Shown one piece after another: positions 1-64,000 of a DNA stretch of 64,000 bases. A program made the position numbers and the translations under genes. The DNA comes from a virus. Positions within the stretch are counted from its first letter, which is position 1. Each line of letters starts with the position of its first letter. Below the pieces are notes generated by a model that saw only the letters and a list, made by a program, of their open reading frames with translations, was not told the origin of the DNA and ran no database searches. The stretch is taken from the IMG/VR virus record IMGVR_UViG_3300027872_000001, one strand, 5' to 3'.

Positions 1-114
1 GTCGTCCTCAAGCCAGAACCCGAACCCACTGGCCCCATATCGCTGAAGGGTCCGTTCGATTTCGTTTCGGGACTTCTCGCTTGAGACTTTGGTGTTGGAA
101 GCATAACGGGCCAT
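1..114 (-). CDS. hypothetical phage protein, N-terminal fragment (gene continues past left edge)
   Basis: Minus-strand ATG at 114..112 overlaps the TAA of the upstream gene (TAATG). Reads MARYASNTKVSSEKSRNEIERTLQRYGASGFGFWLEDD with no stop before position 1. Confidence 0.45.
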   Translation of the reverse strand, partial: MARYASNTKVSSEKSRNEIERTLQRYGASGFGFWLEDD

Positions 115-413
115 TACAGGTCCAGGTGTCTCAATACAGTTTCGTTCTGCACAAGGATCACGCGCAGCTTTTGAACGACGGTGACCAACTGAACGGCCAG
201 GGGGCTTTTACCGTGTACTTGTGTCGGCACAGGGGACAGTTCCTCTTTCTTTTCGATGGTAGGATTTCTCTCTCTGCTCACACCCTGGAGCCTCGTCTTG
301 AAGGACTCAGATTGCTTCTCCAAGAGGTTGGCTGACTCATCGAGTTCCTTTACGCAAGTCTCGATAGAACTGACTTCTACTGCTCCTGCTATGTCTGATT
401 CACTCAATCCCAT
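114..413 (-). CDS. hypothetical coiled-coil protein
   Basis: ORF 114..554 trimmed to the ATG at 413 (MGLSESD...), which is preceded by AAAGGAGTGGAT (SD + 6 nt). Confidence 0.5.
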   Translation of the reverse strand: MGLSESDIAGAVEVSSIETCVKELDESANLLEKQSESFKTRLQGVSRERNPTIEKKEELSPVPTQVHGKSPLAVQLVTVVQKLRVILVQNETVLRHLDL

Positions 414-589
414 ATCCACTCCTTTGAACGGTTTTGGCGTTATTCGGGGAGCCGCCGAACTCTCACCCCCGACGACTCCCCTACCTGTGAAGTCCCGGAC
501 ACACGGCCTGCGTGAACAAGAACCGTGGACAGACTCCACCAGGGATACTAGCACAGACGGGTGTGTATGTCGTTAAAAGAATTTAAGAG

Positions 590-664
590 GGGGATCATAC
601 GGGAATCGAACCCGTGTCACCTGATTGAGCGTCAGGTATCTTTGCCAGTTAGACCAGGACCCCC
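590..664 (-). tRNA. tRNA-like element with irregular acceptor and anticodon arms (anticodon unresolved; CUC by position)
   Basis: Minus strand has a canonical T-arm ACGGG-TTCGATT-CCCGT (plus 599..615) and a D-loop-like AACTGGCAA. The anticodon stem CCTGA/TCAGG carries the loop CGCTCAA, with G where U33 is expected. The acceptor pairs only with one mismatch or a 2-3 nt offset, and there is no clean encoded CCA. Confidence 0.45.
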
Positions 665-673
665 CATGAAAAT

Positions 674-738
674 AGTTGTCAATAAACCGACTCGAAGTTG
701 TCAATAAACCGACTTCAAGTTGTCAATTATAATTGACA
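674..738. repeat. three direct repeats (22-bp period) ending in an 18-bp perfect palindrome
   Basis: AGTTGTCAATAAACCGACT at 674 and 696, and AGTTGTCAAT at 718. The third copy merges into TGTCAATTATAATTGACA (721..738), which is its own reverse complement. Confidence 0.85.
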
Positions 739-739
739 G

Positions 740-1228
740 CTAGGGCGTTGTTCTCAAACCACTGACAAACTTCCCAACGACCTCATCCACCTGGGGCCCA
801 TTCTCTCGAATGATGAAAGTGAGCGTAGTGGTTGTCCTCGGTTTACCCGGAACATCGGGTAGCGGTTCCAGCCAGATCAGCTCAAGTTCATCCGAGAACG
901 CGCTTTCACCCCCGCTGCCATTCAAAGCTGTGATCCGATAGAAAGTGCTTTGCTCGAACACGACCGGACCTGGATCAGTCCAGGTGATGCAATCGGGTGT
1001 GCAGACGGTGAGCGGAGTATGAGGAACCGTCGCTACCTGGGTGAAGGCCACGCAGTTTGCTGGACTCGGATTCGGGTCCGTGCATGAGGTAGAGGAACTG
1101 TACGCTCCATACGTTACCGTCACCCCATCTGTATTCGCGTCCCAAAAGAGCGGTGCGGGGAAAGTGATTTGGTCCGCTTGCCCCAACGCTGGACAGATAA
1201 AGAAAAGCAGAAGGAATAGCTTTCTCAT
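740..1228 (-). CDS. secreted beta-rich protein (signal peptide; FN3/Ig-like, tentative)
   Basis: ORF track, 162 aa. N-terminus MRKLFLLLFFICPALGQA is signal-like. 4-nt overlap with the upstream gene. Confidence 0.6.
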   Translation of the reverse strand: MRKLFLLLFFICPALGQADQITFPAPLFWDANTDGVTVTYGAYSSSTSCTDPNPSPANCVAFTQVATVPHTPLTVCTPDCITWTDPGPVVFEQSTFYRITALNGSGGESAFSDELELIWLEPLPDVPGKPRTTTTLTFIIRENGPQVDEVVGKFVSGLRTTP

Positions 1229-1467
1229 ACGGTCCCTCCTGGGCCACCTGGACGAGTCTGCGTACCACCGGTGGTCGGTGTCGTCCGCTTCTCAATTTCC
1301 GACTTGATCACTTGAACCAGGCCCACAATGGCAGCACCAGCCGTACCGATGCCGAGCCAGAGCTCAGGGGATAGAAAGATCCCCGCAGCCGTGAGTATGG
1401 TTGCCAAACCCTGGTAAGTGCTTGGCTCCTTGAGCCTCGCTGCAATCCATTTCAGTAATCCTTCCAT
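1225..1467 (-). CDS. small membrane protein (holin-like, tentative)
   Basis: 80 aa with hydrophobic segments GLATILTAAGIFL and LGIGTAGAAIVGLV. SD AAAGGAGGTAAATC precedes the ATG. Confidence 0.55.
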   Translation of the reverse strand: MEGLLKWIAARLKEPSTYQGLATILTAAGIFLSPELWLGIGTAGAAIVGLVQVIKSEIEKRTTPTTGGTQTRPGGPGGTV

Positions 1468-1488
1468 GATTTACCTCCTTTTTGGTGG

Positions 1489-2508
1489 TTAATCTTTGTC
1501 TTCCTCTATTTTCCCTAGATCGTCAAGGTGTTTCTCGAAATCTGCCGCCGCTTTCTCGATGTGCTTGTCTATTTTTTCCCTCATTCCTTCAAGGACTCCC
1601 AATTTCTCAAGGGGAACTGAGGTCCGCTGCTTCACCCAGAGGTTCGTCGCAAAAGTTCTGTCCCGGATCCGGACCAGGATCTTTTCGGAGACCTCCGCGA
1701 TCTGTCCATTTAAATCCCCTCCAAGCAGCGTCAGGCACAACCCCATGTTCGATGCAGCCCACTGTGCACACTCTGAGGGAAGCACGTCGGCCCTCATCCA
1801 TTGGTGCAAGACGCAGATGGCCCGATCCTTGGCCTCCAGGTCCTGCGCCACGCCATCCAGGACCTTCAGGGATTCTTCCATGTGGGGAGTCTGGTCTTTG
1901 ATCGCCTTGGCGGTCTTATCGGCCTTCTCTTTACCTCCTCCAGTGGCTCCGTGCCAGACCTGTTCGGCAATGTTCGTCACGATCTCCACATCTGTTTTAT
2001 ATTTGTCGTTGGCCGTGTAGCAGACCACGCCGGCCAGCAGCCAGGCCAAGAAATCAGTGGCCGAATCGTAATCTTCCTTGTAGAGCCGGTTGGTGATGAA
2101 GAACAGCTGGATTCCGTACCTCTCCGTCTTCCACTCCCGGTGCAGCGTCATGAACCTTTCCATGGATTCAATTCCCAACTGAAGCGACTTGGGCTCCGCG
2201 CACAGGATCACGCACCGGTCCCCTATCATTCGCTGAAGGAGGTCTTCCGCAATCGGACCCCCCCCGGCCGTACTCATGATCGAGGCCAGGGCCTTCGTGG
2301 ATATGTCTTTTTTCGGAAGGGCGATCACTGGCGGTAGGCCTGTTACACGGTAGGACTTGGGCGGGTGAAGCATCAATTTGGATAATGCGCCTATGATCGC
2401 TGTGACAGGTAGGAAATCAATGATCAGAAGGAGCCAATGGTCCTTTGCATCCAGGAGCGCGAACATCTCATCCAGGTCGTCGCTTGGAAGGAGGTCTTTC
2501 AGGTTCAT
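1489..2508 (-). CDS. hypothetical protein (339 aa)
   Basis: Long uninterrupted ORF. The N-half has a Gly-rich STAGGGPIAEDL segment that might be Rossmann/SLOG-like (unverified). The start is preceded by the palindrome 2510..2525 rather than an SD. Confidence 0.65.
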   Translation of the reverse strand: MNLKDLLPSDDLDEMFALLDAKDHWLLLIIDFLPVTAIIGALSKLMLHPPKSYRVTGLPPVIALPKKDISTKALASIMSTAGGGPIAEDLLQRMIGDRCVILCAEPKSLQLGIESMERFMTLHREWKTERYGIQLFFITNRLYKEDYDSATDFLAWLLAGVVCYTANDKYKTDVEIVTNIAEQVWHGATGGGKEKADKTAKAIKDQTPHMEESLKVLDGVAQDLEAKDRAICVLHQWMRADVLPSECAQWAASNMGLCLTLLGGDLNGQIAEVSEKILVRIRDRTFATNLWVKQRTSVPLEKLGVLEGMREKIDKHIEKAAADFEKHLDDLGKIEEDKD

Positions 2509-2509
2509 G

Positions 2510-2525
2510 GTACAGGCGTCTGTAC
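2510..2525. promoter_or_regulatory. inverted repeat GTACAG-ACGC-CTGTAC, 1 nt upstream of a start codon (copy 1 of 3)
   Basis: Plus strand gtacaggcgtctgtac. An identical 16-mer is at 52457..52472 and a near copy at 27200..27215. Confidence 0.6.
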
Positions 2526-2529
2526 TGAA

Positions 2530-2808
2530 TTATACCTCGTCCTGACGATCGTCGAACCGATGGACGAGCGTATCAGACGAGATAGAGTCCTTGAGGTCCT
2601 TCGCCATTTCCTCCTCTGTGGTCCCATAAAACACCACAATATGCTTCAAATCCGTGAGTTCTCCGTGTTTGATGCCCCCCCCTGGCGATATCATTTCGTC
2701 CAGGTCGATCTTGATGGGTTTGCCTTCCTTGAGCAGTTCGACATTGCGCTCTGAGAGACCTATCCCAAGCATGTTACCGCTCTCGCTTTTCGCCAGGAAC
2801 TTAATCAT
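2530..2808 (-). CDS. hypothetical protein
   Basis: ORF 2530..2841 trimmed to the ATG at 2808, which forms an ATGA overlap with the stop of 2805..3152. Confidence 0.55.
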   Translation of the reverse strand: MIKFLAKSESGNMLGIGLSERNVELLKEGKPIKIDLDEMISPGGGIKHGELTDLKHIVVFYGTTEEEMAKDLKDSISSDTLVHRFDDRQDEV

Positions 2809-3152
2809 TTGGCCCTTCCTATCCCAGACTCCTCGGCCCACTTCCTACCCATTTCAAAGATCTCCTCATCGGATGGTAAGTCTTCAGCCGATTCCACTTT
2901 ACCGAATATGTAATGCTCGCAGTCAAACAGTTTGTGGACCCGGATCATGGCTTCCGTTCCGTAGTAGCCACAGTAGTACCCCAGGTTCCCTTTCTCGATG
3001 CGCTCCGCTTCCTCTCGGCTGTTGTCGAAATGCTTCATGCTTCTTTCGATGAGAGCTTCCAGATATTCCTTGGCCTTATCAGGATCGGTTATCTCCAGGG
3101 CAGGCTTGTAGCACTCTTCGGTTGTCATGTCTTTGGCTAAATTCATTGTCAA
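2805..3152 (-). CDS. hypothetical protein
   Basis: ORF track, 115 aa. 4-nt overlap with 3149..3376. Confidence 0.6.
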   Translation of the reverse strand: MTMNLAKDMTTEECYKPALEITDPDKAKEYLEALIERSMKHFDNSREEAERIEKGNLGYYCGYYGTEAMIRVHKLFDCEHYIFGKVESAEDLPSDEEIFEMGRKWAEESGIGRAK

Positions 3153-3376
3153 CCTACCTCTTTCTTCGTCTGTTCAACCTCGATCTTGTCTATCGCGGTC
3201 TCGATCCAGCGCAGAGTGAGTTTGTTCGCTCGAGCGACTCTTTTGTTGGCATACCGGAAGAGAGTCGTGTGGGATGGGCCTTCCTCGCCGTTGACGCGGT
3301 GCATTTCCCGGCACATCCTCTCCCAACTCCATTTGGTCCTTTTCTGTAGTCTGAGTAGCCTTCTCGTGATTTTCAT
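3149..3376 (-). CDS. small DNA-binding-like protein (HTH, tentative)
   Basis: 75 aa, basic, with SHTTLFRYANKRV as a helix-turn-helix-like segment. TIR is GAGAGGGATAGGGAATG. Confidence 0.55.
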   Translation of the reverse strand: MKITRRLLRLQKRTKWSWERMCREMHRVNGEEGPSHTTLFRYANKRVARANKLTLRWIETAIDKIEVEQTKKEVG

Positions 3377-3401
3377 TCCCTATCCCTCTCAGCTAAGCGG
3401 T

Positions 3402-3412
3402 CTAACATTCCC
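3402..3412 (-). promoter_or_regulatory. GGGGARTGTTAG motif copy
   Basis: Plus strand ctaacattccc. Its TAG is the stop codon of 3402..3710. 25 nt upstream of the ATG at 3376. Confidence 0.7.
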
Positions 3413-3710
3413 CTCTCCCCTTCGACTCAATCTGAATCCGGATCACTTCTACAGCGCACTTGGAGCAAGCGACGACAAGATACTCATTGCCGTACTCAAA
3501 GCTGACGGATAGCCCTTCGTAGTCGTGGCAGCGGGCATGAAGGAACAGAGGGCCAGCGTGTTTGTGATCGCAGCCAGGGGATTGACAGCCCTGGGCAGCG
3601 GCGTTCTCCAGATCTTCCAAATAAGCGACTTTCACCCGTGTATTCCCATTTTTACCAACCAGGGAAAGCCAGCTTTTACCCATATTTGCCAGCTTTCCCC
3701 GCACAAACAC
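3402..3710 (-). CDS. hypothetical Cys/His-rich protein
   Basis: ORF track, 102 aa, ending GEC* inside the motif. The start is uncertain (alternative Met10). Confidence 0.5.
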   Translation of the reverse strand: MFVRGKLANMGKSWLSLVGKNGNTRVKVAYLEDLENAAAQGCQSPGCDHKHAGPLFLHARCHDYEGLSVSFEYGNEYLVVACSKCAVEVIRIQIESKGRGEC

Positions 3711-3768
3711 CCATTTTTACCCATATATGCCAACAATCCGCCGATTATCACAATAAAGTGATATTCCC

Positions 3769-4026
3769 CTAGAACGGCGGGTCCGGTTCATCCGGTTCCT
3801 CCTCGTCGACAGCTGGCCCCCCCTCGTAAACGACAATCCCTTCATCCAGGCTGTCGGCTATCCGCTCCAGCTGCAGGATCTGTTCCACCATCAACTGAGT
3901 GAAAGAGTCTGGGCCATCCTTGTCTACCAAGAGAGTCAATCGTTCTTTCAATTCCATAGCTTCCTCCGGTTTAATTTTTGAACGCCTGACAAACTCATCA
4001 ACATACCGTTGAATGCCGAGCTTCAT
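3769..4026 (-). CDS. hypothetical protein
   Basis: ORF 3769..4077 trimmed to the ATG at 4026 (MKLGIQ...), an ATGA overlap with 4023..4241. Confidence 0.5.
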   Translation of the reverse strand: MKLGIQRYVDEFVRRSKIKPEEAMELKERLTLLVDKDGPDSFTQLMVEQILQLERIADSLDEGIVVYEGGPAVDEEEPDEPDPPF

Positions 4027-4241
4027 GGGTCGATCACTTCGAGCTTGTCCGGATCCCCCGTCATTGGGCGACCCCACCCGTCATAGTAACCTTCCTTGGT
4101 GAAAAAATACTCCGTCCCGTTGGCGCATTTGATCTTGTCCAGGTGCTTCCCCTCCGTCACTTCCACTGGCAACTCCAGCCGAATTTTCTTGCACTTCCCA
4201 TCCTCATAGACCACCACCAGGAACATTTCAAATATCCCCAA
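4023..4241 (-). CDS. hypothetical protein
   Basis: ORF track, 72 aa. Confidence 0.5.
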   Translation of the reverse strand: MGIFEMFLVVVYEDGKCKKIRLELPVEVTEGKHLDKIKCANGTEYFFTKEGYYDGWGRPMTGDPDKLEVIDP

Positions 4242-4356
4242 TCCGCATTTTAATATCCGATTTCGGTGTTTTAATATCAGGTGAAGGACACCAAATCCCC
4301 GCGCCCGAGAGAACCAGCAGAAGGAACCACAAGAGCAGAGTGATGTTGATTCTCAT
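4228..4356 (-). CDS. small hydrophobic protein
   Basis: ORF 4228..4410 trimmed to the ATG at 4356 (MRINITLLLWFLLLVLSGAG...), an ATGA overlap with 4353..4589. Confidence 0.4.
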   Translation of the reverse strand: MRINITLLLWFLLLVLSGAGIWCPSPDIKTPKSDIKMRIGDI

Positions 4357-4589
4357 TGCTTCTTGACTTTGGTTTCCATCGTGAACACTGGAACTGGCGT
4401 CCCATCCCACATCACAAAATACCCGTACCGACAGCCCAGGACCGGATCATCCAGCGGTCCCATGCTCCCCACGATCTTTCCTCGCTGGCCATCAGGGTGA
4501 CCGTCTTTCGGTTGAGAGTTTTGCTTCTCTACCAGCGTCCCGTTCGGCATGGCCCCCTCTGCTTCCTCGTTCGAAAATACGAAGCTCAT
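4353..4589 (-). CDS. hypothetical protein
   Basis: ORF 4353..4655 trimmed to the ATG at 4589 (MSFVFSNEE...), an ATGA overlap with 4586..4780. Confidence 0.5.
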   Translation of the reverse strand: MSFVFSNEEAEGAMPNGTLVEKQNSQPKDGHPDGQRGKIVGSMGPLDDPVLGCRYGYFVMWDGTPVPVFTMETKVKKQ

Positions 4590-4780
4590 TCGTGCGGTCC
4601 TGTCGGGTTCTCCCTCTGCTCGTTGGCCCACTTCAGAAATGCGACCATTTCGCATTCCGAAGGAATCCCCCCGGTGTGTTCGATCCAGTCTGCCAGCAAT
4701 TCATCCAGCATCCGGTGTAGATACTTGTGTCGCTTTTTGTGGGATTCCAGATCTGTGACAGGTAAGTATTCGTGTTCCAT
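4586..4780 (-). CDS. hypothetical protein
   Basis: ORF track, 64 aa. TIR is GGGATAGGGATG. Confidence 0.55.
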   Translation of the reverse strand: MEHEYLPVTDLESHKKRHKYLHRMLDELLADWIEHTGGIPSECEMVAFLKWANEQRENPTGPHE

Positions 4781-4801
4781 CCCTATCCCAATGTTTCCGC
4801 T

Positions 4802-4812
4802 CTAACATTCCC
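4802..4812 (-). promoter_or_regulatory. GGGGARTGTTAG motif copy
   Basis: Plus strand ctaacattccc, 21 nt upstream of the ATG at 4780. Confidence 0.7.
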
Positions 4813-4936
4813 TGAGTAGGTCCCTCACTGAATCGCCCCGGCCCCGCCCACATTGAGGGGTATGGTTGGGGTTTAACCCGCGCGAGGCCCAGGGCGAACT
4901 TAAATCATCTGCGCTGCGTATGCTAACAATCCCCAA

Positions 4937-5185
4937 TCAAGAAACGTACTTCAGTTCCTCGAACTGCTCGAAGATCGCCCTCGCTATCTTCTCAGGCAGC
5001 TTCGATCCGTTGTCCAAAGTGAATTTCTCATCATGCGAGATCGACTGGCCCTGCACCGCTGCACAGTAAGCCGACCACGCTCCCTCGATCCGCGTCCGCG
5101 CTACCACCATCACGTTCGGTCCCAAGCTGTACCTCGCTATCACTGGCTTAAATTCGGAGCCTGTAACTTCACTCGTTTCAACCAT
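4937..5185 (-). CDS. hypothetical protein
   Basis: ORF track, 82 aa. SD GAAAGGAGTGAAAGA precedes the ATG. Confidence 0.6.
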   Translation of the reverse strand: MVETSEVTGSEFKPVIARYSLGPNVMVVARTRIEGAWSAYCAAVQGQSISHDEKFTLDNGSKLPEKIARAIFEQFEELKYVS

Positions 5186-5215
5186 TCTTTCACTCCTTTC
5201 AGTTCCTCTCTCGTG

Positions 5216-5277
5216 CTAACATTTCCCCGGAAGCCTACTGCCTAACATTCCCCGCATGACAAACAACTAACATTCCC
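5216..5277 (-). promoter_or_regulatory. tandem array of 3 motif copies at the head of the leftward unit
   Basis: ctaacatttccc (5216, variant), ctaacattccc (5242) and ctaacattccc (5267), spaced 25-26 nt. No convincing gene lies upstream on this strand. Confidence 0.7.
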
Positions 5278-5607
5278 TTGATTAAATAACCGCCCTGGCC
5301 GATCCTTTCGGAACACCCCATTGTCAAAGACCAAGGAGCGATCCACGACCAGGGCGAAAAAGAGATGTTCTTATGACTCGCGCAGTTTCCCTTTCAGGCT
5401 CGGAGTCAAGCACACACCCCAGGAAGCGCAGAAAGAGGATAACACGTCCAGGTGTGTATGTGTAGGTCAAAGCGGAGAGAAAAAAAATAAAATTACTGAT
5501 ACGCGGTTACAGGGTAAGCATAGAGCATGGAGTTAGGGACTCCTGCTCCGCTGGAGGATTCCGAGGATTCGGACCCCTTCCTTACTCCCTTCCTTCCTTC
5601 TTTCTTC

Positions 5608-5675
5608 GGTCTGGTCTGGTCGGCCTGGTCTGGGTGGTGGTGGTCTGGTCTGGCTGGTCTGGTCTGGTGGACTGG
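5608..5675. repeat. imperfect GGTCT(G) pentamer/hexamer tandem tract
   Basis: ggtctggtctggtcggcctggtctgggtggtggtggtctggtctggctggtctggtctggtggactgg, preceded by a polypyrimidine run ccttccttccttctttcttc. Confidence 0.85.
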
Positions 5676-5820
5676 CCGATGGTGAGCCGCCGACAAATAT
5701 GCTCCCCGCGTCACCGGCCAGTCCGTTTCGTTTGAGCGTGAACCATCCTATACTATCCCCTTGCCTACTTCGAGTAAACGCTGTCACGGCCATCCTCGTC
5801 GCATCTATTCGTGAGATCGG

Positions 5821-5848
5821 TGTCCCGTAGACTCCTGACTACGGGACA
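5821..5848. other. perfect 10-bp-stem hairpin in the divergent control region
   Basis: tgtcccgtag (5821..5830) pairs with ctacgggaca (5839..5848). The loop is actcctga. Confidence 0.75.
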
Positions 5849-5955
5849 GGCCAATTCGAGGATTTGACCGCTGGTTCCACTGGCTTGTGGCCTGCACATT
5901 CTCAAGGGTTTGCGGGACACCATCGAGCGAAATCGAGCGGCCAGTCATTTGGACG

Positions 5956-5985
5956 TTGACCATGGTCATACGATCATGGTAATAT
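5956..5985 (+). promoter_or_regulatory. sigma70-like promoter for the rightward block
   Basis: TTGACC (5956..5961), 18 nt spacer, TAATAT (5980..5985), about 25 nt upstream of the ATG at 6010. Confidence 0.55.
5962..5981 (+). repeat. 20-nt repeat ATGGTCATACGATCATGGTA (copy 1; promoter spacer or operator)
   Basis: An identical 20-mer recurs at 10377..10396. It contains CATGGT-N8-CATGGT. Confidence 0.85.
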
Positions 5986-6009
5986 GAATATAAGAAAGGA
6001 TAGGGAAAT

Positions 6010-6192
6010 ATGAGAACACCAAAAGACCAGCAAGTTTCAACACTCCACACCGAGCGAATCACCAAGGCAATCAAAGCCGAGCCAGTCACTGAGGAGGAGA
6101 TTGATATCTTCGCTCAGTATGCTCCGCACCAAGTCGAGAGCCACTGGGATGCTATCGCCAATCACATCTACACCATGGGTTTAGGGGAATAG
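6010..6192 (+). CDS. hypothetical protein
   Basis: ORF track, 60 aa. TIR is AAGGATAGGGAAATATG. Confidence 0.6.
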   Translation: MRTPKDQQVSTLHTERITKAIKAEPVTEEEIDIFAQYAPHQVESHWDAIANHIYTMGLGE

Positions 6193-6269
6193 TTCCCCCC
6201 CCCTGGTTCGTGTTTTCCTCTACCTGGACACGGACCCGGCTGCAAGGTAGGGAGAAGGATAGGGAATCC

Positions 6270-6533
6270 ATGTTTGACGAAAGCCTAGACAAAGAAATCG
6301 CAACCAAGGAAGTCTACTCCGTGGGTGGGGTCAGATTGACGGTCGGGATTTACCAGTACAACGGAAGCACACCCAAGGTCCAGATCAAAAGAGAACGCAA
6401 CACCAAGAACGGTTCTTGGAAGTTTGCCAAGCTGGGCAGACTGACAGCCGACGAGGTGAGACAGGTCACCACTGGCTTACAGTGGGCAGCCGAAACGCTG
6501 GACACAATGGACGGAGAAGGGAGCCAAGTATGA
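6270..6533 (+). CDS. hypothetical protein (PC4/YdbC-like ssDNA-binding fold, tentative)
   Basis: ORF 6210..6533 trimmed to the ATG at 6270, after AAGGATAGGGAATCC. The pattern VRLTVGIYQYNGSTPKVQIKRE...GSWKFAKLGRLTADE resembles PC4-type proteins. Confidence 0.55.
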   Translation: MFDESLDKEIATKEVYSVGGVRLTVGIYQYNGSTPKVQIKRERNTKNGSWKFAKLGRLTADEVRQVTTGLQWAAETLDTMDGEGSQV

Positions 6534-6823
6534 AAAACCAGTACGCAGTTACACCGGCACAAATGAGGGAGAAGTTAGCTCCCATGTATCGGGATGCAAT
6601 GGCAGTTCAGGACGCGTGTAATCTTTCGGGAGTCGTTTCCTCGTTTGCTCGTCACATGCACACGCTATGCGAAATGGGATTCGATACGGACCAGAGGAAC
6701 CGGCATCCGGTTAGCATTCTCTTCTCCAGCAAGATCGCCAGTCTGACAGGGAGCGAGTCACTGACTGCATTCTCCGAAGCGTACGAACGTGCAACGGAAG
6801 TAAATGAAGGGAGCCAAGTATGA
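6530..6823 (+). CDS. hypothetical protein
   Basis: ORF 6416..6823 trimmed to the ATG at 6530 (ATGA overlap, junction cassette). Confidence 0.55.
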   Translation: MKNQYAVTPAQMREKLAPMYRDAMAVQDACNLSGVVSSFARHMHTLCEMGFDTDQRNRHPVSILFSSKIASLTGSESLTAFSEAYERATEVNEGSQV

Positions 6824-7059
6824 AAGCACCAGCAATCCAGTTTGCCAAGATCCCCAACAATATCATCGGTCATTTGTTCCTTTGGGTTTTACGTCGATGG
6901 TTAAACAGTGACCGCTACTCACTCGTGACCAGAGGAAGAAAACCCAGACGTGTTATCCGCTACTCCTATGACGTGCCAAAGGCGAACGCGCAACAGTTGG
7001 GAATCTACATCGTTGACCGATGGGAGAACAAGATGAGGATGGAAGGGAGCCGAGTATGA
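6820..7059 (+). CDS. hypothetical protein
   Basis: ORF track, 79 aa. ATGA overlap, junction cassette. Confidence 0.55.
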   Translation: MKAPAIQFAKIPNNIIGHLFLWVLRRWLNSDRYSLVTRGRKPRRVIRYSYDVPKANAQQLGIYIVDRWENKMRMEGSRV

Positions 7060-7481
7060 TCCAAGCGAATTTTGTGAACGATCAACACATCACACCAGAC
7101 GACAGGGACCACGATATTCTGACCGCTCGTGTCTACCAGTGGGACAAAAGAGAAGGCGCAAGGGTAGGGGATTATATCGAGTTTGCCGATGGTGTCACAC
7201 ACCGATTCTCACACGATTGGGGTAAGGAGGAGGGGATGGGAATCCAGACCAGTCCCATCGGAGGTAGCTTCTACTTCGGTGACGGTTACCTGAGTTATTC
7301 GGGTGGACTGGAGCCTTGCATCCAACACGATCAACTGGAAGACACCGGAGAGCAGCGGTTAGGATCGGTCTGGTTCTTCCATCGTGATTACCACACGGCC
7401 CACAATGGAATCAATGCGGTGATCCCTTGCAGAGTGTTCAAGACTTCGGCCAATAGCGACCACTGGAAGGGAGGAGAATGA
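7056..7481 (+). CDS. hypothetical protein
   Basis: ORF 7020..7481 trimmed to the ATG at 7056 (MIQANF...). Confidence 0.6.
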   Translation: MIQANFVNDQHITPDDRDHDILTARVYQWDKREGARVGDYIEFADGVTHRFSHDWGKEEGMGIQTSPIGGSFYFGDGYLSYSGGLEPCIQHDQLEDTGEQRLGSVWFFHRDYHTAHNGINAVIPCRVFKTSANSDHWKGGE

Positions 7482-7831
7482 TGCACGTTATCCACCTACC
7501 AGCTAGTACCAAAACGGTGAGTGTCGGTCACTACGTCCAAGCCTGGAAGGATTGCAAGGCTGCACCAGTTGGCACGGCCTACAGTCACGGCCTATGTGGA
7601 TGGTCACCGACAACACGCGAGAGAATACTGCGCGAGTTTGAGGAAGGGATGCACGATAGGATCAACAGGAAGATCGAAGGCTATGGAGTCGGCAGGAAAT
7701 GGGACAGCGATTACCAGAGGGACATGGGACACGCTGCCAGGGCTGTGAATACTGCGCGTCTGATTGTTCGGTATGTCCCCATGGATCTTCGCAAACGGTT
7801 AGCACATCGGCTCTATAAGGAGGAAGAATAA
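7478..7831 (+). CDS. hypothetical protein
   Basis: ORF track, 117 aa. ATGA overlap. Confidence 0.6.
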   Translation: MMHVIHLPASTKTVSVGHYVQAWKDCKAAPVGTAYSHGLCGWSPTTRERILREFEEGMHDRINRKIEGYGVGRKWDSDYQRDMGHAARAVNTARLIVRYVPMDLRKRLAHRLYKEEE

Positions 7832-7847
7832 CCATAGCGTGGCAACA

Positions 7848-7885
7848 CCGCTTCGTGACTCCGTCGCGGGGGGGTGTGGCTGCAC
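7848..7885 (+). repeat. intergenic GC-rich hairpin element (copy 1 of 3)
   Basis: ccgcttcGTGACtccGTCGCGggggggtgtggctgcac. It follows a stop codon and precedes the next TIR. Confidence 0.7.
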
Positions 7886-7909
7886 TAAAGCAGTCAGGAA
7901 GGGGATAGG

Positions 7910-8107
7910 ATGAGACAATTAAGCAAACGCGAACAACGTCAACGTCAGGCTTGGATGAGTCGGTTCGATACTCTGATGACCGAGCGAAAACCAGAGACAG
8001 CGGGAAGGCAGGATTGGGACACCGCTCTGTTTTACTACCTCCAAGGTGTGACACCGCTAGAGGCAGTCGAGTTTATATGCCAACCAAAACCGGAAGGGAT
8101 CGAATAA
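7910..8107 (+). CDS. hypothetical protein
   Basis: ORF track, 65 aa. TIR is AGGAAGGGGATAGGATG. Confidence 0.6.
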   Translation: MRQLSKREQRQRQAWMSRFDTLMTERKPETAGRQDWDTALFYYLQGVTPLEAVEFICQPKPEGIE

Positions 8108-8940
8108 TGACACCGATAGTCGAAGTGAAGCTATGGAAGTATGACGCGATCATGGTCAACACGTCAGGCGGGAAGGATAGCCAGACCGCGTTGAGGGCTG
8201 TTGTCCAGTTGGCAAAGCGTCAAGGCTATCCCTTGTCACGCATCGAGGCAGCACACGCGGATCTTGATAAGGTCGAGTGGGAAGGCTGTCCAGAATTAGC
8301 CCGAGAACAAGCAGAGCATTATGGCGTGAGGTTTAGCGTGGTCAGGCGAAGAACCAAAGACGGTGATGAGAGTACGAATCTTCTGGACTACGTCAGACAG
8401 CGAGGAATGTGGCCTAGCAACACGGCACGATACTGCACCAGTGACTTTAAGAGAACGCCATGCAGCCGAGTGTTGACCGCGCTGGACAGGAAAGTACGCA
8501 GGGACAGGAGACACCACACCAAGATCCTGAACGTCTTTGGGTTCAGAGCGGAGGAATCACCAGCACGGAAGAAGAAGCCAGTCTTTGAGAGGAACAAGAC
8601 CGCGAGTACCAAGAGCCGCACGGTTTACAACTGGCTACCGATTCACAACTGGACGGAGGTCGAAGTCTGGGCAGATATCAAGGCTTCGGGAGTACGACAC
8701 CATCGAGCGTATGACATTGGAATGCCGAGGCTGTCTTGTTGCTTTTGCATCTTCGCGCCAAAGGCTGCCTTGGTGATCGCGGGGAAGGATAAGCCAGAGC
8801 TACTCCAAGAGTACGTCGATGTGGAAAGGGAGATCGGTCACACGTTCAGGGTTAACCTGTCACTGGCCGAAGTTCAAAGAGCAGTACAGGAAGATGAGCA
8901 GCCAGACTTAGTCGCGCTAGACGGAGCCTGGAACATGTAG
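8107..8940 (+). CDS. PAPS-reductase-family PP-loop protein
   Basis: ORF 7951..8940 trimmed to the ATG at 8107 (TAATG overlap). PP-loop is VNTSGGKDSQ, and the C-terminal Cys pair is LSCCFCIF. Confidence 0.75.
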   Translation: MTPIVEVKLWKYDAIMVNTSGGKDSQTALRAVVQLAKRQGYPLSRIEAAHADLDKVEWEGCPELAREQAEHYGVRFSVVRRRTKDGDESTNLLDYVRQRGMWPSNTARYCTSDFKRTPCSRVLTALDRKVRRDRRHHTKILNVFGFRAEESPARKKKPVFERNKTASTKSRTVYNWLPIHNWTEVEVWADIKASGVRHHRAYDIGMPRLSCCFCIFAPKAALVIAGKDKPELLQEYVDVEREIGHTFRVNLSLAEVQRAVQEDEQPDLVALDGAWNM

Positions 8941-8974
8941 GGAGGAGGATAACAATGTATCCGTGACGCAATAA

Positions 8975-9010
8975 CGCTCCGTGACTTGTCGCGGGGCGTG
9001 GTGGCTGCAC
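8975..9010 (+). repeat. intergenic GC-rich hairpin element (copy 2 of 3)
   Basis: cgctccGTGACttGTCGCGgggcgtggtggctgcac. A 3-codon mini-ORF (ATG TAT CCG TGA) with a strong SD lies just upstream at 8955. Confidence 0.7.
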
Positions 9011-9055
9011 GGAGTAGCCAAATGGCGGTAGACCGCCGGAAAGGATAGGGAAACC

Positions 9056-9259
9056 ATGGGAACATCAACACAGCTTCCCACACTGGACCAAGCGAGGATG
9101 GACACCGGCCAACTGGCCGAGGCTGTCTTGTTTCGTCCGGGTCAAGGCCAGGGAGTACCGTTTTATCGCGGTTACTGGTGTCACGAGTGTGGCTCCAACT
9201 TCAGGCCAGCAATCAAGGCGCAGCGAGTCTGCGTGTGTTGTGCAAGGACCGAAGTCTAG
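9056..9259 (+). CDS. small zinc-ribbon protein
   Basis: 67 aa with CHEC...CVCC. TIR is GGAAAGGATAGGGAAACCATG. Confidence 0.6.
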   Translation: MGTSTQLPTLDQARMDTGQLAEAVLFRPGQGQGVPFYRGYWCHECGSNFRPAIKAQRVCVCCARTEV

Positions 9260-9269
9260 CATGGCAGAA

Positions 9270-9311
9270 CCGCTCCCCGCGACTTCGTCGCGGGGGGTGT
9301 GTCGGCTGTAC
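9270..9311 (+). repeat. intergenic GC-rich hairpin element (copy 3 of 3)
   Basis: ccgctccCCGCGACttcGTCGCGGggggtgtgtcggctgtac. Confidence 0.7.
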
Positions 9312-9339
9312 TATCAGTCGGGAAAGAAAGGATAGGGAA

Positions 9340-9666
9340 ATGATTCACTACCAAAGAAAGTACCAAGTAAAGAAGTACCTCACCGTTGACGAGTTGACGG
9401 AGGCTCTGATTGAACGCACATGGACGGTGTCCAGTGGCTTCGAGTTGGAGGGTCTACTGTTTTTCAATGACGCGTTCAGTGAAGACGGAGCGCAGGAGTA
9501 CGCAGTCTACCGCGACGGCCAGCAGATCGAGAGCATTACATTCAGTTGGTGCAACTACGACAGAGCCAAGGAGATCATCTTGGAACTGGTCGAAGGTACG
9601 CTCGATACTGCTGATATGTTTACCGGCAGGATTCAACCACAGTTCACCATAGTGGGGAGCCTGTAA
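9340..9666 (+). CDS. hypothetical protein
   Basis: ORF 9178..9666 trimmed to the ATG at 9340, after GAAAGGATAGGGAA. Confidence 0.6.
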   Translation: MIHYQRKYQVKKYLTVDELTEALIERTWTVSSGFELEGLLFFNDAFSEDGAQEYAVYRDGQQIESITFSWCNYDRAKEIILELVEGTLDTADMFTGRIQPQFTIVGSL

Positions 9667-10130
9667 TGACGAAGGGGAAAGCCTACTCAATCAAGGAAGT
9701 GTTTCTCACCGTCAGGGATAAGCCAGTGGTTCCCGTCGTCTTGGGGAAGTTCAAGGCAAAGGTGGTCAATAGTCAGGAAGTCTTTAGAGCATTTGTCTCC
9801 CTGAATGAGCGGGACGTTGAGCAGTTCATAGCTCTCCACCTGGATACGGGTAACTCTGTACGCTCGATTCATGTGGTGTCCAGTGGCATTGTCAATGCTG
9901 CCTTGGTTCATTGTCGGGAAGTATTCCGCGCGGCAATCGTCAACGGAGCCACTAAGATCATCGTGCTACACAATCACCCGAGCGGATCCCCATCACCGAG
10001 CGAAGAAGACGTGAGCATCACGGAGAAGCTCGTAAAGGCGGGAAAGATCATCGGTATCCCTGTGCTGGATCACATCATAGTGGGTGGTTCAACCTACTAC
10101 AGTTTTGCTGACAAAGGGAGGATGGGATAG
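9666..10130 (+). CDS. radC: RadC-like JAB/MPN domain protein
   Basis: VLHNHPSGSPSPSEEDVSITEKL...IPVLDHIIVG matches the JAMM-like HxHPSG...S..D signature of the RadC family. Confidence 0.85.
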   Translation: MTKGKAYSIKEVFLTVRDKPVVPVVLGKFKAKVVNSQEVFRAFVSLNERDVEQFIALHLDTGNSVRSIHVVSSGIVNAALVHCREVFRAAIVNGATKIIVLHNHPSGSPSPSEEDVSITEKLVKAGKIIGIPVLDHIIVGGSTYYSFADKGRMG

Positions 10131-10366
10131 TGGCATACAACAAGAAGAAAGCCTACAAGCTGAGTGACGCGGAGAAACAGATGGCAAGCGGGTATGTTGG
10201 ATGCCCTATCAAGCGAACGCGGATTCAGGTCGCGTTATGCGGAAAGATGCAAGCCGAGTGCCGAAAGAAGTGTGAGCAGATGAACATGGGGAATGGTTGC
10301 CAACACCTTGATTACACCGAGGCAACGGACGCATGGACCGAGTATCAACGAGCGAAACAGGGCTAA
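10130..10366 (+). CDS. hypothetical Cys-containing protein
   Basis: ORF track, 78 aa. GTG start after AAAGGGAGGATGGGATA. Confidence 0.5.
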   Translation: MAYNKKKAYKLSDAEKQMASGYVGCPIKRTRIQVALCGKMQAECRKKCEQMNMGNGCQHLDYTEATDAWTEYQRAKQG

Positions 10367-10376
10367 AAGTGTGTGT

Positions 10377-10396
10377 ATGGTCATACGATCATGGTA
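10377..10396 (+). repeat. 20-nt repeat ATGGTCATACGATCATGGTA (copy 2), followed by TACACT
   Basis: Identical to 5962..5981. Lies about 28 nt upstream of the ATG at 10424. Confidence 0.85.
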
Positions 10397-10423
10397 CACT
10401 AACAGAAAAGGAGGATAGGGAAT

Positions 10424-10684
10424 ATGCCGAAGGCTACGTTTGAGATCCAAAAGCAACCCAAACCCACAAAGGAAATGCCCTGGACGTTTTCGATTCTGGA
10501 GGAGAACGACGAGGGTGACCCCAACCCTGACACATGGGTGGTCGCCAAAGATGAGGGTGAGTACATTCACGGTATCTGCACCGAGAGGGGCTTGGAACAT
10601 GCCCACGATTGGGCCATGTGGAACTACGGTTACACCGGCTTCCGAGCGCACCTTCCGGGGGAGCCTTGGGAGCCAGTATTTTGA
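10424..10684 (+). CDS. hypothetical protein
   Basis: ORF track, 86 aa. TIR is AAAAGGAGGATAGGGAATATG. Confidence 0.65.
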   Translation: MPKATFEIQKQPKPTKEMPWTFSILEENDEGDPNPDTWVVAKDEGEYIHGICTERGLEHAHDWAMWNYGYTGFRAHLPGEPWEPVF

Positions 10685-10794
10685 AAGGAGGTAAGCAATA
10701 GCGAAAAGGCCAGGGGTAACCTTGGTCTTTGCTCCGTGAGTCAACCTAGTCGGAGCCTGACGAGCATGGTTGAGGAAAAAAAGGAGGATAGGAA

Positions 10795-11499
10795 ATGGGT
10801 AAAGCAAAGGCCGTAACAGCGGAAGCATTGTTCAATGCTCCCGAGATCCAAACCGCACCGAAGCCGAAGAAGGGCAAAAGCACAAACAGACTGGTGGTTC
10901 CCTTCATTGACTTCGACCTTGTCGCTGCACTTGGCATAGTTGAGAAGGCGATCAAGTCTGTATCGGTGCAGATGAAAGACGCGATCAAGGAACTGGCTAC
11001 GGATGAGTTCGTAACGCAGATCCTTGCGACAGGGACCAAGCCTGACAGCTTCACCGCGAGGGGTGACCATGCTACGGGTCTGGTAAGTCTGCGTAAACGT
11101 GGAAGCAACACCAGACTGGACGAGGAAACCGCGCTCAAGCTGATCGAGAAGGGCATCCATGTTGACGAGATCGAAGCAGTACCGGAGCGTTTGGTTATCA
11201 ACCCTGAAATTCTGAAGGACCAGAAGATCATCGGAGCGGTAGCCGAAGCAATCCAGAACCACCCGAAGCTGAAAGGCGTGACGGTGGTAATGAAGCAGAC
11301 CGCCGAGAAGCACTACGCGGTGAGTGAGCAGACGCTCCCACAGTTGGCACACGCAGCAGAGAAGGAAGACGAGTTGCGTGAAGTGTTGGGCAAGCTGGCC
11401 GTGATAAGTGTTGGCCGGTTCGTGCTGGAAGACTGCAAGGACAGCGGAGAGCAGAAAAAGAAGGCTCTCAAGATTCTGTTTGACGCGGAGATCCTGTAA
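10795..11499 (+). CDS. hypothetical protein (234 aa)
   Basis: ORF track. TIR is AAAAAGGAGGATAGGAAATG. Confidence 0.7.
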   Translation: MGKAKAVTAEALFNAPEIQTAPKPKKGKSTNRLVVPFIDFDLVAALGIVEKAIKSVSVQMKDAIKELATDEFVTQILATGTKPDSFTARGDHATGLVSLRKRGSNTRLDEETALKLIEKGIHVDEIEAVPERLVINPEILKDQKIIGAVAEAIQNHPKLKGVTVVMKQTAEKHYAVSEQTLPQLAHAAEKEDELREVLGKLAVISVGRFVLEDCKDSGEQKKKALKILFDAEIL

Positions 11500-11502
11500 G
11501 GC

Positions 11503-12129
11503 ATGAGCTTCAGCGAGTGGCGGTATCTATTCCCCCCCCGGCCAGAGTCGGCGGTGACGTGCGACTTGATACGCATGTATCAACGGCGGGGGTGGGTTGG
11601 TCAGTTCAAGAAGAACGGGACCTGTGCTGTTATTGGCATCGGTCCCGAGCAGACCTTCCAGTGGTTCAACAGACACCAAGACACGCTGAAGTGGGAGCCT
11701 CCACCAGACACGGTCCAGTTGCTTTGGGAAATGTTCGGAAGCAAGGCATGGACCGTGTTGATAGGGGAGTTAATCCATTCCAAGGTGAAGGACATTAGGA
11801 ACCGGCTGTACCTCTTTGATTACGTTGTGTTGGAGGGTCACTACGCCCTTGGTTCGACGTTTACGGAGCGTCAGAGCGTGTTGTATGAGCGGGTTGAGCC
11901 GTTTATTGCAGCCGAATCGAAGTCACACTACTTGGCTTCGCGGAATGTCTGGTTAGCCAGGACGATCAAGAAGGAACTTACGAGCGTGTTTCATGCGATC
12001 ACCAGTCCAGAGGACGAAGGGCTAGTGTTGAAAGATCCATGGGGCAAGCTGCGCGATTGCGAGCGGGAGAATACCAACGGCCATTGGCAAGTGAAGGTAA
12101 GACACCCGAGAACCAACTTTGCATTTTAG
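11503..12129 (+). CDS. minimal ATP-dependent DNA/RNA ligase-like nucleotidyltransferase
   Basis: Motif I-like FKKNGT (KxNG), motif III-like LYLFDYVVLEG, and motif IV/V-like DEGLVLKD. At 208 aa it has no OB domain. Confidence 0.55.
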   Translation: MSFSEWRYLFPPRPESAVTCDLIRMYQRRGWVGQFKKNGTCAVIGIGPEQTFQWFNRHQDTLKWEPPPDTVQLLWEMFGSKAWTVLIGELIHSKVKDIRNRLYLFDYVVLEGHYALGSTFTERQSVLYERVEPFIAAESKSHYLASRNVWLARTIKKELTSVFHAITSPEDEGLVLKDPWGKLRDCERENTNGHWQVKVRHPRTNFAF

Positions 12130-12140
12130 GAGGATAGGGA

Positions 12141-12479
12141 ATGATTTTAGAACCAGATGAAAAGAGTGTGCTAGAGGACTTGCGACACGACACAGCGTTG
12201 CAGGATATGGCACGTTTCGCGGGTGAGGAAGGAAGCGAGTACGTTGACCATTGGGTGAGCTACTACGCTTGCCAGTACACCGACGCAATCGGCATCAAAG
12301 ATGCCAGGGTGTACGAGATCCTGAACGCGATCTTGGCCGACGATTACTTTGAGTTTGAGGGAGAGGACCCAGAGCCAGCAGCCTGGGATAATCCCAACAA
12401 CACCTTTGAGGAGAACAAGCGCGAGTATCTGTTGAGCTACGGACCTGACACCTACTTTGAAGCAGGATTGGAGGACTGA
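12141..12479 (+). CDS. hypothetical acidic protein
   Basis: ORF track, 112 aa. TIR is TAGGAGGATAGGGAATG. Confidence 0.65.
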   Translation: MILEPDEKSVLEDLRHDTALQDMARFAGEEGSEYVDHWVSYYACQYTDAIGIKDARVYEILNAILADDYFEFEGEDPEPAAWDNPNNTFEENKREYLLSYGPDTYFEAGLED

Positions 12480-12712
12480 TGAAGGTTCACGTTGTAATGA
12501 TTCACCACAAACACGGAATCAACCTATCGGCTCACGACACGGCCAAGGGAGCAGAGGAAGAAGTGGGCCGGTATGTTGCCGACGAATGGAGTGCGGAGAT
12601 CGAACCCAAGGAGCCGTACCCCGAAGACAATCAAGTGGAAGCCTACTTTGAGAAAGTGGAGTCGGAGTATTACGAGATCGAGGAATTAACCATCCAAGCG
12701 GAGGGGCAATGA
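12479..12712 (+). CDS. hypothetical protein
   Basis: ORF track, 77 aa. TGATG overlap. Confidence 0.6.
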   Translation: MKVHVVMIHHKHGINLSAHDTAKGAEEEVGRYVADEWSAEIEPKEPYPEDNQVEAYFEKVESEYYEIEELTIQAEGQ

Positions 12713-12996
12713 AACACAGACTTGAGTTTTACGAGTGCGAACACAGCGGTGACGAGCAAGGGTATGTCGATAACCTCAACGATCATCCTATGATCCAGAC
12801 CGTCACGGTAGTCCAACGGCCTTACAACATGGAGTACGGCGAGGAAGTCGTGATTATCGAGGTCGAATCAGACCTGACTCACAATGAAATCCACGACATA
12901 GGGTGGGGGGTTGAAGACGAACCGCCGTACGCGCACCAGTCACCAGGGATAGTCCGAGAAGATATGGCCGACAAACTAGGAAAGGAGAAAGAGTAA
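12709..12996 (+). CDS. hypothetical protein
   Basis: ORF track, 95 aa. ATGA overlap. Confidence 0.6.
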   Translation: MKHRLEFYECEHSGDEQGYVDNLNDHPMIQTVTVVQRPYNMEYGEEVVIIEVESDLTHNEIHDIGWGVEDEPPYAHQSPGIVREDMADKLGKEKE

Positions 12997-13358
12997 TGCC
13001 TTACATTTATGAATGGGTAGAGCCTGACTTGTTCTTGGAACACAAGGGAGTGGAGGTCTACCACAGCTACAGAAACGACGACTACGGTAACGGACCTTGG
13101 GAGTATTGGTTTCAGGTCCAGTTGACTGACGACACCGAGGGAACCACAGAAGACGATATGCGCGAGTTTGACGTGCGGGACCTGGATGCCTGGAAGGTTA
13201 TTTCCCGGCGTTGCCGTGTCGAGCCAAAGGAAGCTATTCGGAAAGCCTTAGACAAAGGCGGGAGACAGGAGCTTCTGAAACCCGTACCAAACCGTTGCCG
13301 ATTTTGCAGGGAAATCCCTGAAGATTGCGAGTGTGCAGCAGGAAGGATGGCGAAATGA
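12996..13358 (+). CDS. hypothetical protein
   Basis: ORF track, 120 aa. TAATG overlap. Confidence 0.6.
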   Translation: MPYIYEWVEPDLFLEHKGVEVYHSYRNDDYGNGPWEYWFQVQLTDDTEGTTEDDMREFDVRDLDAWKVISRRCRVEPKEAIRKALDKGGRQELLKPVPNRCRFCREIPEDCECAAGRMAK

Positions 13359-13822
13359 AAGAACACTTTGAGTGCGACAACTGCGCCAAGCAGTTCACCG
13401 AGGACCAGTGCAACGAGGCCAAGGATATTCTCATGCGTATGGAGCGCGGGAGTATCTTCACGGACCTGGAGTGTCCAGAGTGCGGAGCCTTGTGCTATTC
13501 GGTTGGAGAGAAGGCCGAGCCAGACGAGCCAATGACAGCGAAGCGGTGGGATTCAATGACACCAGTAGAGCGCGAGGACTTCGTTGACGAATCAGGACTG
13601 GACGAAAGGTTCACGCGCTACTACCTGTCAGGGGAGCGCGTCGAAGTCACCGAAGAAGACGGAAACAAGAAGCGATTCTATGTGGGGAAGTCTACGGGTT
13701 GGAAGCCGATCTACCTGGAGATACTCCGCAGGGATTCAAGCGGAGGCGCGGGGATCCTCTCCAGTTGGGTTACCAGTATCAGGGGGGTTGGGGTCTACGA
13801 CGACAGGAGGCGAAGACTATGA
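13355..13822 (+). CDS. hypothetical zinc-ribbon protein
   Basis: ORF 13325..13822 trimmed to the ATG at 13355 (ATGA overlap). CDNC...CPEC. Confidence 0.6.
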   Translation: MKEHFECDNCAKQFTEDQCNEAKDILMRMERGSIFTDLECPECGALCYSVGEKAEPDEPMTAKRWDSMTPVEREDFVDESGLDERFTRYYLSGERVEVTEEDGNKKRFYVGKSTGWKPIYLEILRRDSSGGAGILSSWVTSIRGVGVYDDRRRRL

Positions 13823-14016
13823 TGAGGCAATCGCTAATCACCCAAGGCAAAATCTCCAAGCTGCAAACGGCCTTGTCCAGAAAGATGGAAGGCAACGGAG
13901 AGGACATTGATACGGAGATCCTTGAGGCCATGAGGGAGCTACACCGATACATTCAGTTGGTGGAACACAAGCTGGATGAAGTAGAGGTCCAAGCGAACCG
14001 GCGACGATTTTATTAA
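13819..14016 (+). CDS. hypothetical protein
   Basis: ORF 13699..14016 trimmed to the ATG at 13819 (ATGA overlap). Confidence 0.5.
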   Translation: MMRQSLITQGKISKLQTALSRKMEGNGEDIDTEILEAMRELHRYIQLVEHKLDEVEVQANRRRFY

Positions 14017-14032
14017 CCAGAAAGGAGGACGA

Positions 14033-14449
14033 ATGAAAGACCTGTATTTGATCTACGTCAGGCAGTCTGACGACAACCGAAGGGGTTTTGCTGGTGAGGT
14101 TCGGGCCAACTCCAAGCAAGAAGCGTTCCTGAAGGCCAGGGATGATCTTGGGGTGACCGCTCCAACGAAGCAAGTGGACGTTGTGCGGGGAGTCCCGCAG
14201 GTCGAACACCAGCTTGACGACAATTTTGCCAGGACGAAAGAAGAACTGGTTGTGCGGGGACTTCTTGAGACAGAGCTATACCAATGGGACGACGACAGCC
14301 TTGATACGTTGGTTCACGAGTTGGCATTGACGCAGATATCAGAAATCAACACCAGAGGGAAGGTAGCGCAGGTTGAGTACGTCATAAGAAGACTGCGCGG
14401 GACACGGACAGAGGTCGAGATTCTCAAGATGAGAAGGGAGGCATCGTGA
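14033..14449 (+). CDS. hypothetical protein
   Basis: ORF track, 138 aa. SD GAAAGGAGGACGA precedes the ATG. Confidence 0.65.
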   Translation: MKDLYLIYVRQSDDNRRGFAGEVRANSKQEAFLKARDDLGVTAPTKQVDVVRGVPQVEHQLDDNFARTKEELVVRGLLETELYQWDDDSLDTLVHELALTQISEINTRGKVAQVEYVIRRLRGTRTEVEILKMRREAS

Positions 14450-14565
14450 GCGAATTGCAAGTTTTCGTGTGGGCTGCGCTCATACAGTTCGTTGTCCTCG
14501 TTGAAGTGGCGGTGATTGTCAGTGTGGCGAGATTCGCCTGGATAGGAGGGTTCAATGACTTTTGA
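14446..14565 (+). CDS. small hydrophobic peptide (39 aa)
   Basis: GTG at 14446 (GTGA overlap). Reads SELQVFVWAALIQFVVLVEVAVIVSVARFAWIGGFNDF. Below the ORF-track length cutoff. Confidence 0.3.
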   Translation: MSELQVFVWAALIQFVVLVEVAVIVSVARFAWIGGFNDF

Positions 14566-15049
14566 AGGAATGTTTGAACAGGCCAAAGAGCGGTTACTGC
14601 CTCATCTTGGTCACAACATCGAGATAGGAAATTACGGGACCGAGAAGTTCCCAATAAACATCGCCATCGAGTGTATGGATTGCAATGAGGTTTTGATCGA
14701 CTTCACCGATGAGCCAAAGAAAGGCGACGAGGCTGCCCAAGATCCGCAGCGGCCAACGGAGTCTGAGGTACGACTGCTTGCCTATGCGTACACAGACAGT
14801 TCTTTGGTCGCAGAAGACTCTGAGGATCGTGAACAAGCGATTGAAGATGAGGTCCAAGGGCCGGGGGGTGGACTGGAACAGGTGCAATCGGCCTATATCG
14901 CGGTGTTTCGGAACTACATCACTGGTGGGCCAGGATACATGGGAGCGGTCTACGCGATTGTTTGGGACGGTGCGCCAGAGTTCGTGTCGGTTGCCTATTG
15001 GGAGAAGGAGCCGAAGCGACTCAAGATGATTCACTACGGCGACGTGTGA
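14555..15049 (+). CDS. hypothetical protein
   Basis: ORF track, 164 aa. SD GGATAGGAGGGTTCA precedes the ATG. Confidence 0.65.
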   Translation: MTFEGMFEQAKERLLPHLGHNIEIGNYGTEKFPINIAIECMDCNEVLIDFTDEPKKGDEAAQDPQRPTESEVRLLAYAYTDSSLVAEDSEDREQAIEDEVQGPGGGLEQVQSAYIAVFRNYITGGPGYMGAVYAIVWDGAPEFVSVAYWEKEPKRLKMIHYGDV

Positions 15050-15079
15050 GAACAGGATAGGGGGAAGAAAGGATGGGGA

Positions 15080-15307
15080 ATGAACAACGTAGGTAAATGG
15101 GTATCGGTAAACGGTTCGATTGAACTGCCTTATGAAAGCGACTTCGTGTTGGTGAAGGCTGCGTTCATAGGGGAAGACGGTTGCACGGTCAAGAGTCTAG
15201 GAGGACGGTACTACTTCGTGAGAAAGGGCCGCTTCGCAGACTTCCCAGGTCCAAAGTTCGTGATTGACGCAACGAAGGATACGTTTCTTAAAAAGGGGGG
15301 ACTATGA
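15080..15307 (+). CDS. hypothetical protein
   Basis: ORF track, 75 aa. TIR is GAAAGGATGGGGAATG. Confidence 0.6.
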   Translation: MNNVGKWVSVNGSIELPYESDFVLVKAAFIGEDGCTVKSLGGRYYFVRKGRFADFPGPKFVIDATKDTFLKKGGL

Positions 15308-15585
15308 AGCACAACGTCCACTTTTATGTGACGGTCAGGGTTGTGGTTGAGGACGTGGAAGCTGACTCGCAGCGGGAAGCTATTGACGAGGCTGAAAAGA
15401 TCCTACTGCCCAAGCTCAATCACGGAATGTTGGACAATTATTCTGGTCACCCAACGGAGTACGCCGACGAGGTCATCGGCTATCTGGTGGACGAGCAAGG
15501 CGACGAGGAGTATCTCCAGACCAGGGCTTATGACCAGAACAAAAACCCAGGGAAACTATCGCCCACAACCGGGCAACCGATATGA
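15304..15585 (+). CDS. hypothetical protein
   Basis: ORF track, 93 aa. ATGA overlap. Confidence 0.6.
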   Translation: MKHNVHFYVTVRVVVEDVEADSQREAIDEAEKILLPKLNHGMLDNYSGHPTEYADEVIGYLVDEQGDEEYLQTRAYDQNKNPGKLSPTTGQPI

Positions 15586-16334
15586 CACCGCGCGGGGGCA
15601 AGAGAAAGTATTTCTGGACCGAGGAGCAGGACGAGTTCATGCGCCAGCACTACAACGGAAAGGTTGCAGGTCGAGCAGCCTGGATTGCCAAGGAGTTTGA
15701 CGACTGGTATCCAGTTTGGCAAATCAAGAAACGTGCTGGAGTGTTGGGCCTGACAGTAGCAGCAGACCGGCGCAACTGGACGGAGGTTGAGGAGAAGTTC
15801 CTCCGTGATTACCTATGCTCTGCCAGTGCGCAGTACATAGCCAAGAAGCTCAAACGCAGCCTTGCTGCGGTCATGCTCAAGGCCAAGCGGGAGAAGATTC
15901 GGCGCGTAGCGATCAGGGAAGGCTACACCTTGCACCTATTGGAGCAATGCTTCGGGATGGATCACAGAGTTATCCAGCGTTGGATGAAGGAGAAGAAGCT
16001 CAAAGGGAAACGGCGCGGAGAGAACGGAGATCGAAGCACTTGGCATTTCACCGAGCGGGACGTGCTGGAGTTCGTGATTGCCTATCCGTTGGAGTTTCGG
16101 TTGGACAAGGTCAATCAGGCTTGGTTCATGGACTTGCTTACTGGAGGCCGGGAGAACGCGGAGCGGTCAACGGTCTGTGTCATGTGTGAAAGATGGCCGG
16201 GGGATGATCCTTATGTGCATCACAGGCCGACAGGCGACAACGAGGCCATGGAGATCTGGATTTACTGTCGAGGGTGCAGCGTTGTACCGAAGAAAATGGC
16301 GAAGAAGGAGGAACAGAATGGGTTTAACGATTGA
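15582..16334 (+). CDS. Myb/SANT-like repeat DNA-binding protein (tentative)
   Basis: Two W-x-E/T-E-E/Q-D/E-x-F-hy repeats (FWTEEQDEFMRQHY and NWTEVEEKFLRDYL). C-terminal Cys cluster CVMC...CRGC. Confidence 0.6.
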   Translation: MTPRGGKRKYFWTEEQDEFMRQHYNGKVAGRAAWIAKEFDDWYPVWQIKKRAGVLGLTVAADRRNWTEVEEKFLRDYLCSASAQYIAKKLKRSLAAVMLKAKREKIRRVAIREGYTLHLLEQCFGMDHRVIQRWMKEKKLKGKRRGENGDRSTWHFTERDVLEFVIAYPLEFRLDKVNQAWFMDLLTGGRENAERSTVCVMCERWPGDDPYVHHRPTGDNEAMEIWIYCRGCSVVPKKMAKKEEQNGFND

Positions 16335-16536
16335 AGAAAAGGTCCCTGAAACCGTCAGTGGTGAGTGTCCGTTCTGCAAATGCGACGACATACAGGGAGA
16401 CTCGTTTGACGTTGAAGGGAACCACGTCTACCAGAGAATGTTTTGCCTTGGGTGTGAATCATCATGGGACGACGAGTACAGGTTGGTGCGCCAAGCGAAC
16501 ACGGACGGGCGCACGATCACAAAGGAGGACAAATGA
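16318..16536 (+). CDS. small zinc-ribbon protein
   Basis: ORF 16078..16536 trimmed to the ATG at 16318, after GAAGGAGGAACAGA. CPFC...CLGC. Confidence 0.55.
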   Translation: MGLTIEEKVPETVSGECPFCKCDDIQGDSFDVEGNHVYQRMFCLGCESSWDDEYRLVRQANTDGRTITKEDK

Positions 16537-16667
16537 AACAGATAACAGTGGATGAGATCAAAGAGGAGATCCGCTTTCAGATCAAAGCATTGGAAGCGAA
16601 CGTCAACCTGGAATTACCCCAAACCGTATACGCTCGGCTCTTGGAGTGGATTGAACTGAAACGCTAG
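16533..16667 (+). CDS. small hypothetical protein (44 aa)
   Basis: ATG at 16533 within the 21-nt TIR AAAGGAGGACAAATGAAACAG, which is shared with 17543..17563. Confidence 0.5.
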   Translation: MKQITVDEIKEEIRFQIKALEANVNLELPQTVYARLLEWIELKR

Positions 16668-16819
16668 GAGGTTGATTGGAACTGTTTTTGTTTATCACTG
16701 GACTCTCACTGGCTGTGTGTACCGATGGTGGACCAGAGTGGGTGAGGAAACTGGCATTGCATGGATGGGTGGTCGCATGGCTGCTGCACGTCTATTGCTG
16801 TGCATGAGAAAGGACCGGA

Positions 16820-17425
16820 ATGCCACTGGATAGCCTGAAGTCGGCCAAGGAACTGGCGAAGAACAAGCCTCACGGTACGAGGATGAAGTATCTAGGCGGG
16901 TGTCGTTGTCTGCCTTGCAGGGGAGCCTACTCGCAGTACGAAACGGATCGGCAGCGGGAGATCCGTGAGAGTGGACGAAGTACAGGTTGGGTTTCTGCTT
17001 CCAAAGCCAGAGAACACCTGATCGGGCTGTCAAAGAATGGTGTCGGCAGAAGATCCGTGCATCATGCCAGTGGAGTGGCTGACTCGATTTTGCACGAAAT
17101 CAAAATGGGTAGGCGCAAGCGGATCTTTGCGAAGACGGAACATCGGATTCTACAGGTTGACGAAACAGCCAAGGGTGCAGCGGGGATCGTACCAGCTGGA
17201 CCGACGTGGGAACTTATCAACGAATTACTCGAAGAAGGCTTTACCAAGTCGTACTTGGCGAAGCGTCTAGGGCGCAAGGTTCCTGCACTTCAGGTACACA
17301 AGGAGAGGGTAACGGTAAAGACCGCAGTCGCAATCGAGCGGCTGTACGGCGACATTATGAGGAACGGGAGATCGGAAGGGCCAGAGGCCAGACAGATACG
17401 GAAGAATTACCATGACCGACGTTAG
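16820..17425 (+). CDS. putative DNA-binding protein with HGT..Y..GCRC..C motif
   Basis: ORF track, 201 aa. KPHGTRMKYLGGCRCLPCRGA is at the N-terminus, and the protein is basic and helical. Confidence 0.6.
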   Translation: MPLDSLKSAKELAKNKPHGTRMKYLGGCRCLPCRGAYSQYETDRQREIRESGRSTGWVSASKAREHLIGLSKNGVGRRSVHHASGVADSILHEIKMGRRKRIFAKTEHRILQVDETAKGAAGIVPAGPTWELINELLEEGFTKSYLAKRLGRKVPALQVHKERVTVKTAVAIERLYGDIMRNGRSEGPEARQIRKNYHDRR

Positions 17426-17554
17426 ACAAAAGAAAGGAGGGCCATTGGATGAACGAAAGAAAATGACCAGGACAGACGTTTTTGAACGAATCGTGCTGCT
17501 AGGCCTGTCGGTAGCGGCAGCGGTAGCACTCAACGGTTGCTGAAAGGAGGACAA

Positions 17555-17734
17555 ATGAAACAGCCAATCAAGATCACGGTCGAGAAATCGGTACTGATTG
17601 CAGCGAGACAGAAGGCCATGGGGAAGGAGACTGTAATCAGCAACATCATTGAGGGGTTCTTGTCCCTGTGGATTGCGGGGAAGCTCGCGGATCCGGAGGA
17701 GTTGATGAGGGAAGTGGAGGAGGCCCAGGTATGA
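17555..17734 (+). CDS. ribbon-helix-helix-like small protein (tentative)
   Basis: ORF 17537..17734 trimmed to the ATG at 17555. MKQPIKITVEKSVLIAARQKA is RHH-like. ATGA overlap with the recombinase gene. Confidence 0.5.
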   Translation: MKQPIKITVEKSVLIAARQKAMGKETVISNIIEGFLSLWIAGKLADPEELMREVEEAQV

Positions 17735-18315
17735 AACGCGCTGCGATTTACGCACGGATCTCAACGGTGCGCCAAGACGAAGGCATGCAGTTGGAGGACT
17801 TGCGGGAGATGGCGAAACGGCGCAAGTGGGAGGTCGTCGAGGAGTACGTTGACCGAGGGGTGAGCGGAACCAAGGAGTCCCGAGAGGCTCTGGATCGAAT
17901 GATGGCAGACGCGAAGCGGGGGAAGTTCGACATTGTCATGGTGTGGAAGTTTGACCGCTTTGCGCGAAGCCTACACCATCTGGTTTCTGCCTTGAGGGAG
18001 TTCAGCGAATTGGGGGTCCAGTTCGTTTCACACCAGGAAGCCGTGGATACGTCAACACCGATGGGCCGAGCTATGTTCGGGTTAATAGGCATCATGGCCG
18101 AATTTGAGCGCGAGCTTATTAACGAACGGGTATTGGCTGGACTGGACAGAGCCAGAAGGAACGGGACTCAACTTGGTCGCAGGGAGACACAGTTCGACGA
18201 GGCTTGGGCTCTTGTGCTGCGCCACGAAGGGAAATCCTGGAGGAAGATCGCTGAACTGGTAGGGGTCTCAAAGTCTGTGCTGCACCGAAGGATGAAAGAG
18301 AAAGGAGTGATATGA
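17731..18315 (+). CDS. small serine recombinase (resolvase/invertase type)
   Basis: ORF 17668..18315 trimmed to the ATG at 17731. AAIYARISTVRQ carries the catalytic Ser, followed by DRFARS, GIMAEFERELINERV and a C-terminal HTH SWRKIAELVGVSKSVLHRR. Confidence 0.9.
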   Translation: MKRAAIYARISTVRQDEGMQLEDLREMAKRRKWEVVEEYVDRGVSGTKESREALDRMMADAKRGKFDIVMVWKFDRFARSLHHLVSALREFSELGVQFVSHQEAVDTSTPMGRAMFGLIGIMAEFERELINERVLAGLDRARRNGTQLGRRETQFDEAWALVLRHEGKSWRKIAELVGVSKSVLHRRMKEKGVI

Positions 18316-18725
18316 AACCAAAGAAAGAGGAATGGAGATATCTAGGAAGGCGTCTCGACCCGAAGAATAAAGTCTTCCATGTCTGGCACGACGGCGACGA
18401 AGAGCGTCACTTCAACAAGCTCCCGTCAAGCTCGCCCGGATCCTTTTACGAAGTCGAGGTCTCGCGGAAAGGAGATTCGGTAGTCGTTCATGGGAAACCC
18501 ACCTTCTTGATGATCGCAGAGAAGGACGACCCCATTAGCCTGAAGGCATGCGCGGATGATCGAGCCGTGTCGATAGAGGTCGAGTCGAAACGCGCTGAGA
18601 AGGCTGGAGCGTATAAGGAGCTAGAGGAAAACCTGGAGGCTTTGCGATCTCTATATTTTCGACAAACAGGAGGCCGACGTGCTGCGTTTCTGGCTCACGT
18701 CATCCAAAGATTAACGAAACGATAG
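18312..18725 (+). CDS. hypothetical protein
   Basis: ORF track, 137 aa. ATGA overlap. Confidence 0.6.
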   Translation: MKPKKEEWRYLGRRLDPKNKVFHVWHDGDEERHFNKLPSSSPGSFYEVEVSRKGDSVVVHGKPTFLMIAEKDDPISLKACADDRAVSIEVESKRAEKAGAYKELEENLEALRSLYFRQTGGRRAAFLAHVIQRLTKR

Positions 18726-18736
18726 GAGGGACGAAG

Positions 18737-19357
18737 ATGAAAGTATACCAAGGCCGAAGGGGAGAGAACGGAATTTTTGTTGTTGTTAAAAACGTGACGG
18801 AGAATCTACACGATAATTTACCCCACGTTGAGTGCCACTCACCGGATGGGTTCGAGTGGGGTTACGGGGGCAGCGGACCAGCGGATCTGGCTCTGGCGAT
18901 CCTGACCGACTGGTTTGAGGAAGATCCAGTCAAAGTACAGACGTATGCACGAACAGGCGAGGGTGATCCGTCGTCGTCGGTCCACTTCCACCAACAGTTC
19001 AAGGAAAAGCTCATCGTGGGGTTGCCAAGGAAAACCTGGACGATCACGGACGAGGAGGTCAAGAAGTGGTTCGGTAAGATCGGTGCGCTGTGCAAGGACT
19101 GTAAGCGGGGCATGTACGAGTCGGACGGGTGTCGGGAGTTTGTTATCCCGATGAAAGACGGGACCAATGCACCGCCGGTCAAGCACGGCGAGGAAACCAG
19201 AGCGGATTGGGGAAGTGACGGAGGTCGCTGCCACGACTGTGGCGCGAAGGTTGGGCAGTTTCATCACCCAGGCTGTGACGTGGAGGAATGCCCGAAGTGC
19301 GGGGGTCAGTTAATTGGCTGCAGCTGCGTGAAATACGCGGACGAGGAGGAAGAGTGA
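18737..19357 (+). CDS. hypothetical protein with C-terminal zinc ribbons
   Basis: 206 aa. HSPDGFEWGYGGSGPADLALAIL block, then CHDCG...CPKCGG...CSC. Confidence 0.65.
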   Translation: MKVYQGRRGENGIFVVVKNVTENLHDNLPHVECHSPDGFEWGYGGSGPADLALAILTDWFEEDPVKVQTYARTGEGDPSSSVHFHQQFKEKLIVGLPRKTWTITDEEVKKWFGKIGALCKDCKRGMYESDGCREFVIPMKDGTNAPPVKHGEETRADWGSDGGRCHDCGAKVGQFHHPGCDVEECPKCGGQLIGCSCVKYADEEEE

Positions 19358-19587
19358 TTGATTTTATAGTGGAAATCCACGATCAATATGGTGCTTCGCA
19401 TATTCTTGGTGTGATCGGTGTCGGGCTTTACGTCACCGCTTTAATACTGAGGCCTTTAGTGGTGCGCTACTGGCCCGACGCTAAAGAAAAGTTTGTTGAC
19501 CCCTGCCCGTTCGCGGACCCGCGAGGAAGTTCTGCCCAGGTCAGAGCTTGGGAGAAATTAGAAGAGAATGAAAAAACACGCCATTAA
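19354..19587 (+). CDS. small membrane protein
   Basis: GTG at 19354 (GTGA overlap, SD GAGGAGGAAGA). TM segment ILGVIGVGLYVTALIL. Confidence 0.45.
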   Translation: MIDFIVEIHDQYGASHILGVIGVGLYVTALILRPLVVRYWPDAKEKFVDPCPFADPRGSSAQVRAWEKLEENEKTRH

Positions 19588-19840
19588 GCCTGGATCGAAC
19601 GGGAAGGAAGGTTGGTGGTATGAGATCATGCCACTGACCTTCGACCGTGCCAGGATCGTCCTGACCGATGGGTACTCTGTTGACGATGGATGGTGATACG
19701 ACTCACCAGGGTTGGCAGTTGTCGGCCTTGCGACATTTGATCCTAAGACGATGGATGAACCGGAAGGATGGATGCGAAACCTGTCAACGGCTCGACGCCG
19801 GCCAGGGGGTGACCCCAAAAAGGAATATATTCGACGATGA
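19568..19840 (+). pseudogene. 90-codon reading frame interrupted by a single in-frame TGA (19694..19696)
   Basis: MKKHAIKPGSNGKEGWWYEIMPLTFDRARIVLTDGYSVDDGW-TGA-YDSPGLAVVGLATFDPKTMDEPEGWMRNLSTARRRPGGDPKKEYIRR. Both halves are stop-free in the same frame. Confidence 0.35.
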
Positions 19841-19906
19841 GGTTGGCCGTGACGCGGTTAACCGACAGTCCCGCAAGCTCTTACACCCCTCAAAGTAAAG
19901 AGTACC

Positions 19907-19917
19907 CTAACATTCCC
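19907..19917 (-). promoter_or_regulatory. GGGGARTGTTAG motif copy at the convergent junction
   Basis: Plus strand ctaacattccc. No leftward gene follows, so it faces the 3' end of the rightward block. Confidence 0.6.
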
Positions 19918-19966
19918 ATCCGTGACTGAACGGCTCAAAAAACCCTAGCAAGGCTCACTGAGAGTA

Positions 19967-20287
19967 TCACTCCTCCGGAGGATCTACCAGTTCTGCTTCC
20001 GGGGTTTCCTCCGGGGGGCCCGCCTGTCGTGGAGGGTTACCCAGAAGGACCGCTGCTTCCTGCATTAACTGGTCTTCCATAATCCGATGATCGGTTTTCA
20101 TGCGGGAGTACCGATCCAGCCAGCCTTTGAGTTTATTGCTGAACAGCCTCTCCTCGAGTAAGCTCCGATCAAAGCCCTCCTTTTGCTCAAGCATCATGCG
20201 GGAGAGCGAGTCAACGTCGTGCTGCTCGTGGAGCTGGTCCGAGCGATCGGACTTTACAAGGGACTGGTCGGGTTTTTCATCGACCAT
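19967..20287 (-). CDS. hypothetical coiled-coil protein
   Basis: ORF 19967..20371 (TTG start) trimmed to the ATG at 20287, after TGGAGGATACTC. Confidence 0.55.
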   Translation of the reverse strand: MVDEKPDQSLVKSDRSDQLHEQHDVDSLSRMMLEQKEGFDRSLLEERLFSNKLKGWLDRYSRMKTDHRIMEDQLMQEAAVLLGNPPRQAGPPEETPEAELVDPPEE

Positions 20288-20367
20288 GAGTATCCTCCAG
20301 AGAAATTTAGAGAGAAGGCGTTGAAACCACAGCGAGAATCTTACCCGCAGCCGGTGACGAATGGAAG

Positions 20368-20739
20368 TCAAAAGTTCACCTTTTTTTCGTGATTGTCATT
20401 GAAGTAGTTCTCCAACGGCCAAAGACGATAGTGGACGAGGCCGCGGCCGAGTTTGATCCGGATCCGGTCCTTCATGTGCCGATAGCCATCCCATGAGAGC
20501 TGTAGCGTCTGACGACAATCGGTTGGTTTTATCCTGTACTTGGCTCTCATTTTGAATAACTTGAGCTCTACGGGAGTGAGGACCCGGGAAGCGACGATAT
20601 CGAAGTCAACAATGAAGTCTTGGAGAAGTGGGTCATCGGCCAGTAAGCGAGGGTCTGCCTCACCCAAGACTTCATACTGAATGAAGCACTCAGTAAAGAT
20701 GTGAGAGGCGGCGGCGTTAGTAACTCTAAGAGGTTTCAA
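20368..20739 (-). CDS. sigma-70 region-4-like HTH protein (tentative)
   Basis: LTPVELKLFKMRAKYRIKPTDCRQTLQLSWDGYRHMKDRIRIKL follows the region 4.2 pattern L-s/t-p-x-E-x-x-h-F...h-S-x-x-x-h-x-x-x-h-x-R-h-x-x-K-L. Confidence 0.4.
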   Translation of the reverse strand: MKPLRVTNAAASHIFTECFIQYEVLGEADPRLLADDPLLQDFIVDFDIVASRVLTPVELKLFKMRAKYRIKPTDCRQTLQLSWDGYRHMKDRIRIKLGRGLVHYRLWPLENYFNDNHEKKVNF

Positions 20740-20960
20740 TCAATAGATTCCAGAAGGTCGGCTAGTTCATCTTCAAGAGGCACAGCCTCTTCGAAGGGTT
20801 GATCGGCCTGGTCCTGTACTGATTGGTCCTCGTGTGCTGCCAGCGGCAGCGGAGATAAGTCTGGCGGTTCTTCATCGAAGAGTGGCGCCGACTCGGGGTG
20901 AGTGGAATTACTACTGAGTTTAGTGAAGAATTTACTAAATCCATCCTTCCGCTCATTCAT
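20736..20960 (-). CDS. hypothetical acidic protein
   Basis: ORF 20736..21044 trimmed to the ATG at 20960. The upstream part of the ORF is made of GGTGAAAGG repeats. Confidence 0.4.
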   Translation of the reverse strand: MNERKDGFSKFFTKLSSNSTHPESAPLFDEEPPDLSPLPLAAHEDQSVQDQADQPFEEAVPLEDELADLLESID

Positions 20961-21013
20961 GGTTTTATGCAAGAACTGGAAGGCTGGTGCACAACATGTG
21001 TGCAGCTGGATAA

Positions 21014-21110
21014 GTGGTGAAAGGTCCCTGGAGCCAGAAGACATTCTTTTTCAGTGACTTCAGAGGGAAGTGGTGAAAGGTGGTGAAAGGTCCCTGGACA
21101 CTTTTCACCA
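21014..21110. repeat. TGGTGAAAGG iteron set A (3 direct + 1 inverted) including the 19-nt repeat GTGGTGAAAGGTCCCTGGA x2
   Basis: 19-mer at 21014..21032 and 21080..21098. Tandem tggtgaaagg at 21071 and 21081. Inverted cttttcacca at 21101. Confidence 0.85.
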
Positions 21111-21247
21111 GAGTTAAGATCTTTTCTATCAAGAGGATATCCTGTGTAAATGTATTGGGTGCAAGGAAAGGGGGTCATAACTCTTTCTATAAATCTCTAA
21201 AAGGGTTTCCGGGTTTCCTATACTAAAGTCTTGGAAGAGGGGGGGGT

Positions 21248-21320
21248 ACCTTTCACCATCCTGTAAGTCCTTTCTTGTCAGGCTCTAATTTGGTGAAAGG
21301 TGGTGAAAGGTGGTGAAAGG
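21248..21320. repeat. TGGTGAAAGG iteron set B (1 inverted + 3 perfect tandem copies)
   Basis: acctttcaccat at 21248..21259. tggtgaaagg x3 at 21291..21320 (10-bp period). Confidence 0.9.
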
Positions 21321-21550
21321 TGTTTTAGTCAGCTAAAACAAAACAAGGGGGTTTTCGGGGTCAGTCAAATACTTTGCTGATTTACTACGCACCCTATTCA
21401 CCAAACCGGCTCCCGAAATGGTGCAAGGGTGCATGCTATTTGACCATCTTTTTTATTTGACCCGGAAACTACCCACCTAACCCACACTCTCTCTATCCTC
21501 CCGATCTCGTATTTATACACTTATCTCTGCATAAATCTTTGCTGATTTCG

Positions 21551-21728
21551 CTAACATTCCCGAGGAGATCCAGTACCTAACACTCTCCCTCTGTTGTGTG
21601 AAAGATCCCACTAACATTCCCTGTACTGAAGCCCCTATCTAACACTCCCAGGGAACACCGTTCTAACATTCCCCATCCCTCCATCCCTCATCAATCTGGC
21701 TCATAATAGGGACGCTGCTAACACTCCC
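21551..21728 (-). promoter_or_regulatory. array of 6 motif copies
   Basis: ctaaca[ct]tccc at 21551, 21611, 21639, 21663 and 21718, plus the variant ctaacactctccc at 21577. The 21718 copy supplies the stop of 21718..21930. Confidence 0.7.
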
Positions 21729-21930
21729 CTGGTACCGACTCTTTCCCACCGTCGCAGCAGGACTCGAAGTAGCCGCATTTGCGACAGAGCTGCTTGTCAC
21801 GGACGTGTACGGTCTTCGCTCCGCAGAGCGGGCAGCAGTAGTACGCTTTAAGGCTCATTCCCTCGGGCCAGGCCAGAGGCTCCGGTCCCAGGACCCAATC
21901 GTTGTCGAGCGGTCTATCTCCGTCAGTCAC
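21718..21930 (-). CDS. small zinc-ribbon protein
   Basis: ORF 21718..22032 trimmed to the GTG at 21930, just before the stop of the upstream gene. CCPLCG...CRKCG. Ends GEC*. Confidence 0.45.
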   Translation of the reverse strand: MTDGDRPLDNDWVLGPEPLAWPEGMSLKAYYCCPLCGAKTVHVRDKQLCRKCGYFESCCDGGKESVPGEC

Positions 21931-22195
21931 TCTCTCTCTCTCCCCTTTGCAGGTGTTCGTAGATATACATTCTGAGTCGGAGCCGTGATTCGTCCTTGGC
22001 GTGACCCAGGACACTACTCTCGTTCTCCTCATCCCCGACGTAACAACGAGCCTGAATGTAGAGCTTCCTATCTTCGTGGAAGCCCACCCAGGACCCTTCC
22101 TTCAGCGGCCAGGACGAACATAGTTTCCAACCCGTCCACTCGACCTTCCAACCTTCCTCCAGGTGAGCTGTTGCCTTCAATGCTCGTTCACTCAT
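21923..22195 (-). CDS. hypothetical protein
   Basis: ORF track, 90 aa. The ATG lies exactly 12 nt downstream of the motif at 22208, with no SD. Confidence 0.55.
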   Translation of the reverse strand: MSERALKATAHLEEGWKVEWTGWKLCSSWPLKEGSWVGFHEDRKLYIQARCYVGDEENESSVLGHAKDESRLRLRMYIYEHLQRGERESD

Positions 22196-22207
22196 GACGT
22201 TGTGCAG

Positions 22208-22218
22208 CTAACATTCCC
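22208..22218 (-). promoter_or_regulatory. GGGGARTGTTAG motif copy
   Basis: Plus strand ctaacattccc, 12 nt upstream of the ATG at 22195. Confidence 0.7.
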
Positions 22219-22219
22219 T

Positions 22220-22462
22220 TCAATACGTTGGGGGCCATGAATCACCGTGGCCATCATCCCAAGGCTGAGGGTCCTTCATGTTCGATTGCGTGGGTGCCCT
22301 CTTGTGACTGTGCCGTTTCTCCCAATCCTTCTTCATATCCTTGAGGAAGTCCCACCACCAGATGTTCAGCTGGTGATGCTGCGCACCATACAGCAAGCTG
22401 AGTAGGAGAAGCCAGAGGACCAGTAGCCCGATGGCGATCCACTGGAGGGTTTCGTTGTCCAT
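22220..22462 (-). CDS. small membrane protein
   Basis: 80 aa. TM segment WIAIGLLVLWLLLLSLLYGA. Confidence 0.6.
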   Translation of the reverse strand: MDNETLQWIAIGLLVLWLLLLSLLYGAQHHQLNIWWWDFLKDMKKDWEKRHSHKRAPTQSNMKDPQPWDDGHGDSWPPTY

Positions 22463-22672
22463 CTACCCCAACACTCCCTCTTTGGTGTCGATAATGACGG
22501 GCGAGTGCCACAGTGGATGCTCTTTGACGATTCTCATGGGGGTCCCCCCGCTGCGCAGCGAAGACCATCCGACGACAAAATCCTTACCTTCACCGTCGAT
22601 GGCTCTGATCATGTAGCGCATTTCGTCCCGGTAGAGCAGTTTTTTGAACCATTGAGTCCACTTGTTATCCAT
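22463..22672 (-). CDS. hypothetical protein
   Basis: ORF 22463..22699 trimmed to the ATG at 22672 (MDNKW...), after AGAGGG. An alternative GTG at 22699 lies 12 nt after the motif at 22712. Confidence 0.5.
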   Translation of the reverse strand: MDNKWTQWFKKLLYRDEMRYMIRAIDGEGKDFVVGWSSLRSGGTPMRIVKEHPLWHSPVIIDTKEGVLG

Positions 22673-22892
22673 CCCTCTGCGGTCCTTTTCCTTCCCCACA
22701 CTGACGCTTTGCTAACACTCCCTCGTCCGGATCGACGCCCATTGCCCTCATCTCTGCGCGGATGGGCCGTAGATCAATCGTTCTTCGCCATTTTCGGCAC
22801 TTGCAGCAGAACTCCTCGTAGCCTTCCCTGGATGCGTGGACCTGGGTGATCTGGTGATTGCTGTTCTGTGGGCAGACTCCTAAGCTCATCAT
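22665..22892 (-). CDS. small Cys-rich protein
   Basis: ORF track, 75 aa. The ATGATG start lies 4 nt after the motif at 22897. Confidence 0.5.
   Translation of the reverse strand: MMSLGVCPQNSNHQITQVHASREGYEEFCCKCRKWRRTIDLRPIRAEMRAMGVDPDEGVLAKRQCGEGKGPQRDG
22712..22722 (-). promoter_or_regulatory. GGGGARTGTTAG motif copy
   Basis: Plus strand ctaacactccc. Lies inside the 3' part of ORF 22665..22892. Confidence 0.6.
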
Positions 22893-22896
22893 CTAA

Positions 22897-22907
22897 CTAA
22901 CACTCCC
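22897..22907 (-). promoter_or_regulatory. GGGGARTGTTAG motif copy
   Basis: Plus strand ctaacactccc. Its TAG is the stop of 22897..23352 (REC*). Confidence 0.65.
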
Positions 22908-23352
22908 TGACCGGCCTCGTCTTGGCGATAATCTCGTAGGTCACCTGGTCGATATCTGAAAGGTCCTCGCGGTAGGACCAGGCATCGGACTGGACGCTTA
23001 CCCCTATTCCGGATTTCTCTCTGTTCCTGAGTACGACATTCCAGACGGGATCGGGTGTGTCGACATCTAACATTCCCACGAGCTTCTCGGTAGTCAATCC
23101 CGCGTCCTCTGCTGCTGCTCTGGCAAGAGCCTTTTTCACTAGCCTTCGCTCGTTTCTTTCAGCTTCGTCCCACTCACACTTGTTGCATGGCCACACGGCC
23201 TCGTCCGCGATCTTCTCCAGGATCAGTTGAGGAGCCGCTGGCTTCCTTCTGCGCTTGTATTCAGTGATGTGGTCGTCACACTCAGCGAAGGGTTGGCCGT
23301 GCTCATTCTTGTCGAGGTTGAAGAAGCGGTAGAGCCTGACGTTCTTACTCAT
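22897..23352 (-). CDS. hypothetical protein
   Basis: ORF track, 151 aa. Contains an internal exact motif copy at 23067. Confidence 0.65.
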   Translation of the reverse strand: MSKNVRLYRFFNLDKNEHGQPFAECDDHITEYKRRRKPAAPQLILEKIADEAVWPCNKCEWDEAERNERRLVKKALARAAAEDAGLTTEKLVGMLDVDTPDPVWNVVLRNREKSGIGVSVQSDAWSYREDLSDIDQVTYEIIAKTRPVREC

Positions 23353-23678
23353 CTAAATTCCTTGAGCACAAGATCGACCACTTCCCCGACCGACACTTCT
23401 CTCCCTAGGGCCTTGGATAGCTCCTTCCGACTCGCGTCGGTAAAATAAGCCTTCAAGTCCTCCTCCGGAATTTCACCGTTCTTGAGCTTCACACGAAAAC
23501 ACCCGGTACAGATTTTGTTAGTCATCACTGAGGTTTCCGGTCGAAGGTAGATGGTGCAGCCGCACTCATCACACTTCTCTACAACGTCATCGTCGTGATA
23601 ACCCACATCGGAGCAGATAGCAAAGCTCTCCTCCTCACCATCGTTGACAATTTTAGGAACAGACTTAATTTCCACCAT
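23349..23678 (-). CDS. zinc-ribbon protein
   Basis: ORF 23349..23723 trimmed to the ATG at 23678 (TGATG overlap). CDECG...CTGC. Confidence 0.55.
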   Translation of the reverse strand: MVEIKSVPKIVNDGEEESFAICSDVGYHDDDVVEKCDECGCTIYLRPETSVMTNKICTGCFRVKLKNGEIPEEDLKAYFTDASRKELSKALGREVSVGEVVDLVLKEFR

Positions 23679-23938
23679 CACTCGTACTTGACCACCCAAC
23701 AGCCTTTCTTGCCACAGTCGCATTTGAGGTCCTCACGCGGGAAGGTCGTGAAGTTGTAGGTGTACTCCTTCCCGCAGCAGCCCGTCAGGATCTTCATGGT
23801 GAACAGCTTGGCAATCAGTTCGTCCTTCTCTGGAGTTGGACCGGCTCCCCCCTGGACCCCGGAAAACAGGACTCCAACCAGCTTGTCCGATGTGACTCCT
23901 TTAATGTCGATCTTGACTTTGTTTCCGTTGGTTCTCAT
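23678..23938 (-). CDS. hypothetical protein
   Basis: ORF 23678..24061 trimmed to the ATG at 23938 (ATGA overlap). Confidence 0.5.
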   Translation of the reverse strand: MRTNGNKVKIDIKGVTSDKLVGVLFSGVQGGAGPTPEKDELIAKLFTMKILTGCCGKEYTYNFTTFPREDLKCDCGKKGCWVVKYE

Positions 23939-24138
23939 GCCGCCATTCCCTTCAGGAGTTTGAGGACCCGCTTCTTGACTCCCATCCATCCGAAATACTT
24001 CCCATCTCCCAGGTTGAGGGCCATCATGAAGCAATCCCAACAGAGGTCGATGTTGTCCCAATGCCTCTTGCCGATGGTGTAGACCTCTTTGCTGTCCTCG
24101 ATGATCACTCCGCAGCTCTCACACTTGTAGACGATCAT
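23935..24138 (-). CDS. small zinc-ribbon protein
   Basis: 67 aa. CESCG...CWDC. Confidence 0.55.
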   Translation of the reverse strand: MIVYKCESCGVIIEDSKEVYTIGKRHWDNIDLCWDCFMMALNLGDGKYFGWMGVKKRVLKLLKGMAA

Positions 24139-24542
24139 TTCGGCCTTCGCTCCTTGGCGTGGCGGATCACCTGATTGATTGTCTCGGTGTAGATCTGAGT
24201 CTCACAGACCTTCTGTGCCTCATCTGGAGTGACAAAGGCCAGGTCTTGGATCTCCTCCGGAGGGTCAACCCCCCAATGGTCTTTATAGGTGTTCCCGCAG
24301 GACAGTTTCTCGTCAGGCCAGCTGTCCCCGCCTGTATCCAGGCCGCGAATGTGAACGTGGATGGTCTGGCAGCGGAGACAGCGTTTGACGGTCTCCGCGA
24401 CCTTCTCGAAGATGATGCCAATACGAGTGTAGAGGTGACCAATGGAGATCTTCTCGGTACAGGCATCACAGATATGCTCGACGCGGGCCCGTACCGTTTT
24501 CTCGTCATAGACCTCATAGTAATCTTCGACGTAATAGCTCAC
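24135..24542 (-). CDS. hypothetical Cys-rich protein
   Basis: ORF track, 135 aa. ATGA overlap. Confidence 0.6.
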   Translation of the reverse strand: MSYYVEDYYEVYDEKTVRARVEHICDACTEKISIGHLYTRIGIIFEKVAETVKRCLRCQTIHVHIRGLDTGGDSWPDEKLSCGNTYKDHWGVDPPEEIQDLAFVTPDEAQKVCETQIYTETINQVIRHAKERRPK

Positions 24543-25105
24543 ATCACCGCCTTGTCGTAGACCTCTTTGATCTGCTTCGCCAGTGACCGGATCTCTTGCT
24601 GGACGTAGTCGAGGTCCTTGTAGGTGGTTTCAAAGCCTCCACCAAAATCAACCGCGTCGGAAAGGTGTCGGGCCACAGCCCCGGGACTAGGTGCTGGAAT
24701 TACGCCGAGGGGATCCCCGTCGAACTTGGGACAGTGGTCCCAGGAGTGGGCGCAATCGAAGCCGATCCACCAGACGTGATCTGATCGGCCGGCAGCGGGA
24801 ACGTGGCACACTCCATGCTCCTTCTTGTCCTCCTGACACAAGCTGGCGAAGGTGACCCCTCCGTGCACGTCCATATCCCCAGGCCCAGGATACGCAGAAT
24901 AGTCCTTTTCAAAGAAGGGGTGACCCTCCATCACTCCGACATAACCGCACCACGCGCCACTAGGACCGCGAACCATGAGGCAATCGAGGTCTGTTCCCTC
25001 GTCAATCCATTGCATCTTGTCCGGTTCGCTCTGCCAGGGGCCTTCTCCCCAACCGGCCTTGTCGTGGAATCGGTACTCTTTAAGGTTCTTCAGTTCAGTC
25101 ATCAC
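24539..25105 (-). CDS. hypothetical protein with WIGFDCAHSWD block
   Basis: ORF track, 188 aa. The His/Asp-rich conserved-looking core is VHGGVTFA...WWIGFDCAHSWDH. Confidence 0.65.
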   Translation of the reverse strand: MMTELKNLKEYRFHDKAGWGEGPWQSEPDKMQWIDEGTDLDCLMVRGPSGAWCGYVGVMEGHPFFEKDYSAYPGPGDMDVHGGVTFASLCQEDKKEHGVCHVPAAGRSDHVWWIGFDCAHSWDHCPKFDGDPLGVIPAPSPGAVARHLSDAVDFGGGFETTYKDLDYVQQEIRSLAKQIKEVYDKAVM

Positions 25106-25301
25106 GCTCCTTCAGCTCTTTCTCCTCCTTCTCGATCCGCTTCCTGGTTTCCAGGCTGGCCTTGTGCTCTCTCTCTGCTCTGTGGACACCCCGGCCGCAG
25201 GGACCGCAAATCGCGTCGATCTCCATATCCTCTTTGATCGCAGCTTCTTCGCAGTTGCACTCGCTACACTCACATTTCCAAATCGGGCCTGGGTTGGTCA
25301 T
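25095..25301 (-). CDS. small Cys-rich protein
   Basis: 68 aa. CECSECNC...CGPCG. SD TTAGGAGGATGA precedes the ATG. Confidence 0.6.
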   Translation of the reverse strand: MTNPGPIWKCECSECNCEEAAIKEDMEIDAICGPCGRGVHRAEREHKASLETRKRIEKEEKELKERDD

Positions 25302-25325
25302 TCATCCTCCTAAGGTGGCTCCACA

Positions 25326-25391
25326 CTAACATTCCCTCTGGCGGCGATCACGAGCTAACATTCCCGCAAAGAGCTCCCCACTAACACTCCC
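25326..25391 (-). promoter_or_regulatory. tandem array of 3 motif copies
   Basis: Exact copies at 25326, 25355 and 25381, spaced 29 and 26 nt. The 25381 copy gives the GEC* stop. 24 nt to the ATG at 25301. Confidence 0.7.
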
Positions 25392-25596
25392 CCTCCTTCC
25401 AGTTGATCCCCTTCATTTCCTCAAGCTGGCGGATCTTGGTGTCGTCACGCTTGATCCGCTCGAGAAGGCTCTGGATCTCCTGCAACATGGCCCCCTGAGA
25501 GGCTGAGGGCTTCAACTTCCATCCCCGCTCGACCTTCAATTCCATCTTGGCTACTTCCATGTTGTCCGCTGGCTTCGGTAACTTCGGCCGTTTCAT
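25381..25596 (-). CDS. hypothetical protein
   Basis: ORF track, 71 aa. SD GGGAGACACT precedes the ATG. Confidence 0.5.
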   Translation of the reverse strand: MKRPKLPKPADNMEVAKMELKVERGWKLKPSASQGAMLQEIQSLLERIKRDDTKIRQLEEMKGINWKEGEC

Positions 25597-25717
25597 AGTG
25601 TCTCCCGATGATGTAACCGACGACTCCCGCAGCGGCCATCATGCACAGCTGCGCAATCACGAAAAAAACCAAAGCCATGAACCCCGGGGCCTCCATAAAC
25701 AGTTCGATGGTAGCCAT
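25445..25717 (-). CDS. membrane protein (C-terminal extent uncertain)
   Basis: The N-terminus has TM segments FMALVFFVIAQLCMMAAAGVVGYII. Overlaps 25381..25596 out of frame. Confidence 0.4.
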   Translation of the reverse strand: MATIELFMEAPGFMALVFFVIAQLCMMAAAGVVGYIIGRHYETAEVTEASGQHGSSQDGIEGRAGMEVEALSLSGGHVAGDPEPSRADQA

Positions 25718-25764
25718 AAAGTAGTGTGATCTACCCTTGCTTACCTCCTCAGATTACTTACAAA

Positions 25765-25775
25765 CTAACATTCCC
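25765..25775 (-). promoter_or_regulatory. GGGGARTGTTAG motif copy
   Basis: Plus strand ctaacattccc, immediately after the stop of 25776..26048. Confidence 0.65.
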
Positions 25776-26048
25776 TTACGGTGCTGGACCCACTTCGGTC
25801 TCCAAAGCCACTTCTTCTTCCTCAATTATTTCGGTTTCAATCTCCCGAGAAAAGGTTTCCAGTTGAGGCAGCACGACTGAATTAAGGAAGCCCCAAATCT
25901 GTTCGGAGTGCATGAGATCGCCGTGGGCCTTCATGTTGATCTCCAGTCGGCCGAGGAAAGCGGTATCCTCTCCTTGGCGCAGCACGGTCCCATCGTCGTA
26001 CCTCGCATCAATAACCCCCCTGTCCATGACGATCACGATTTTTTTCAT
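25776..26048 (-). CDS. hypothetical protein
   Basis: ORF track, 90 aa. SD GAGGAAGGAACT precedes the ATG. Confidence 0.6.
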   Translation of the reverse strand: MKKIVIVMDRGVIDARYDDGTVLRQGEDTAFLGRLEINMKAHGDLMHSEQIWGFLNSVVLPQLETFSREIETEIIEEEEVALETEVGPAP

Positions 26049-26088
26049 AGTTCCTTCCTCGATTTTGGGCCTCTTGGAGAACCTTCTG

Positions 26089-26176
26089 CTAACACTCCCA
26101 ACCGGGCATGATGCCCTAACACTCCCCGTAGCTTCAATCTAACATTCCCCGATTCAAAATCAGTTCTAACCTTCCC
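26089..26176 (-). promoter_or_regulatory. tandem array of 4 motif copies
   Basis: Copies at 26089, 26116 and 26139 (exact) and 26166 (ctaaccttccc, stop of 26166..26465), spaced 27, 23 and 27 nt. Confidence 0.7.
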
Positions 26177-26465
26177 CTTCGGTCCTCTGCTCCCAGAGTT
26201 CCATGATGGTCACCTTGCCGTTGCACTGTTCCTTCAGTCCCTCAATAAATGTGGCGTAGCCAGCGTGACCATCAGCTTCGTACTTCTCTATACCCTCGTT
26301 CCACTCCTGGAGGGTCATCTGATAACCCACGGACCCACACTCCGGACAGCAGGGGATACCGTGACTGATTTCCTCACCCTCAACTGGTTCTGTGGCCGAC
26401 AGTTTCTCCCACTCGTCGGTCCAGTAGGTGCAGAATCCATACCAAATCTCTTGTTCGTCATTCAT
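26166..26465 (-). CDS. hypothetical zinc-ribbon protein
   Basis: ORF track, 99 aa. CCPECG. Confidence 0.6.
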   Translation of the reverse strand: MNDEQEIWYGFCTYWTDEWEKLSATEPVEGEEISHGIPCCPECGSVGYQMTLQEWNEGIEKYEADGHAGYATFIEGLKEQCNGKVTIMELWEQRTEGEG

Positions 26466-26695
26466 ACTTCTTCTCCTCGTTGTCTGAGTTGTTGCCTCAG
26501 CTCTTGTTCGATCGAACAGGCTTCGTCGATCAGTTTGTTTAGATGGGCCATCCCTTTTTCCATGTGTTCAGCGAGGATGGCAGCGTCCAGGGTTTCAAGG
26601 TGACCATATTGAAAGCCCTCCTGCATCCCCTCAGAGTAGCCCTTGATCTGGGACAGTTTCGACATGAGTTGGAGCAATGATTGGGGTACGCTCAT
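26462..26695 (-). CDS. hypothetical protein
   Basis: ORF 26462..26917 trimmed to the ATG at 26695 (ATGA overlap with the small peptide gene). Confidence 0.5.
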   Translation of the reverse strand: MSVPQSLLQLMSKLSQIKGYSEGMQEGFQYGHLETLDAAILAEHMEKGMAHLNKLIDEACSIEQELRQQLRQRGEEV

Positions 26696-26787
26696 ATCAA
26701 TCCAAACCCCTTGAGAAAGAGTCCCAGGATGATTGTCCCCAAGACAGACAGTAGGATGAGATGGAACCAAATCCCCGTCCAAGTCAT
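26692..26787 (-). CDS. small hydrophobic peptide (31 aa)
   Basis: MTWTGIWFHLILLSVLGTIILGLFLKGFGLI, with ATGA overlaps at both ends. Below the ORF-track cutoff. Confidence 0.4.
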   Translation of the reverse strand: MTWTGIWFHLILLSVLGTIILGLFLKGFGLI

Positions 26788-27137
26788 AGCTTCTCCCTCT
26801 CCTTCTCCTCGATCTCAAGGATATCGAAAAAGGCCTTCTCCCATTCCGTGAAGCGTAAGGCCCGATCATCCAGGTAGACGTGCGCTGGTGGTTTCCCTCC
26901 GCTGTAGAAGCGGTCATAAGGGATATCGTGCTCCTTGAGCCACTTCGTAGCTTCTGCCTTCAGCTCCTTGTCGTTGCCGCGAGTGGTGAAGATAATGATC
27001 CTGTGGCCTAGCTCCTTCAGCTTCTTCATGGCATCTTGGCATCCAGGCATGGGTGGGTCGTATATCGTCCCATCGTGCCAACCCTTCGAGTACCTGTGAA
27101 TCACTCCATCGAAATCAACCGCGATCTTCAGCTTCAT
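26784..27137 (-). CDS. HAD-superfamily phosphatase / 5'(3')-nucleotidase-like
   Basis: MKLKIAVDFDGVIH gives the DxDG motif I, IIFTTR is motif II-like, and YLDDR is a late Asp motif. Confidence 0.6.
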   Translation of the reverse strand: MKLKIAVDFDGVIHRYSKGWHDGTIYDPPMPGCQDAMKKLKELGHRIIIFTTRGNDKELKAEATKWLKEHDIPYDRFYSGGKPPAHVYLDDRALRFTEWEKAFFDILEIEEKEREKL

Positions 27138-27186
27138 GGACTATCCTCCTCCTATATGTTTCACATGAAACACTCCACCACCTGGG

Positions 27187-27243
27187 GCTAACCATTCCCG
27201 TACAAACGTCTGTACTCCCTGTGGCGTGCGTTCTAACATTCCC
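27187..27243 (-). promoter_or_regulatory. two motif copies flanking a GTACAGACGTTTGTAC inverted repeat
   Basis: ctaaccattccc (27187, variant), gtacaaacgtctgtac (27200..27215), ctaacattccc (27233). A further 7-2-7 inverted repeat TGTTTCAcaTGAAACA lies at 27157..27172. Confidence 0.6.
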
Positions 27244-27247
27244 CCGG

Positions 27248-27652
27248 TCATGCAACCTTCCGCAGCAGCTTCACGCCCTGGACCGCCAGTGTTCCTGCAG
27301 GAGCCGTGATCCAGAATCCTCCGTCTTCCCACAGAGCAGCTCGTCGCAAGATCCCGGCACGGAGTTCCGCTGGATCGTCGGGCCATGTGAAGACCTCGAT
27401 CTGCTTCGACACTTGGCCCAGGTACTTGACCTCCTTGGCCGGCCCTTTGATCTCGCACTCCCAAATCTCCCGGCCTCCATGACTCCAGCCCTTCGCGTTG
27501 TGGAGATCGTTGAAGACGAGCAGCCCGATAGTCCCATTAATGGGATAGGCCCACTTCTTTTTGGGATATTTGACCTTGGCTCCCTTCGGAGGACAACAGG
27601 ACTCCAGGCTTAACCCGCTCTTTTGGACAACCTTGTAGTAGACATCACCCAT
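27248..27652 (-). CDS. hypothetical protein
   Basis: ORF 27248..27721 trimmed to the ATG at 27652 (MGDVYYKVV...). Confidence 0.55.
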   Translation of the reverse strand: MGDVYYKVVQKSGLSLESCCPPKGAKVKYPKKKWAYPINGTIGLLVFNDLHNAKGWSHGGREIWECEIKGPAKEVKYLGQVSKQIEVFTWPDDPAELRAGILRRAALWEDGGFWITAPAGTLAVQGVKLLRKVA

Positions 27653-28076
27653 TCCGGTCCTCCTTTTCTGCGAAGTCCTCCGGGTCAATACCCTGGTCAG
27701 CCAAGCTCGGATGGTCTTCATTTTCCTTCTCCCTCACATCGACTTCCCGGAGGTCCTCCAGGTTGACACCCAGGCCCGTCAGTTTCTCTTTCATTACCCT
27801 GATAAATTCGTCCTCATTGGCAGCGGATCCCGCAGCGAAACTTCCCTCGAAAGGAGTCATGCAACCCGCAGGGAAGCCATTGAACTCGACAAAGAGGCAA
27901 TACGGGGGAATCCCATCGACTGTCTCAGGGTGTCCGTTGATCTTGATGAACCACTGGTCGTCAACCTTGTGGGTCCAGACCTTGTTCCGGATGGGAGCCT
28001 CACCCAAGGCATCGGCCAATTTAGCGACCAAATAATAGAGTGTGCACAACTGACCTGATTCCTTCTGCTTCATCAT
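27645..28076 (-). CDS. hypothetical protein
   Basis: ORF 27645..28088 trimmed to the ATGATG at 28076 (ATGA overlap). Confidence 0.55.
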   Translation of the reverse strand: MMKQKESGQLCTLYYLVAKLADALGEAPIRNKVWTHKVDDQWFIKINGHPETVDGIPPYCLFVEFNGFPAGCMTPFEGSFAAGSAANEDEFIRVMKEKLTGLGVNLEDLREVDVREKENEDHPSLADQGIDPEDFAEKEDRNG

Positions 28077-28240
28077 TCCTCTTTCCAATAATCAGAATGT
28101 TCTCGCTTCAACTCCTTCAGCTCCTTGATCGTCTTGTCGACGGTCCCGGCCTCCATGTACTCATCACACATCATGACCCCCTGCCAGCAGCAAGCTCTCA
28201 GACAAGCATCGCAGACGGTTACTTTGCGGTCAGGATTCAT
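28073..28240 (-). CDS. small Cys-rich protein (55 aa)
   Basis: MNPDRKVTVCDACLRACCWQGVMMCDEY... Below the ORF-track cutoff, with coupled overlaps at both ends. Confidence 0.45.
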   Translation of the reverse strand: MNPDRKVTVCDACLRACCWQGVMMCDEYMEAGTVDKTIKELKELKREHSDYWKEE

Positions 28241-28601
28241 CGTCCCTCACCCAGAGCCTAGCGATCTCACAGAGGGCCACGAACACAGCATCCTTGTCCC
28301 GCTCCAACGTGCCGAGGTCGTCGTAAGGCACTAGATCAGGATGGATGCGCTTCTCAGCATCGTACTTCTCTCCATAAACCCACCCTCGGTCCAGGTAGGC
28401 TTGCATCCACCCTCCATGCAGCTCCTCCGGGGAAGAAGAACGGTTCGGCCCACACTGACGCTCGATCACCTTTAGAAATTGCTCCTTGAAATCCTCTTCC
28501 CGCTTATCCCAAGGCGCAGGAACGATTGGTGCCCGAGCAGCGTCAGCTGCCAACCGCGCACCTTCGTAAACAAACACAGCCCGTCGAGTGTTCAAGTCCA
28601 T
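28230..28601 (-). CDS. RyR-domain protein
   Basis: LHGGWMQAYLDRGWVYGEKYDAEKRIHPDLVPYDDLGTLERDKD matches the RyR-domain pattern (W..GW.YG...d...k.HP.LVPY.eL...eK.kD). Confidence 0.6.
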   Translation of the reverse strand: MDLNTRRAVFVYEGARLAADAARAPIVPAPWDKREEDFKEQFLKVIERQCGPNRSSSPEELHGGWMQAYLDRGWVYGEKYDAEKRIHPDLVPYDDLGTLERDKDAVFVALCEIARLWVRDDES

Positions 28602-28964
28602 TCAGTCCTCCTCCAGCATTTCGGTTACTTCAGTTGATTCTCCAGCCATCCTGCGAGTTTCAATCCAGCTGGCCCGGAGCCTCCGGAAGCCCCGCAGCAG
28701 GGTATCGACAGGACTCTCGCCAGTCTCCCCCCGGCCTATGTCGTGCTTAACGAACTTGATGACCTTCTCCAGCTCCCGGTTCGCCAGCACCAAGCGGTAC
28801 TCCGCGCACTCCGCAAGCGTGTGAGTCCACCCGCAGCGGCTACACTTGAAATTGCCGATCGCATCGAAGCTGATGATCTCCTCCTCTGTGTGCATGAGGT
28901 TTAGATTAGGCGGGATAAGAGCTCCTCTGCTTGTTTCCGGTTCATCGTCTGTAGTTTTGACCAT
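28602..28964 (-). CDS. hypothetical protein
   Basis: ORF track, 120 aa. Confidence 0.55.
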   Translation of the reverse strand: MVKTTDDEPETSRGALIPPNLNLMHTEEEIISFDAIGNFKCSRCGWTHTLAECAEYRLVLANRELEKVIKFVKHDIGRGETGESPVDTLLRGFRRLRASWIETRRMAGESTEVTEMLEED

Positions 28965-29051
28965 AAATGTCCCCCAAAATGTCCAAGTTAAGTTTAAGGA
29001 TAAGTTGAGTTAGAGGGAAAATGACCCACACCATGTCCTCTTTTTTTTCCG

Positions 29052-29447
29052 TTAAAATTCCACGTTCATTTCCACGTTCATTTCCGTTTCATTTACTTCC
29101 CACTTGGCAAGCAGATCGTCCTTTATCTGCCAAACAACAGCGTCCCTTCCGCTTCGGTTTGCCTTTCGTCGGCCACTATCAACCAACAAACCCATCAACA
29201 CCAGCTCTCTCCGTCGTGGCCGGTAAGTATTCTGTTGGGTGATGCGCCCAAGACTGTCGAACATTTGCTCATCGGTTGATCCTACGCTGCTGCAATTCTT
29301 GAAATACTCGAAAACCTCTCTCTGGATGGTTCCCACGTCCGGAAGGATCTTTTGGGCAGCGGCAATACTTGTGTCCACGTCCTCATGGGGGGGTTCCCCA
29401 TCGTACAAGTTGTAATCTCCGCTAAATAGATCACCTTGGTCAGTCAT
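29052..29447 (-). CDS. winged-helix DNA-binding protein (tentative)
   Basis: 131 aa. GDLF N-terminus, then ...REVFEYFKN...GSTDEQMFDSLG...YRPRRRELVLMGLLVDSGRRKANRSGRDAVVW, which is wHTH-like. The C-terminus is encoded by a 12-nt tandem repeat (EMNVEMNVEF). Confidence 0.5.
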   Translation of the reverse strand: MTDQGDLFSGDYNLYDGEPPHEDVDTSIAAAQKILPDVGTIQREVFEYFKNCSSVGSTDEQMFDSLGRITQQNTYRPRRRELVLMGLLVDSGRRKANRSGRDAVVWQIKDDLLAKWEVNETEMNVEMNVEF

Positions 29448-29477
29448 GATGCCGGTATTTTACTAACAGTCCTCTTT

Positions 29478-29573
29478 TCACATCATGGTTATATTGTCGA
29501 GATACCAGATCAGTCCACCCGCCACTAGACCCGCCAGAATGATAAAAGAGAGAATAAGAATCGTAACTTTCAT
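29478..29573 (-). CDS. small hydrophobic peptide (31 aa)
   Basis: MKVTILILSFIILAGLVAGGLIWYLDNITMM. ATGA overlap with the upstream small gene. Confidence 0.35.
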   Translation of the reverse strand: MKVTILILSFIILAGLVAGGLIWYLDNITMM

Positions 29574-29731
29574 TTCCGTTTCATCTCCTTCTCCCCCTCA
29601 GCTTTGCCCTTCTCCCAGGCATCCGTGTACTCCCGCTTGCTGAAGATGGTGAAGTGGCAGTTCTTTTCATTGGGTCCGTTCCTTCCTGCGTCCAATCCCA
29701 TCTGGTAGGCGTAGGTTTTCTTCAGGCTCAT
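29570..29731 (-). CDS. small hypothetical protein (53 aa)
   Basis: MSLKKTYAYQMGLDAGRNGPNEKNCHFTIFSKREYTDAWEKGKAEGEKEMKRK. ATGA overlaps at both ends. Confidence 0.4.
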   Translation of the reverse strand: MSLKKTYAYQMGLDAGRNGPNEKNCHFTIFSKREYTDAWEKGKAEGEKEMKRK

Positions 29732-29994
29732 TTCAGATGATGCTCCCTCTGGATCTCGTTAAGCTCATCGACCAGCTTGTCCACTTCTGGCGACCAGGGA
29801 AGGTGAACTTGCATGACTCCGCTGATCACTTTACCGTCCGGACTGCGAGACAGCTCCTTCCATACGACCTCGATATCGTCCATCGAGTACAACTCCTTGA
29901 CCTCCAGGGCCGCTTCGATCTTCTCAATCGGTAGAGCTGCCCCTGCCAGAATCACCAGCATACTGAGTGCTTGTCGTCGATCCATTCCATTCAT
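29728..29994 (-). CDS. small exported protein with twin-arginine-like signal
   Basis: MNGMDRRQALSMLVILAGAALP N-terminus. SD GGAGGGGACCAATC precedes the ATG. Confidence 0.6.
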   Translation of the reverse strand: MNGMDRRQALSMLVILAGAALPIEKIEAALEVKELYSMDDIEVVWKELSRSPDGKVISGVMQVHLPWSPEVDKLVDELNEIQREHHLK

Positions 29995-30007
29995 GATTGG
30001 TCCCCTC

Positions 30008-30069
30008 CTAACACTCCCACCTACAAGTTATATCTAACAGTCCACCAACACGTTATATCTAACATTCCT
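30008..30069 (-). promoter_or_regulatory. tandem array of 3 motif copies
   Basis: ctaacactccc (30008), ctaacagtcca (30034) and ctaacattcct (30059, KEC* stop). The latter two share the extended GTTATATCTAACA. Confidence 0.6.
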
Positions 30070-30565
30070 TCTCATAAAAGAGAGTCTCGACGATCTGCCA
30101 GATCTCGGACATATCCCCGTTCTTCCACCCTTCTTCGCTGTCGGCGTACCGTTCCGAGATCTCCTGGATCTCCTCCATGGCTGAACGAACCTTGGTCGGC
30201 TCTGATAGTACCGTCCTAACACTCCCCAAATAGAACTTACCCGGATTCAGGGCGAACCTGGCCTTGCTCCCCTTGTCGGTGCGCATCCTCGTCCCACCCA
30301 GGAGGCCGTAGTTGGTTTTGTCGGCGTAAAACAGGAGAGCCTCGACCATGATGGCGTTCGCTGTCTCCGAATCCTCGTTGACGGTCCCTCCCAGAGCCAG
30401 CTTCTCGTTGAGCGCGTCGATCTCGTTGGCGCAGCAAGCGGAGCAGAGGCCGTGACGCTGATAGTGACGGAAGTGGGAGTTTTTGGGTTCGATGAGGGTG
30501 GTGGGACAGTTTTTACATGTCGATGAGGGTGCTAACATTCCCTTCTTTTTCTTCTTGCGTTTCAT
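30059..30565 (-). CDS. hypothetical protein
   Basis: ORF track, 168 aa. The ATG lies 12 nt after the motif at 30578. An alternative start is the ATG inside the internal motif copy at 30532. A second internal copy is at 30216. Confidence 0.6.
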   Translation of the reverse strand: MKRKKKKKGMLAPSSTCKNCPTTLIEPKNSHFRHYQRHGLCSACCANEIDALNEKLALGGTVNEDSETANAIMVEALLFYADKTNYGLLGGTRMRTDKGSKARFALNPGKFYLGSVRTVLSEPTKVRSAMEEIQEISERYADSEEGWKNGDMSEIWQIVETLFYEKEC

Positions 30566-30577
30566 GGATTTGCCACT

Positions 30578-30588
30578 CTAACAATCCC
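30578..30588 (-). promoter_or_regulatory. motif variant GGGGATTGTTAG
   Basis: Plus strand ctaacaatccc. Supplies the GDC* stop, and lies 12 nt upstream of the ATG at 30565. Confidence 0.6.
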
Positions 30589-30817
30589 CTCCGGTGGGGA
30601 CACCTGGCGCCCGATCCGGATTGATACCAAGGAGAGCCTCGACTTCCTGGAAGTTCTCGATGAATGTGGGTCCGTCGTAGGTATGGCCGTGAATGTGATC
30701 CATGACGATAGCTCCCTCTACGGCCTTGCTGATTGCTTGGGCCTTGTCGTAGAGCCGCTTCAAGGCTTCCTCCAACCTCTTGATGCGCTGCTCGTCCCCC
30801 AGGAAGGTCTTGTGCAT
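30578..30817 (-). CDS. hypothetical protein
   Basis: ORF 30578..30856 (TTG start) trimmed to the ATG at 30817, after GGAGTCTTGGAT. Confidence 0.5.
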   Translation of the reverse strand: MHKTFLGDEQRIKRLEEALKRLYDKAQAISKAVEGAIVMDHIHGHTYDGPTFIENFQEVEALLGINPDRAPGVPTGGDC

Positions 30818-30831
30818 ATCCAAGACTCCAC

Positions 30832-31302
30832 TCACGCGACCTTCGGCCTCCAGCAATTAACTGTCAATGCTGCTCCTCCATCGGTCTTGATCACACCGTC
30901 TTGGCATCTGATCCAGAGACTATCCATAATGAACGTACTGCCATCAATAGGTGTCTGAAACAACAGGTCGTGCTCCCTCCGGGATTCCGCAAGGGGCCTC
31001 ACCGAGACTTTGCACCCCACCGTATCCAAACACGCTGCTGAGATGCCCTTGATATAGGTAAACCCTGGCAACTTCGCTTCTCCACCACTCTGAGGAAAGC
31101 GGAGAGTAAACATTTGAAAATCCTCGGCCCCAATGGTGTAGAGCTTGCTCTCTGAATCGGTAAAAGCGGAAGTAACGATCTTGTCGTAGTCCGGATCCGG
31201 AAGCTCCGGAAGCTCCGGGCCTGGGTGTACGTCTAACAGTCCCCCGGCAGTAGCTGAGACTACAACGCCGGCAGTTACCTTGAAAAACTCTCTACGTTCC
31301 AT
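30832..31302 (-). CDS. exported protein with twin-arginine-like signal
   Basis: ORF 30832..31461 trimmed to the ATG at 31302. N-terminus is MERREFFKVTAGVVVSATAGG. Confidence 0.6.
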   Translation of the reverse strand: MERREFFKVTAGVVVSATAGGLLDVHPGPELPELPDPDYDKIVTSAFTDSESKLYTIGAEDFQMFTLRFPQSGGEAKLPGFTYIKGISAACLDTVGCKVSVRPLAESRREHDLLFQTPIDGSTFIMDSLWIRCQDGVIKTDGGAALTVNCWRPKVA

Positions 31303-31516
31303 TGGGCCACTCCCTGTAAAGAAAAGTGTCGTGGGTAACCTGTCGCTCGTAGTGGAAGGTGTGTTCGTTGACCTTGACGCTCGCATACGGGTCAGGGTCG
31401 GGTGCCATTGCTCCTCGCTCCGGGGCTGCGAAGCGGATGGTGTGCAGCGGGTGTCCACCACCCTCTATCGGTATCACCTTATGAAAACCCTTCAGGTCCG
31501 TGAGGATAGCGAACAT
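31292..31516 (-). CDS. hypothetical protein
   Basis: ORF track, 74 aa. 1-nt overlap with the upstream gene. Confidence 0.5.
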   Translation of the reverse strand: MFAILTDLKGFHKVIPIEGGGHPLHTIRFAAPERGAMAPDPDPYASVKVNEHTFHYERQVTHDTFLYREWPNGT

Positions 31517-31719
31517 CAGACCTTCTCCCCTGGATTCAAGATCTGGACGTTGCTCATATAGAAGCCCCTCGGATGCTTCTCGATCAGTTCCTTCAGGAAC
31601 GACACATCAGCTTTGTTGAAGAGGACAGTAGCCATCTTGCGGCCACTGGAAGCCTTGTCCTTCTGCATCTTGATCTTCGCCATCAGAACAGATAATCCAG
31701 TACGTTCAAAACGAGCCAA
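31516..31719 (-). CDS. hypothetical protein (start uncertain)
   Basis: The ORF track start is TTG. Alternative ATGs are at 31683 and 31668. Confidence 0.4.
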   Translation of the reverse strand: MARFERTGLSVLMAKIKMQKDKASSGRKMATVLFNKADVSFLKELIEKHPRGFYMSNVQILNPGEKV

Positions 31720-31761
31720 ACGACGAAGACAAAGACGACCACCTGGACGCCTATTCTAATC

Positions 31762-31986
31762 CTAATGTCCATACCAAATGTCCCTGGCTAGACGCATGGA
31801 CATAGCTTCACGAGCAGCGACCATTTTAGCGTGGACGAGCTGGCTCATACCGATGCTCCTGGCCTTCATGATGAGGATGCGATCTCCCCAATAATCGCGT
31901 AGCCGTCGTCCTGGTATTCCTAACACTCCCTGCTTGGCAGCGACAATGGGCAACAGACTTGTGAGTAGAAACGATCTCCGATCCAT
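31762..31986 (-). CDS. small exported protein with twin-arginine-like signal
   Basis: MDRRSFLLTSLLPIVAA N-terminus. Contains an internal exact motif copy at 31920. Confidence 0.55.
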   Translation of the reverse strand: MDRRSFLLTSLLPIVAAKQGVLGIPGRRLRDYWGDRILIMKARSIGMSQLVHAKMVAAREAMSMRLARDIWYGH

Positions 31987-32016
31987 AGTCTCAGGCTCCA
32001 GCCAGGATGAATGAAC

Positions 32017-32104
32017 CTAACATTCCCGGGAGCGGTCTGGTGGGGCTAGAGTATCAGAGATCTTGAAGAAATTTAAGACAGAAAGGCGGTTAGCTAACAA
32101 TCCC
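32017..32104 (-). promoter_or_regulatory. two motif copies
   Basis: ctaacattccc (32017, 30 nt upstream of the ATG at 31986) and ctaacaatccc (32094). Confidence 0.65.
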
Positions 32105-32152
32105 CTGGAATTTCTGCCACTATACTGGAATTTTCACCAATATATCGGTCGC

Positions 32153-32965
32153 TCAGCTGGTCTTCTGATAGAACTTGTCAACCTGATCATCGTCAACGGG
32201 CGTTTTGGCCGAGGTCACAGGATCAGGTTTGTCCGTTAAAACGGACGATTGTCCTTCGGGCTTCTCGATGGGATCTTCTGTCCCGCTGTAGAAATCCGAC
32301 GACATAGTGACTCCCGCCTGTCTCGAGGTCATGTAGTTGCTCAATCCCCGGTTGGTCTGAGTGAACGCCTGGGCGTAGCCAGCTGGAGTGTTGACGAAGG
32401 TCTGAGTGTTTCCCCTGGGAATGTTGAGGTCCTGTTGGATCTTGGAGAGATCCTGATTCGATCCCAGGTAGACGAATGTCCATCGGCCTGTCTTGGTGAG
32501 CCGCTGCACCCGCTCGGAAATGCTCGGGTAGGTCTCTCTCTTGGAGTTGTTCTCCTGACCATCAGAGACCACCAGGACCAGGACCGCAGTTTGCCCGTCC
32601 TCGATATCCTCTTGCTTCTCCAGCTTGTCGATGGTCGCGCCGACACAATCCAGCATGGCGGTCATGCCTTCCGGTCGGTAGTTCTCCTCGGTGAGATCGT
32701 TGAGGTTGTTCGCGTTCTCGCACCACAGCAGCGGGGGGTTGACATAGCTGGCGAAGGTCATCAAACAGACCTTCGAGTCCATCTGATTACCCGATCCCGC
32801 GCGGATCGTGGCTGCGTGTTCGTTGAATCCAGCAATGACCTCTTTCTTGATGGCCTGCATGGATGAACTTGAGTCCAGGACCACGGCAATGTAGGTCTTC
32901 TTCTTCTTGTCGATCTTCATTGGGTCCTGTTTGGCGAGGGCTTCGCCGTTTGGTTTGTCTGTCAT
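32153..32965 (-). CDS. von Willebrand factor A (vWA) domain protein
   Basis: ORF 32153..32995 trimmed to the ATG at 32965, after GGAGGGAAAC. MIDAS-like motif is IAVVLDSSSSM, followed by T...VVSDGQEN. Confidence 0.7.
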   Translation of the reverse strand: MTDKPNGEALAKQDPMKIDKKKKTYIAVVLDSSSSMQAIKKEVIAGFNEHAATIRAGSGNQMDSKVCLMTFASYVNPPLLWCENANNLNDLTEENYRPEGMTAMLDCVGATIDKLEKQEDIEDGQTAVLVLVVSDGQENNSKRETYPSISERVQRLTKTGRWTFVYLGSNQDLSKIQQDLNIPRGNTQTFVNTPAGYAQAFTQTNRGLSNYMTSRQAGVTMSSDFYSGTEDPIEKPEGQSSVLTDKPDPVTSAKTPVDDDQVDKFYQKTS

Positions 32966-33122
32966 GTTTCCCTCCTTTTGGGTGATGGGTACCACCCCAT
33001 CCTGTGTAACACCGCATCAGAGTTGGACATCTCTGACGCTTCTGTGACCGAAATGGTCGGATGGGGTGATCTCTGCATAAGTGTAGTGTGTGTATAAGAT
33101 CGACAGAAGGGAAATGCCAGCT

Positions 33123-33326
33123 TTAATACCAAGGACGCGGGGGCAACTCAGCTTCGGCTGTTGTTTTCTTGACCGTTTTGATTCCCTCGATGCAGCCTTT
33201 TCGCTCAGCGTAAATTTTGGCTGATTGAGCGAGAAGATGGCCTTTGCTCGATTTCAGAACCCAGGAGAATCCTTCTCGACGACGGTGAACCATGAATTGA
33301 GGTTTCTTTGCGCTACTTGGTGACAT
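33123..33326 (-). CDS. YegP/DUF1508-like small protein
   Basis: FSWVLKSSKGHLLAQSAKIYAERKGCIEGIKTVKK fits the DUF1508 pattern (hy-W-hy-L...nG.hhh.S..Y.sk..a..gI..Vk). Confidence 0.55.
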   Translation of the reverse strand: MSPSSAKKPQFMVHRRREGFSWVLKSSKGHLLAQSAKIYAERKGCIEGIKTVKKTTAEAELPPRPWY

Positions 33327-34266
33327 GGGTCAACCTTTCCGGCTTGTATTTAGCCTTTTTCCATTCTTCCCACGGAACTCTTTTGTCGTAAGCTCCCACT
33401 ACCCACCTTTGAAAGCCGACCAGCTCCCTGGTTCTCTCGTAGGGCATGGGATAAGGGATGGCTCCGAAATCCCTCAATTTCTGCTGACGGTAGAGCCTGT
33501 CTTCCTCAGTCTCGCCGGGCCAGTAGCCGACAAGGATGTAGACCATGATATCTCTAGGCTTTACACCGTGTTTCACCAAGGCATTGAGTCCAGCAAAGAG
33601 CCGCTTTTCATCTTTGCGGTTGTCCCAGGCGGTGTAGATTTGCTTCCTGTCCATCCTGGCGTTGCGGTAATCAACGGACGCGATCGCCGCGGCCGTTTCG
33701 TCATTCAGCATCCGAGCGTTGATCCCCTGGTTGAAGTTCACCTTGAAGGGACCGGCCTGGATCTCTTCAATACGATGAGGCCAGTCGGGATGCCCGAAGA
33801 AGTCATTGTCGAGCAAGATCAACTCCTTGGGCCAAGGTTCCCCCCGGTAGATCGTGTCTATGCTGTTATCCCATCTCACGGCTCCCTCTTTCCGGGGGAC
33901 CACGCAAAACGGACATTTCAGGCGACAGCCTCGCTGCGTAAATCCCAGAGATTGCCGAAATTGGGGATAGTCCGTGTAGTCAGGCTCGATATCGTAAATG
34001 CCTATTGATTCGATCGTCAGGGTTTCATCCCATCCAGTTCCTCCGACCAGTGCGCGGGGATGGACTTGAATTGCTTTCTCGGCGGTTTCTCGTGTTCTCT
34101 GGAAGATCAGGGAGATATAGACTTTATCCCAGGTCGGATCCCACAGCTTCGTGCTGTAGCCCCTTCTGAGAAGCACGGTATCGCCTTTCCTTCGATGGTG
34201 AGTGGCGATCCGCATTAGGGCGAGATTTGGCAGCTTTCCATCGAGCTGGAGGAGTAGGACGTTCAT
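33313..34266 (-). CDS. radical SAM domain protein (N-terminal B12-binding-like fold, tentative)
   Basis: CRLKCPFC is the CxxxCxxC cluster motif, about 125 aa from the N-terminus. N-terminal LLLQLDGKLPNLALMRIATHHRRKGDTV is Rossmann-like. Confidence 0.6.
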   Translation of the reverse strand: MNVLLLQLDGKLPNLALMRIATHHRRKGDTVLLRRGYSTKLWDPTWDKVYISLIFQRTRETAEKAIQVHPRALVGGTGWDETLTIESIGIYDIEPDYTDYPQFRQSLGFTQRGCRLKCPFCVVPRKEGAVRWDNSIDTIYRGEPWPKELILLDNDFFGHPDWPHRIEEIQAGPFKVNFNQGINARMLNDETAAAIASVDYRNARMDRKQIYTAWDNRKDEKRLFAGLNALVKHGVKPRDIMVYILVGYWPGETEEDRLYRQQKLRDFGAIPYPMPYERTRELVGFQRWVVGAYDKRVPWEEWKKAKYKPERLTHVTK

Positions 34267-34577
34267 CAGTTGATGGGCGGTTTCTCCAGGTCATCCTGGC
34301 GAACCACGAGAAGACGGGGATCCCAGGGTGGATCTTGCACTTTGACAAGGCAGAAAGTATCCCAATCGGAGTAATCATCAGTGGCTTCGCAGTTGATAAT
34401 CCGAACCTCGTCTTCTTTGGGCCCAAAAATCATTTTGCCGCCAGTGGGACAGAATGCGACAGCAGCGACCATAGAGCCGATCTCGTCGGGCTTTAATCGG
34501 AATTTGGCAAGCTCTGATTCCAGTTCTTCTTGCTCAGCTTTGGTGAACCAGCGCATCTTGAGATACTCAAGCAACAT
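34266..34577 (-). CDS. hypothetical protein
   Basis: ORF 34266..34586 (TTG start) trimmed to the ATG at 34577. A G9 tract lies just upstream (plus C9 at 34588..34596). Confidence 0.5.
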   Translation of the reverse strand: MLLEYLKMRWFTKAEQEELESELAKFRLKPDEIGSMVAAVAFCPTGGKMIFGPKEDEVRIINCEATDDYSDWDTFCLVKVQDPPWDPRLLVVRQDDLEKPPIN

Positions 34578-34856
34578 TGAACTCAATCCCCCCCCCTCCT
34601 CCAGAAACCCGAATTTTTACATTTCCTGGGCGGTTCTTTTTTGCTTTTGGGTTTCGACTTGTGGTGGGTTGCCCCAACCCCGCATTGCCCACCGGAGCTG
34701 ATTACCGTGCAGTCAACGTCCTGTCGCATCAACCCTTACCCTCACGGAGAATGGTCCGGGAACGCTTCAACACAGGACCCACTCGAAAAGGCCCTCGCCC
34801 CCAACGTCCCGGTGTCACTTCAGGCTGTGAGTCGAATGAATGGAGGCGTGGTCCCA

Positions 34857-37499
34857 TCATATACCTTTGTCCTGTTTCAATCTGAAGGTGTAGACCTTGC
34901 GTCGACCACGACCCACTGTCTCTGTGATCTCGAAGAACTCATCCAGATTGCTCCGGAGGTTCCGGAACTTCTGCGAAAAGGACCGCTCCTTACCTGCATA
35001 GACGAACTCGTATCCATCCCGCTGCGCGATCTCTGCCAGTGCACGGCACAGCCCTGCCCCTGAGATCTCTTTACCTTCATTCTCCTTGACCCAAACAATC
35101 AACACGTCGAAGATGGCTGTTCCTTCAAGAGCGTAGTAGCTCTGCTCCTGCATGAGCTTCGTAAAGATCTGCTGGAGTTGATCTGAAAAGCCAGCTCGCG
35201 TGGCAATCTTGAGGCTGAAGTCTGCGAAGTCTGCCATGCGAAAGGCCGTCGAGAAATCATCATCGGCGTGATCCTTCAGGGCATGGATGCAATGCTGGAG
35301 CTGGAAGATGAGCTCGACCCAAATCTGATCTCGGTTCTTGAGGACCTCAGCGATCAGCTTATTCTCAGGGAGGAAGTGCTTGTAACGCATGCACTTCATC
35401 ATCAAAAGCCTGTCGGCCACATCATCACGCTTGAACTTTGGAGTCCTGGCCGTGATCGAACAGAAGCAATCGAGCATGAACTTGACCATCTCATTGGTGG
35501 TGTAGAGCTTGCGCCTTGAGATAGCCCCACTGGTTGCCAGGGTAGCAAGCCGGTCCTCGAACCAGGGCTTCCTGGTATCGGCATTGTCCACGCAGACAAA
35601 GGCATTGTTGGTGATGATCGCGTCGAAGTCCTCACACTTATCGGGAAGCGGTGTCAGTTGGAACTTGGATCCAAAGAAGGTGCAGCCGAGCTTCTTGTTG
35701 GTGATCGACTTACCTGATCCCTTCTCTCCGATCCAGGCCAGCTCCGGGCGAGTCTGGTTGATCTCCCTGAAGAAATTACAGTAGGTCCAGAGCATGAATA
35801 GGATGCAGCGATCATTCGGCTCCAGAATATCCTCGGCAAAGTTAATCATTTCAACGATTAGCTTCAGAAACTTGGAGTCTTTGCTGGCATCCCATATATC
35901 GGGGTTGGACACCTTCTCGAACTGCTTCTGGAACCACCGGTGATCGGTCAGGAATGGCTCGGCCTCCGAGTCGGTCAAGAATAAGACCCCATCAGTGCCA
36001 TTGTCGACCAAGTCAACGGCTTCCGTTGTCAGGCGGTACATCTGATTGTTGTAATTGTGGATGTATAGGGTGTAGGAGTCTGGCTTGTAGTGGGAAAAGC
36101 GGTGAGCGTGAATCCGTGGACCGTCATGAAAGGCTGCGTTTCGCAAGCCCTCTATGATGTACCTGGAGATATTCTCCGCTGCATTGACCCCGTACTTTGC
36201 CAGCAGCAAGACAAACTCATGATCGTTGGGGCTGACCTCCAGCAGCTTCTTCTCCTTCCTCTTGAAGAAGTAGGCCGTGTAATCGTCATGGTAGAGCGTT
36301 CCCCGGATCAGAATGTCCTCTAATATCAACTGCTTAACCCGATCATTGATCCGGTGTTCCTTCTTCTTAACGTCCCTGGCCTCCTGGATCTCCGAAGCCA
36401 GTCCGGAGAAGTGACGGTAGAACCACTCGCGGTCCTCCAGCATTTCCCTGACAGCGGTCCAGGCCTCCGTGTTGTTCTTGAATTGAAGGATGAACTCATC
36501 CACGTCCGAGCAGCCGTTGGGCGTGGTCGCTGCCTCGATAGCCATGAACTCCTGCGCTTTACTGACCAGCATGAACCCTGCGTTGTCCTTCTCGCTGTCG
36601 TTGTCGTAAAGCAGGATAGGGTCCGAAGACACTTGGCGAATGGTGCTGTAGTCGGCCTGGTTGACCCCGCCGGCCGAGGCACAGTACAGATAACTCAGGT
36701 CCGTACCGGTGTCGTCACCATATCTGACCAGAAGGGATTGAAGCTGGAGGGAATTGAACTCCCCCTCCGTGACGATGAGCTTGTCGATGGGCGTGGCTGC
36801 GTTGCCCTTGGGGAACATCTGGTGACCGAACAACCCGAAGGCTTTGAATGGGTTATAGGAGACGAAGGCAAAGTTCTTCTCCACTTCGAAGGGATTCCGC
36901 AGCCGAATGGCGGTGAATCGGTGGGTAGAATCGGCGTAGTGGAAGGTCAGCCAGTTCTCTCGCTTCTTGATCTTCTCCGCGAGGTCCTTCTTCTTGGCCT
37001 GGATAAAATTCAGGCTCTTTTGGAGGGACTCGACTCGCTGCTGCTGCATCTTGCTTGGCCGACCGCCCTTCCTCATGTCTGCTGCTGCATCATCGAGCGT
37101 ATCTGTGAGCTGTTTAATGACCGGATCAAAGGCAGGCCCAAGGTCGTATCCAGGGGGAACGCATCCTAATGGGGCATCCTGAAGCACCTGGGCATGGATC
37201 TGACGCTTGTTGCTGCAATACAAGTAGACATTCGGGCCTTCCTGGTCAGCCAGGGAGAGGAAGTGCTTGTGGAAGTCATGGTAGACCCCTTCTAAGGCTT
37301 TGTGGAGGCTTCGTTGATAGGAAGGACTGGCTGCGTGGAGGGTGATATAGCGGAGACAGCTGGCATGGAAGCACTTGGCGAGAGTGTCGTCCGCTTTGAT
37401 CGACATCGTGTGATGCTTACAAAACGGGCAGTCGATCCGTGCGCGGGGCTGTGTCTGGATTCCGAACTGATTGGCAAGGATTTCTACAACGCTCAACAC
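34857..37499 (-). CDS. bifunctional DNA primase / helicase (zinc finger + Toprim + P-loop NTPase)
   Basis: CPFCKHH...KCFHASC zinc finger. Toprim motifs are LIVTEGEFNSL and LLYDNDSEKDNAG. Walker A is IGEKGSGKS and Walker B is FVCVDNAD. Confidence 0.85.
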   Translation of the reverse strand: MLSVVEILANQFGIQTQPRARIDCPFCKHHTMSIKADDTLAKCFHASCLRYITLHAASPSYQRSLHKALEGVYHDFHKHFLSLADQEGPNVYLYCSNKRQIHAQVLQDAPLGCVPPGYDLGPAFDPVIKQLTDTLDDAAADMRKGGRPSKMQQQRVESLQKSLNFIQAKKKDLAEKIKKRENWLTFHYADSTHRFTAIRLRNPFEVEKNFAFVSYNPFKAFGLFGHQMFPKGNAATPIDKLIVTEGEFNSLQLQSLLVRYGDDTGTDLSYLYCASAGGVNQADYSTIRQVSSDPILLYDNDSEKDNAGFMLVSKAQEFMAIEAATTPNGCSDVDEFILQFKNNTEAWTAVREMLEDREWFYRHFSGLASEIQEARDVKKKEHRINDRVKQLILEDILIRGTLYHDDYTAYFFKRKEKKLLEVSPNDHEFVLLLAKYGVNAAENISRYIIEGLRNAAFHDGPRIHAHRFSHYKPDSYTLYIHNYNNQMYRLTTEAVDLVDNGTDGVLFLTDSEAEPFLTDHRWFQKQFEKVSNPDIWDASKDSKFLKLIVEMINFAEDILEPNDRCILFMLWTYCNFFREINQTRPELAWIGEKGSGKSITNKKLGCTFFGSKFQLTPLPDKCEDFDAIITNNAFVCVDNADTRKPWFEDRLATLATSGAISRRKLYTTNEMVKFMLDCFCSITARTPKFKRDDVADRLLMMKCMRYKHFLPENKLIAEVLKNRDQIWVELIFQLQHCIHALKDHADDDFSTAFRMADFADFSLKIATRAGFSDQLQQIFTKLMQEQSYYALEGTAIFDVLIVWVKENEGKEISGAGLCRALAEIAQRDGYEFVYAGKERSFSQKFRNLRSNLDEFFEITETVGRGRRKVYTFRLKQDKGI

Positions 37500-37512
37500 C
37501 CTCTCCTGGCGG

Positions 37513-38922
37513 TCAGAACAGCATGGCTTCGGTCTTTTTCATTCGATACAGCCGACGACGTTTCGTGGCTGCTTCTCTGAGTGGGAAGTAACGCTCCCGG
37601 ATGCCCCGTTTGTTCTCTCTGAATCCATCAACGCAAACGTCCACGAAGTCGATGACTGACGCGGCACTCTTTCCTTCCTTGGCCCTGGCGACCCGCCCGA
37701 TGGCCTGGACGGTACGCGCTCCCCCGGCAATAGGTGTGACAAGGTAGAGGAGATCCCACCCGGGAACGTCCACTCCCTCTCCAACGATGCCAATGGTAGC
37801 AATCGTCAACTTGGTTCCCTTTCGGACTTTCTCCATCCTCTCTCGCCTGTCCTGGGCCTTCAGTTTTCCGTGGAGGAGGACGGGTTGAAACTCGAACAAT
37901 CGTCGGGCTAGAAGCTCTGCGTGGGCGACTCGATCGGTGAGGACCAGGGCTGACTCACAATGGGGGATGCTGTCCGTGATCTCCCCGATGATCGTGTTGT
38001 TGCGCTCCGGGTTAAAGGCCAAGTTGTTGAGCATGGCGGTCCAATCGCCCTTGTCGTAGAGCGTGTACCTGTAGTCGGTTGACCGGAACATGAAGGTGGG
38101 CCATATAGTACGGCCAGCTTCGATCACTTCCTCCTGGCTGATCTCGGCTGTCTTGGCCCCGGTGTACCGCCAGATCAGGAAGGTGAACCCATCCTTGCGC
38201 TGCGGGGTAGCGGTGAAGGCGTACTTGTATCGGGCGGGGAACTGATTCAGGACAGTGGCCCAGGTCTTGGCAGCTACATGATGGCCCTCGTCGGTGAGGA
38301 TGGCCCCGAAGTACCCTGTGATCTCGGACAGATCCCGGCGCGACAGGGTTTGGATCATGGCTACGGTGATCTCCTTGATCTCCCACTTCCCGGAGCCGAT
38401 CATCCCAGGTGTCACCCCAAGCCAATCCTTGCAGCGTTGGATGGTCTGAGCGAACAGCTCCTTGGTGTGGACGATGATCATGGCACGAGTCTTGAGTTGT
38501 GGAATAGCAGAGAGGAGGATATTGGTTTTCCCGCAGCCGGGGGGACCGACCAGGGTTCCGCAGGGGTAATGGAGTAGGTCTTCTAGGGCATTCTCCTGAT
38601 AGGTTTCCAGGTCACCGTTGACCTCCAATCCAAAGTTGGCCCACGGTTCTAAGGTGTCGTCCTGAATGTGGAAGACGATATCGTTGCGCCTGGAAATGGC
38701 AATGACCGCAGGGAGATAGCCGCGTGGCAGCTGCATCTCTCCGTCTTTCATCGACCACAGTTTGATGTGTTGTGGAGTGTTTCTGAGGTACTTACCGAGT
38801 GCCTTCAGCTTGCGGTACTCAGGATTGTCGAATGTGTTTTCTTCAATGAACTGTTTCTTCAGGGCCTCTGGCACTTGGGCCAGGGCAAGGTTGGACGTGA
38901 TCGTGATTTCCATGTGACCCAC
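37513..38922 (-). CDS. superfamily 2 DEAD/DEAH-box DNA helicase
   Basis: Motif I LVGPPGCGKT, motif II LTDEGHH, motif III FTATP, motif VI QAIGRVAR. Confidence 0.85.
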   Translation of the reverse strand: MGHMEITITSNLALAQVPEALKKQFIEENTFDNPEYRKLKALGKYLRNTPQHIKLWSMKDGEMQLPRGYLPAVIAISRRNDIVFHIQDDTLEPWANFGLEVNGDLETYQENALEDLLHYPCGTLVGPPGCGKTNILLSAIPQLKTRAMIIVHTKELFAQTIQRCKDWLGVTPGMIGSGKWEIKEITVAMIQTLSRRDLSEITGYFGAILTDEGHHVAAKTWATVLNQFPARYKYAFTATPQRKDGFTFLIWRYTGAKTAEISQEEVIEAGRTIWPTFMFRSTDYRYTLYDKGDWTAMLNNLAFNPERNNTIIGEITDSIPHCESALVLTDRVAHAELLARRLFEFQPVLLHGKLKAQDRRERMEKVRKGTKLTIATIGIVGEGVDVPGWDLLYLVTPIAGGARTVQAIGRVARAKEGKSAASVIDFVDVCVDGFRENKRGIRERYFPLREAATKRRRLYRMKKTEAMLF

Positions 38923-39032
38923 ATAATAACTGGAGGCCAGGATCGGACCCTGAACTATTCAGGGCGATCTGAACCTTTTTCAACGAGCTGATTCCGAGCC
39001 AGCCTCCAGCCCCGCGATTATAGTTTTTTAAC

Positions 39033-39533
39033 TTACCAAAAGACCAGCCAAATTATCAGGGCCAGCAGACCACCCGTTATATACATATAAATGTGGCCCC
39101 AGGTCCCGCTGCCCCGGACCCGGATCAGGTCGTAGTAAAAATCGACTTCGTCAAGACGGGCTATGCCCAGGCTGAATAGATTTTCATTCTTGAATCGCTT
39201 GGCGAACATCGGAACCGGGAGCCAGCCCCGGTACATCACCGCAGAGAGCATCGTGTACCCCGCCTTTGGAATAGGCAGAATATGGCCGTACAGCTTCAGG
39301 AACTCCTCGGCCCCACTGACGTTGTAGTGGTCCTTATGTCTGGGCTTGTTGAAGTGGCCGAACCTGTAGGCATCGGCCTCGGTCCACCCTGAATTGCCAA
39401 GCAGCAGCTTGGGCGGGAACGGCCAGTTCTTTCCGCACCTGGCGGTCCAGGCACGCTTCACCCATCGGAGATACCAGCGCCAATCGTCGTGTCTCTTTCC
39501 CTTCAGACCTTCCGGTAAACAATCGTCAGACAC
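39033..39533 (-). CDS. hypothetical protein with C-terminal TM anchor
   Basis: ORF track, 166 aa. C-terminal TM segment is ITGGLLALIIWLVFW. Confidence 0.6.
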   Translation of the reverse strand: MSDDCLPEGLKGKRHDDWRWYLRWVKRAWTARCGKNWPFPPKLLLGNSGWTEADAYRFGHFNKPRHKDHYNVSGAEEFLKLYGHILPIPKAGYTMLSAVMYRGWLPVPMFAKRFKNENLFSLGIARLDEVDFYYDLIRVRGSGTWGHIYMYITGGLLALIIWLVFW

Positions 39534-40134
39534 CCTTCACCACCTTCTTAAACGCACGAGCCGTTAAACCGTCTTCCTTGAGTACCCTGCTCAATGTTTC
39601 GCTCAATGGAAAGTCGCCATCAATCAAGGCCCCTGGGCGCAGTTTGCTCCGGTCAGATATGTGACCGTTGCCGACGTACTTGAACTCTGGCAGTTCCCAC
39701 TCCTCGATGTACTTGATGAGCCTGTGTAGGGCTTCGTCTTGGGCCTCCCACTTTTCATCCACTGTGGACTTGTCGGTGATCAGAGGGAAGTCTTCCTGGT
39801 AGGTGAGATCCATGACGTTGTTCATGTTGGATATTGGACCCATTGTGCCAGTGGTTGTTGCGTAAAAGGCAGGATGTTCCCTCACATAGAAGGCGTGTAG
39901 TCCACCCGAATACTCAAGCCCATCGACTGGCTCCGCGATCCACTGTCCCACATTGACGACTTGGCTGATGGTTTTCTTCCAGCCCGTCCAGTAGAAGTAG
40001 TAGTCACCGTGCTTCGTCTTGAGGGTGAAGCGGGTGATGAATTTGTCCGGCGAAGCTGCAACAGTTTTGCTGCCACTAACAGTCCCCACGGCAGCGGTCC
40101 CTAGCAAGGCCCCAAAGAAAGTTCTTCTATTCAT
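39526..40134 (-). CDS. exported protein with twin-arginine signal
   Basis: MNRRTFFGALLGTAAVGTVSG N-terminus. ATGA overlap. An internal motif variant ctaacagtccc is at 40075. Confidence 0.7.
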   Translation of the reverse strand: MNRRTFFGALLGTAAVGTVSGSKTVAASPDKFITRFTLKTKHGDYYFYWTGWKKTISQVVNVGQWIAEPVDGLEYSGGLHAFYVREHPAFYATTTGTMGPISNMNNVMDLTYQEDFPLITDKSTVDEKWEAQDEALHRLIKYIEEWELPEFKYVGNGHISDRSKLRPGALIDGDFPLSETLSRVLKEDGLTARAFKKVVKGV

Positions 40135-40700
40135 TTCCTCTCCTTTACAGTGATGCTGGCTTCAAGCGCATACTCAGGCAGCTTGAAGGCGGTCCTGAAT
40201 GCCTGGGTCTTGGACGAGTAGGCTTCCGAGTACATGAGGATCTGTCCGTTGCCCCCGATCAGGTGGATCCTCCACTTCTTCGCCTTGTCTTTGAACAGTC
40301 CGATCCTGGGTGAGATGCGTGGGTGTTCCGTTTCTTCCTCGTTCTCCAAGTCCGGACACGCTGCCAGGACCTCTCTCGCACGGTTGGCAGCACGACGAGC
40401 GTTGGATCGGCTATGGCCCTCGCTGGTTAGAATGATTCTGCCATTGGGAGTGAGCAGATGAAACCGCCACTCCTCCCTCTTGTCAATGAACAGCTCGAAC
40501 CTGACCTTGCTGACCATAGCCCTGACCTTGGACTGTCCGATGTAGAAGTAAACCCCTACTTCATCCGTGTGCTGCCACTTCAGGCCAAGCTCGTCCAGGA
40601 TCTTCTTGTGACGGTCAGGGGGGATGGTGATCACTTCGGGTATCCCGGTCCCGAAGATGGTATGGACTGAGTTCTGAAGCTCCTCAAATTGTTTGAACAT
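40131..40700 (-). CDS. tandem YegP/DUF1508 domain protein
   Basis: Two repeats: EEWRFHLLTPNGRIILTSEGHSRSNARRAANRAREV and KKWRIHLIGGNGQILMYSEAYSSKTQAFRTAFKL. Confidence 0.65.
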   Translation of the reverse strand: MFKQFEELQNSVHTIFGTGIPEVITIPPDRHKKILDELGLKWQHTDEVGVYFYIGQSKVRAMVSKVRFELFIDKREEWRFHLLTPNGRIILTSEGHSRSNARRAANRAREVLAACPDLENEEETEHPRISPRIGLFKDKAKKWRIHLIGGNGQILMYSEAYSSKTQAFRTAFKLPEYALEASITVKERK

Positions 40701-41079
40701 GGATATCCTCTCTGCTGTAAGCGACCAGGACGTGCGTTCCGACCTCCTTCACTCCACTGGCCCGCGCTTTATCAAGCAAAGGTATCCTCTGTTGATCCAG
40801 TTTCATCTTTGCCTCTCTCTCATCGTTAGCCACGACTCCCACAAGAAACTCTCTGCGGTCGTTGCGGTCGTCTTCCCGGCCTGTCCACCAATGCCAATAG
40901 ATGGGTTGGCTGTAACCCCTGAGTCGTTCAATTACCTCGTCCTTGGTAGCCATGCGCTTCTTGTATGTCTTAGCTCCATGGTCCCGACCAAAACCCCATC
41001 CGATAGCACCACCCATGATGGCGACGACCAGCAAAACAAACGAGGCCTGTAACCAAGTCCACATTGATATCTCACCCAT
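40684..41079 (-). CDS. membrane-anchored hypothetical protein
   Basis: 131 aa. TM segment WLQASFVLLVVAIMGGAIGWGF. The start codon abuts the stop of the TnpB-like gene. Confidence 0.55.
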   Translation of the reverse strand: MGEISMWTWLQASFVLLVVAIMGGAIGWGFGRDHGAKTYKKRMATKDEVIERLRGYSQPIYWHWWTGREDDRNDRREFLVGVVANDEREAKMKLDQQRIPLLDKARASGVKEVGTHVLVAYSREDIHVQTI

Positions 41080-42389
41080 TATTGCTCTCCCCTCTGGCCT
41101 ACGGCCAACAGTCTATTCTTTAACCGTGACTCGATCATGTTCAATTCCTCCACCTTTCCCTTCAGGATCTTTCCCGGCTTGCGGGTGATCTTCCTTCGGC
41201 TCTTAGGCAACAGGTTCTTGAGCGCGTTCCACTCAGCCCAATGGGACCGGCCACACTTCTCGCACAGGACGGAATGAGAAGCGTTGACCACCTGGGTCTG
41301 GCCTCCGCAGCGGCAACAATTACGGGTGACTCCAACCTTGTAGTCATTGACCACCTTGAAGGGCAATCCTGCCAGGGCCATCTTGTATTGAAGCTCGTCC
41401 AGCAGCTTCGCAAAGCAGTAGTTGGCCATGCGATAGTTCTTGGCCTTCTCCGGAGGACTCTTGCCCTTGGTGAACTTGTCGCGCACACGATTGTGACGAC
41501 CTACGGTGATGGCAGGATTGGTTCCCTCAACAGCCACGAAGATCCAATCACAGACCTGGGCCGAGACTGTATGCGTGATCCAGGTAGCAAAACGGTTCTC
41601 TCTCTGCCCAATCTGCTTGATCTTCTGGAGCTTCTTCTTCTCTCCCAGGGCCTTGCGGAGATTCCTCCATTTCCTTTTCAAATTCCAGTAGCTCTGGCCT
41701 CGGACGGTGAGGTAGCGGTAGGAGTTGTCGGCGTACACCACCAGGACAGAGACCAGCTTCCGCTGGCCTGTGTGGATGGTCACCAGGGATTTCCCTACGC
41801 CCTTCTCCCGTTTCACAATCGGCAACCGGCAAGCGATCGCTGCATACCATTTGCTTTTTCTCCGGAAGATCTCAACCTCTCCGTGTTTGACCGCCTTCTC
41901 GAGTACGACCTTCTGTCTTTCACCGCAGCGGAACTCACAGTCAATGACCAGATCCTTGCGGAGTTGGATCCGCAGCCGGTACTCTCGTTTCATTTCATCA
42001 TCCACAGGCAGCACCGAGACAGCCCGATCACGCGCACAGACGCGAGGTCTCCCGTCAGTCACGGAGGGCAGACCCCTCTCTTTGCTTTTCCATAGGCCAA
42101 CATAGGATCTCCAGTTAGCGTTGATTTCCTGTGCAGCGGAGTCTTTCAGGTGGGAAGGGTAATCCTTCGGCATGGCGTGACGGGCCACGGAAGCGGTAGC
42201 AGACTCATCCTCGGCTTCTTTGGCAGCTAGGACAGCGCGGGTTCCTCGAACGAGACAATCTTTGTAGAGTTCACACCAGTAAAGAAGTTCAGCTTCGATC
42301 TCCGGAGTGACGAGGAGTTTGACTTTGGCGGCAACGGTCTGCTCGGTTTGGTCCTGTTTCACTACGGTTGTCCCTTCTAACAATCCCAC
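41079..42389 (-). CDS. tnpB: TnpB / Cas12-family (IS605 OrfB-like) protein with apparently substituted RuvC catalytic residues
   Basis: 436 aa. OrfB-like N-terminus VKLLVTPEIEAELLYWCELY and zinc ribbon CCRCGG...CEKCGR. The RuvC-I position reads VTIHTG (usually GIDxG), RuvC-II reads ITVGRH (usually hhhEDL), and RuvC-III reads AEWNALKNL (usually ADxNAAxNI). The GTG start lies 12 nt after a motif copy. Confidence 0.75.
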   Translation of the reverse strand: MGLLEGTTVVKQDQTEQTVAAKVKLLVTPEIEAELLYWCELYKDCLVRGTRAVLAAKEAEDESATASVARHAMPKDYPSHLKDSAAQEINANWRSYVGLWKSKERGLPSVTDGRPRVCARDRAVSVLPVDDEMKREYRLRIQLRKDLVIDCEFRCGERQKVVLEKAVKHGEVEIFRRKSKWYAAIACRLPIVKREKGVGKSLVTIHTGQRKLVSVLVVYADNSYRYLTVRGQSYWNLKRKWRNLRKALGEKKKLQKIKQIGQRENRFATWITHTVSAQVCDWIFVAVEGTNPAITVGRHNRVRDKFTKGKSPPEKAKNYRMANYCFAKLLDELQYKMALAGLPFKVVNDYKVGVTRNCCRCGGQTQVVNASHSVLCEKCGRSHWAEWNALKNLLPKSRRKITRKPGKILKGKVEELNMIESRLKNRLLAVGQRGEQ

Positions 42390-42412
42390 GATTAATGAGA
42401 CCTAACATTCCC
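42377..42412 (-). promoter_or_regulatory. two motif copies at the TnpB-like gene start
   Basis: ctaacattccc (42402, 12 nt upstream of the GTG at 42389) and ctaacaatccc (42377, codons 2-5). Confidence 0.65.
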
Positions 42413-42528
42413 CTAAAAAGGGGATGGGGAGTGTGTGGCCCGACCTTTTGGGTCTACCACCCTCCCCATCGTGCGCTGTGTTAGGCAGCGCGGACGGTTA
42501 GCGAACTTGAGCGCACACCGCCTCACTA
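42413..42528 (-). other. GC-rich structured spacer between tRNA-Met and the TnpB-like gene (candidate terminator or ncRNA)
   Basis: Extended hairpin GGGGAG..GACC-TTTTG-GGTC..CTCCCC (plus 42426..42467). A second stem pairs GTGCGC (42471) with GCGCAC (42511), with an inner CGCTG-tgttagg-CAGCG. CCCCTAAAAAGGGG lies next to the motif. Confidence 0.4.
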
Positions 42529-42605
42529 TGGTAGCGGGGGAGGGATTCGAACCCCCGACCTCAAGGTTATGAGCCTTGCGAGCTACCGGACTGCTCTACC
42601 CCGCG
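42529..42605 (-). tRNA. tRNA-Met (anticodon CAT), initiator-like
   Basis: 77-nt cloverleaf on the minus strand: CGCGGGG-TA-GAGC-AGTCCGGTA-GCTC-G-CAAGG-CTCATAA-CCTTG-AGGTC-GGGGG-TTCGAAT-CCCTC-CCCCGCT-A-CCA. The C1xU72 mismatch and A11:U24 are initiator-like. CCA is encoded. Confidence 0.85.
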
Positions 42606-43037
42606 TTAATTAACCAAGGCATCCGATTGAATGAGTTTTCCCTGTTCGACCAAGTCAACGGCTTTTTCTAGCATCCACAATACACTCTGCCTATTGCCAG
42701 GGTCCAGATGTTTGACCTCGATGGTGACTCCTTGGCCTAATTCCTTACCTTCTGGGCCTGTCAGCTTCCAGGTCTGAATCTCCAAAGTGGGGTTTAGAAT
42801 GTTTCGGTCGATGTCACCAACACCGCCACAGTACGGACAGGGATCGAGGATCTTACCTTCCGACTTCAGTTGCCCTACTCCCCGGCAGAAGTTACAGACG
42901 ACTCTAGTACCACCTGTCTTGCGCTGCTCCTGCAGCAACGCTTCCCTCATGGCTTTAACAGTCTGCTGGAGGACCTCAACGGCTTCCATGAGGTCCTTGT
43001 TGGCCGAGAGCAGGATCTCGATTACTTTTCCTTCCAT
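42606..43037 (-). CDS. DnaJ-type zinc-finger (CxxCxGxG x2) protein
   Basis: CNFCRGVGQ...CPYCGGVGD. 143 aa. The stop codon is directly adjacent to the tRNA 5' end. Confidence 0.65.
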   Translation of the reverse strand: MEGKVIEILLSANKDLMEAVEVLQQTVKAMREALLQEQRKTGGTRVVCNFCRGVGQLKSEGKILDPCPYCGGVGDIDRNILNPTLEIQTWKLTGPEGKELGQGVTIEVKHLDPGNRQSVLWMLEKAVDLVEQGKLIQSDALVN

Positions 43038-44659
43038 TATGATACTAGCTTTTCAAGGTTGACGGGTTCGAGTTTCGTTTTCTTTTTCGTGGCCTTCTTC
43101 TTGGCCGTTTTCTTCTTGGCTTTGGCTTTCTCTTTCGCCTTGGCCTCTCGCTTCACATCTTTTTCAATCTGTGCCGAGTCGATATCGAACATAGTACACG
43201 CATCCTTGAAAGAATCGTGAAGTTTTCCTTGCCAATCTCTGTGTCCTTCACGGCTCACGGTCAACTCGACAACGATGCTTCGCACTTCAGAGCCTTTGGC
43301 CGTTTCCAGATAGTCGAGCAGAAACTTGCCCCATTTCATATTCCAGGCGTCCTTCGCCATGGTGTAGGGGATCTCTCGACGCTTGATGAGAGCCTGAACT
43401 GTGTCGCTGGTGTACCAATTATGGGTCAGTGATTTAGCAAGAAACAACCAGAATTTGTCGGTGACTTTCGTTGACTTGGCGTTGTCAGCGATCTGAGCTA
43501 GAGATTCCTTGAATACCTCGGACTGGAGCTTCCTTTTCGCTGTCTCTTTTTTCTGCTCGTCCTTCCATTTATTATCTCGATTCCCTGACTCTCGCGCCCA
43601 CTTGAACTTCTTTTTGAGGACCGCTTCGGCTTCCGTTTTCTTCACGGTAGGGATAAGCCCATCCTCGGTTTGAACCAACGTGATCTCAGGACAATCCTTA
43701 CCGAGCAACTCTTGATAGCTCCGGGTCTTGCCATCCTCGTAGCATTGTTTTTTGAGTTCAAGCAGGGAACTGTTGTGCGACAGCCGACCATAGGAGATAT
43801 GCTTCTCAGCTTCTTTCCCCGCCAGAACTTCCTTGCCTTGGGCTTTTGCTTTCTCTATGAGGATCGCTTGGTTGGTTTCCACTTTAGCGCGAAAACACTC
43901 CGGGTCAGTACACACATCTGCACTCGTATTCGGGTAGAGATCCTTCTGGTTCCCGGTGCGCTTGGGACAGGTCGTACAGGGTCCTGCCTTGGGTAGCAGC
44001 TTTTCATCCTTCGTGGAAAAACCACACCCCTTGAGTCGGATCATGTAGTTTTCCTCGATATGCTCCTTAGATGCACGGAAAGTCATTGCTCCGTCTTCGT
44101 TCCAGTTGTCCCCTTCAAGAATTTCTTCCAGAGCCTTGTCCTGTTGGGCTTTGCCGGGGATACGAGCGATCAGCAAACCTATGGAGGCAGAGATCTCCCC
44201 CTTGTCCAAAGCCTTCCGGCCTTTTACGCAGAGACTTACCAGCTTTAGCCGACCATAGATATAGGCACGGCTCTTGTTGATCTTCTCGGCCAAGTCCTCG
44301 GCCTTGTACCCGAACTTGTCGAGCATGTAGCGGTAGCCAAAGGCTTCTTCGATCTCTGTGAGGTCCTGACGTTGAAGGTTCTCGATCATCCCAAGCTCAA
44401 AGGCTTCTTCGTCCGTCAGTTTCTTGGTGATAGCTGGAATGGTTTTGAGTTTGGCCTTTTGACTGGCTCGGAACCGGCGTTCCCCGACGACCAGCTGGAA
44501 CTTATCGCCATCGGGACGAACCAAGATTGGTTGCAGCACCCCATGTGTCTTGATGTTTTCGGCCAGATCAGCCAGAGCTTCCGGGTCGAAATACTTGCGC
44601 GGGTTGGTTTTGGAGAGGGTGACGCTCTCCAATGGAAGATTGATTACAGTGTTTCCCAT
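43037..44659 (-). CDS. ParB/Srx N-terminal domain protein with long C-terminal extension and Lys-rich tail
   Basis: NPRKYFDPEALADLAENIKTHGVLQPILVR...VVGERRFRA is the ParB box (GERR). TIR is GAAAGGATAGGGAAATG. Confidence 0.8.
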   Translation of the reverse strand: MGNTVINLPLESVTLSKTNPRKYFDPEALADLAENIKTHGVLQPILVRPDGDKFQLVVGERRFRASQKAKLKTIPAITKKLTDEEAFELGMIENLQRQDLTEIEEAFGYRYMLDKFGYKAEDLAEKINKSRAYIYGRLKLVSLCVKGRKALDKGEISASIGLLIARIPGKAQQDKALEEILEGDNWNEDGAMTFRASKEHIEENYMIRLKGCGFSTKDEKLLPKAGPCTTCPKRTGNQKDLYPNTSADVCTDPECFRAKVETNQAILIEKAKAQGKEVLAGKEAEKHISYGRLSHNSSLLELKKQCYEDGKTRSYQELLGKDCPEITLVQTEDGLIPTVKKTEAEAVLKKKFKWARESGNRDNKWKDEQKKETAKRKLQSEVFKESLAQIADNAKSTKVTDKFWLFLAKSLTHNWYTSDTVQALIKRREIPYTMAKDAWNMKWGKFLLDYLETAKGSEVRSIVVELTVSREGHRDWQGKLHDSFKDACTMFDIDSAQIEKDVKREAKAKEKAKAKKKTAKKKATKKKTKLEPVNLEKLVS

Positions 44660-44680
44660 TTCCCTATCCTTTCTTTTCGT

Positions 44681-44692
44681 CCTAACAATTCC
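44681..44692 (-). promoter_or_regulatory. motif variant GGGGAATTGTTAG
   Basis: Plus strand ctaacaattccc, 21 nt upstream of the ATG at 44659. Confidence 0.6.
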
Positions 44693-44737
44693 CCTGGGGA
44701 GTTATTCCCCATTAAAGAATTTTAACATAGAACCCTG

Positions 44738-44986
44738 TCAAAACCCGCTCAGATCTTCTCCCTTCATCACGGCAATCAGGCGTTCATACCTCTTGGTCAG
44801 GCTCTTGTCACCCATAGCTTCGACCAAAGGTCGCATATGCTCTGCCTCCGTGACGCTCTTGAGGAAATCCTTCTCAACATGCCTGAAATAGATCCACAGA
44901 CACTTGGTACAGCCTGAACGAAACCCCTTGGGCGGTCCTTCTGCGGGGAAATAGAGGGGATGGGTCTCGCAGTAGCCCTCTGTCAT
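44738..44986 (-). CDS. hypothetical protein
   Basis: ORF track, 82 aa. ATGA overlap. Confidence 0.55.
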   Translation of the reverse strand: MTEGYCETHPLYFPAEGPPKGFRSGCTKCLWIYFRHVEKDFLKSVTEAEHMRPLVEAMGDKSLTKRYERLIAVMKGEDLSGF

Positions 44987-45561
44987 ATGAGACTTGCTGC
45001 TTCCAGGGCTGCTCGTTGATAGACGGTGACGTGGTCAGCGTTGGGATCCTCGATGGCTTCACCTATCTTGGTGAGCACCAGGGCATCGGCCAGGTCGTCG
45101 GAGTCCAGGTCGATCTTCCACCGCTTGAGGACCTCCTTGGGAATCATACTCTTGCTCCCGGGACTACCCACGAAACGCTTCAAGGTGGTGGGTGAGACAA
45201 GAATGTAAGGCACGTCCATATCATTGAGGGTAAACCTTACGATTCCCCCGATCTCACAGAGGATGGACTTGCCGCGGCCTATGGCTCCAAAAGCGTAGTC
45301 CTCCAGGATTACTTCGTCGGCGTGGTCAGCGAAGAACCTTACCCTTTCAACGATGTGATTCCATTTCTCTTCTCTTGATGGTCCAGGTTTCTTTTTCGTC
45401 GGCCGAGGGAAATCAATGAGGAAAAAAGAGTAGCCTTTCTTATTCAGAACGCCTGGGTGAGACACGCTATCTATAGTGCCGGCGAATTGTTGCAGAGCAT
45501 CAGTGCGTATGCACAGCCCTGTGGAGTTGAGCGACAGGTCAATACCTAAGATGCTTTTCAC
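44983..45561 (-). CDS. RuvC-like Holliday junction resolvase
   Basis: MKSILGIDLSLNSTGLCI carries the first catalytic Asp, VILEDYAFGA the Glu, followed by ...KRFVGSPGSKSM...DDLADAL. Confidence 0.7.
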   Translation of the reverse strand: MKSILGIDLSLNSTGLCIRTDALQQFAGTIDSVSHPGVLNKKGYSFFLIDFPRPTKKKPGPSREEKWNHIVERVRFFADHADEVILEDYAFGAIGRGKSILCEIGGIVRFTLNDMDVPYILVSPTTLKRFVGSPGSKSMIPKEVLKRWKIDLDSDDLADALVLTKIGEAIEDPNADHVTVYQRAALEAASLI

Positions 45562-45964
45562 TGTCCATCACCTTTCTGAAGGGTCCGTAGAGATCGTCCG
45601 ACACCTTGAGCAGACGCTCAAAGATTCGTCTTACTGGCTTCTCCTTGATCCGTTTCTTGGGTCTGCAACCGAAAGGACAGTGCATCCTCTCGTCTTTGGT
45701 AGCACCGTACAGCTGGCAGAGGATCGGCCTGACCTCATGGATCGAGCAGAGCCCCTCCTTTAAGTAGGGACAGGTGAGAGAGTCCAGGTCCGTGGCTAAC
45801 AGTTCCCCCCGGTCCCGCTGCTGGAGCCAGTCCACGATGACGATCTGTTCCGCTTCGCTCCAGAAGACAGGACCGCAGGCTTCCTGGCACTTCTGCTTGC
45901 AATGGAAGTTCGGGATCTTCCTGGAGACCTGAGCGTAGAGATCCTTGGCGTCCCTGAGATTCAT
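45539..45964 (-). CDS. YkgJ/CxxCxxCC-type Fe-S/zinc cluster protein
   Basis: ORF 45539..46021 trimmed to the ATG at 45964 (ATGA overlap). CKQKCQEACG...CPYL..GLCSIHEVRPILCQ. Confidence 0.55.
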   Translation of the reverse strand: MNLRDAKDLYAQVSRKIPNFHCKQKCQEACGPVFWSEAEQIVIVDWLQQRDRGELLATDLDSLTCPYLKEGLCSIHEVRPILCQLYGATKDERMHCPFGCRPKKRIKEKPVRRIFERLLKVSDDLYGPFRKVMDSEKHLRY

Positions 45965-47826
45965 AGCTGTGTAACGCTGGAGACTCCTTCCTCGTTCTTC
46001 ACCATATAGAACTTGGCCCACTTCACCGGGGGCTTCTTGAACTCCTCGTCAGGGATCATGAGGCTCCAGAAGACGAAGCTCTGATCCAGCTTCGCTTCCT
46101 TGATCATATCTAGCATGACCATCCTAAAGGGTGGGGTCAGAAGCTCGGCGTTGTCCACACAGATGAAGTTGAATTTTGACCACTTCGCCAGGGCGATCTG
46201 TAGAGCCACACCCAAACGAAATCGTTCCGACCTGGACAAGCTGGCTACGGGTCGTGTCCTGGCCTTGATCAGCCAGGGGTCCACTTGGATATCTAGCTCA
46301 AAGCCGAACCGCTTCAGGGGTCCGTTGACCGCATCTTGGAAGGCGGTAACCTTGTCGTGGATCAACTGCAACCGTACCCCCTTGGGCCCGAAGAAATCGA
46401 CCAGAGATTCCAGGTGTCCGGACTTGATCTCCAGCTCCTTCATTTTCTCGGCTACTTGCTCGACCAGGTCCCGGCGCAGTTTCCATTGCTTCGCTTTTTC
46501 CAGGACACTCCGACCTACCTTGATTCTCTCCGCAAGTTCAGCCTTCCACTTCTCCAGCTTGACCACTTCCGGGTTCTCCGTGGTATCTTCCTGGGCCTCC
46601 AGCTCCTTCAGCTTTTCTTCCAGTTCTTTCAGCTTCTCCTTATTGCTGTTGTAACTCTTGGTCGTTTTCCGGAAGACTTCAGCCTCTGCTTCGACTTGAG
46701 AGGGAGAAGTGTAGTCAGCCTCTAGCTTCTCCATTTTCTCCTTGAGGTCATGGGCTTCCCCCTGGCGCGTTCTCTCCAGGTCTGTCTGTTCCACCACACC
46801 GGCCTGGATCTGCTTTACCTGGGCAGGGCATTTGAATGTGGCGCCAATGCAAGACCCGTCGAAGTGCTCCAAGAGAACCTTGGCCTGGGAGTGCTGTGTC
46901 ATGTGGGCTAGGGCGTAGGTGCGCTTGCGCTCCAGCTCGTCGTACTTCTTCTTGTGTGCTGCCTCATCCTTCTTTGCCTTGTTCAACTTGGCGGTCAGTG
47001 CCTTGGCTGCTTCTTTGGTGGGCTTCTGGAAGTTCTCGAACCAGTTGTTCAGGATGGTTATCTCACCCTGCAGCCGTTCGATTGCGTTGCGCTGAAACCC
47101 CTTGCCGTGTCCAATCAGCTCTGCTGTCTCTGCAATCGCTTTCTTCTCCTGATCCTCAATACCCCGCAGCTGTGCCTCGATCTTGTCGATGGGTGGTTCA
47201 TCACCCTCCGGAGGATCTGGGGCCTTGGTCTGCTTGATCTCCCGGTTCACATCGGTGCGTTCCCGGTACACCTTTTCGTAGGCAGCGTCCAGGACCGGGA
47301 TAGAATTGAACTTCAAGCCACTGACGAACTCTAGCGCAGCGGGATCCCCGTCGAACTTCTCGAGGATCGCTTCATGTTTGACCTCAACCCCAATGATATT
47401 CAGGATCGCTTCCTTCTGCGCCTTGGAATCCCACAGAAAGAAGTCCGTCGTGTTGAGGCACGCCGATATGATCTCCGGACGAAAGGGAAGCTCGACGGTC
47501 TCGCAGGACTCACCCTTTTCGTTGATCCATTCGATGTAACGATTTGTCAGGGCAACACCCCGCTCGGCTATGCCCCAATCCGTTTGCACTCGGACTACAA
47601 ATCTCTTGGCTTCGTCCAGGTCGTGAATCAGATCCCTCACGTTGTCGTTGCGCTTGCGATAGCTCTCGCACTGACCGACCAGGGCGAACTCGACGGCCTT
47701 CTTTATTGAAGACTTGCCGGCGTTCAACGCACCGAGGAACAAGTGTATTTTGGGAGTCTTCTTGAACTCCAAGAAGGTGCTCTTATGACTGGTGAAATTG
47801 TCCAACTTCAAGCTATTGATCTGCAT
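45961..47826 (-). CDS. Rad50/SbcC-like SMC-family ATPase
   Basis: N-terminal LKLDNFTSHKST...FLGALNAGKSSIKKAVEFAL (Walker A), a long coiled-coil middle, LSRSERFRL (signature-like) and FICVDNAELL (Walker B). Confidence 0.8.
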   Translation of the reverse strand: MQINSLKLDNFTSHKSTFLEFKKTPKIHLFLGALNAGKSSIKKAVEFALVGQCESYRKRNDNVRDLIHDLDEAKRFVVRVQTDWGIAERGVALTNRYIEWINEKGESCETVELPFRPEIISACLNTTDFFLWDSKAQKEAILNIIGVEVKHEAILEKFDGDPAALEFVSGLKFNSIPVLDAAYEKVYRERTDVNREIKQTKAPDPPEGDEPPIDKIEAQLRGIEDQEKKAIAETAELIGHGKGFQRNAIERLQGEITILNNWFENFQKPTKEAAKALTAKLNKAKKDEAAHKKKYDELERKRTYALAHMTQHSQAKVLLEHFDGSCIGATFKCPAQVKQIQAGVVEQTDLERTRQGEAHDLKEKMEKLEADYTSPSQVEAEAEVFRKTTKSYNSNKEKLKELEEKLKELEAQEDTTENPEVVKLEKWKAELAERIKVGRSVLEKAKQWKLRRDLVEQVAEKMKELEIKSGHLESLVDFFGPKGVRLQLIHDKVTAFQDAVNGPLKRFGFELDIQVDPWLIKARTRPVASLSRSERFRLGVALQIALAKWSKFNFICVDNAELLTPPFRMVMLDMIKEAKLDQSFVFWSLMIPDEEFKKPPVKWAKFYMVKNEEGVSSVTQL

Positions 47827-47864
47827 GGTTTTATCTTTCTATCTCCTGGTTTTAGTGTGAAGTC

Positions 47865-47875
47865 CTAACATTCCC
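47865..47875 (-). promoter_or_regulatory. GGGGARTGTTAG motif copy (rightmost in the window)
   Basis: Plus strand ctaacattccc, 38 nt upstream of the ATG at 47826, with SD CAGGAGATAG in between. Confidence 0.7.
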
Positions 47876-47881
47876 CAAGCT

Positions 47882-48100
47882 CTAGGTCGGGATTCGTCGG
47901 AACTGCCACGCTTCGAAGCGTTTGATGGACAGCTCTATGTTTTCCACTCCTTCCTTGTTCCCTATCGCCAGCATGAGATCCCGGTAGGCTCTCAAGGCGT
48001 GGGAAGCCAGAATGTCCTGTGCCCTGAAGACGACAACTGGCTCGTTGGGATCGTGGATCCTGTCAATCTGAATCTCTCCGTACTTTACGTCTTGTGCCAT
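47882..48100 (-). CDS. hypothetical protein
   Basis: ORF track, 72 aa. Confidence 0.55.
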   Translation of the reverse strand: MAQDVKYGEIQIDRIHDPNEPVVVFRAQDILASHALRAYRDLMLAIGNKEGVENIELSIKRFEAWQFRRIPT

Positions 48101-48102
48101 GA

Positions 48103-49224
48103 CTACTCCTCCTCTTTTGATGGTTTCTTTTTGAACTCGAACTCACTATGAGATCGGTTCTCGGATACTTCCTGGAGATCCTGCTCAAACTCAGGGTATC
48201 TCCGGAAGGTCTTTTTCAAGAGCTGTTTGCTTGGGGCCAGACCGTTGAGTGGATCCAGTCCGTACTGCTCGTTGAGTTTCATCAGCGCAGCCCTGTCGTA
48301 CTTCCACTTCTCGACAAGATGGAAGTCCAGGACCTCCTCGGTCAGCTCGATCTTCGTGTCCTCTTTGGAGGCAAAGTGCTTGAGGGCTTGCATCATCTTG
48401 GCTGATCGTTTCCTCATCGTCAGGGCTGTCTCAGCCATGCTCGTGGCATCATCGTACTTCTGGACCTGGACGATAGCCTTGCTATCCAAACCAGCGGTAA
48501 TCAAGGGACACTCCAGCTGGCAGTAGTTACATGTGCTGTGACCACCCATGGCCGGGAAGTGATTGTTCTCTATGGCCTCCAGCAAATTGCTTTCCCATCC
48601 CTCGATCTGTGGCTGCACGGCGAGATCCAGCTCGTCTTTGCTGAACTTACGGTCCCGGATCACCCCGAACCTCACGAAGTCCAGGTGGAAGTTGATCTCA
48701 GTCAGGTGCGGGAACACCTTGGAGAGCAACCAAGGGTAGTAAACGGTTTGGATGGTCTCCACGTCAAAGACAGCACGGTTCGTCTTGTAGTCGTAAATGT
48801 CAGCCACGTCTCCAAACATTTCTACACGATCTAGAGTGCCAGAGTAGGGGCTGTATTTGATGGGCGTGTCCGGTGGGACGGGCTTGAAGTCCCAATTCAG
48901 AAGGATGTTGAACTCCGTTGCATAGATCCGCTCCGGGTAGAAGATAGAGCGTTCGCACCAACGATTGATGAGACCCTGACAATCAGGGTAAGCCTTGGCA
49001 ATCTCCTCGGCTTTCGCGTAGTGGGTGTACTGGCCTGTCTCTACAAGGTGGTCCACATATTCTTTAGCGGCCTTATGGAAGTGAGTCCCTCGAACGGAGG
49101 CTTCCGAGTCACCCTTGCGGATCCCTTTGATGTGATGTTGCTGGTAATGGTAAAGGCAGCGAGCGTCAGTGAGAGAGGATTGTCGGATTCGGACTGGAAG
49201 TTCTAGTTCAACTCGCTTCGGCAT
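48103..49224 (-). CDS. PD-(D/E)XK nuclease, Cas4/RecB-exonuclease-like
   Basis: GTLDRVE...ADIYDYKT gives the D...D/ExK motif. A C-terminal Cys cluster CNYCQLECP is typical of Cas4-like nucleases. Confidence 0.7.
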   Translation of the reverse strand: MPKRVELELPVRIRQSSLTDARCLYHYQQHHIKGIRKGDSEASVRGTHFHKAAKEYVDHLVETGQYTHYAKAEEIAKAYPDCQGLINRWCERSIFYPERIYATEFNILLNWDFKPVPPDTPIKYSPYSGTLDRVEMFGDVADIYDYKTNRAVFDVETIQTVYYPWLLSKVFPHLTEINFHLDFVRFGVIRDRKFSKDELDLAVQPQIEGWESNLLEAIENNHFPAMGGHSTCNYCQLECPLITAGLDSKAIVQVQKYDDATSMAETALTMRKRSAKMMQALKHFASKEDTKIELTEEVLDFHLVEKWKYDRAALMKLNEQYGLDPLNGLAPSKQLLKKTFRRYPEFEQDLQEVSENRSHSEFEFKKKPSKEEE

Positions 49225-49233
49225 TGGAAGACC

Positions 49234-50568
49234 TCAAAAGGCCGTCCACTCGGAACCCTGGTCTTCATCATCATGCGGGGGGGGTTCTTCCGGAGGTTCT
49301 TCCGGGAGTTCTTCCTGCTTCGCCTCTTCCTTCTTTTCTTCCTCTTTGGGAGCCGCTTCCTTTTTAGCTGGCTTCAGCTTCTTGATCTGATCCGCTAGCT
49401 CCTTCATCAGCCAGTCAGGATTGGTGATTCCCTGCTCCATCCATTCGGTGACCTGTTTGACGGTGGGCTTCAGCTTTTTGACAGCCTTGAGGACATTGGC
49501 AAGGAACTTCGTTGCAGCTTCCAGGTCCCCGCCGTAGTGGTGCAGCAGCGCATCGTGCTTGGCCTTGGTCAGCTTCATCTTCTTGGACAGCTTGTCGAAC
49601 TCGATAATGTCTTTGTGGTCAGCCTTAGCCTCTGCTGCTGGCTCGGCTTCCTCCGGGGCTTTCCCTTCCGGATAGAACTCAGGCTGTATGACCTTGGCAT
49701 CCTCTTCTTCGGTGAGAGTCACAACGCCGGGAAGCTCCCTGCCTGATCCAAGGGCGTGCACCTTTCGTTCCTGCATGGCCAAGTGAGTCTCCAGCTGGAA
49801 GGACTGCGCTACCATTTCCTCCAGCATCTTCTCGTGATCCTCGGCGCGGAACTCAACGTGCGCAAAAAAAGCATTGGATGTTTTGGTCGCTCCCTTCGAG
49901 TCGCGGTATCGCGCCTGCCCAGGTTTGAGGACAAGGCGTAGCTTCAACCCTGCCAAACGACCTCGCGTGAGCGTGTGGATTCGGTTCAGACCACTGAAGA
50001 TCCTGCGGATCGATTCATACGATGTGGTGTTGAACACGGAGACTGCACCCATGACTCTCTGCTCTGGAATCATGAACCGCAGCTGGCCGTGGGGCTTGCA
50101 CATTTTCTTCTCTAACTCAGGGCAACCATCATCCCCGCAAGGCGTCCAGGGTGCGGACCGCTTGCCTTCGTATTCCTTCAGGAGTTTCGGCCGACCCTTG
50201 ATCTCAGAGAGAACACGCTGCGCTTGCAGCCCGTCACCATGGCATTTCCGCTCTGAGGATCCCCACCATGCGTAGCTGGTCCCAAAGACCTGTTCGATAT
50301 CGTCACTGACAAACTGAATGTTGAAGGACCGGACGGGGATATTGTCCTCGGTTCCCTCTTCCGCGGCCTGTTTGGTTATCAAGAGCTGCTGCAGCTTCTC
50401 GTCAACGATCCAATCTCCACTTGGGTCCTTGGTCTGGAAGCGGAAGTGATCCAGCTTCTTAGGATAGTTCCGTCCCTCTTCCGGAGGTTCACCGATCGAA
50501 ACTTTGGTGATAACGGTCAGCTTCTCGATGGCTTGCCCGTCACGAGTGTGGGTGAGTCCGATAATCAT
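49234..50568 (-). CDS. putative ssDNA-binding / annealing protein (tentative)
   Basis: 444 aa. Cys cluster CHGDG...CGDDGCPELEKKMCKPHG. The acidic C-terminal tail ends in an aromatic residue (PHDDEDQGSEWTAF), as in SSB and T7 gp2.5-type proteins. Sits in a recombination gene context. Confidence 0.3.
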   Translation of the reverse strand: MIIGLTHTRDGQAIEKLTVITKVSIGEPPEEGRNYPKKLDHFRFQTKDPSGDWIVDEKLQQLLITKQAAEEGTEDNIPVRSFNIQFVSDDIEQVFGTSYAWWGSSERKCHGDGLQAQRVLSEIKGRPKLLKEYEGKRSAPWTPCGDDGCPELEKKMCKPHGQLRFMIPEQRVMGAVSVFNTTSYESIRRIFSGLNRIHTLTRGRLAGLKLRLVLKPGQARYRDSKGATKTSNAFFAHVEFRAEDHEKMLEEMVAQSFQLETHLAMQERKVHALGSGRELPGVVTLTEEEDAKVIQPEFYPEGKAPEEAEPAAEAKADHKDIIEFDKLSKKMKLTKAKHDALLHHYGGDLEAATKFLANVLKAVKKLKPTVKQVTEWMEQGITNPDWLMKELADQIKKLKPAKKEAAPKEEEKKEEAKQEELPEEPPEEPPPHDDEDQGSEWTAF

Positions 50569-50840
50569 TCTTTCTCTCCATTCAATGAATTGAGCGTTTT
50601 GACCAAATTCTTTTGCGTGGCTTTTGCCAGTTCGATTTTCTCCCGGAGAGCCAGACGATCAATGGCCTTGATCAGTTTCTTGATGGCACTAGAGTCCAGT
50701 TGCTTACCGCCCTGAGCACGGGCAAGAAGGTAGGAATAGTGCGTGGCATGAAGCCCCGCCTCCTTTGCCAATTCTCCCTTTTTGATTCTGAGTTCGACGC
50801 GAGCATTTTCGATTGCCTGGACAATCTCCATAGAGTTCAT
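50565..50840 (-). CDS. XRE-like HTH protein (tentative)
   Basis: 91 aa. LRIKKGELAKEAGLHATHYSYLL is an HTH-like segment. Confidence 0.45.
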   Translation of the reverse strand: MNSMEIVQAIENARVELRIKKGELAKEAGLHATHYSYLLARAQGGKQLDSSAIKKLIKAIDRLALREKIELAKATQKNLVKTLNSLNGEKE

Positions 50841-50888
50841 TGTGAACCTCCTAATTCTAATTCAAGAACTTTAACGTGGCAATTAAAG

Positions 50889-51272
50889 TTATTTAATATC
50901 CTTGAGTTCTAAAAGTTCCCACCGATCCTTAGCTTTCAACAACTCCCCTTCTTCCACAATCTCTCCATCATGAGTGAGCTGATAAAAGTATTGCACCTTT
51001 AGCCCACTCACTTCCTTTGCTTTTTGGATCTTGGAAGGAACTGATTGTTGGAACGGCTTTACTTTCTCCAGCGGTGGTGGGGTTTCCTTCTCCGGAAATT
51101 GGGCGGCAAACTCTTCCTTGGTACCCTCGAACGAGAACACTACGTCTGCTGGATCTGTCGCCAGGCCTACAGTGGAAGGCTTCTTCTTCGTGAGAGCCTT
51201 TGCTATAAGAGCAGCCTCGAATTGATCGTCGGTGACGTTGATAAAAGCGTCAGTTGTGTTGACGTTCTTCAC
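50889..51272 (-). CDS. hypothetical protein
   Basis: ORF track, 127 aa. ATGA overlap. Confidence 0.55.
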   Translation of the reverse strand: MKNVNTTDAFINVTDDQFEAALIAKALTKKKPSTVGLATDPADVVFSFEGTKEEFAAQFPEKETPPPLEKVKPFQQSVPSKIQKAKEVSGLKVQYFYQLTHDGEIVEEGELLKAKDRWELLELKDIK

Positions 51273-51532
51273 AGCTTTTCGCAGGGACAGACTTGCTTGA
51301 TTACTTTGTGGAGATAATTTCCTTTGGAGGGGGAATCCATGAAGGCTGTAAAGACGACTGAGTCCACATTGGAATATCGGTAACGCGATCCATTATTAAA
51401 CTCGATGAACATCACTTGGTTTTCATCATCATATTCCGCATTGAGGATATGGCCGGAGGCAATAGGGATCTTCTTTAGAACCTTCTCTGGGGTCTGGGGG
51501 ATTCCCTGCGGGGTCTCTTCTTCGTCAGCCAT
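51269..51532 (-). CDS. KTSC-domain protein
   Basis: IASGHILNAEYDDENQVMFIEFNNGSRYRYSNVDSVVFTAFMDSPSKGNYLHKVI fits the KTSC pattern (S.hh..h.Yd.....L.h.F..G..Y.Y..V....h..h...S.G.Yh...I). Confidence 0.6.
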   Translation of the reverse strand: MADEEETPQGIPQTPEKVLKKIPIASGHILNAEYDDENQVMFIEFNNGSRYRYSNVDSVVFTAFMDSPSKGNYLHKVIKQVCPCEKL

Positions 51533-51558
51533 TGAAATAATTTAACACCGAAGGCGGG

Positions 51559-52455
51559 CTACCTCAAGATGATTCGTATCAACCTCTGTGCACCGATGCC
51601 AGCTGCAACCAGGGCTCCGTCCCTCCCACCAATGGCTACGGCCGTGGCAGCGAGACCCCCTTCGATGGCAAGATCCTTGGCGCCACCCCAAATCAGACGC
51701 TTCTTGTAGTTGGCAATCTGTTCTTCCTGGAGGGTGTTCTTGACCCCTCTGGCATCGGCCAGCTCGTTGGTGATCGTCAGGGATTCGACCAGGGCAAGGC
51801 GGGTCAGCTCATGCTGGTCGACCTCTCGTAGAGCTGACGCAAGGGAAGCGTCCAGGCCCTCGTTGATCACGATCAGGCCAGCGTTCTCCTCATTCAGATT
51901 GGTGAGCATGAAACGATTGAGCTCAACCTCCTGCAGGGCCTCCTGGACGCTCTCGGCGGCTTCCCGATCCAGAACGTGATCGACCCCGAACAGCTTGACA
52001 GAGATTTGGTCGCGGTGAGGAAAAAGTGCCAGCAGCCTGTCCCGATTGGCAAGGGCCAGATCGGTATCATCTGTGGTGTCAATGGCAGCTATAGACTCAA
52101 CCGATTCGACAACGGCTTCGTCCCGGGCGGTGCGGAGCCGACGGTTCTCTTGCTCAGCCTGGATGCGCCTGGTCCTCTCCTGAGCCCGGAACTGAGCCTC
52201 TCGGTCCTTGGCTATGGCAAGGGCTTCGTTCTCGGCCAGAAGGTTGGCATCGTCGCGCTTCTTTTGGTCAATGATCTCCTCGATCTTCTCGGTCCAGAGG
52301 TCAATCTCTGCCTGTTTCTCACGGATAGCCCGGCCAGCCCCGGCACTCTGCCAAGCTGTCCAGACCACAAAGATGCCAGCAATGATGATGATCCAGACAA
52401 AGATGGGCCACTCGCGGGGGGATCTGACGATGGGCATCCGGACTTCGTTTGTCAT
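51559..52455 (-). CDS. membrane-anchored coiled-coil protein
   Basis: 298 aa. TM segment WPIFVWIIIIAGIFVVWTAW followed by a long helical region. The start is preceded by the palindrome 52457..52472, with no SD. Confidence 0.6.
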   Translation of the reverse strand: MTNEVRMPIVRSPREWPIFVWIIIIAGIFVVWTAWQSAGAGRAIREKQAEIDLWTEKIEEIIDQKKRDDANLLAENEALAIAKDREAQFRAQERTRRIQAEQENRRLRTARDEAVVESVESIAAIDTTDDTDLALANRDRLLALFPHRDQISVKLFGVDHVLDREAAESVQEALQEVELNRFMLTNLNEENAGLIVINEGLDASLASALREVDQHELTRLALVESLTITNELADARGVKNTLQEEQIANYKKRLIWGGAKDLAIEGGLAATAVAIGGRDGALVAAGIGAQRLIRIILR

Positions 52456-52778
52456 AGTACAGGCGTCTGTACTCGATCAAGTTGCCATTGCCATTTGGTT
52501 TCGTCCAGTTCTTCGTTCCATTGCTTGAGCGTCCACCCTCGCGTGTCTAGAGACTTGGCCGTGGCAAGGCATTTATCAGCCATTGTTTCAACCAAACTAC
52601 GGTGTGGCGACCACAAGTTGGGTAATCGCTCTCTGTAGTATTGAGGGTTGGCTGTAAAAACCGTCGATCCATCTGATCCCCCGAGAGGAACGGCGCGAAC
52701 CAAGTAGATCTGTTTGAACGAGGCCAACAGAGCCAGAGGGCTGACAGTAAAGAGTTTAAGTAGTGTTCTTCTCAGCAT
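52452..52778 (-). CDS. hypothetical exported protein
   Basis: 108 aa. N-terminal hydrophobic LLKLFTVSPLALLASF. Confidence 0.55.
   Translation of the reverse strand: MLRRTLLKLFTVSPLALLASFKQIYLVRAVPLGGSDGSTVFTANPQYYRERLPNLWSPHRSLVETMADKCLATAKSLDTRGWTLKQWNEELDETKWQWQLDRVQTPVL
52457..52472. promoter_or_regulatory. inverted repeat GTACAG-ACGC-CTGTAC, 1 nt upstream of a start codon (copy 3)
   Basis: Plus strand gtacaggcgtctgtac, identical to 2510..2525. Overlaps the last codons of 52452..52778. Confidence 0.6.
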
Positions 52779-52781
52779 TTC

Positions 52782-53018
52782 CTACGGCACTGGCGGGTCG
52801 GGTTCACTGTGGTCAACGGGCCTTCGTCGCCGGGGACCATGCCCGTTGCTGACCCAATCCGCTGCGACCTTGGCTCCAGCATACAAGCCGAGGACCGCGA
52901 TCACAACCGTCACCCAGGAGCTTTCCCCGATGTAGTCCATGACCAGGAACACTGAGGCTGTGGCAAAGACCAACAAGCTCAAGGCCAGCTTGGTCCTGCT
53001 TCGGGCGAACCCTCTCAT
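52782..53018 (-). CDS. two-TM small membrane protein (holin candidate)
   Basis: 78 aa. LALSLLVFATASVFLVMDYI and WVTVVIAVLGLYAGAKVAA. ATGA overlap with the endolysin gene. Confidence 0.55.
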   Translation of the reverse strand: MRGFARSRTKLALSLLVFATASVFLVMDYIGESSWVTVVIAVLGLYAGAKVAADWVSNGHGPRRRRPVDHSEPDPPVP

Positions 53019-53641
53019 GGCTCCTTGGTCCCATAGCGTAGGGCTTCCTCGACACTCGGCCGCTGCACCTTGGGGCTGGAGAAGCTGCTGATCAGAAGGA
53101 TCTCTCGCTTGCTCTGTCGCTTGGAGGCTGCAACGTGGACCCAGGCCGGCTGACCGAAGTCTGGGCCGAACTCGTGAATGAGCTGGTCGATATCGAATCC
53201 TTCCAAGCGCAGACAGATCACGGCAAAGAGGTAGAAGTTCGCGTTGACTCCGTGACGGACCTCAAAGCCCGTCTTCTCCCGGATCTGCTCCTCGATCCTC
53301 CAACGGATCAGGGCGGTATCTGGATCACTGAGGAAGTTCCGGGACACCCCCAGGTCCCCGGCCTCACCGATAAGGTGCTGCGAAGATGGAGTGCTGCCTA
53401 CGGCCTCGTTGACTCCCGGACCTCGGTAGCCACTGGACACCCTGATCGGATAGGAGAGGGCGTTGCGTATAGGCTGGATGGCTGTCTCAACCAGGTACTC
53501 CAGGCTCTCCACGACCTTGTCGGGGGGATTGAACTGCTCCTCCATCCACTCATCGTTACGCTCTGCCGTTTGAGATCGGAGGAACTCATGCAGCGTGAAG
53601 TGAGAAGAGAGGTTGCGGTTACCAATCACTCGAGTTCGCAC
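53015..53641 (-). CDS. peptidase M15 (VanY / D-Ala-D-Ala carboxypeptidase-like) endolysin
   Basis: VSSGYRGPGVNEAVGSTPSSQHLIGEAGD gives the SxHxxGxAxD motif, with a distal ...PAWVHVA His. Confidence 0.75.
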   Translation of the reverse strand: MRTRVIGNRNLSSHFTLHEFLRSQTAERNDEWMEEQFNPPDKVVESLEYLVETAIQPIRNALSYPIRVSSGYRGPGVNEAVGSTPSSQHLIGEAGDLGVSRNFLSDPDTALIRWRIEEQIREKTGFEVRHGVNANFYLFAVICLRLEGFDIDQLIHEFGPDFGQPAWVHVAASKRQSKREILLISSFSSPKVQRPSVEEALRYGTKEP

Positions 53642-53865
53642 TGACTGAGGATATCTTCGCTGTCCTCGTCTACCTCAGCCGTTCCGTTGTAGGTCCAGGT
53701 CGTAGGGGCCGGGTCCAATTCCTCGGGACACCATACTACCGAGCCGCCGTCCTCAGACGTATAGACGTGGACGGTGACCAGTACTGCCGGGGCAGCTGGC
53801 CCTCCATTACAGCCCGAAAAACCCATTAGGACAGTCACTAAAATTAGCTTGTTGACTAAATTCAT
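53626..53865 (-). CDS. small lipoprotein (o-spanin candidate)
   Basis: MNLVNKLILVTVLMGFSGC carries a lipobox. 79 aa. Overlaps the endolysin start. Confidence 0.6.
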   Translation of the reverse strand: MNLVNKLILVTVLMGFSGCNGGPAAPAVLVTVHVYTSEDGGSVVWCPEELDPAPTTWTYNGTAEVDEDSEDILSQCELE

Positions 53866-53874
53866 GATCCCTCC

Positions 53875-54423
53875 TTAGTCGTCGTCTTTTTTGGTCTCAA
53901 CATGAACCGGCTCCAAGGCCACGTCGATCTCGCTGCCTGAAGCCTCCAGTGCCTCGCCAGCCCTTTTACTCAGGCGCATCAAGATATCGGGGTCATCCCG
54001 GAAGGAACGCTCCTCGATCTTGACCTTTACTCGCACGTCACCAGGATCGGTGTAATTGGTGATCCAGACTTCCTGGCCTGGACGGAATCTCAAGGCTTGC
54101 GACTTGGTATTGATGGCCGCGCTCAGCTCGTCACCTGTGGTCCGGACCTGGGCGATCCCGGTCAGCATCTTGAGGTAGGTCAGGTCTTGCTGGATCTGCT
54201 GGAGCTGCCTCTCCTCCTCGACATTGTGAGCGTTCATGGCTGTCGTCATTGTGGCGATCTGGGCAGCGTTATCCTTTGACCTGCCCACAGCTCCCCAAAT
54301 GTCACTACCCCAGGCGAAGGCTGCACCCCCGCTGCCGCTGCCGACAAGCAGCCAAATGATAACTCTCAAGCTCATGTTTTCCACGACCTTGGTTTTGAAG
54401 CTTTTGTGGTTAATGTCATTCAT
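53875..54423 (-). CDS. N-terminally anchored coiled-coil protein (i-spanin candidate)
   Basis: 182 aa. TM segment VIIWLLVGSGSGGAAFAW followed by a helical region EEERQLQQIQQDLTYLKML. Confidence 0.5.
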   Translation of the reverse strand: MNDINHKSFKTKVVENMSLRVIIWLLVGSGSGGAAFAWGSDIWGAVGRSKDNAAQIATMTTAMNAHNVEEERQLQQIQQDLTYLKMLTGIAQVRTTGDELSAAINTKSQALRFRPGQEVWITNYTDPGDVRVKVKIEERSFRDDPDILMRLSKRAGEALEASGSEIDVALEPVHVETKKDDD

Positions 54424-54441
54424 ACAAACCTCCTTCTTCGG

Positions 54442-57400
54442 CTAGGGGGTTGGTGGTAGTTCGGTCGGGACTTCCGGTGTGACCGGAATATTTTCCGGAG
54501 TTACCGGAATTGGTTCCATCTGCATCCTCGCTCCGGAACGAGTGGCTTTGAATCTGGATTGATTTCTCTCCCAATACAGTTGGTTGAGTTGGGTGTTTAT
54601 CTCCTCCAGGTTTTTTACGCCTGGCATAGCTCTTGCAGCTTCGAGAAGACTTATTTTCATCCTTAAACTGTCCAGCCTTTGGGCAATGTTTTTTATGTCC
54701 ATTGAGGGGCCAGGCTGCTCTTGAATGACTTTCAATTTGGACCAAAAAGCCGCTGGATCTTCATCTACGAGTTGAGCTTCGATGGCAGCATCCGTCGCTG
54801 CTTCGTATTTGTCGCCCAATTCCATGTTCACTCGACCCGCTGCATACGCCAGCATCTCATCTGGGTTCGGCGCGATACCTTTTTTGTCCACAGCGTCCCG
54901 AGCAATGTGCCTCTTTGCGACATTGAAATCCGAGACTTTCTGTTTCTGTTTCACAGGATCCAAAGCTCGCTGCACATGGTTAATCATGATTATGGTGTCG
55001 TGGGCGTCCTCCAACACTTGTCTGTAGTGCCGCTGATTGGTTGTTTCCGACTCCCCTTTATTCTTTTGGCCGTTGAATCGCCGTTGTTCCCGCGACAAAT
55101 CCTCGTAGAAAGTGTCAACAGCCAAAGATCGTCTTCCCTCACGCCCACCTGGACGCACTAGCGAACTGAGTATGGGTACTCCTTCGAGCTCCTTAAGGGA
55201 AATCCTTCGACTTGGAACACCTAGACCTAGAGTGTCTAAAATGTCAGGACCAAGCCCTCCAAAGAAACCTCTAATCGCATGGTCTATCCTTCTCGGGGAA
55301 GCCTGATTGGGAAACATATCACCAAGCATTCCAGCGAGTTTTGAGGTATAAGGTCCACGTTGGTCGCCGGGGGGATCGTTCAACTCACCGATGGGAACGA
55401 TTGGGGAGTTTGTGAAAAACCGCTCGTTCGCAAATTGCTCCAGGACTACGTCCGGAATGACCGGGAGTGCCGCAGGATTTACTTGTTCCGACCATTGACC
55501 GAAGACTTCTATAATAGCTTCAGGATCTTGCCGATACATAGCGTCCCAGATTGCCTCCGGAACCGCAGTAAAGATAGTTCCCCATTCAAAGCCTCGTGGA
55601 ATTTGCCAGATGTGTTTGCCATCGTCGATGTTCCAGTAGGTGAATCGCTCCCAATAGGGCATGTCCGTGTACCACTCTTCGTCCTTGTTCAACCACCAAA
55701 GCGCAAGGGTGAGACTGGTCAAGCCCATCACTCCTCGAATGACCGTCCTTTTCGGCTTGCTCTTGAACGTCCTGAGTGTGAGGCGAGTACCTTGAATCTG
55801 TGCATTGAAGAACGGAACGGCCTGGTTGACTGCCTGGCCGACGCTTCCTCCTGCGGAGAAATCAACGGTGACCCGCTTTGTATCCAAGAGCAGCTGCAAG
55901 GATTGGGCGAAGGACATGGGTTGCCCTGGCTTCCAGCCCATTTCTTTTGCCCGAAGTTTCAGTTCGGCTGTTCTTGTGGCTGACTCTGGGATCTGCATGA
56001 TCTCTCGTAAGTGATCAATAGGGTTCGTGACGACCTTCATAACCCGTCCTCGGAATAATCTCTTAGCGGCTCTCCTGGTAAATCGAATGTCTATACCAAG
56101 AGGCTGAGAGACTTCCGCTCCAAGCCGACGCATCAGATCGTAATGTTCTGATTGTTTTCCATGCCTAATAATGTCCTGCATCTGGAAGGTCCAGGCAGCG
56201 GCCAGCTCTGCTGGATTGGCATTACTCGCTGTCTGCATGAAAAAGGTCTGAAGATCTCGGGCGGGATTCCGTACCCAGGCAAAGGAAGCCCGTAATCCAG
56301 TCGTTCCAAGACGGAACAATCTCGCCGGTTTACCGAGGACAATATCCCATCCTTTAGGAAGGCGGTAAACATCCAACCCCGACAAGGACGCGTACAGTTC
56401 CGGATCAATCTGAAACCATCTTACGACTCCGTTTTCCACAAGCGGAATGATCGGGTCCATCCCTTTCGGGTGTTGAGCGGGGATGAAAAAAGTCAGGATC
56501 GAATCCAGGGTTTCTTCGGGGGATTCTAGTTTCTGGAATCCCTCAGCCTTGAGCAGAACATCTTCTGCTGTTTCACCGATTTCGATTCCCTTTTGTTTCA
56601 GAACACCAAGAACCTGTGCCGTACTTATGGTGACTGGAACAACCCCACGATCGACTTCCTCGATCATATGGCCCATTCCTTCGATGTGTCTCAACTTCAG
56701 GATTTGATCAATGATAATTCGTTGATGGGTTTTAAGGATGATATTTGTAGCATTCTCTATCATCACTTCAAAGGGATCTCTGATTCTGCGCCCGGAACCT
56801 CTCATTCTGTTGGTGATGCTTCCGGTCGACCATCCCCCGCGAAGTCTCCTGACGTAGCCAGAGTCTATATCGTCCAACACGCGGGCCAAGGGGATGTAGT
56901 CTTGGCTTCCCTCTATGATTTTATCGAGGGCTTGCTGTGTGATTAAACCACCTTGAACAGCGTAATTGAGTACCCCCCGATTCCACTCATAGACCTTCTG
57001 GGCAGCTCTCTGAAATTCCGGAGTCTCAAAATGTTCTACAAGAAATTCAGCATCGTTTTTCGAGATTCCAGGGTTCTTATTCTCCTTCCATCTTTCTATG
57101 GCACGCCTACCCCAGAGATAAAGAGTAAATTCTTCTCTCTGATCTTTCACCAAGGCTCCAGCATCTTCCAGACTCGGCCCAACAGGAACGCCAGCGATAT
57201 TGATCATATGATCTTCAACCATGTAGGCCGCTCTTGCAGTATGGGTGTGGCGAAGGGCATGAAATGTCAACTCTGGATTTTCCTCAATCGCTATCCCTGA
57301 TCCTTTCAGGGTTGTAGCAATGCTGGTCAAATGCTCATATGCGGATCCGGCCTCGACCCATTTTTGATAGGAGAACAGATCCAGGATTGAAAGAAGTCTC

Positions 57401-60400
57401 TGCTTGACGGTCGGAGTGATAGCGGCCTTCATTGCTTTGCCCCGCTGCACAGCACCTTGAAGTCGCCATTTGGTAACGGCTGACTTGGCTTCGTTGAAGG
57501 CGTCCGCGATCTTTGGGTTGTCCTTCAGGAACTCCTTAACAAACCATCTGTGGGTCTGAGGGGCTTTTCGAGCTGCTTCAATATCGGTTGTCAGTTCGAG
57601 TCGGATGAACTCAGCAAATCCTTCGCGCTTGTATCCACCCTCCGGGTGCTTGCTTTTGTATAAGTCCTTCCCCATTTTCACGAGTTCAGCCCGCACTACC
57701 GGAGGACGAGTTTCCCAATGGCTTTTTGATCCTCTGAGGTATCCGAATACTGCTTTATCAAGTGCATGGCCCATCTCATGGGCAGCAGTTGGAAGGTTGT
57801 TCGCAACTCTCAATCGAATGACTTCTGCTAAAACCTTGAAGATACCTCTGGCCTTCTTCCTAAACCTGTGTAAGCGGAACGGAACTGTTCGATCGGCCGC
57901 GGTGAGCACATTCTCGAAAGACTTAATGATCTCAGGTGCACCCATTGGCTTACCCTTATCCGTCAGTTGGTCTAGCATTTCCATTTCCATATCCCGTTCT
58001 GCATTGAATCCCAGGATTGGATCTTCCACATTCTGCTGAAAATCCGCTGGAAGCTGGTCTAAACCAAACCCTGTTGCAGACTCCGTTTTGAACGGGAACA
58101 ACACTTGTTCTGGTGATGCTGGAAGCACAGAAGCAATTCCTGGAGCACCACCACCCTCTGGAGAAGGAGGTAATGTTCCAGGTTCCGCTGTCTCTCCGGG
58201 CATGACATCGGGATCACCGTATGTAGCGGCCTCCGGACGTACATCTGGCTGCATGCCAGTCCTGTCTTTAACCGCTTTGTGGCGTTCGAGGAGTCGCCCG
58301 AGAGCGTTTGGACCTTCGACTGAATCAAGCGGAATGAAAAATCTCCGCTTGTAATCAATCTTTTCTGATTTCAAACCAAAGGTTTCCAGTTCCTCCTTGT
58401 TGTAATTTCTACCAGCATCCAGCTCCATGCGATCTTCTCTTTTAACCTTGGTCATGAGAAGTCGCCAACCGTTGTCCAGCTCGATCATCGACTTGTTGTT
58501 CAAGACCAAGTCGTAGATTTCCTGTGCTGTGGCATTACCTAACGGAGTACCGATGCCAAGTCTCTGCTTAAGCCCTCCTATTTCTCCGGGTTGGACCGCA
58601 ATACCAATGTGAGAGCTACCGTCGTCCAGAGTTGCTCGAACCACACCCAAGCGTCTGATCTGCTCGTCTCCCGTGACCTTGTCATAGATCGGGAAAATGG
58701 GTGCTGTTAGAAGGTGAACCGGTTTCTTTACGCTATCGGGGATCTCGGAGTATTCTTTGTTCCATTGTGTTTCAGCGGCTGCTTCCTCCAGTTGGGTGAA
58801 GTTCTGATCTTCCTCAAGTTGGTAAGCCTCGACCTCATGTGCATTTCCTGTAGGACTTGAGAGGAGGACCTGGGCCTGATAACCCTCTTTCCCGGCCTGA
58901 AGTGCTTGATGGCTCCATTTTGATTTCTCGGTTCTGTGAGCAACGTAGATCTTCTCGCTCCGCTTATTGACGTAATAGCCCATCGGCCTAGTCGTCATAG
59001 GACTGTCGCCAAAAGCCATCTTCGGTACGGGAAAGTCCCCTTCAAGCTCGATGAGAACAGTCTCAGCCTTGGATTCCGGGTGGGTATAAACAACTTCTGG
59101 CTTGCTTTTCAGCACAAGGCTAGTTGGACGACGGTTGCGCTCGTCGGTGACTGGTGTCACTCCAACGTCAAAGGTTCCATCTTGTTTCGCTATTTGAGAT
59201 ATGCGCTGATACTCGGCATAGAAATGTTCAAAGACACTGTTTTGAACATCAACGTGAAGGGCCATGATCCGATTGAGAAAGCGATTCACATCCGTTAAGT
59301 GCGCCCTTCTGAGCTTGCCATCGGCCGACGCAATTCCCATCCGCTGTAGGAGCTGCATCCCTGTCTTCACACCGTCAATGGCGTCCCTCTGTATCGCTCT
59401 GTAGGTCTCAGAAAGGGCCGCTTCTCCGTACTGGTCGGTAATGTCTTCGACTTCAAAGAGGCTTCCACCGAGCGTTTCCCGACCGCCCTTAGTTAAAGCA
59501 CCAAGGCTTGCCAGTCGTTTAGCTACGGTATTGATCAGGCGTTCTTGGCCGCGTAAGTTGGTCCTAAGTAACTTGATGATCGGAGCCTCAGCCTGAAAAG
59601 AACGATGCACTCGGCCAAAGGCTTGCATCTGTTGATCCGCGCTCCAACTGAGCTGCATCGCGTAGAAAACACGACGTTGTTGGTTCTTTGCGGTTTTGTC
59701 AGAGTGTAGAGAAATGCCCGTCGAAGCTGCGCCGGTGATGATGGCAATTCTCACGTCCTGATTTTGAAATCTGGCAGTCTCGTGTAAGTTGAGATCTTTG
59801 AAAGAGACACCCTTTATGCTTCGACGTTCGGGTTTACCGTTTACTATTCTGCGGGGACGACCGGAGATCTCTGCAATGTTGCTCACGCCGAAGTGATCGA
59901 CGATCTCATCCATAGGATTGACAGGAAGTTGGATATCAGAGACCTTGTCAATTAAGTCTTGTTGCTTCGCCAAGTTTTCTCTGTTGATGAGAGGTTCACC
60001 GTCCTGAAGAACCGGAACTGGACTCGTTCTCCCGGTCGCTGGATCGTACTTATCCTCGTATTGTTCGAGCGGGAATTGGCTCTCGATCAGTTGCACGATC
60101 ATTTCTCTGGGCGTGAGATCCAGATTCTCTGCATCTTCCCCTGCTGCTGTGGCTTTCGTGATCGCTCGATCCGTTTGAGCTTGATTGGTGTTATAGAGAC
60201 TGATCACCGTAGATCTTCCAGCTGCCAGATCCTTATCCGCAGCAGCAAGTAAATCAGGCAACTGATAACTCATCATGAGCTGGAGGAAAAACTGCTGCTG
60301 CCTGGCGTAGAACTGACTAAATGCAGTCCCGCCTTTTTTCTGACCGGCGTTTTCCTGTGCTTCCTCAAACGCTGTTAGGAGATCGTCCCACAGATCAGCC

Positions 60401-63400
60401 ATTTGGTTGTATTGTCCGACCTGGAGATCGTTGAGGTCATGGGTGATGGTCTCGTAATCAACGCCCTTATAACTGATTGACCGGCTAATGTAAGCACCGA
60501 TCGACTTCAGGTCTCGGGAAAGCATTTCCATGGCCCCGATACCACCCCGCGTCATGGCCCCGAGAAAGTCTATGAAGGTACTGAAAGGACCTCCAGCTCC
60601 CCATAGTCCAAGACGCTGCATGTAACCCATATTGCGCGGGACGGTAGCTCCTGTGGCGCTCACATAGACTATTTTGGCCTTGGGGAACGCTTCTTGTACG
60701 CTGAGTCCCATAGCCCCACGATCGGTCCCGGCCTTATCACTGACAGTCCCGCCATGCCCCGTACCGATAGCGTTCTTCATGGCATGAGCCTCATCGAAGA
60801 CAATGACACCGTCGAAATCTTTGCCTAGCCAGCTCTCTAGCTGCTTGTAACGGGCTTTTGTGCCTTTCCACCCATGCGCGAGTAGAGAATAAGTTGTGAA
60901 AAGCACCCCGTCTTCATCGGCGATCTGATCTTTTGTCTTAGTGATGCCATGATGGATCAGGTCCATTGGCACACCGACGCCTTTAAGATCTCTTTCGGCA
61001 TCGGCTCTTAATTGGTGAGAAACGGAGACCCAAACGGCCCTCTTTCGTCCCCGGTTGAAATTGTCGTAGATGATCCCGCCAACTTCTCTACCTTTCCCGA
61101 CCCCTGTTCCATCTCCGATCCAGTACCCAGGTGTTTTGCCATCAGCCATGGTCTGAGAATGCCTTTGCCCTGCGTAGGTGACAGCTTCCATCTGTACGTC
61201 GCTCAGTCTGCCTTCTTGGACTACTTCAGGTGGTAGGTTTGGAGTGTAGGTAACGTCTGGAGCTAGGACACTAGCCATCGTTGAACTCTCAACGATATCG
61301 GCAGGATGAGGTTGGGAACCTTCGAAGAGGGCTTTTTGAACGGTGTAGGCCGAGAAGACTTCTTCTTCTTCTACAGCGGATTGACGAGCTTCTTCAATGC
61401 GCGTTAAACCGGGAGATACAGGTCCAACTCGTCCAGCACCAGGACCACCAGGCTCGCCGCCCACGTCGCCAGGTCTTCTTCCTTCTCCGGTATCGGGCTG
61501 TCTTCCCGTAACATCAGCTTCTCCAACTCCCGCAACAGGACCTTCGGATTCCGGTTCCACACGGCCAGCCACCGGTCCCACTGTGCCGGTGACGGCTCCC
61601 CCGACCCCGGTGGGAGTTGGAGGGATGCGTTCTCGTCCCCCAGGGCCTCTGCCAGTAGCACCAGGAGAGGGTACTCCTTCGGGAGCGGGACTCGGCCGAA
61701 CTCCTCCTGGAGTAGCTGGAATGCCCGCTTGTTCTGCTGGTTTAGAAAGTCGCCCACTTATATCCTCTTTGGCTAAAGGTCCAAGGAGTTTGAGAGCCTC
61801 TTTGGGTGATAAGTCTTTCCCTAGTATAACATTATTGAGCTGATCTATGCGGGTATCGCCTGGAGTTGGACCCGTCTTGTCAATGACAATGATGTTGTTA
61901 TCAAAAGTAGTTCCATACTTCGCATAGTGCTTCCCACTGATCCCGATGTTGGCCCGAACAGTGTACTTACCTTCTATCTTTTTCCACCACTTCTGAAAGT
62001 TGGGCCTGTCGTGGGCCATTCCTTGCCCTACAATGGCCACCAGTCGACCGCCTTCATTTAGCCTAATCAACGCCTGTTCAACGTGCTTTGCGCCATGTAG
62101 CGTAGCGTGGCCCTTGGTTTTACCCCCTGTTGCGGAGAAGGGTGGGTTCATTACGATAACGTCAGGTTGGATTTTCGGGTCAAGAGTGCTGTTCAAAAGC
62201 TCTGCATCCACTTGTTCTGTTTTGAACCCTTGGTTTCTGAGGATCTGGGCCCGTCGATCGGTGAGTTCATTGACAGAAACATTGGCGCCGGCCAGTCGCA
62301 TTTGTACGGCGATATTTCCAGTTCCTGCCGATGGCTCTAACGCAGTCATTCCAGGCGTGATACCGGCTGCATAGGTAGCGGTAAAAGCCTGACCAGGAGG
62401 AGTGCTGAACTGTTGAAACTCCTCTTTCTCTGTAGTTCTATCTGTTTGCCTGGGTAATCGAGCGGTGATCTCCAGCAATCTGTCGTAGGTCCCCTCCGGA
62501 TCGTTGAAATCTACGATGGCGGGATCCGCTGCCTCGATCATCATATTGACACCGGCTTCGGCGGCATCCTGAGAATCACTTGGAGTGTATTTCCCTTCTC
62601 CCTTCTCTCCTCCAAATGCCTCGTTTGCGATCTCTGTGAGCCTGGGGTTGCCAATGGTTTCGCCAGCTGCCAGTTCGTCCTGGATGGTCTGAGCAATCAG
62701 CTGGTGAGGATTGAGTCCTTCCCCGGCTTCTAACTCAGCCTCCTCTTTCATGTCTTTTTCCAGTTCCCTAATAGCTCCTAATAACTCGGCTTCTCTTCCA
62801 GTAAGCCCCTTCAATCCGGTTTCCTCTGGCGTGGGAGCTATGGCTGCTGTCGGTTCCTGCCTAGAGACTTCGCTCACAGGGACGCTTGTGGCCCCTACTG
62901 CCCCCGTTGCAAGCGAGACCATCTCTACCCCTTCATCGTTAACGAAGGTATCCATCACATCGACTTCCTTGCCTTTGTAGATGACCGTCTCTCCCGTGGC
63001 GATAGGCAAAGGTGTTACGCCTAGAGGTGTCATACCAGGGATGGCCTCAACTTGAGGGGTTACTGGCTTTTTGGCTGCTGGCTTTTTGGCTGCTGGCTTG
63101 TCAGGCGTGGGAGCTATTGCAGTAGGTAAGACCTCTTCTACTGGCGGTGTCCCTCTCGCGGGGACCCCAAACCGTTCTGCAATTTCATCAACCTGTTTTC
63201 GGATAACCTTGGAGGCAACGATAGTCTTAGGAGGAAAAGGAATTTCAGTTCCAGCTCCATACCTCCAGTTCGTGTATTCCCCCGCCCATCGTTTCTGCTC
63301 GGGGGACCTTAAACCGTCGACGTATTCCGCGCTCGCCTGACGCGCCTGATCCAAGGGAACTGGAGGTGCTACGGCCTCTTCAGCCGGGGTAACCACAGAA

Positions 63401-64000
63401 GCCACCTCTGGGGCTACGGCTTCAGTGGGCGGAGCCTCCTTCTCGCGCTCTCTTTCAATCTGTTTTTCTTCCTCCGCCTTCACCCTCATTGCCCCGGCCG
63501 GTGGTTCTTTCGGTGGGGCAACACCTTCTTCTTCTGCCGGTGTTGGAGGTACGGCAGCGGGGGGAGCGGATGCAGCGGGTGGTATCGCTGGCGGTTGCTG
63601 GACTGTCTCGAAGGGTAAAGGCTTTTGAACCCCTGCGGCTTTTACCATCGCCTCTGTGCGAACTTTCTGTGAGGCTTCCGCGTAAGACTTATCGAAACGC
63701 TCCATGTTTCTATAGAATTTGTCCATCTCATCCTGGGTTTCGAATCCCATTTCCCTCATTCTTCGAATACCCATGGCGGACATCATCATGTTTGCAGCAA
63801 ACCCTAGTATTCCTCCAGCACCAGCTCCTTCTGAAACCCCTTCCCAATAATCTCTTTGCTCGTCAAAGGTCATCTTTGCTGTTATGTTCCCACCTAACTG
63901 CTGCACAAGCTCCTGCACGCCTTCTTCGATTGATCCAGCAAATCCGGATCGCAACATCCTGGTTGCATTTCCTCCGGTAGCCTTGTTGAACCTCGAGAAC
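54442..64000 (-). CDS. giant polyvalent protein: N6-adenine methyltransferase + Strawberry-notch-type SF2 helicase + zincin metallopeptidase + large uncharacterised C-terminal region (N-terminus possibly beyond the window)
   Basis: 3171 aa from the ATG at 63957, and the frame stays open to 64000. MTase motifs are EPSAGTGN (~62314..62337) and NPPF (62137..62148). Helicase motifs are P-loop GDGTGVGKGR (~61086..61115), FDEAHAMKN (~60781..60810) and QAFGRVHR (~59600). HEMGH is at 57757..57786. Linkers are Ala/Pro-rich. Confidence 0.9.
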   Translation of the reverse strand, partial: FSRFNKATGGNATRMLRSGFAGSIEEGVQELVQQLGGNITAKMTFDEQRDYWEGVSEGAGAGGILGFAANMMMSAMGIRRMREMGFETQDEMDKFYRNMERFDKSYAEASQKVRTEAMVKAAGVQKPLPFETVQQPPAIPPAASAPPAAVPPTPAEEEGVAPPKEPPAGAMRVKAEEEKQIEREREKEAPPTEAVAPEVASVVTPAEEAVAPPVPLDQARQASAEYVDGLRSPEQKRWAGEYTNWRYGAGTEIPFPPKTIVASKVIRKQVDEIAERFGVPARGTPPVEEVLPTAIAPTPDKPAAKKPAAKKPVTPQVEAIPGMTPLGVTPLPIATGETVIYKGKEVDVMDTFVNDEGVEMVSLATGAVGATSVPVSEVSRQEPTAAIAPTPEETGLKGLTGREAELLGAIRELEKDMKEEAELEAGEGLNPHQLIAQTIQDELAAGETIGNPRLTEIANEAFGGEKGEGKYTPSDSQDAAEAGVNMMIEAADPAIVDFNDPEGTYDRLLEITARLPRQTDRTTEKEEFQQFSTPPGQAFTATYAAGITPGMTALEPSAGTGNIAVQMRLAGANVSVNELTDRRAQILRNQGFKTEQVDAELLNSTLDPKIQPDVIVMNPPFSATGGKTKGHATLHGAKHVEQALIRLNEGGRLVAIVGQGMAHDRPNFQKWWKKIEGKYTVRANIGISGKHYAKYGTTFDNNIIVIDKTGPTPGDTRIDQLNNVILGKDLSPKEALKLLGPLAKEDISGRLSKPAEQAGIPATPGGVRPSPAPEGVPSPGATGRGPGGRERIPPTPTGVGGAVTGTVGPVAGRVEPESEGPVAGVGEADVTGRQPDTGEGRRPGDVGGEPGGPGAGRVGPVSPGLTRIEEARQSAVEEEEVFSAYTVQKALFEGSQPHPADIVESSTMASVLAPDVTYTPNLPPEVVQEGRLSDVQMEAVTYAGQRHSQTMADGKTPGYWIGDGTGVGKGREVGGIIYDNFNRGRKRAVWVSVSHQLRADAERDLKGVGVPMDLIHHGITKTKDQIADEDGVLFTTYSLLAHGWKGTKARYKQLESWLGKDFDGVIVFDEAHAMKNAIGTGHGGTVSDKAGTDRGAMGLSVQEAFPKAKIVYVSATGATVPRNMGYMQRLGLWGAGGPFSTFIDFLGAMTRGGIGAMEMLSRDLKSIGAYISRSISYKGVDYETITHDLNDLQVGQYNQMADLWDDLLTAFEEAQENAGQKKGGTAFSQFYARQQQFFLQLMMSYQLPDLLAAADKDLAAGRSTVISLYNTNQAQTDRAITKATAAGEDAENLDLTPREMIVQLIESQFPLEQYEDKYDPATGRTSPVPVLQDGEPLINRENLAKQQDLIDKVSDIQLPVNPMDEIVDHFGVSNIAEISGRPRRIVNGKPERRSIKGVSFKDLNLHETARFQNQDVRIAIITGAASTGISLHSDKTAKNQQRRVFYAMQLSWSADQQMQAFGRVHRSFQAEAPIIKLLRTNLRGQERLINTVAKRLASLGALTKGGRETLGGSLFEVEDITDQYGEAALSETYRAIQRDAIDGVKTGMQLLQRMGIASADGKLRRAHLTDVNRFLNRIMALHVDVQNSVFEHFYAEYQRISQIAKQDGTFDVGVTPVTDERNRRPTSLVLKSKPEVVYTHPESKAETVLIELEGDFPVPKMAFGDSPMTTRPMGYYVNKRSEKIYVAHRTEKSKWSHQALQAGKEGYQAQVLLSSPTGNAHEVEAYQLEEDQNFTQLEEAAAETQWNKEYSEIPDSVKKPVHLLTAPIFPIYDKVTGDEQIRRLGVVRATLDDGSSHIGIAVQPGEIGGLKQRLGIGTPLGNATAQEIYDLVLNNKSMIELDNGWRLLMTKVKREDRMELDAGRNYNKEELETFGLKSEKIDYKRRFFIPLDSVEGPNALGRLLERHKAVKDRTGMQPDVRPEAATYGDPDVMPGETAEPGTLPPSPEGGGAPGIASVLPASPEQVLFPFKTESATGFGLDQLPADFQQNVEDPILGFNAERDMEMEMLDQLTDKGKPMGAPEIIKSFENVLTAADRTVPFRLHRFRKKARGIFKVLAEVIRLRVANNLPTAAHEMGHALDKAVFGYLRGSKSHWETRPPVVRAELVKMGKDLYKSKHPEGGYKREGFAEFIRLELTTDIEAARKAPQTHRWFVKEFLKDNPKIADAFNEAKSAVTKWRLQGAVQRGKAMKAAITPTVKQRLLSILDLFSYQKWVEAGSAYEHLTSIATTLKGSGIAIEENPELTFHALRHTHTARAAYMVEDHMINIAGVPVGPSLEDAGALVKDQREEFTLYLWGRRAIERWKENKNPGISKNDAEFLVEHFETPEFQRAAQKVYEWNRGVLNYAVQGGLITQQALDKIIEGSQDYIPLARVLDDIDSGYVRRLRGGWSTGSITNRMRGSGRRIRDPFEVMIENATNIILKTHQRIIIDQILKLRHIEGMGHMIEEVDRGVVPVTISTAQVLGVLKQKGIEIGETAEDVLLKAEGFQKLESPEETLDSILTFFIPAQHPKGMDPIIPLVENGVVRWFQIDPELYASLSGLDVYRLPKGWDIVLGKPARLFRLGTTGLRASFAWVRNPARDLQTFFMQTASNANPAELAAAWTFQMQDIIRHGKQSEHYDLMRRLGAEVSQPLGIDIRFTRRAAKRLFRGRVMKVVTNPIDHLREIMQIPESATRTAELKLRAKEMGWKPGQPMSFAQSLQLLLDTKRVTVDFSAGGSVGQAVNQAVPFFNAQIQGTRLTLRTFKSKPKRTVIRGVMGLTSLTLALWWLNKDEEWYTDMPYWERFTYWNIDDGKHIWQIPRGFEWGTIFTAVPEAIWDAMYRQDPEAIIEVFGQWSEQVNPAALPVIPDVVLEQFANERFFTNSPIVPIGELNDPPGDQRGPYTSKLAGMLGDMFPNQASPRRIDHAIRGFFGGLGPDILDTLGLGVPSRRISLKELEGVPILSSLVRPGGREGRRSLAVDTFYEDLSREQRRFNGQKNKGESETTNQRHYRQVLEDAHDTIIMINHVQRALDPVKQKQKVSDFNVAKRHIARDAVDKKGIAPNPDEMLAYAAGRVNMELGDKYEAATDAAIEAQLVDEDPAAFWSKLKVIQEQPGPSMDIKNIAQRLDSLRMKISLLEAARAMPGVKNLEEINTQLNQLYWERNQSRFKATRSGARMQMEPIPVTPENIPVTPEVPTELPPTP

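Follow-up and report, generated by a model that had tools for sequence, protein, structure and literature searches.

A TnpB-derived phage protein with a remodelled RuvC pocket: a possible RNA-guided regulator of the phage's own genes

We have analysed a 64,000-nucleotide stretch of viral DNA (IMG/VR virus record IMGVR_UViG_3300027872_000001; hereafter the window) and find that it encodes a TnpB-derived protein from which the canonical RuvC D-E-D triad is absent, with a conserved structured RNA encoded upstream of the gene. One hairpin loop of this RNA is complementary to a motif that is repeated upstream of the phage's genes, and the loop and the motif change together between lineages. We put forward, tentatively and as a reading that falls a little short of an even chance, that a domesticated TnpB-derived ribonucleoprotein (RNP) with a three-hairpin RNA recognises the phage motif and acts as an RNA-guided regulator of a phage regulon.

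Results

A TnpB/Cas12f-fold protein outside a transposon

The gene and its downstream neighbour are placed as follows.
41079..42389, minus strand: TnpB/Cas12f-fold open reading frame of 436 aa, as given in the ORF list; residue numbering follows this form
41079..42362, minus strand: probable coding sequence of the TnpB-derived protein, 427 aa, with a start shared with relatives
40684..41079, minus strand: 131-aa ORF whose ATG overlaps the stop codon of the TnpB-derived gene by 1 nt (TAATG)

A sequence-only reading of this DNA had seen a TnpB/Cas12 layout in the 436-aa frame, and this is borne out by domain, zinc-ribbon and structural comparisons. The protein matches PF07282 (Cas12f1-like TNB domain) above the cutoff (E 8e-8) and NCBIfam guided_TnpB at 60.6 bits, under the cutoff of 100; its profile matches Cas12f chains at E 1e-50. 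An AF2 model (pLDDT 90.2, pTM 0.86) found AsCas12f as its best Foldseek match (E 1e-15, TM 0.61), followed by dCas12f (9n9c) and ISDra2 TnpB, all matches being full-length. The WED-REC-RuvC-TNB architecture is present, the C-terminus is full-length, and between RuvC-II and RuvC-III lies a C4 zinc ribbon (CxxC...CxxC; C358, C361, C376 and C379) that is invariant in the clade. By its modelled fold, the protein is a member of the TnpB/Cas12f superfamily. The true start of the gene is probably the GTG at 42362 rather than that at 42389, since all relatives begin there and the upstream GTG is missing in a 97%-identical relative. The earlier observation of a motif copy 12 nt before the GTG at 42389 therefore stands, while the choice of that GTG as the start probably does not; a second copy then lies 14 nt upstream of the likely start.

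The gene is single-copy in the window, and a search for TnpA, for flanking repeats or IS ends and for a second, identical copy found none of them, in agreement with the non-transposon context that had been described. Its neighbours are the same across the lineage-A contigs, at 80–84% protein identity. These observations support the view that the protein is a domesticated, non-transposon relative of TnpB, fixed in the phage lineage. We found no relatives among 185,579 GTDB genomes and, the tRNA excepted, no DNA or protein relatives among GenBank phages, while IMG/VR holds a single relative, 97% identical; in these collections the clade is rare and virus-only. Related phages without the gene were sought via helicase genes, and the matches, being cut contigs or too distant, were uninformative.

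The 131-aa ORF, correctly noted before as beginning at the stop codon, has a predicted N-terminal hydrophobic segment and no family match, and its conservation is confined to lineage A. The neighbourhood of the TnpB-derived gene also includes a gene for a ParB-family protein. We recognised neither a sigma factor nor an RNA polymerase in 30 proteins of the window, and no sigma domain among the gene neighbours in the window or in the lineage A, B or C loci; a 3171-aa window protein has a weak match, and a local one only, to the virion RNA polymerase family. We also considered a tie between a neighbouring CxxCxGxG protein and the zinc-knuckle insertion of some lineage-B proteins, which was not significant (E 0.38).

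The catalytic pocket is rebuilt and conserved

We read the triad columns from an alignment of 108 sequences, including 102 ordinary TnpBs, anchored on AsCas12f D225/E324/D401. H206, G297 and E386 occupy the D/E/D columns; the H/G/E assignment made earlier by eye was right, and the alignment, which might have revealed an intact D-E-D triad, did not. The RuvC-I column holds D in 98 of the 102 ordinary TnpBs and H in the clade, the RuvC-II column holds E in 78 and G in 23 of them and G in the clade, and the RuvC-III column holds D in 101 of 102 and E in the clade. This pocket (H-T-G / G-x-H / E-W-N) is invariant in 20 members at 27–84% identity, with H206, G297, H299 and E386 unchanged down to 27%. 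An acidic residue is found at 348/349 on beta5 (D349 in lineage A, E in P0014, and, in lineage B, a D shifted by one residue). Glu occupies the beta5 column in each of the 23 G-type ordinary TnpBs, Pro in 64 of the 78 E-type proteins, and the nearest ordinary relatives by sequence are the RIIr-5-type TnpBs with rearranged RuvC-II. Gly at RuvC-II is a known, compensated change of such 'rearranged RuvC-II' proteins, some of which remain active (PMC10691335). The Glu of VAVEGT, once offered as an alternative RuvC-II residue, is not the compensating one; the relevant position is D349 on beta5.

As far as sequence can tell, the canonical two-metal DNA-cutting site is gone, given the D-to-H change in RuvC-I. 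The invariant pocket, together with the known E-to-G rearrangement and its acidic beta5 residue, nevertheless makes the site look remodelled (His/His/Glu+Asp) and re-tooled rather than deteriorating. TldRs are defined by a deteriorating active site (PMC10705468), and the description of the protein as nuclease-dead and TldR-like is not supported in that form, given the strict conservation of the pocket and the compensated nature of the E-to-G change. Since the pocket is both rebuilt and conserved (His206/His299/Glu386 plus Asp349), some residual or new activity, for example processing of the protein's own RNA, is likely.

A conserved structured RNA lies upstream of the gene

The RNA and the adjoining tRNA have the following parts.
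42529-42605, minus strand: initiator-like tRNA-Met (CAT), directly 5' of the structured RNA
42415..42528, minus strand: conserved structured RNA, about 114 nt with three hairpins, bounded by the tRNA 3' end and a U-run
42493..42522, minus strand: hairpin 1, whose loop holds AAGUUC, invariant in lineages A and B
42473..42491, minus strand: hairpin 2, a stem of 6 bp topped by the 7-nt loop CCUAACA (42479-42485)
42423..42470, minus strand: hairpin 3, long with bulges (GAUGGGGAGGG...CACACUCCCCAUC), its conservation still recognisable in lineage C (L005)
42415..42422, minus strand: unpaired 3' tail, CCC followed by UUUUU, a candidate RNA 3' end

The GC-rich spacer between tRNA and gene had been described as holding two extended hairpins; the structure belongs to a real, conserved RNA, with three hairpins rather than two. 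Its folding z-score is -4.8. Four compensatory pairs occur within lineage A, and across lineages double-sided changes affect 17 of 34 pairs with 98% of cells paired, which none of 500 shuffles matches. Nucleotide identity is 93.5% in the RNA vs 85.4% in the CDS. A covariance model finds the RNA upstream of the gene in L015, L029, L030/L032 and L033 (E 2e-11 to 5e-7), and a remnant is present in L005; wherever a locus extends far enough, the RNA precedes the gene, even in relatives whose proteins are 27–34% identical. From this co-occurrence we infer that the protein binds the RNA. An RtcB RNA ligase is encoded between the RNA and the gene in L029. Over 40.9–42.7 kb, only the tRNA scored above the Rfam gathering threshold, with nothing credible at E <= 10, and a scan with a degenerate RNA pattern gave 11 chance matches, none of which the covariance model confirmed.

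We rejected an omega RNA overlapping the end of the coding sequence on the strength of a synonymous-site scan, in which divergence over the last 90 codons (0.24–0.31 vs a gene mean of 0.30) is not suppressed. The associated RNA is instead, as one of two earlier suggestions had it, in the upstream spacer, where it is conserved and accompanies the protein in all lineages. No 3' guide is evident on this RNA, which ends in a U-run; the position of its 3' end is an estimate, because a simple terminator scan did not call hairpin 3. The tRNA-Met has a CGCGGGG 5' end and a 1-72 mismatch like that of initiator tRNA, in line with its first description, and adjoins the RNA in all lineage-A loci; it is missing in lineages B and C.

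A motif is repeated upstream of phage genes

GGGA-N-TGTTAG occurs in 38 copies on one strand of the window and in none on the other. TGTTAG ranks first of 4066 hexamers, with 43 occurrences against 7.6 expected and four on the opposite strand. The copies and regions that matter here are these.
19907..32103, minus strand: block of small genes holding 30 of 39 motif copies, mostly intergenic
42402..42413, minus strand: motif copy GGGGAATGTTAG, 1 nt past the U-run of the structured RNA
42377..42387, minus strand: motif copy GGGATTGTTAG, which precedes the likely GTG start (42362) by 14 nt
44678..47874, minus strand: region with single motif copies, upstream of an SMC-like gene, a resolvase operon and a ParB gene
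47865-47874, minus strand: motif copy before the SMC-like gene
around 45801, minus strand: motif with a 2-nt spacer, before the resolvase operon
around 44687, minus strand: motif with a 2-nt spacer, before the ParB gene

Motif copies sit 13–40 nt before start codons and, in the small-gene block, form clusters of 2–6 with 23–29-nt spacing. The motif had been called phage-wide; its copies are in fact concentrated in 19.9–32.1 kb, and a plus-strand module at 6.4–19.4 kb is motif-free. G precedes GGA in 35 of the 38 copies. Four variants with a 2-nt spacer are all on the sense strand, and a spacer that can be 1 or 2 nt would suit a motif whose two halves are read independently. Orthologous gene-upstream positions carry motif copies in the window and in L003. 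In lineage B, arrays of 3–14 copies with a 26-nt period follow right after the gene, where fewer than one would be expected by chance; ACTTTG is not enriched in L029, L030 or L033 outside these local arrays. We rejected the idea that the arrays are CRISPR arrays: the flanking 16-mers have no convincing second matches, about three being expected by chance and most of those seen being local repeats.

The hairpin-2 loop is complementary to the motif

The link between the protein and the repeated motif, at first called pure speculation, has gained support from the RNA. In lineage A, the hairpin-2 loop CCUAACA is complementary to the invariant motif half TGTTAG(G); in lineage B, where the motif is GGGA-N-CTTTG, the loop UCAAAGU faces ACTTTG; and in lineage C, GUAACAUG faces CATGTTAC over an 8-nt run (P = 0.005). 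When the hexamers of the window are ranked by over-representation, the loop's reverse complement comes first, and the same is true, with other words, of two other lineages. Cross-lineage control pairings are weaker for lineages A and C, and the whole-RNA test for lineage B is by itself not significant (P = 0.17). We note that the pairing is short (6–8 nt) and that the covariation amounts to two to three lineage-level events, the four lineage-B RNAs having one common loop; the loop assignment in L005 is partly circular because the RNA there is cut by the contig end. For the GGG(G) half of the motif, the C-run of the tail is a possible pairing partner, though a C-run/G-run match carries little information. 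Two other segments were considered and set aside. The 3' arm of hairpin 3 (ACACUCCCC) is identical in L005 despite the different motif there, which points to a scaffold rather than an anti-motif, and the hairpin-1 loop AAGUUC, which could pair with the lineage-B motif, is identical in lineage A, where the motif is mismatched to it.

Discussion

We propose that the TnpB-derived protein and the upstream-encoded RNA of about 115 nt would form an RNP, the RNA being freed, in lineage A, from the 3' side of tRNA-Met. The RNP would recognise the oriented, bipartite motif GGGA-N-TGTTAG by base pairing of short unpaired RNA segments, with the 7-nt loop CCUAACA of hairpin 2 as the main reading segment and the C-run of the tail perhaps pairing with the GGG half. 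Binding to promoter-proximal DNA would set the expression of a regulon, autoregulation included, either by TldR-like repression or by dCas12f-sigmaE-like activation. Control of a regulon seems the most likely role because the motif lies just upstream of the small-gene block, of several replication/recombination operons and of the gene itself. We infer, accordingly in conditional terms, that the RNP binds the motif, that its target is DNA rather than RNA and that the outcome is regulatory. In its most specific form, the proposal is that the RNP reads its targets through an internal loop and a C-rich tail (a split 'guide' of 6 plus 3–4 nt) as a specificity factor for gene-upstream sites of the phage, with a pocket re-tooled for a task such as RNA processing; this form is possible, and we regard it as doubtful. 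We know of no precedent for a hairpin-loop guide in the TnpB/Cas12 family, whose guide is a 3' extension.

It is also conceivable, if unlikely, that the loop and C-rich tail pair with the motif in transcripts, with RNase activity in the pocket or a chaperone role for the protein, so as to bring about processing, decay or translational control. All 38 copies and the four spacer variants are on the sense strand, with none opposite, which speaks for action on RNA yet makes DNA and RNA targets hard to tell apart; the copies, 13–40 nt upstream of starts, could be in 5' leaders, and a loop pairing of 6–7 nt is typical of RNA–RNA kissing or seed contacts. The two invariant His and the Glu resemble acid–base RNase sites, and the RtcB RNA ligase gene between the RNA and the protein gene in L029 would also be in keeping with action on RNA. 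TnpB processes its own RNA through RuvC, according to work cited in PMC10705468. Tandem arrays of up to 14 sites with a 26-nt period, however, look more like DNA operator arrays, and the presence of the motif in mRNAs is no more than presumed. To our knowledge, moreover, none of the characterised TnpB-like or Cas12f-like relatives cited here targets RNA. Another alternative, which we judge decidedly improbable, is a canonical 3' guide: if transcription read through past the U-run, the adjacent motif copy could serve as guide, forming R-loops at all copies with a minimal 5'-G TAM and a seed of about 11 nt, after the manner of dCas12f-sigmaE or TldR. The motif does follow the U-run by 0–3 nt in 8 of 9 lineage-A and 4 of 4 lineage-B loci, the silence of the terminator scan on hairpin 3 would suit read-through, and the G before GGA in nearly every copy recalls dCas12f, whose TAM is a 5'-G and whose bound sites show 11 bp of complementarity (PMC13472631). 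Yet the adjacent motif is missing from L002, where both RNA and loop are intact, none follows the RNA in L005, and a stable hairpin followed by a conserved U-run resembles an RNA 3' end. A free N and a spacer of 1 or 2 nt are, in addition, hard to fit with a contiguous seed duplex, and the loop-motif complementarity would be left unexplained save as an intramolecular pseudoknot.

The link between RNA and motif might be coincidental, which we consider rather improbable. The window covers 64 kb, and the whole genome spans 108 kb or more, so that a phage sigma factor or RNA polymerase encoded outside the window may read the motif, as might a host factor or the ParB-family neighbour; the RNP would then target the host genome or competing elements, or the RNA would be a cis leader. 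Oriented promoter words are common among phages, the conservation of the motif at orthologous gene-upstream positions in the window and L003 is what ordinary expression signals would show, and the complementary stretches are short with modest individual P values. Against coincidence, the reverse complement of the loop is the top hexamer in the window and likewise in two other lineages, the lineage-B arrays are physically linked to the gene, and RNA, gene and motif are found together in all three lineages. That the phage merely harbours an ordinary, active IS200/IS605-type TnpB is hardly credible: the TnpB fold with its zinc ribbon, and the activity kept by some rearranged TnpBs (PMC10691335), would allow it, but RuvC-I His and RuvC-III Glu are clade-wide, TnpA, end repeats and a second copy were not found, the syntenic position is the same at 80% protein identity, the gene has no RNA within its 3' end and GTDB genomes hold zero copies.

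Exapted TnpB/Cas12f proteins (TldR, dCas12f-sigmaE, Cas12k and Cas12m) make up a recent and rapidly expanding group of RNA-guided regulators found in nature; among them, the characterised cases considered here rely on a 3' guide and for the most part act at one or a few host loci. If the regulon proposal is true, a virus-only clade has moved its RNA gene upstream, in one lineage behind a tRNA able to release the RNA; has placed recognisable complementarity in a hairpin loop, matching a motif with about 40 copies in the phage's own genome; and has rebuilt and conserved its nuclease pocket rather than lost it. An RNA-programmed factor would then govern part of the phage's gene expression and would provide a compact scaffold (427 aa plus about 115 nt) with a different mode of reading targets, and a 6-nt loop swap is predicted to retarget binding.

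Among known systems, Cas12f with tracrRNA and a CRISPR array offers the best structural match and a separate structured RNA complementary to a short repeated unit, and in lineage B the repeated units are arrayed beside the gene. The unit here is 11–12 nt, however, with 14-nt intervals and a 25–26-nt period, and copies are dispersed upstream of many genes; CRISPR spacers are acquired and variable, whereas the intervals here are conserved between related phages and include the ribosome-binding sites of the next gene. The intervals gave no convincing spacer-like matches, and no cas1 or cas2 was seen. The bridge (seek) RNAs of IS110/IS1111 recognise their targets via short split segments displayed in loops, with no terminal guide, and so provide an analogy for how the RNA described here may work; their enzyme is a DEDD recombinase of an unrelated family, and there is no recombination context here.

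RIIr-5-type rearranged TnpBs (PMC10691335) share with the clade the RuvC-II Gly and the acidic beta5 residue (23 of 23 G-type relatives), but they keep the RuvC-I and RuvC-III Asp, are transposon-borne and have a 3' omega RNA, whereas the clade is immobile and has the further changes D-to-H, L-to-H and D-to-E. TldRs (PMC10705468, PMC13622181) are likewise TnpB-derived, outside a transposon and phage-encoded, with their own ncRNA beside the gene, at least two changed DED residues (here D-to-H and D-to-E plus the inherited E-to-G), an association with non-transposase genes, and candidate targets just upstream of genes. The active site of TldRs deteriorates, and they often lose the C-terminus or zinc finger (PMC10705468), whereas the present clade has an invariant pocket and an intact zinc ribbon; the TldR gRNA is downstream, with a 9–16-nt 3' guide and a TTTAA-type TAM, whereas the RNA described here precedes its gene, finishes with a U-run and carries its complementarity in a loop; and TldRs act at one host promoter, where they repress by blocking RNA polymerase, as against about 40 sites in the phage's own genome. 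The clade is unrelated to the characterised fliC, oppF and csrA TldR clades. Lastly, dCas12f-sigmaE (PMC13472631) is a bacterial (Bacteroidetes), chromosomal system linked to an ECF sigma factor (rpoE), with a 14–16-nt 3' extension as guide, whereas the system described here is viral and has no sigma gene nearby in three lineages. The two nevertheless have in common a miniature Cas12f/TnpB fold with an altered RuvC, a single structured RNA, multiple gene-upstream targets with short complementarity (about 11 bp) and a preceding G, and autoregulatory sites at their own locus.

The TnpB-like gene and its locus

The TnpB-like open reading frame (ORF) lies on the minus strand, and the sequence-only reading's placement of a tRNA-Met upstream and of the next ORF at the stop codon is borne out.

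Features of the locus
41079-42389 (-): TnpB-like ORF, 436 aa
42529-42605 (-): tRNA-Met, upstream of the TnpB-like ORF
139-nt spacer between the tRNA-Met and the TnpB-like ORF
40684-41079: next ORF, 1-base overlap with the stop codon of the TnpB-like ORF

The protein is probably 427 aa long, starting at the GTG at 42362, because all relatives start at the equivalent position and the upstream GTG (42389) taken earlier as the start is missing altogether from a 97%-identical relative; residue numbers here follow the 436-aa version. Its only Pfam match is the TNB domain (PF07282, E 8e-8); it scores 60.6 bits with NCBIfam guided_TnpB, under the cutoff of 100, and matches a PHROGs 'transposase' family (E 1e-11). 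An AlphaFold2 model (108-sequence alignment; pLDDT 90.2, pTM 0.86) finds AsCas12f as a full-length Foldseek match in the PDB (E 1e-15, TM 0.61), together with other Cas12f, dCas12f (9n9c), ISFba1 TnpB and ISDra2 TnpB. The protein has the full miniature TnpB/Cas12f fold, and its C4 zinc ribbon is intact.

The window has one copy of the gene, no flanking repeats were found around it there, and in relatives of 80-84% identity its position is kept (ParB, small Zn-finger ORF, tRNA, spacer, gene, 130-aa ORF, DUF1508, helicase). The earlier view that this is not a transposon context thus holds, and an ordinary active IS-borne TnpB is effectively excluded. The family is rare: HMMER over 1.84 billion representatives returned three proteins below E 1e-30 and then just the general TnpB cloud, and neither 185,579 bacterial and archaeal genomes nor GenBank phages yielded a relative. 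Word-indexed searches gained a second, more diverse lineage. We distinguish lineage A (the window and near relatives, 80-100% identity), lineage B (P0013-like proteins, 57-85% identical to one another and 27-34% to the query) and lineage C (P0014; about 32-37% to the query, alignment-dependent).

Six lineage-B proteins (P0168, P0169, P0172-P0175; alignment A9) carry a ~35-aa insertion in the N-terminal helical region that holds a CxxCGxG...CxxC zinc knuckle. In the window, a CxxCxGxG protein of 143 aa has its own gene immediately 5' of the tRNA (42606-43037, minus strand); in pairwise comparison the two show no significant similarity (E 0.38). The gene 2.6 kb upstream (44983-45561, minus strand) encodes a RuvC-like Holliday junction resolvase of 192 aa (phrog_159, E 4e-27), so the phage has a separate canonical RuvC enzyme. 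The second tRNA gene of the window, tRNA-Glu (CTC) at 589-662 on the minus strand, scores only modestly in Rfam (36.9 bits).

A conserved structured RNA in the spacer

The structure noticed earlier in the upstream spacer is that of a conserved RNA. The stretch of ~115 nt that follows the tRNA and runs to a U-run, where we infer the RNA to end, is 93% identical over nine lineage-A loci; the coding sequence of the same loci is 85% identical, with ~30% of conserved codons differing synonymously. The predicted fold has three hairpins (z = -4.8), and lineage A shows double-sided compensatory changes in four pairs (slid-partner controls, zero) and no broken stems. A lineage-A covariance model detects full-length homologues in all lineage-B loci that have sufficient flank (L015, E 2e-11; L033; L029; L030/L032), always upstream on the gene's strand, adjacent or 1-2 genes apart; no Rfam family matches. 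In the combined alignment, which had been fitted to the model, 17 of 34 pairs carry compensatory changes, 98% of cells are paired, and 0 of 500 shuffles reach the observed pairing. The lineage-C contig L005 begins inside the RNA, with hairpin 3 still recognisable.

Of the two sites considered earlier for a guide RNA, the spacer stands; synonymous change is not suppressed at the 3' end of the gene, and a canonical embedded omega RNA is therefore absent there. The tRNA, limited to lineage A, lies outside the conserved module, yet offers a putative ready-made 5' processing site. A ~100-nt insertion separates tRNA-Met from the RNA in one lineage-A locus (L001, 2572-2671), so the RNA need not abut the tRNA. 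In three lineage-B loci the RNA and the TnpB-like gene are separated by a single gene, which encodes an RtcB RNA ligase in L029 (8783-9979) and a Band_7/SPFH protein in L030 (9178-9987) and L015 (3668-4891).

The RNA and the gene-upstream motif

The window holds 38 copies, all in one orientation, of CTAACANTCC(C) on the plus strand, that is GGGA-N-TGTTAG on the gene strand, and four further copies with a 2-nt spacer; a G precedes GGA in 35 of the 38, and N is free. Of 39 copies, 30 fall within 12 kb occupied by small minus-strand genes (19.9-32.1 kb); most of them stand between genes, in groups of 2-6 at a spacing of 23-29 nt. The SMC-like, resolvase, ParB and TnpB-like genes are each preceded by one copy, and there is none in the plus-strand module at 6.4-19.4 kb. 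Relative L003 has the motif at equivalent positions. Each lineage has its own version: GGAGCATGTTAC in lineage C (8-11 copies in L005) and (TT)GGGA-N-CTTTG in lineage B, where arrays of 3-14 co-oriented copies (<1 expected by chance) with a 26-nt period start right after the TnpB-like gene and stop 11-16 nt ahead of the next start codon, an additional copy lying immediately 3' of the RNA.

The hairpin-2 loop of lineage A, CCUAACA, complements TGTTAG(G); the equivalent lineage-B loop, UCAAAGU on a fully compensated stem, complements ACTTTG; and in the truncated L005 RNA, GUAACAUG, located 5' of hairpin 3 in the surviving part, complements CATGTTAC. Reverse-complemented, the loop core is the top-ranked of 4066 sense-strand hexamers in the window (43 observed against 7.6 expected, and 4 on the opposite strand), first of 2494 in L005, and fourth in L015, where the top three are overlapping words of the same motif. 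Whole-RNA shuffle tests were more modest (lineage A, 7-nt run, P = 0.026; B, 6-nt run, P = 0.17; C, 8-nt run, P = 0.005), and cross-lineage controls gave weaker complementarity for A and C. Across the lineages the RNA thus complements the motif and varies along with it, a covariation based on two to three lineage-level events. An unpaired C-run in the 3' tail of both lineages could pair with the GGG half, a pairing of low information content. Since N is free and the spacer is 1 or 2 nt, two separately read halves would fit better than one continuous duplex.

Directly adjoining a 6-copy motif cluster is a ~500-nt ORF-free stretch (21045-21550), with seven copies of the 10-nt unit GGTGAAAGGT within 21016-21321, some of them in tandem as doublets or triplets, and one inverted; because these units look like iterons, the stretch may be a replication origin. 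A different element, GGATAGGGA(A), occurs nine times on both strands (3385, 4788, 5998, 6257, 9043, 9330, 10413, 12132 and 44669), always 0-5 nt upstream of an ATG start codon, and is an unusually long, fixed translation-initiation element. A 3171-aa ORF (54442-63957, minus strand) has a methyltransferase-like region at about residues 510-695; its match to a virion RNA polymerase family is only weak and local (residues 6-172, E 1e-6). At the lineage-C locus, a canonical TnpB (L005, 175-1350) with RuvC-I Asp intact (VGVDLG), broken across three frames, separates the RNA remnant (1-80) from the motif array (1370-1760); an IS has probably inserted into the module here.

The catalytic pocket and possible modes of action

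The 108-sequence alignment, anchored on AsCas12f (the D225A mutation of the 8dzj chain falls exactly in the 'GvDlG' column), gives no intact D-E-D triad and upholds the His, Gly and Glu first read by eye. Among 102 ordinary relatives, the RuvC-I column has D in 98, RuvC-II E in 78 and G in 23, RuvC-II +2 L in 98 and RuvC-III D in 101; the query's clade has H, G, H and E. All 23 G-type relatives carry Glu in a beta5 column that is Pro in E-type relatives, a pattern that is the compensated rearrangement of RuvC-II described by Altae-Tran et al. (PMC10691335). The query has Asp there (D349), and an acidic residue at 348/349 is kept in the clade. H206-T-G, G297-x-H299 and E386-W-N are strictly invariant in 20 clade members (27-84% identity to the query). 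With this invariance and the acidic beta5 residue, the nuclease-dead reading is not established. Classical two-metal DNA cleavage is unlikely, and another activity or metal site is likely.

The best-supported reading of these sequences is a TnpB-derived ribonucleoprotein whose RNA would make it specific for the motif that the phage carries upstream of its own genes, and which would control the motif regulon and its own gene by acting on either DNA or transcripts. A rival reading places the action at the RNA level, through the His/His/Glu pocket. Another is a canonical 3' guide, made by read-through into a motif copy after the U-run; 12 of 13 loci have such a copy, but it is missing in L002 and L005. 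It could also be coincidence, the motif being read by another factor: no sigma factor or RNA polymerase was recognised among 30 window proteins, though the phage may still encode one, since the window covers only 64 kb of a genome that is at least 108 kb long.

For the TnpB-derived ribonucleoprotein, the outcome could be repression, as with TldRs, or activation, as with dCas12f-sigmaE. TldR active sites drift after function is lost (PMC10705468), as a dead pocket should, whereas that of the query's clade is constant across 27-84% identity, which argues that it was rebuilt to His/His/Glu(+Asp) and retained rather than merely losing its function.
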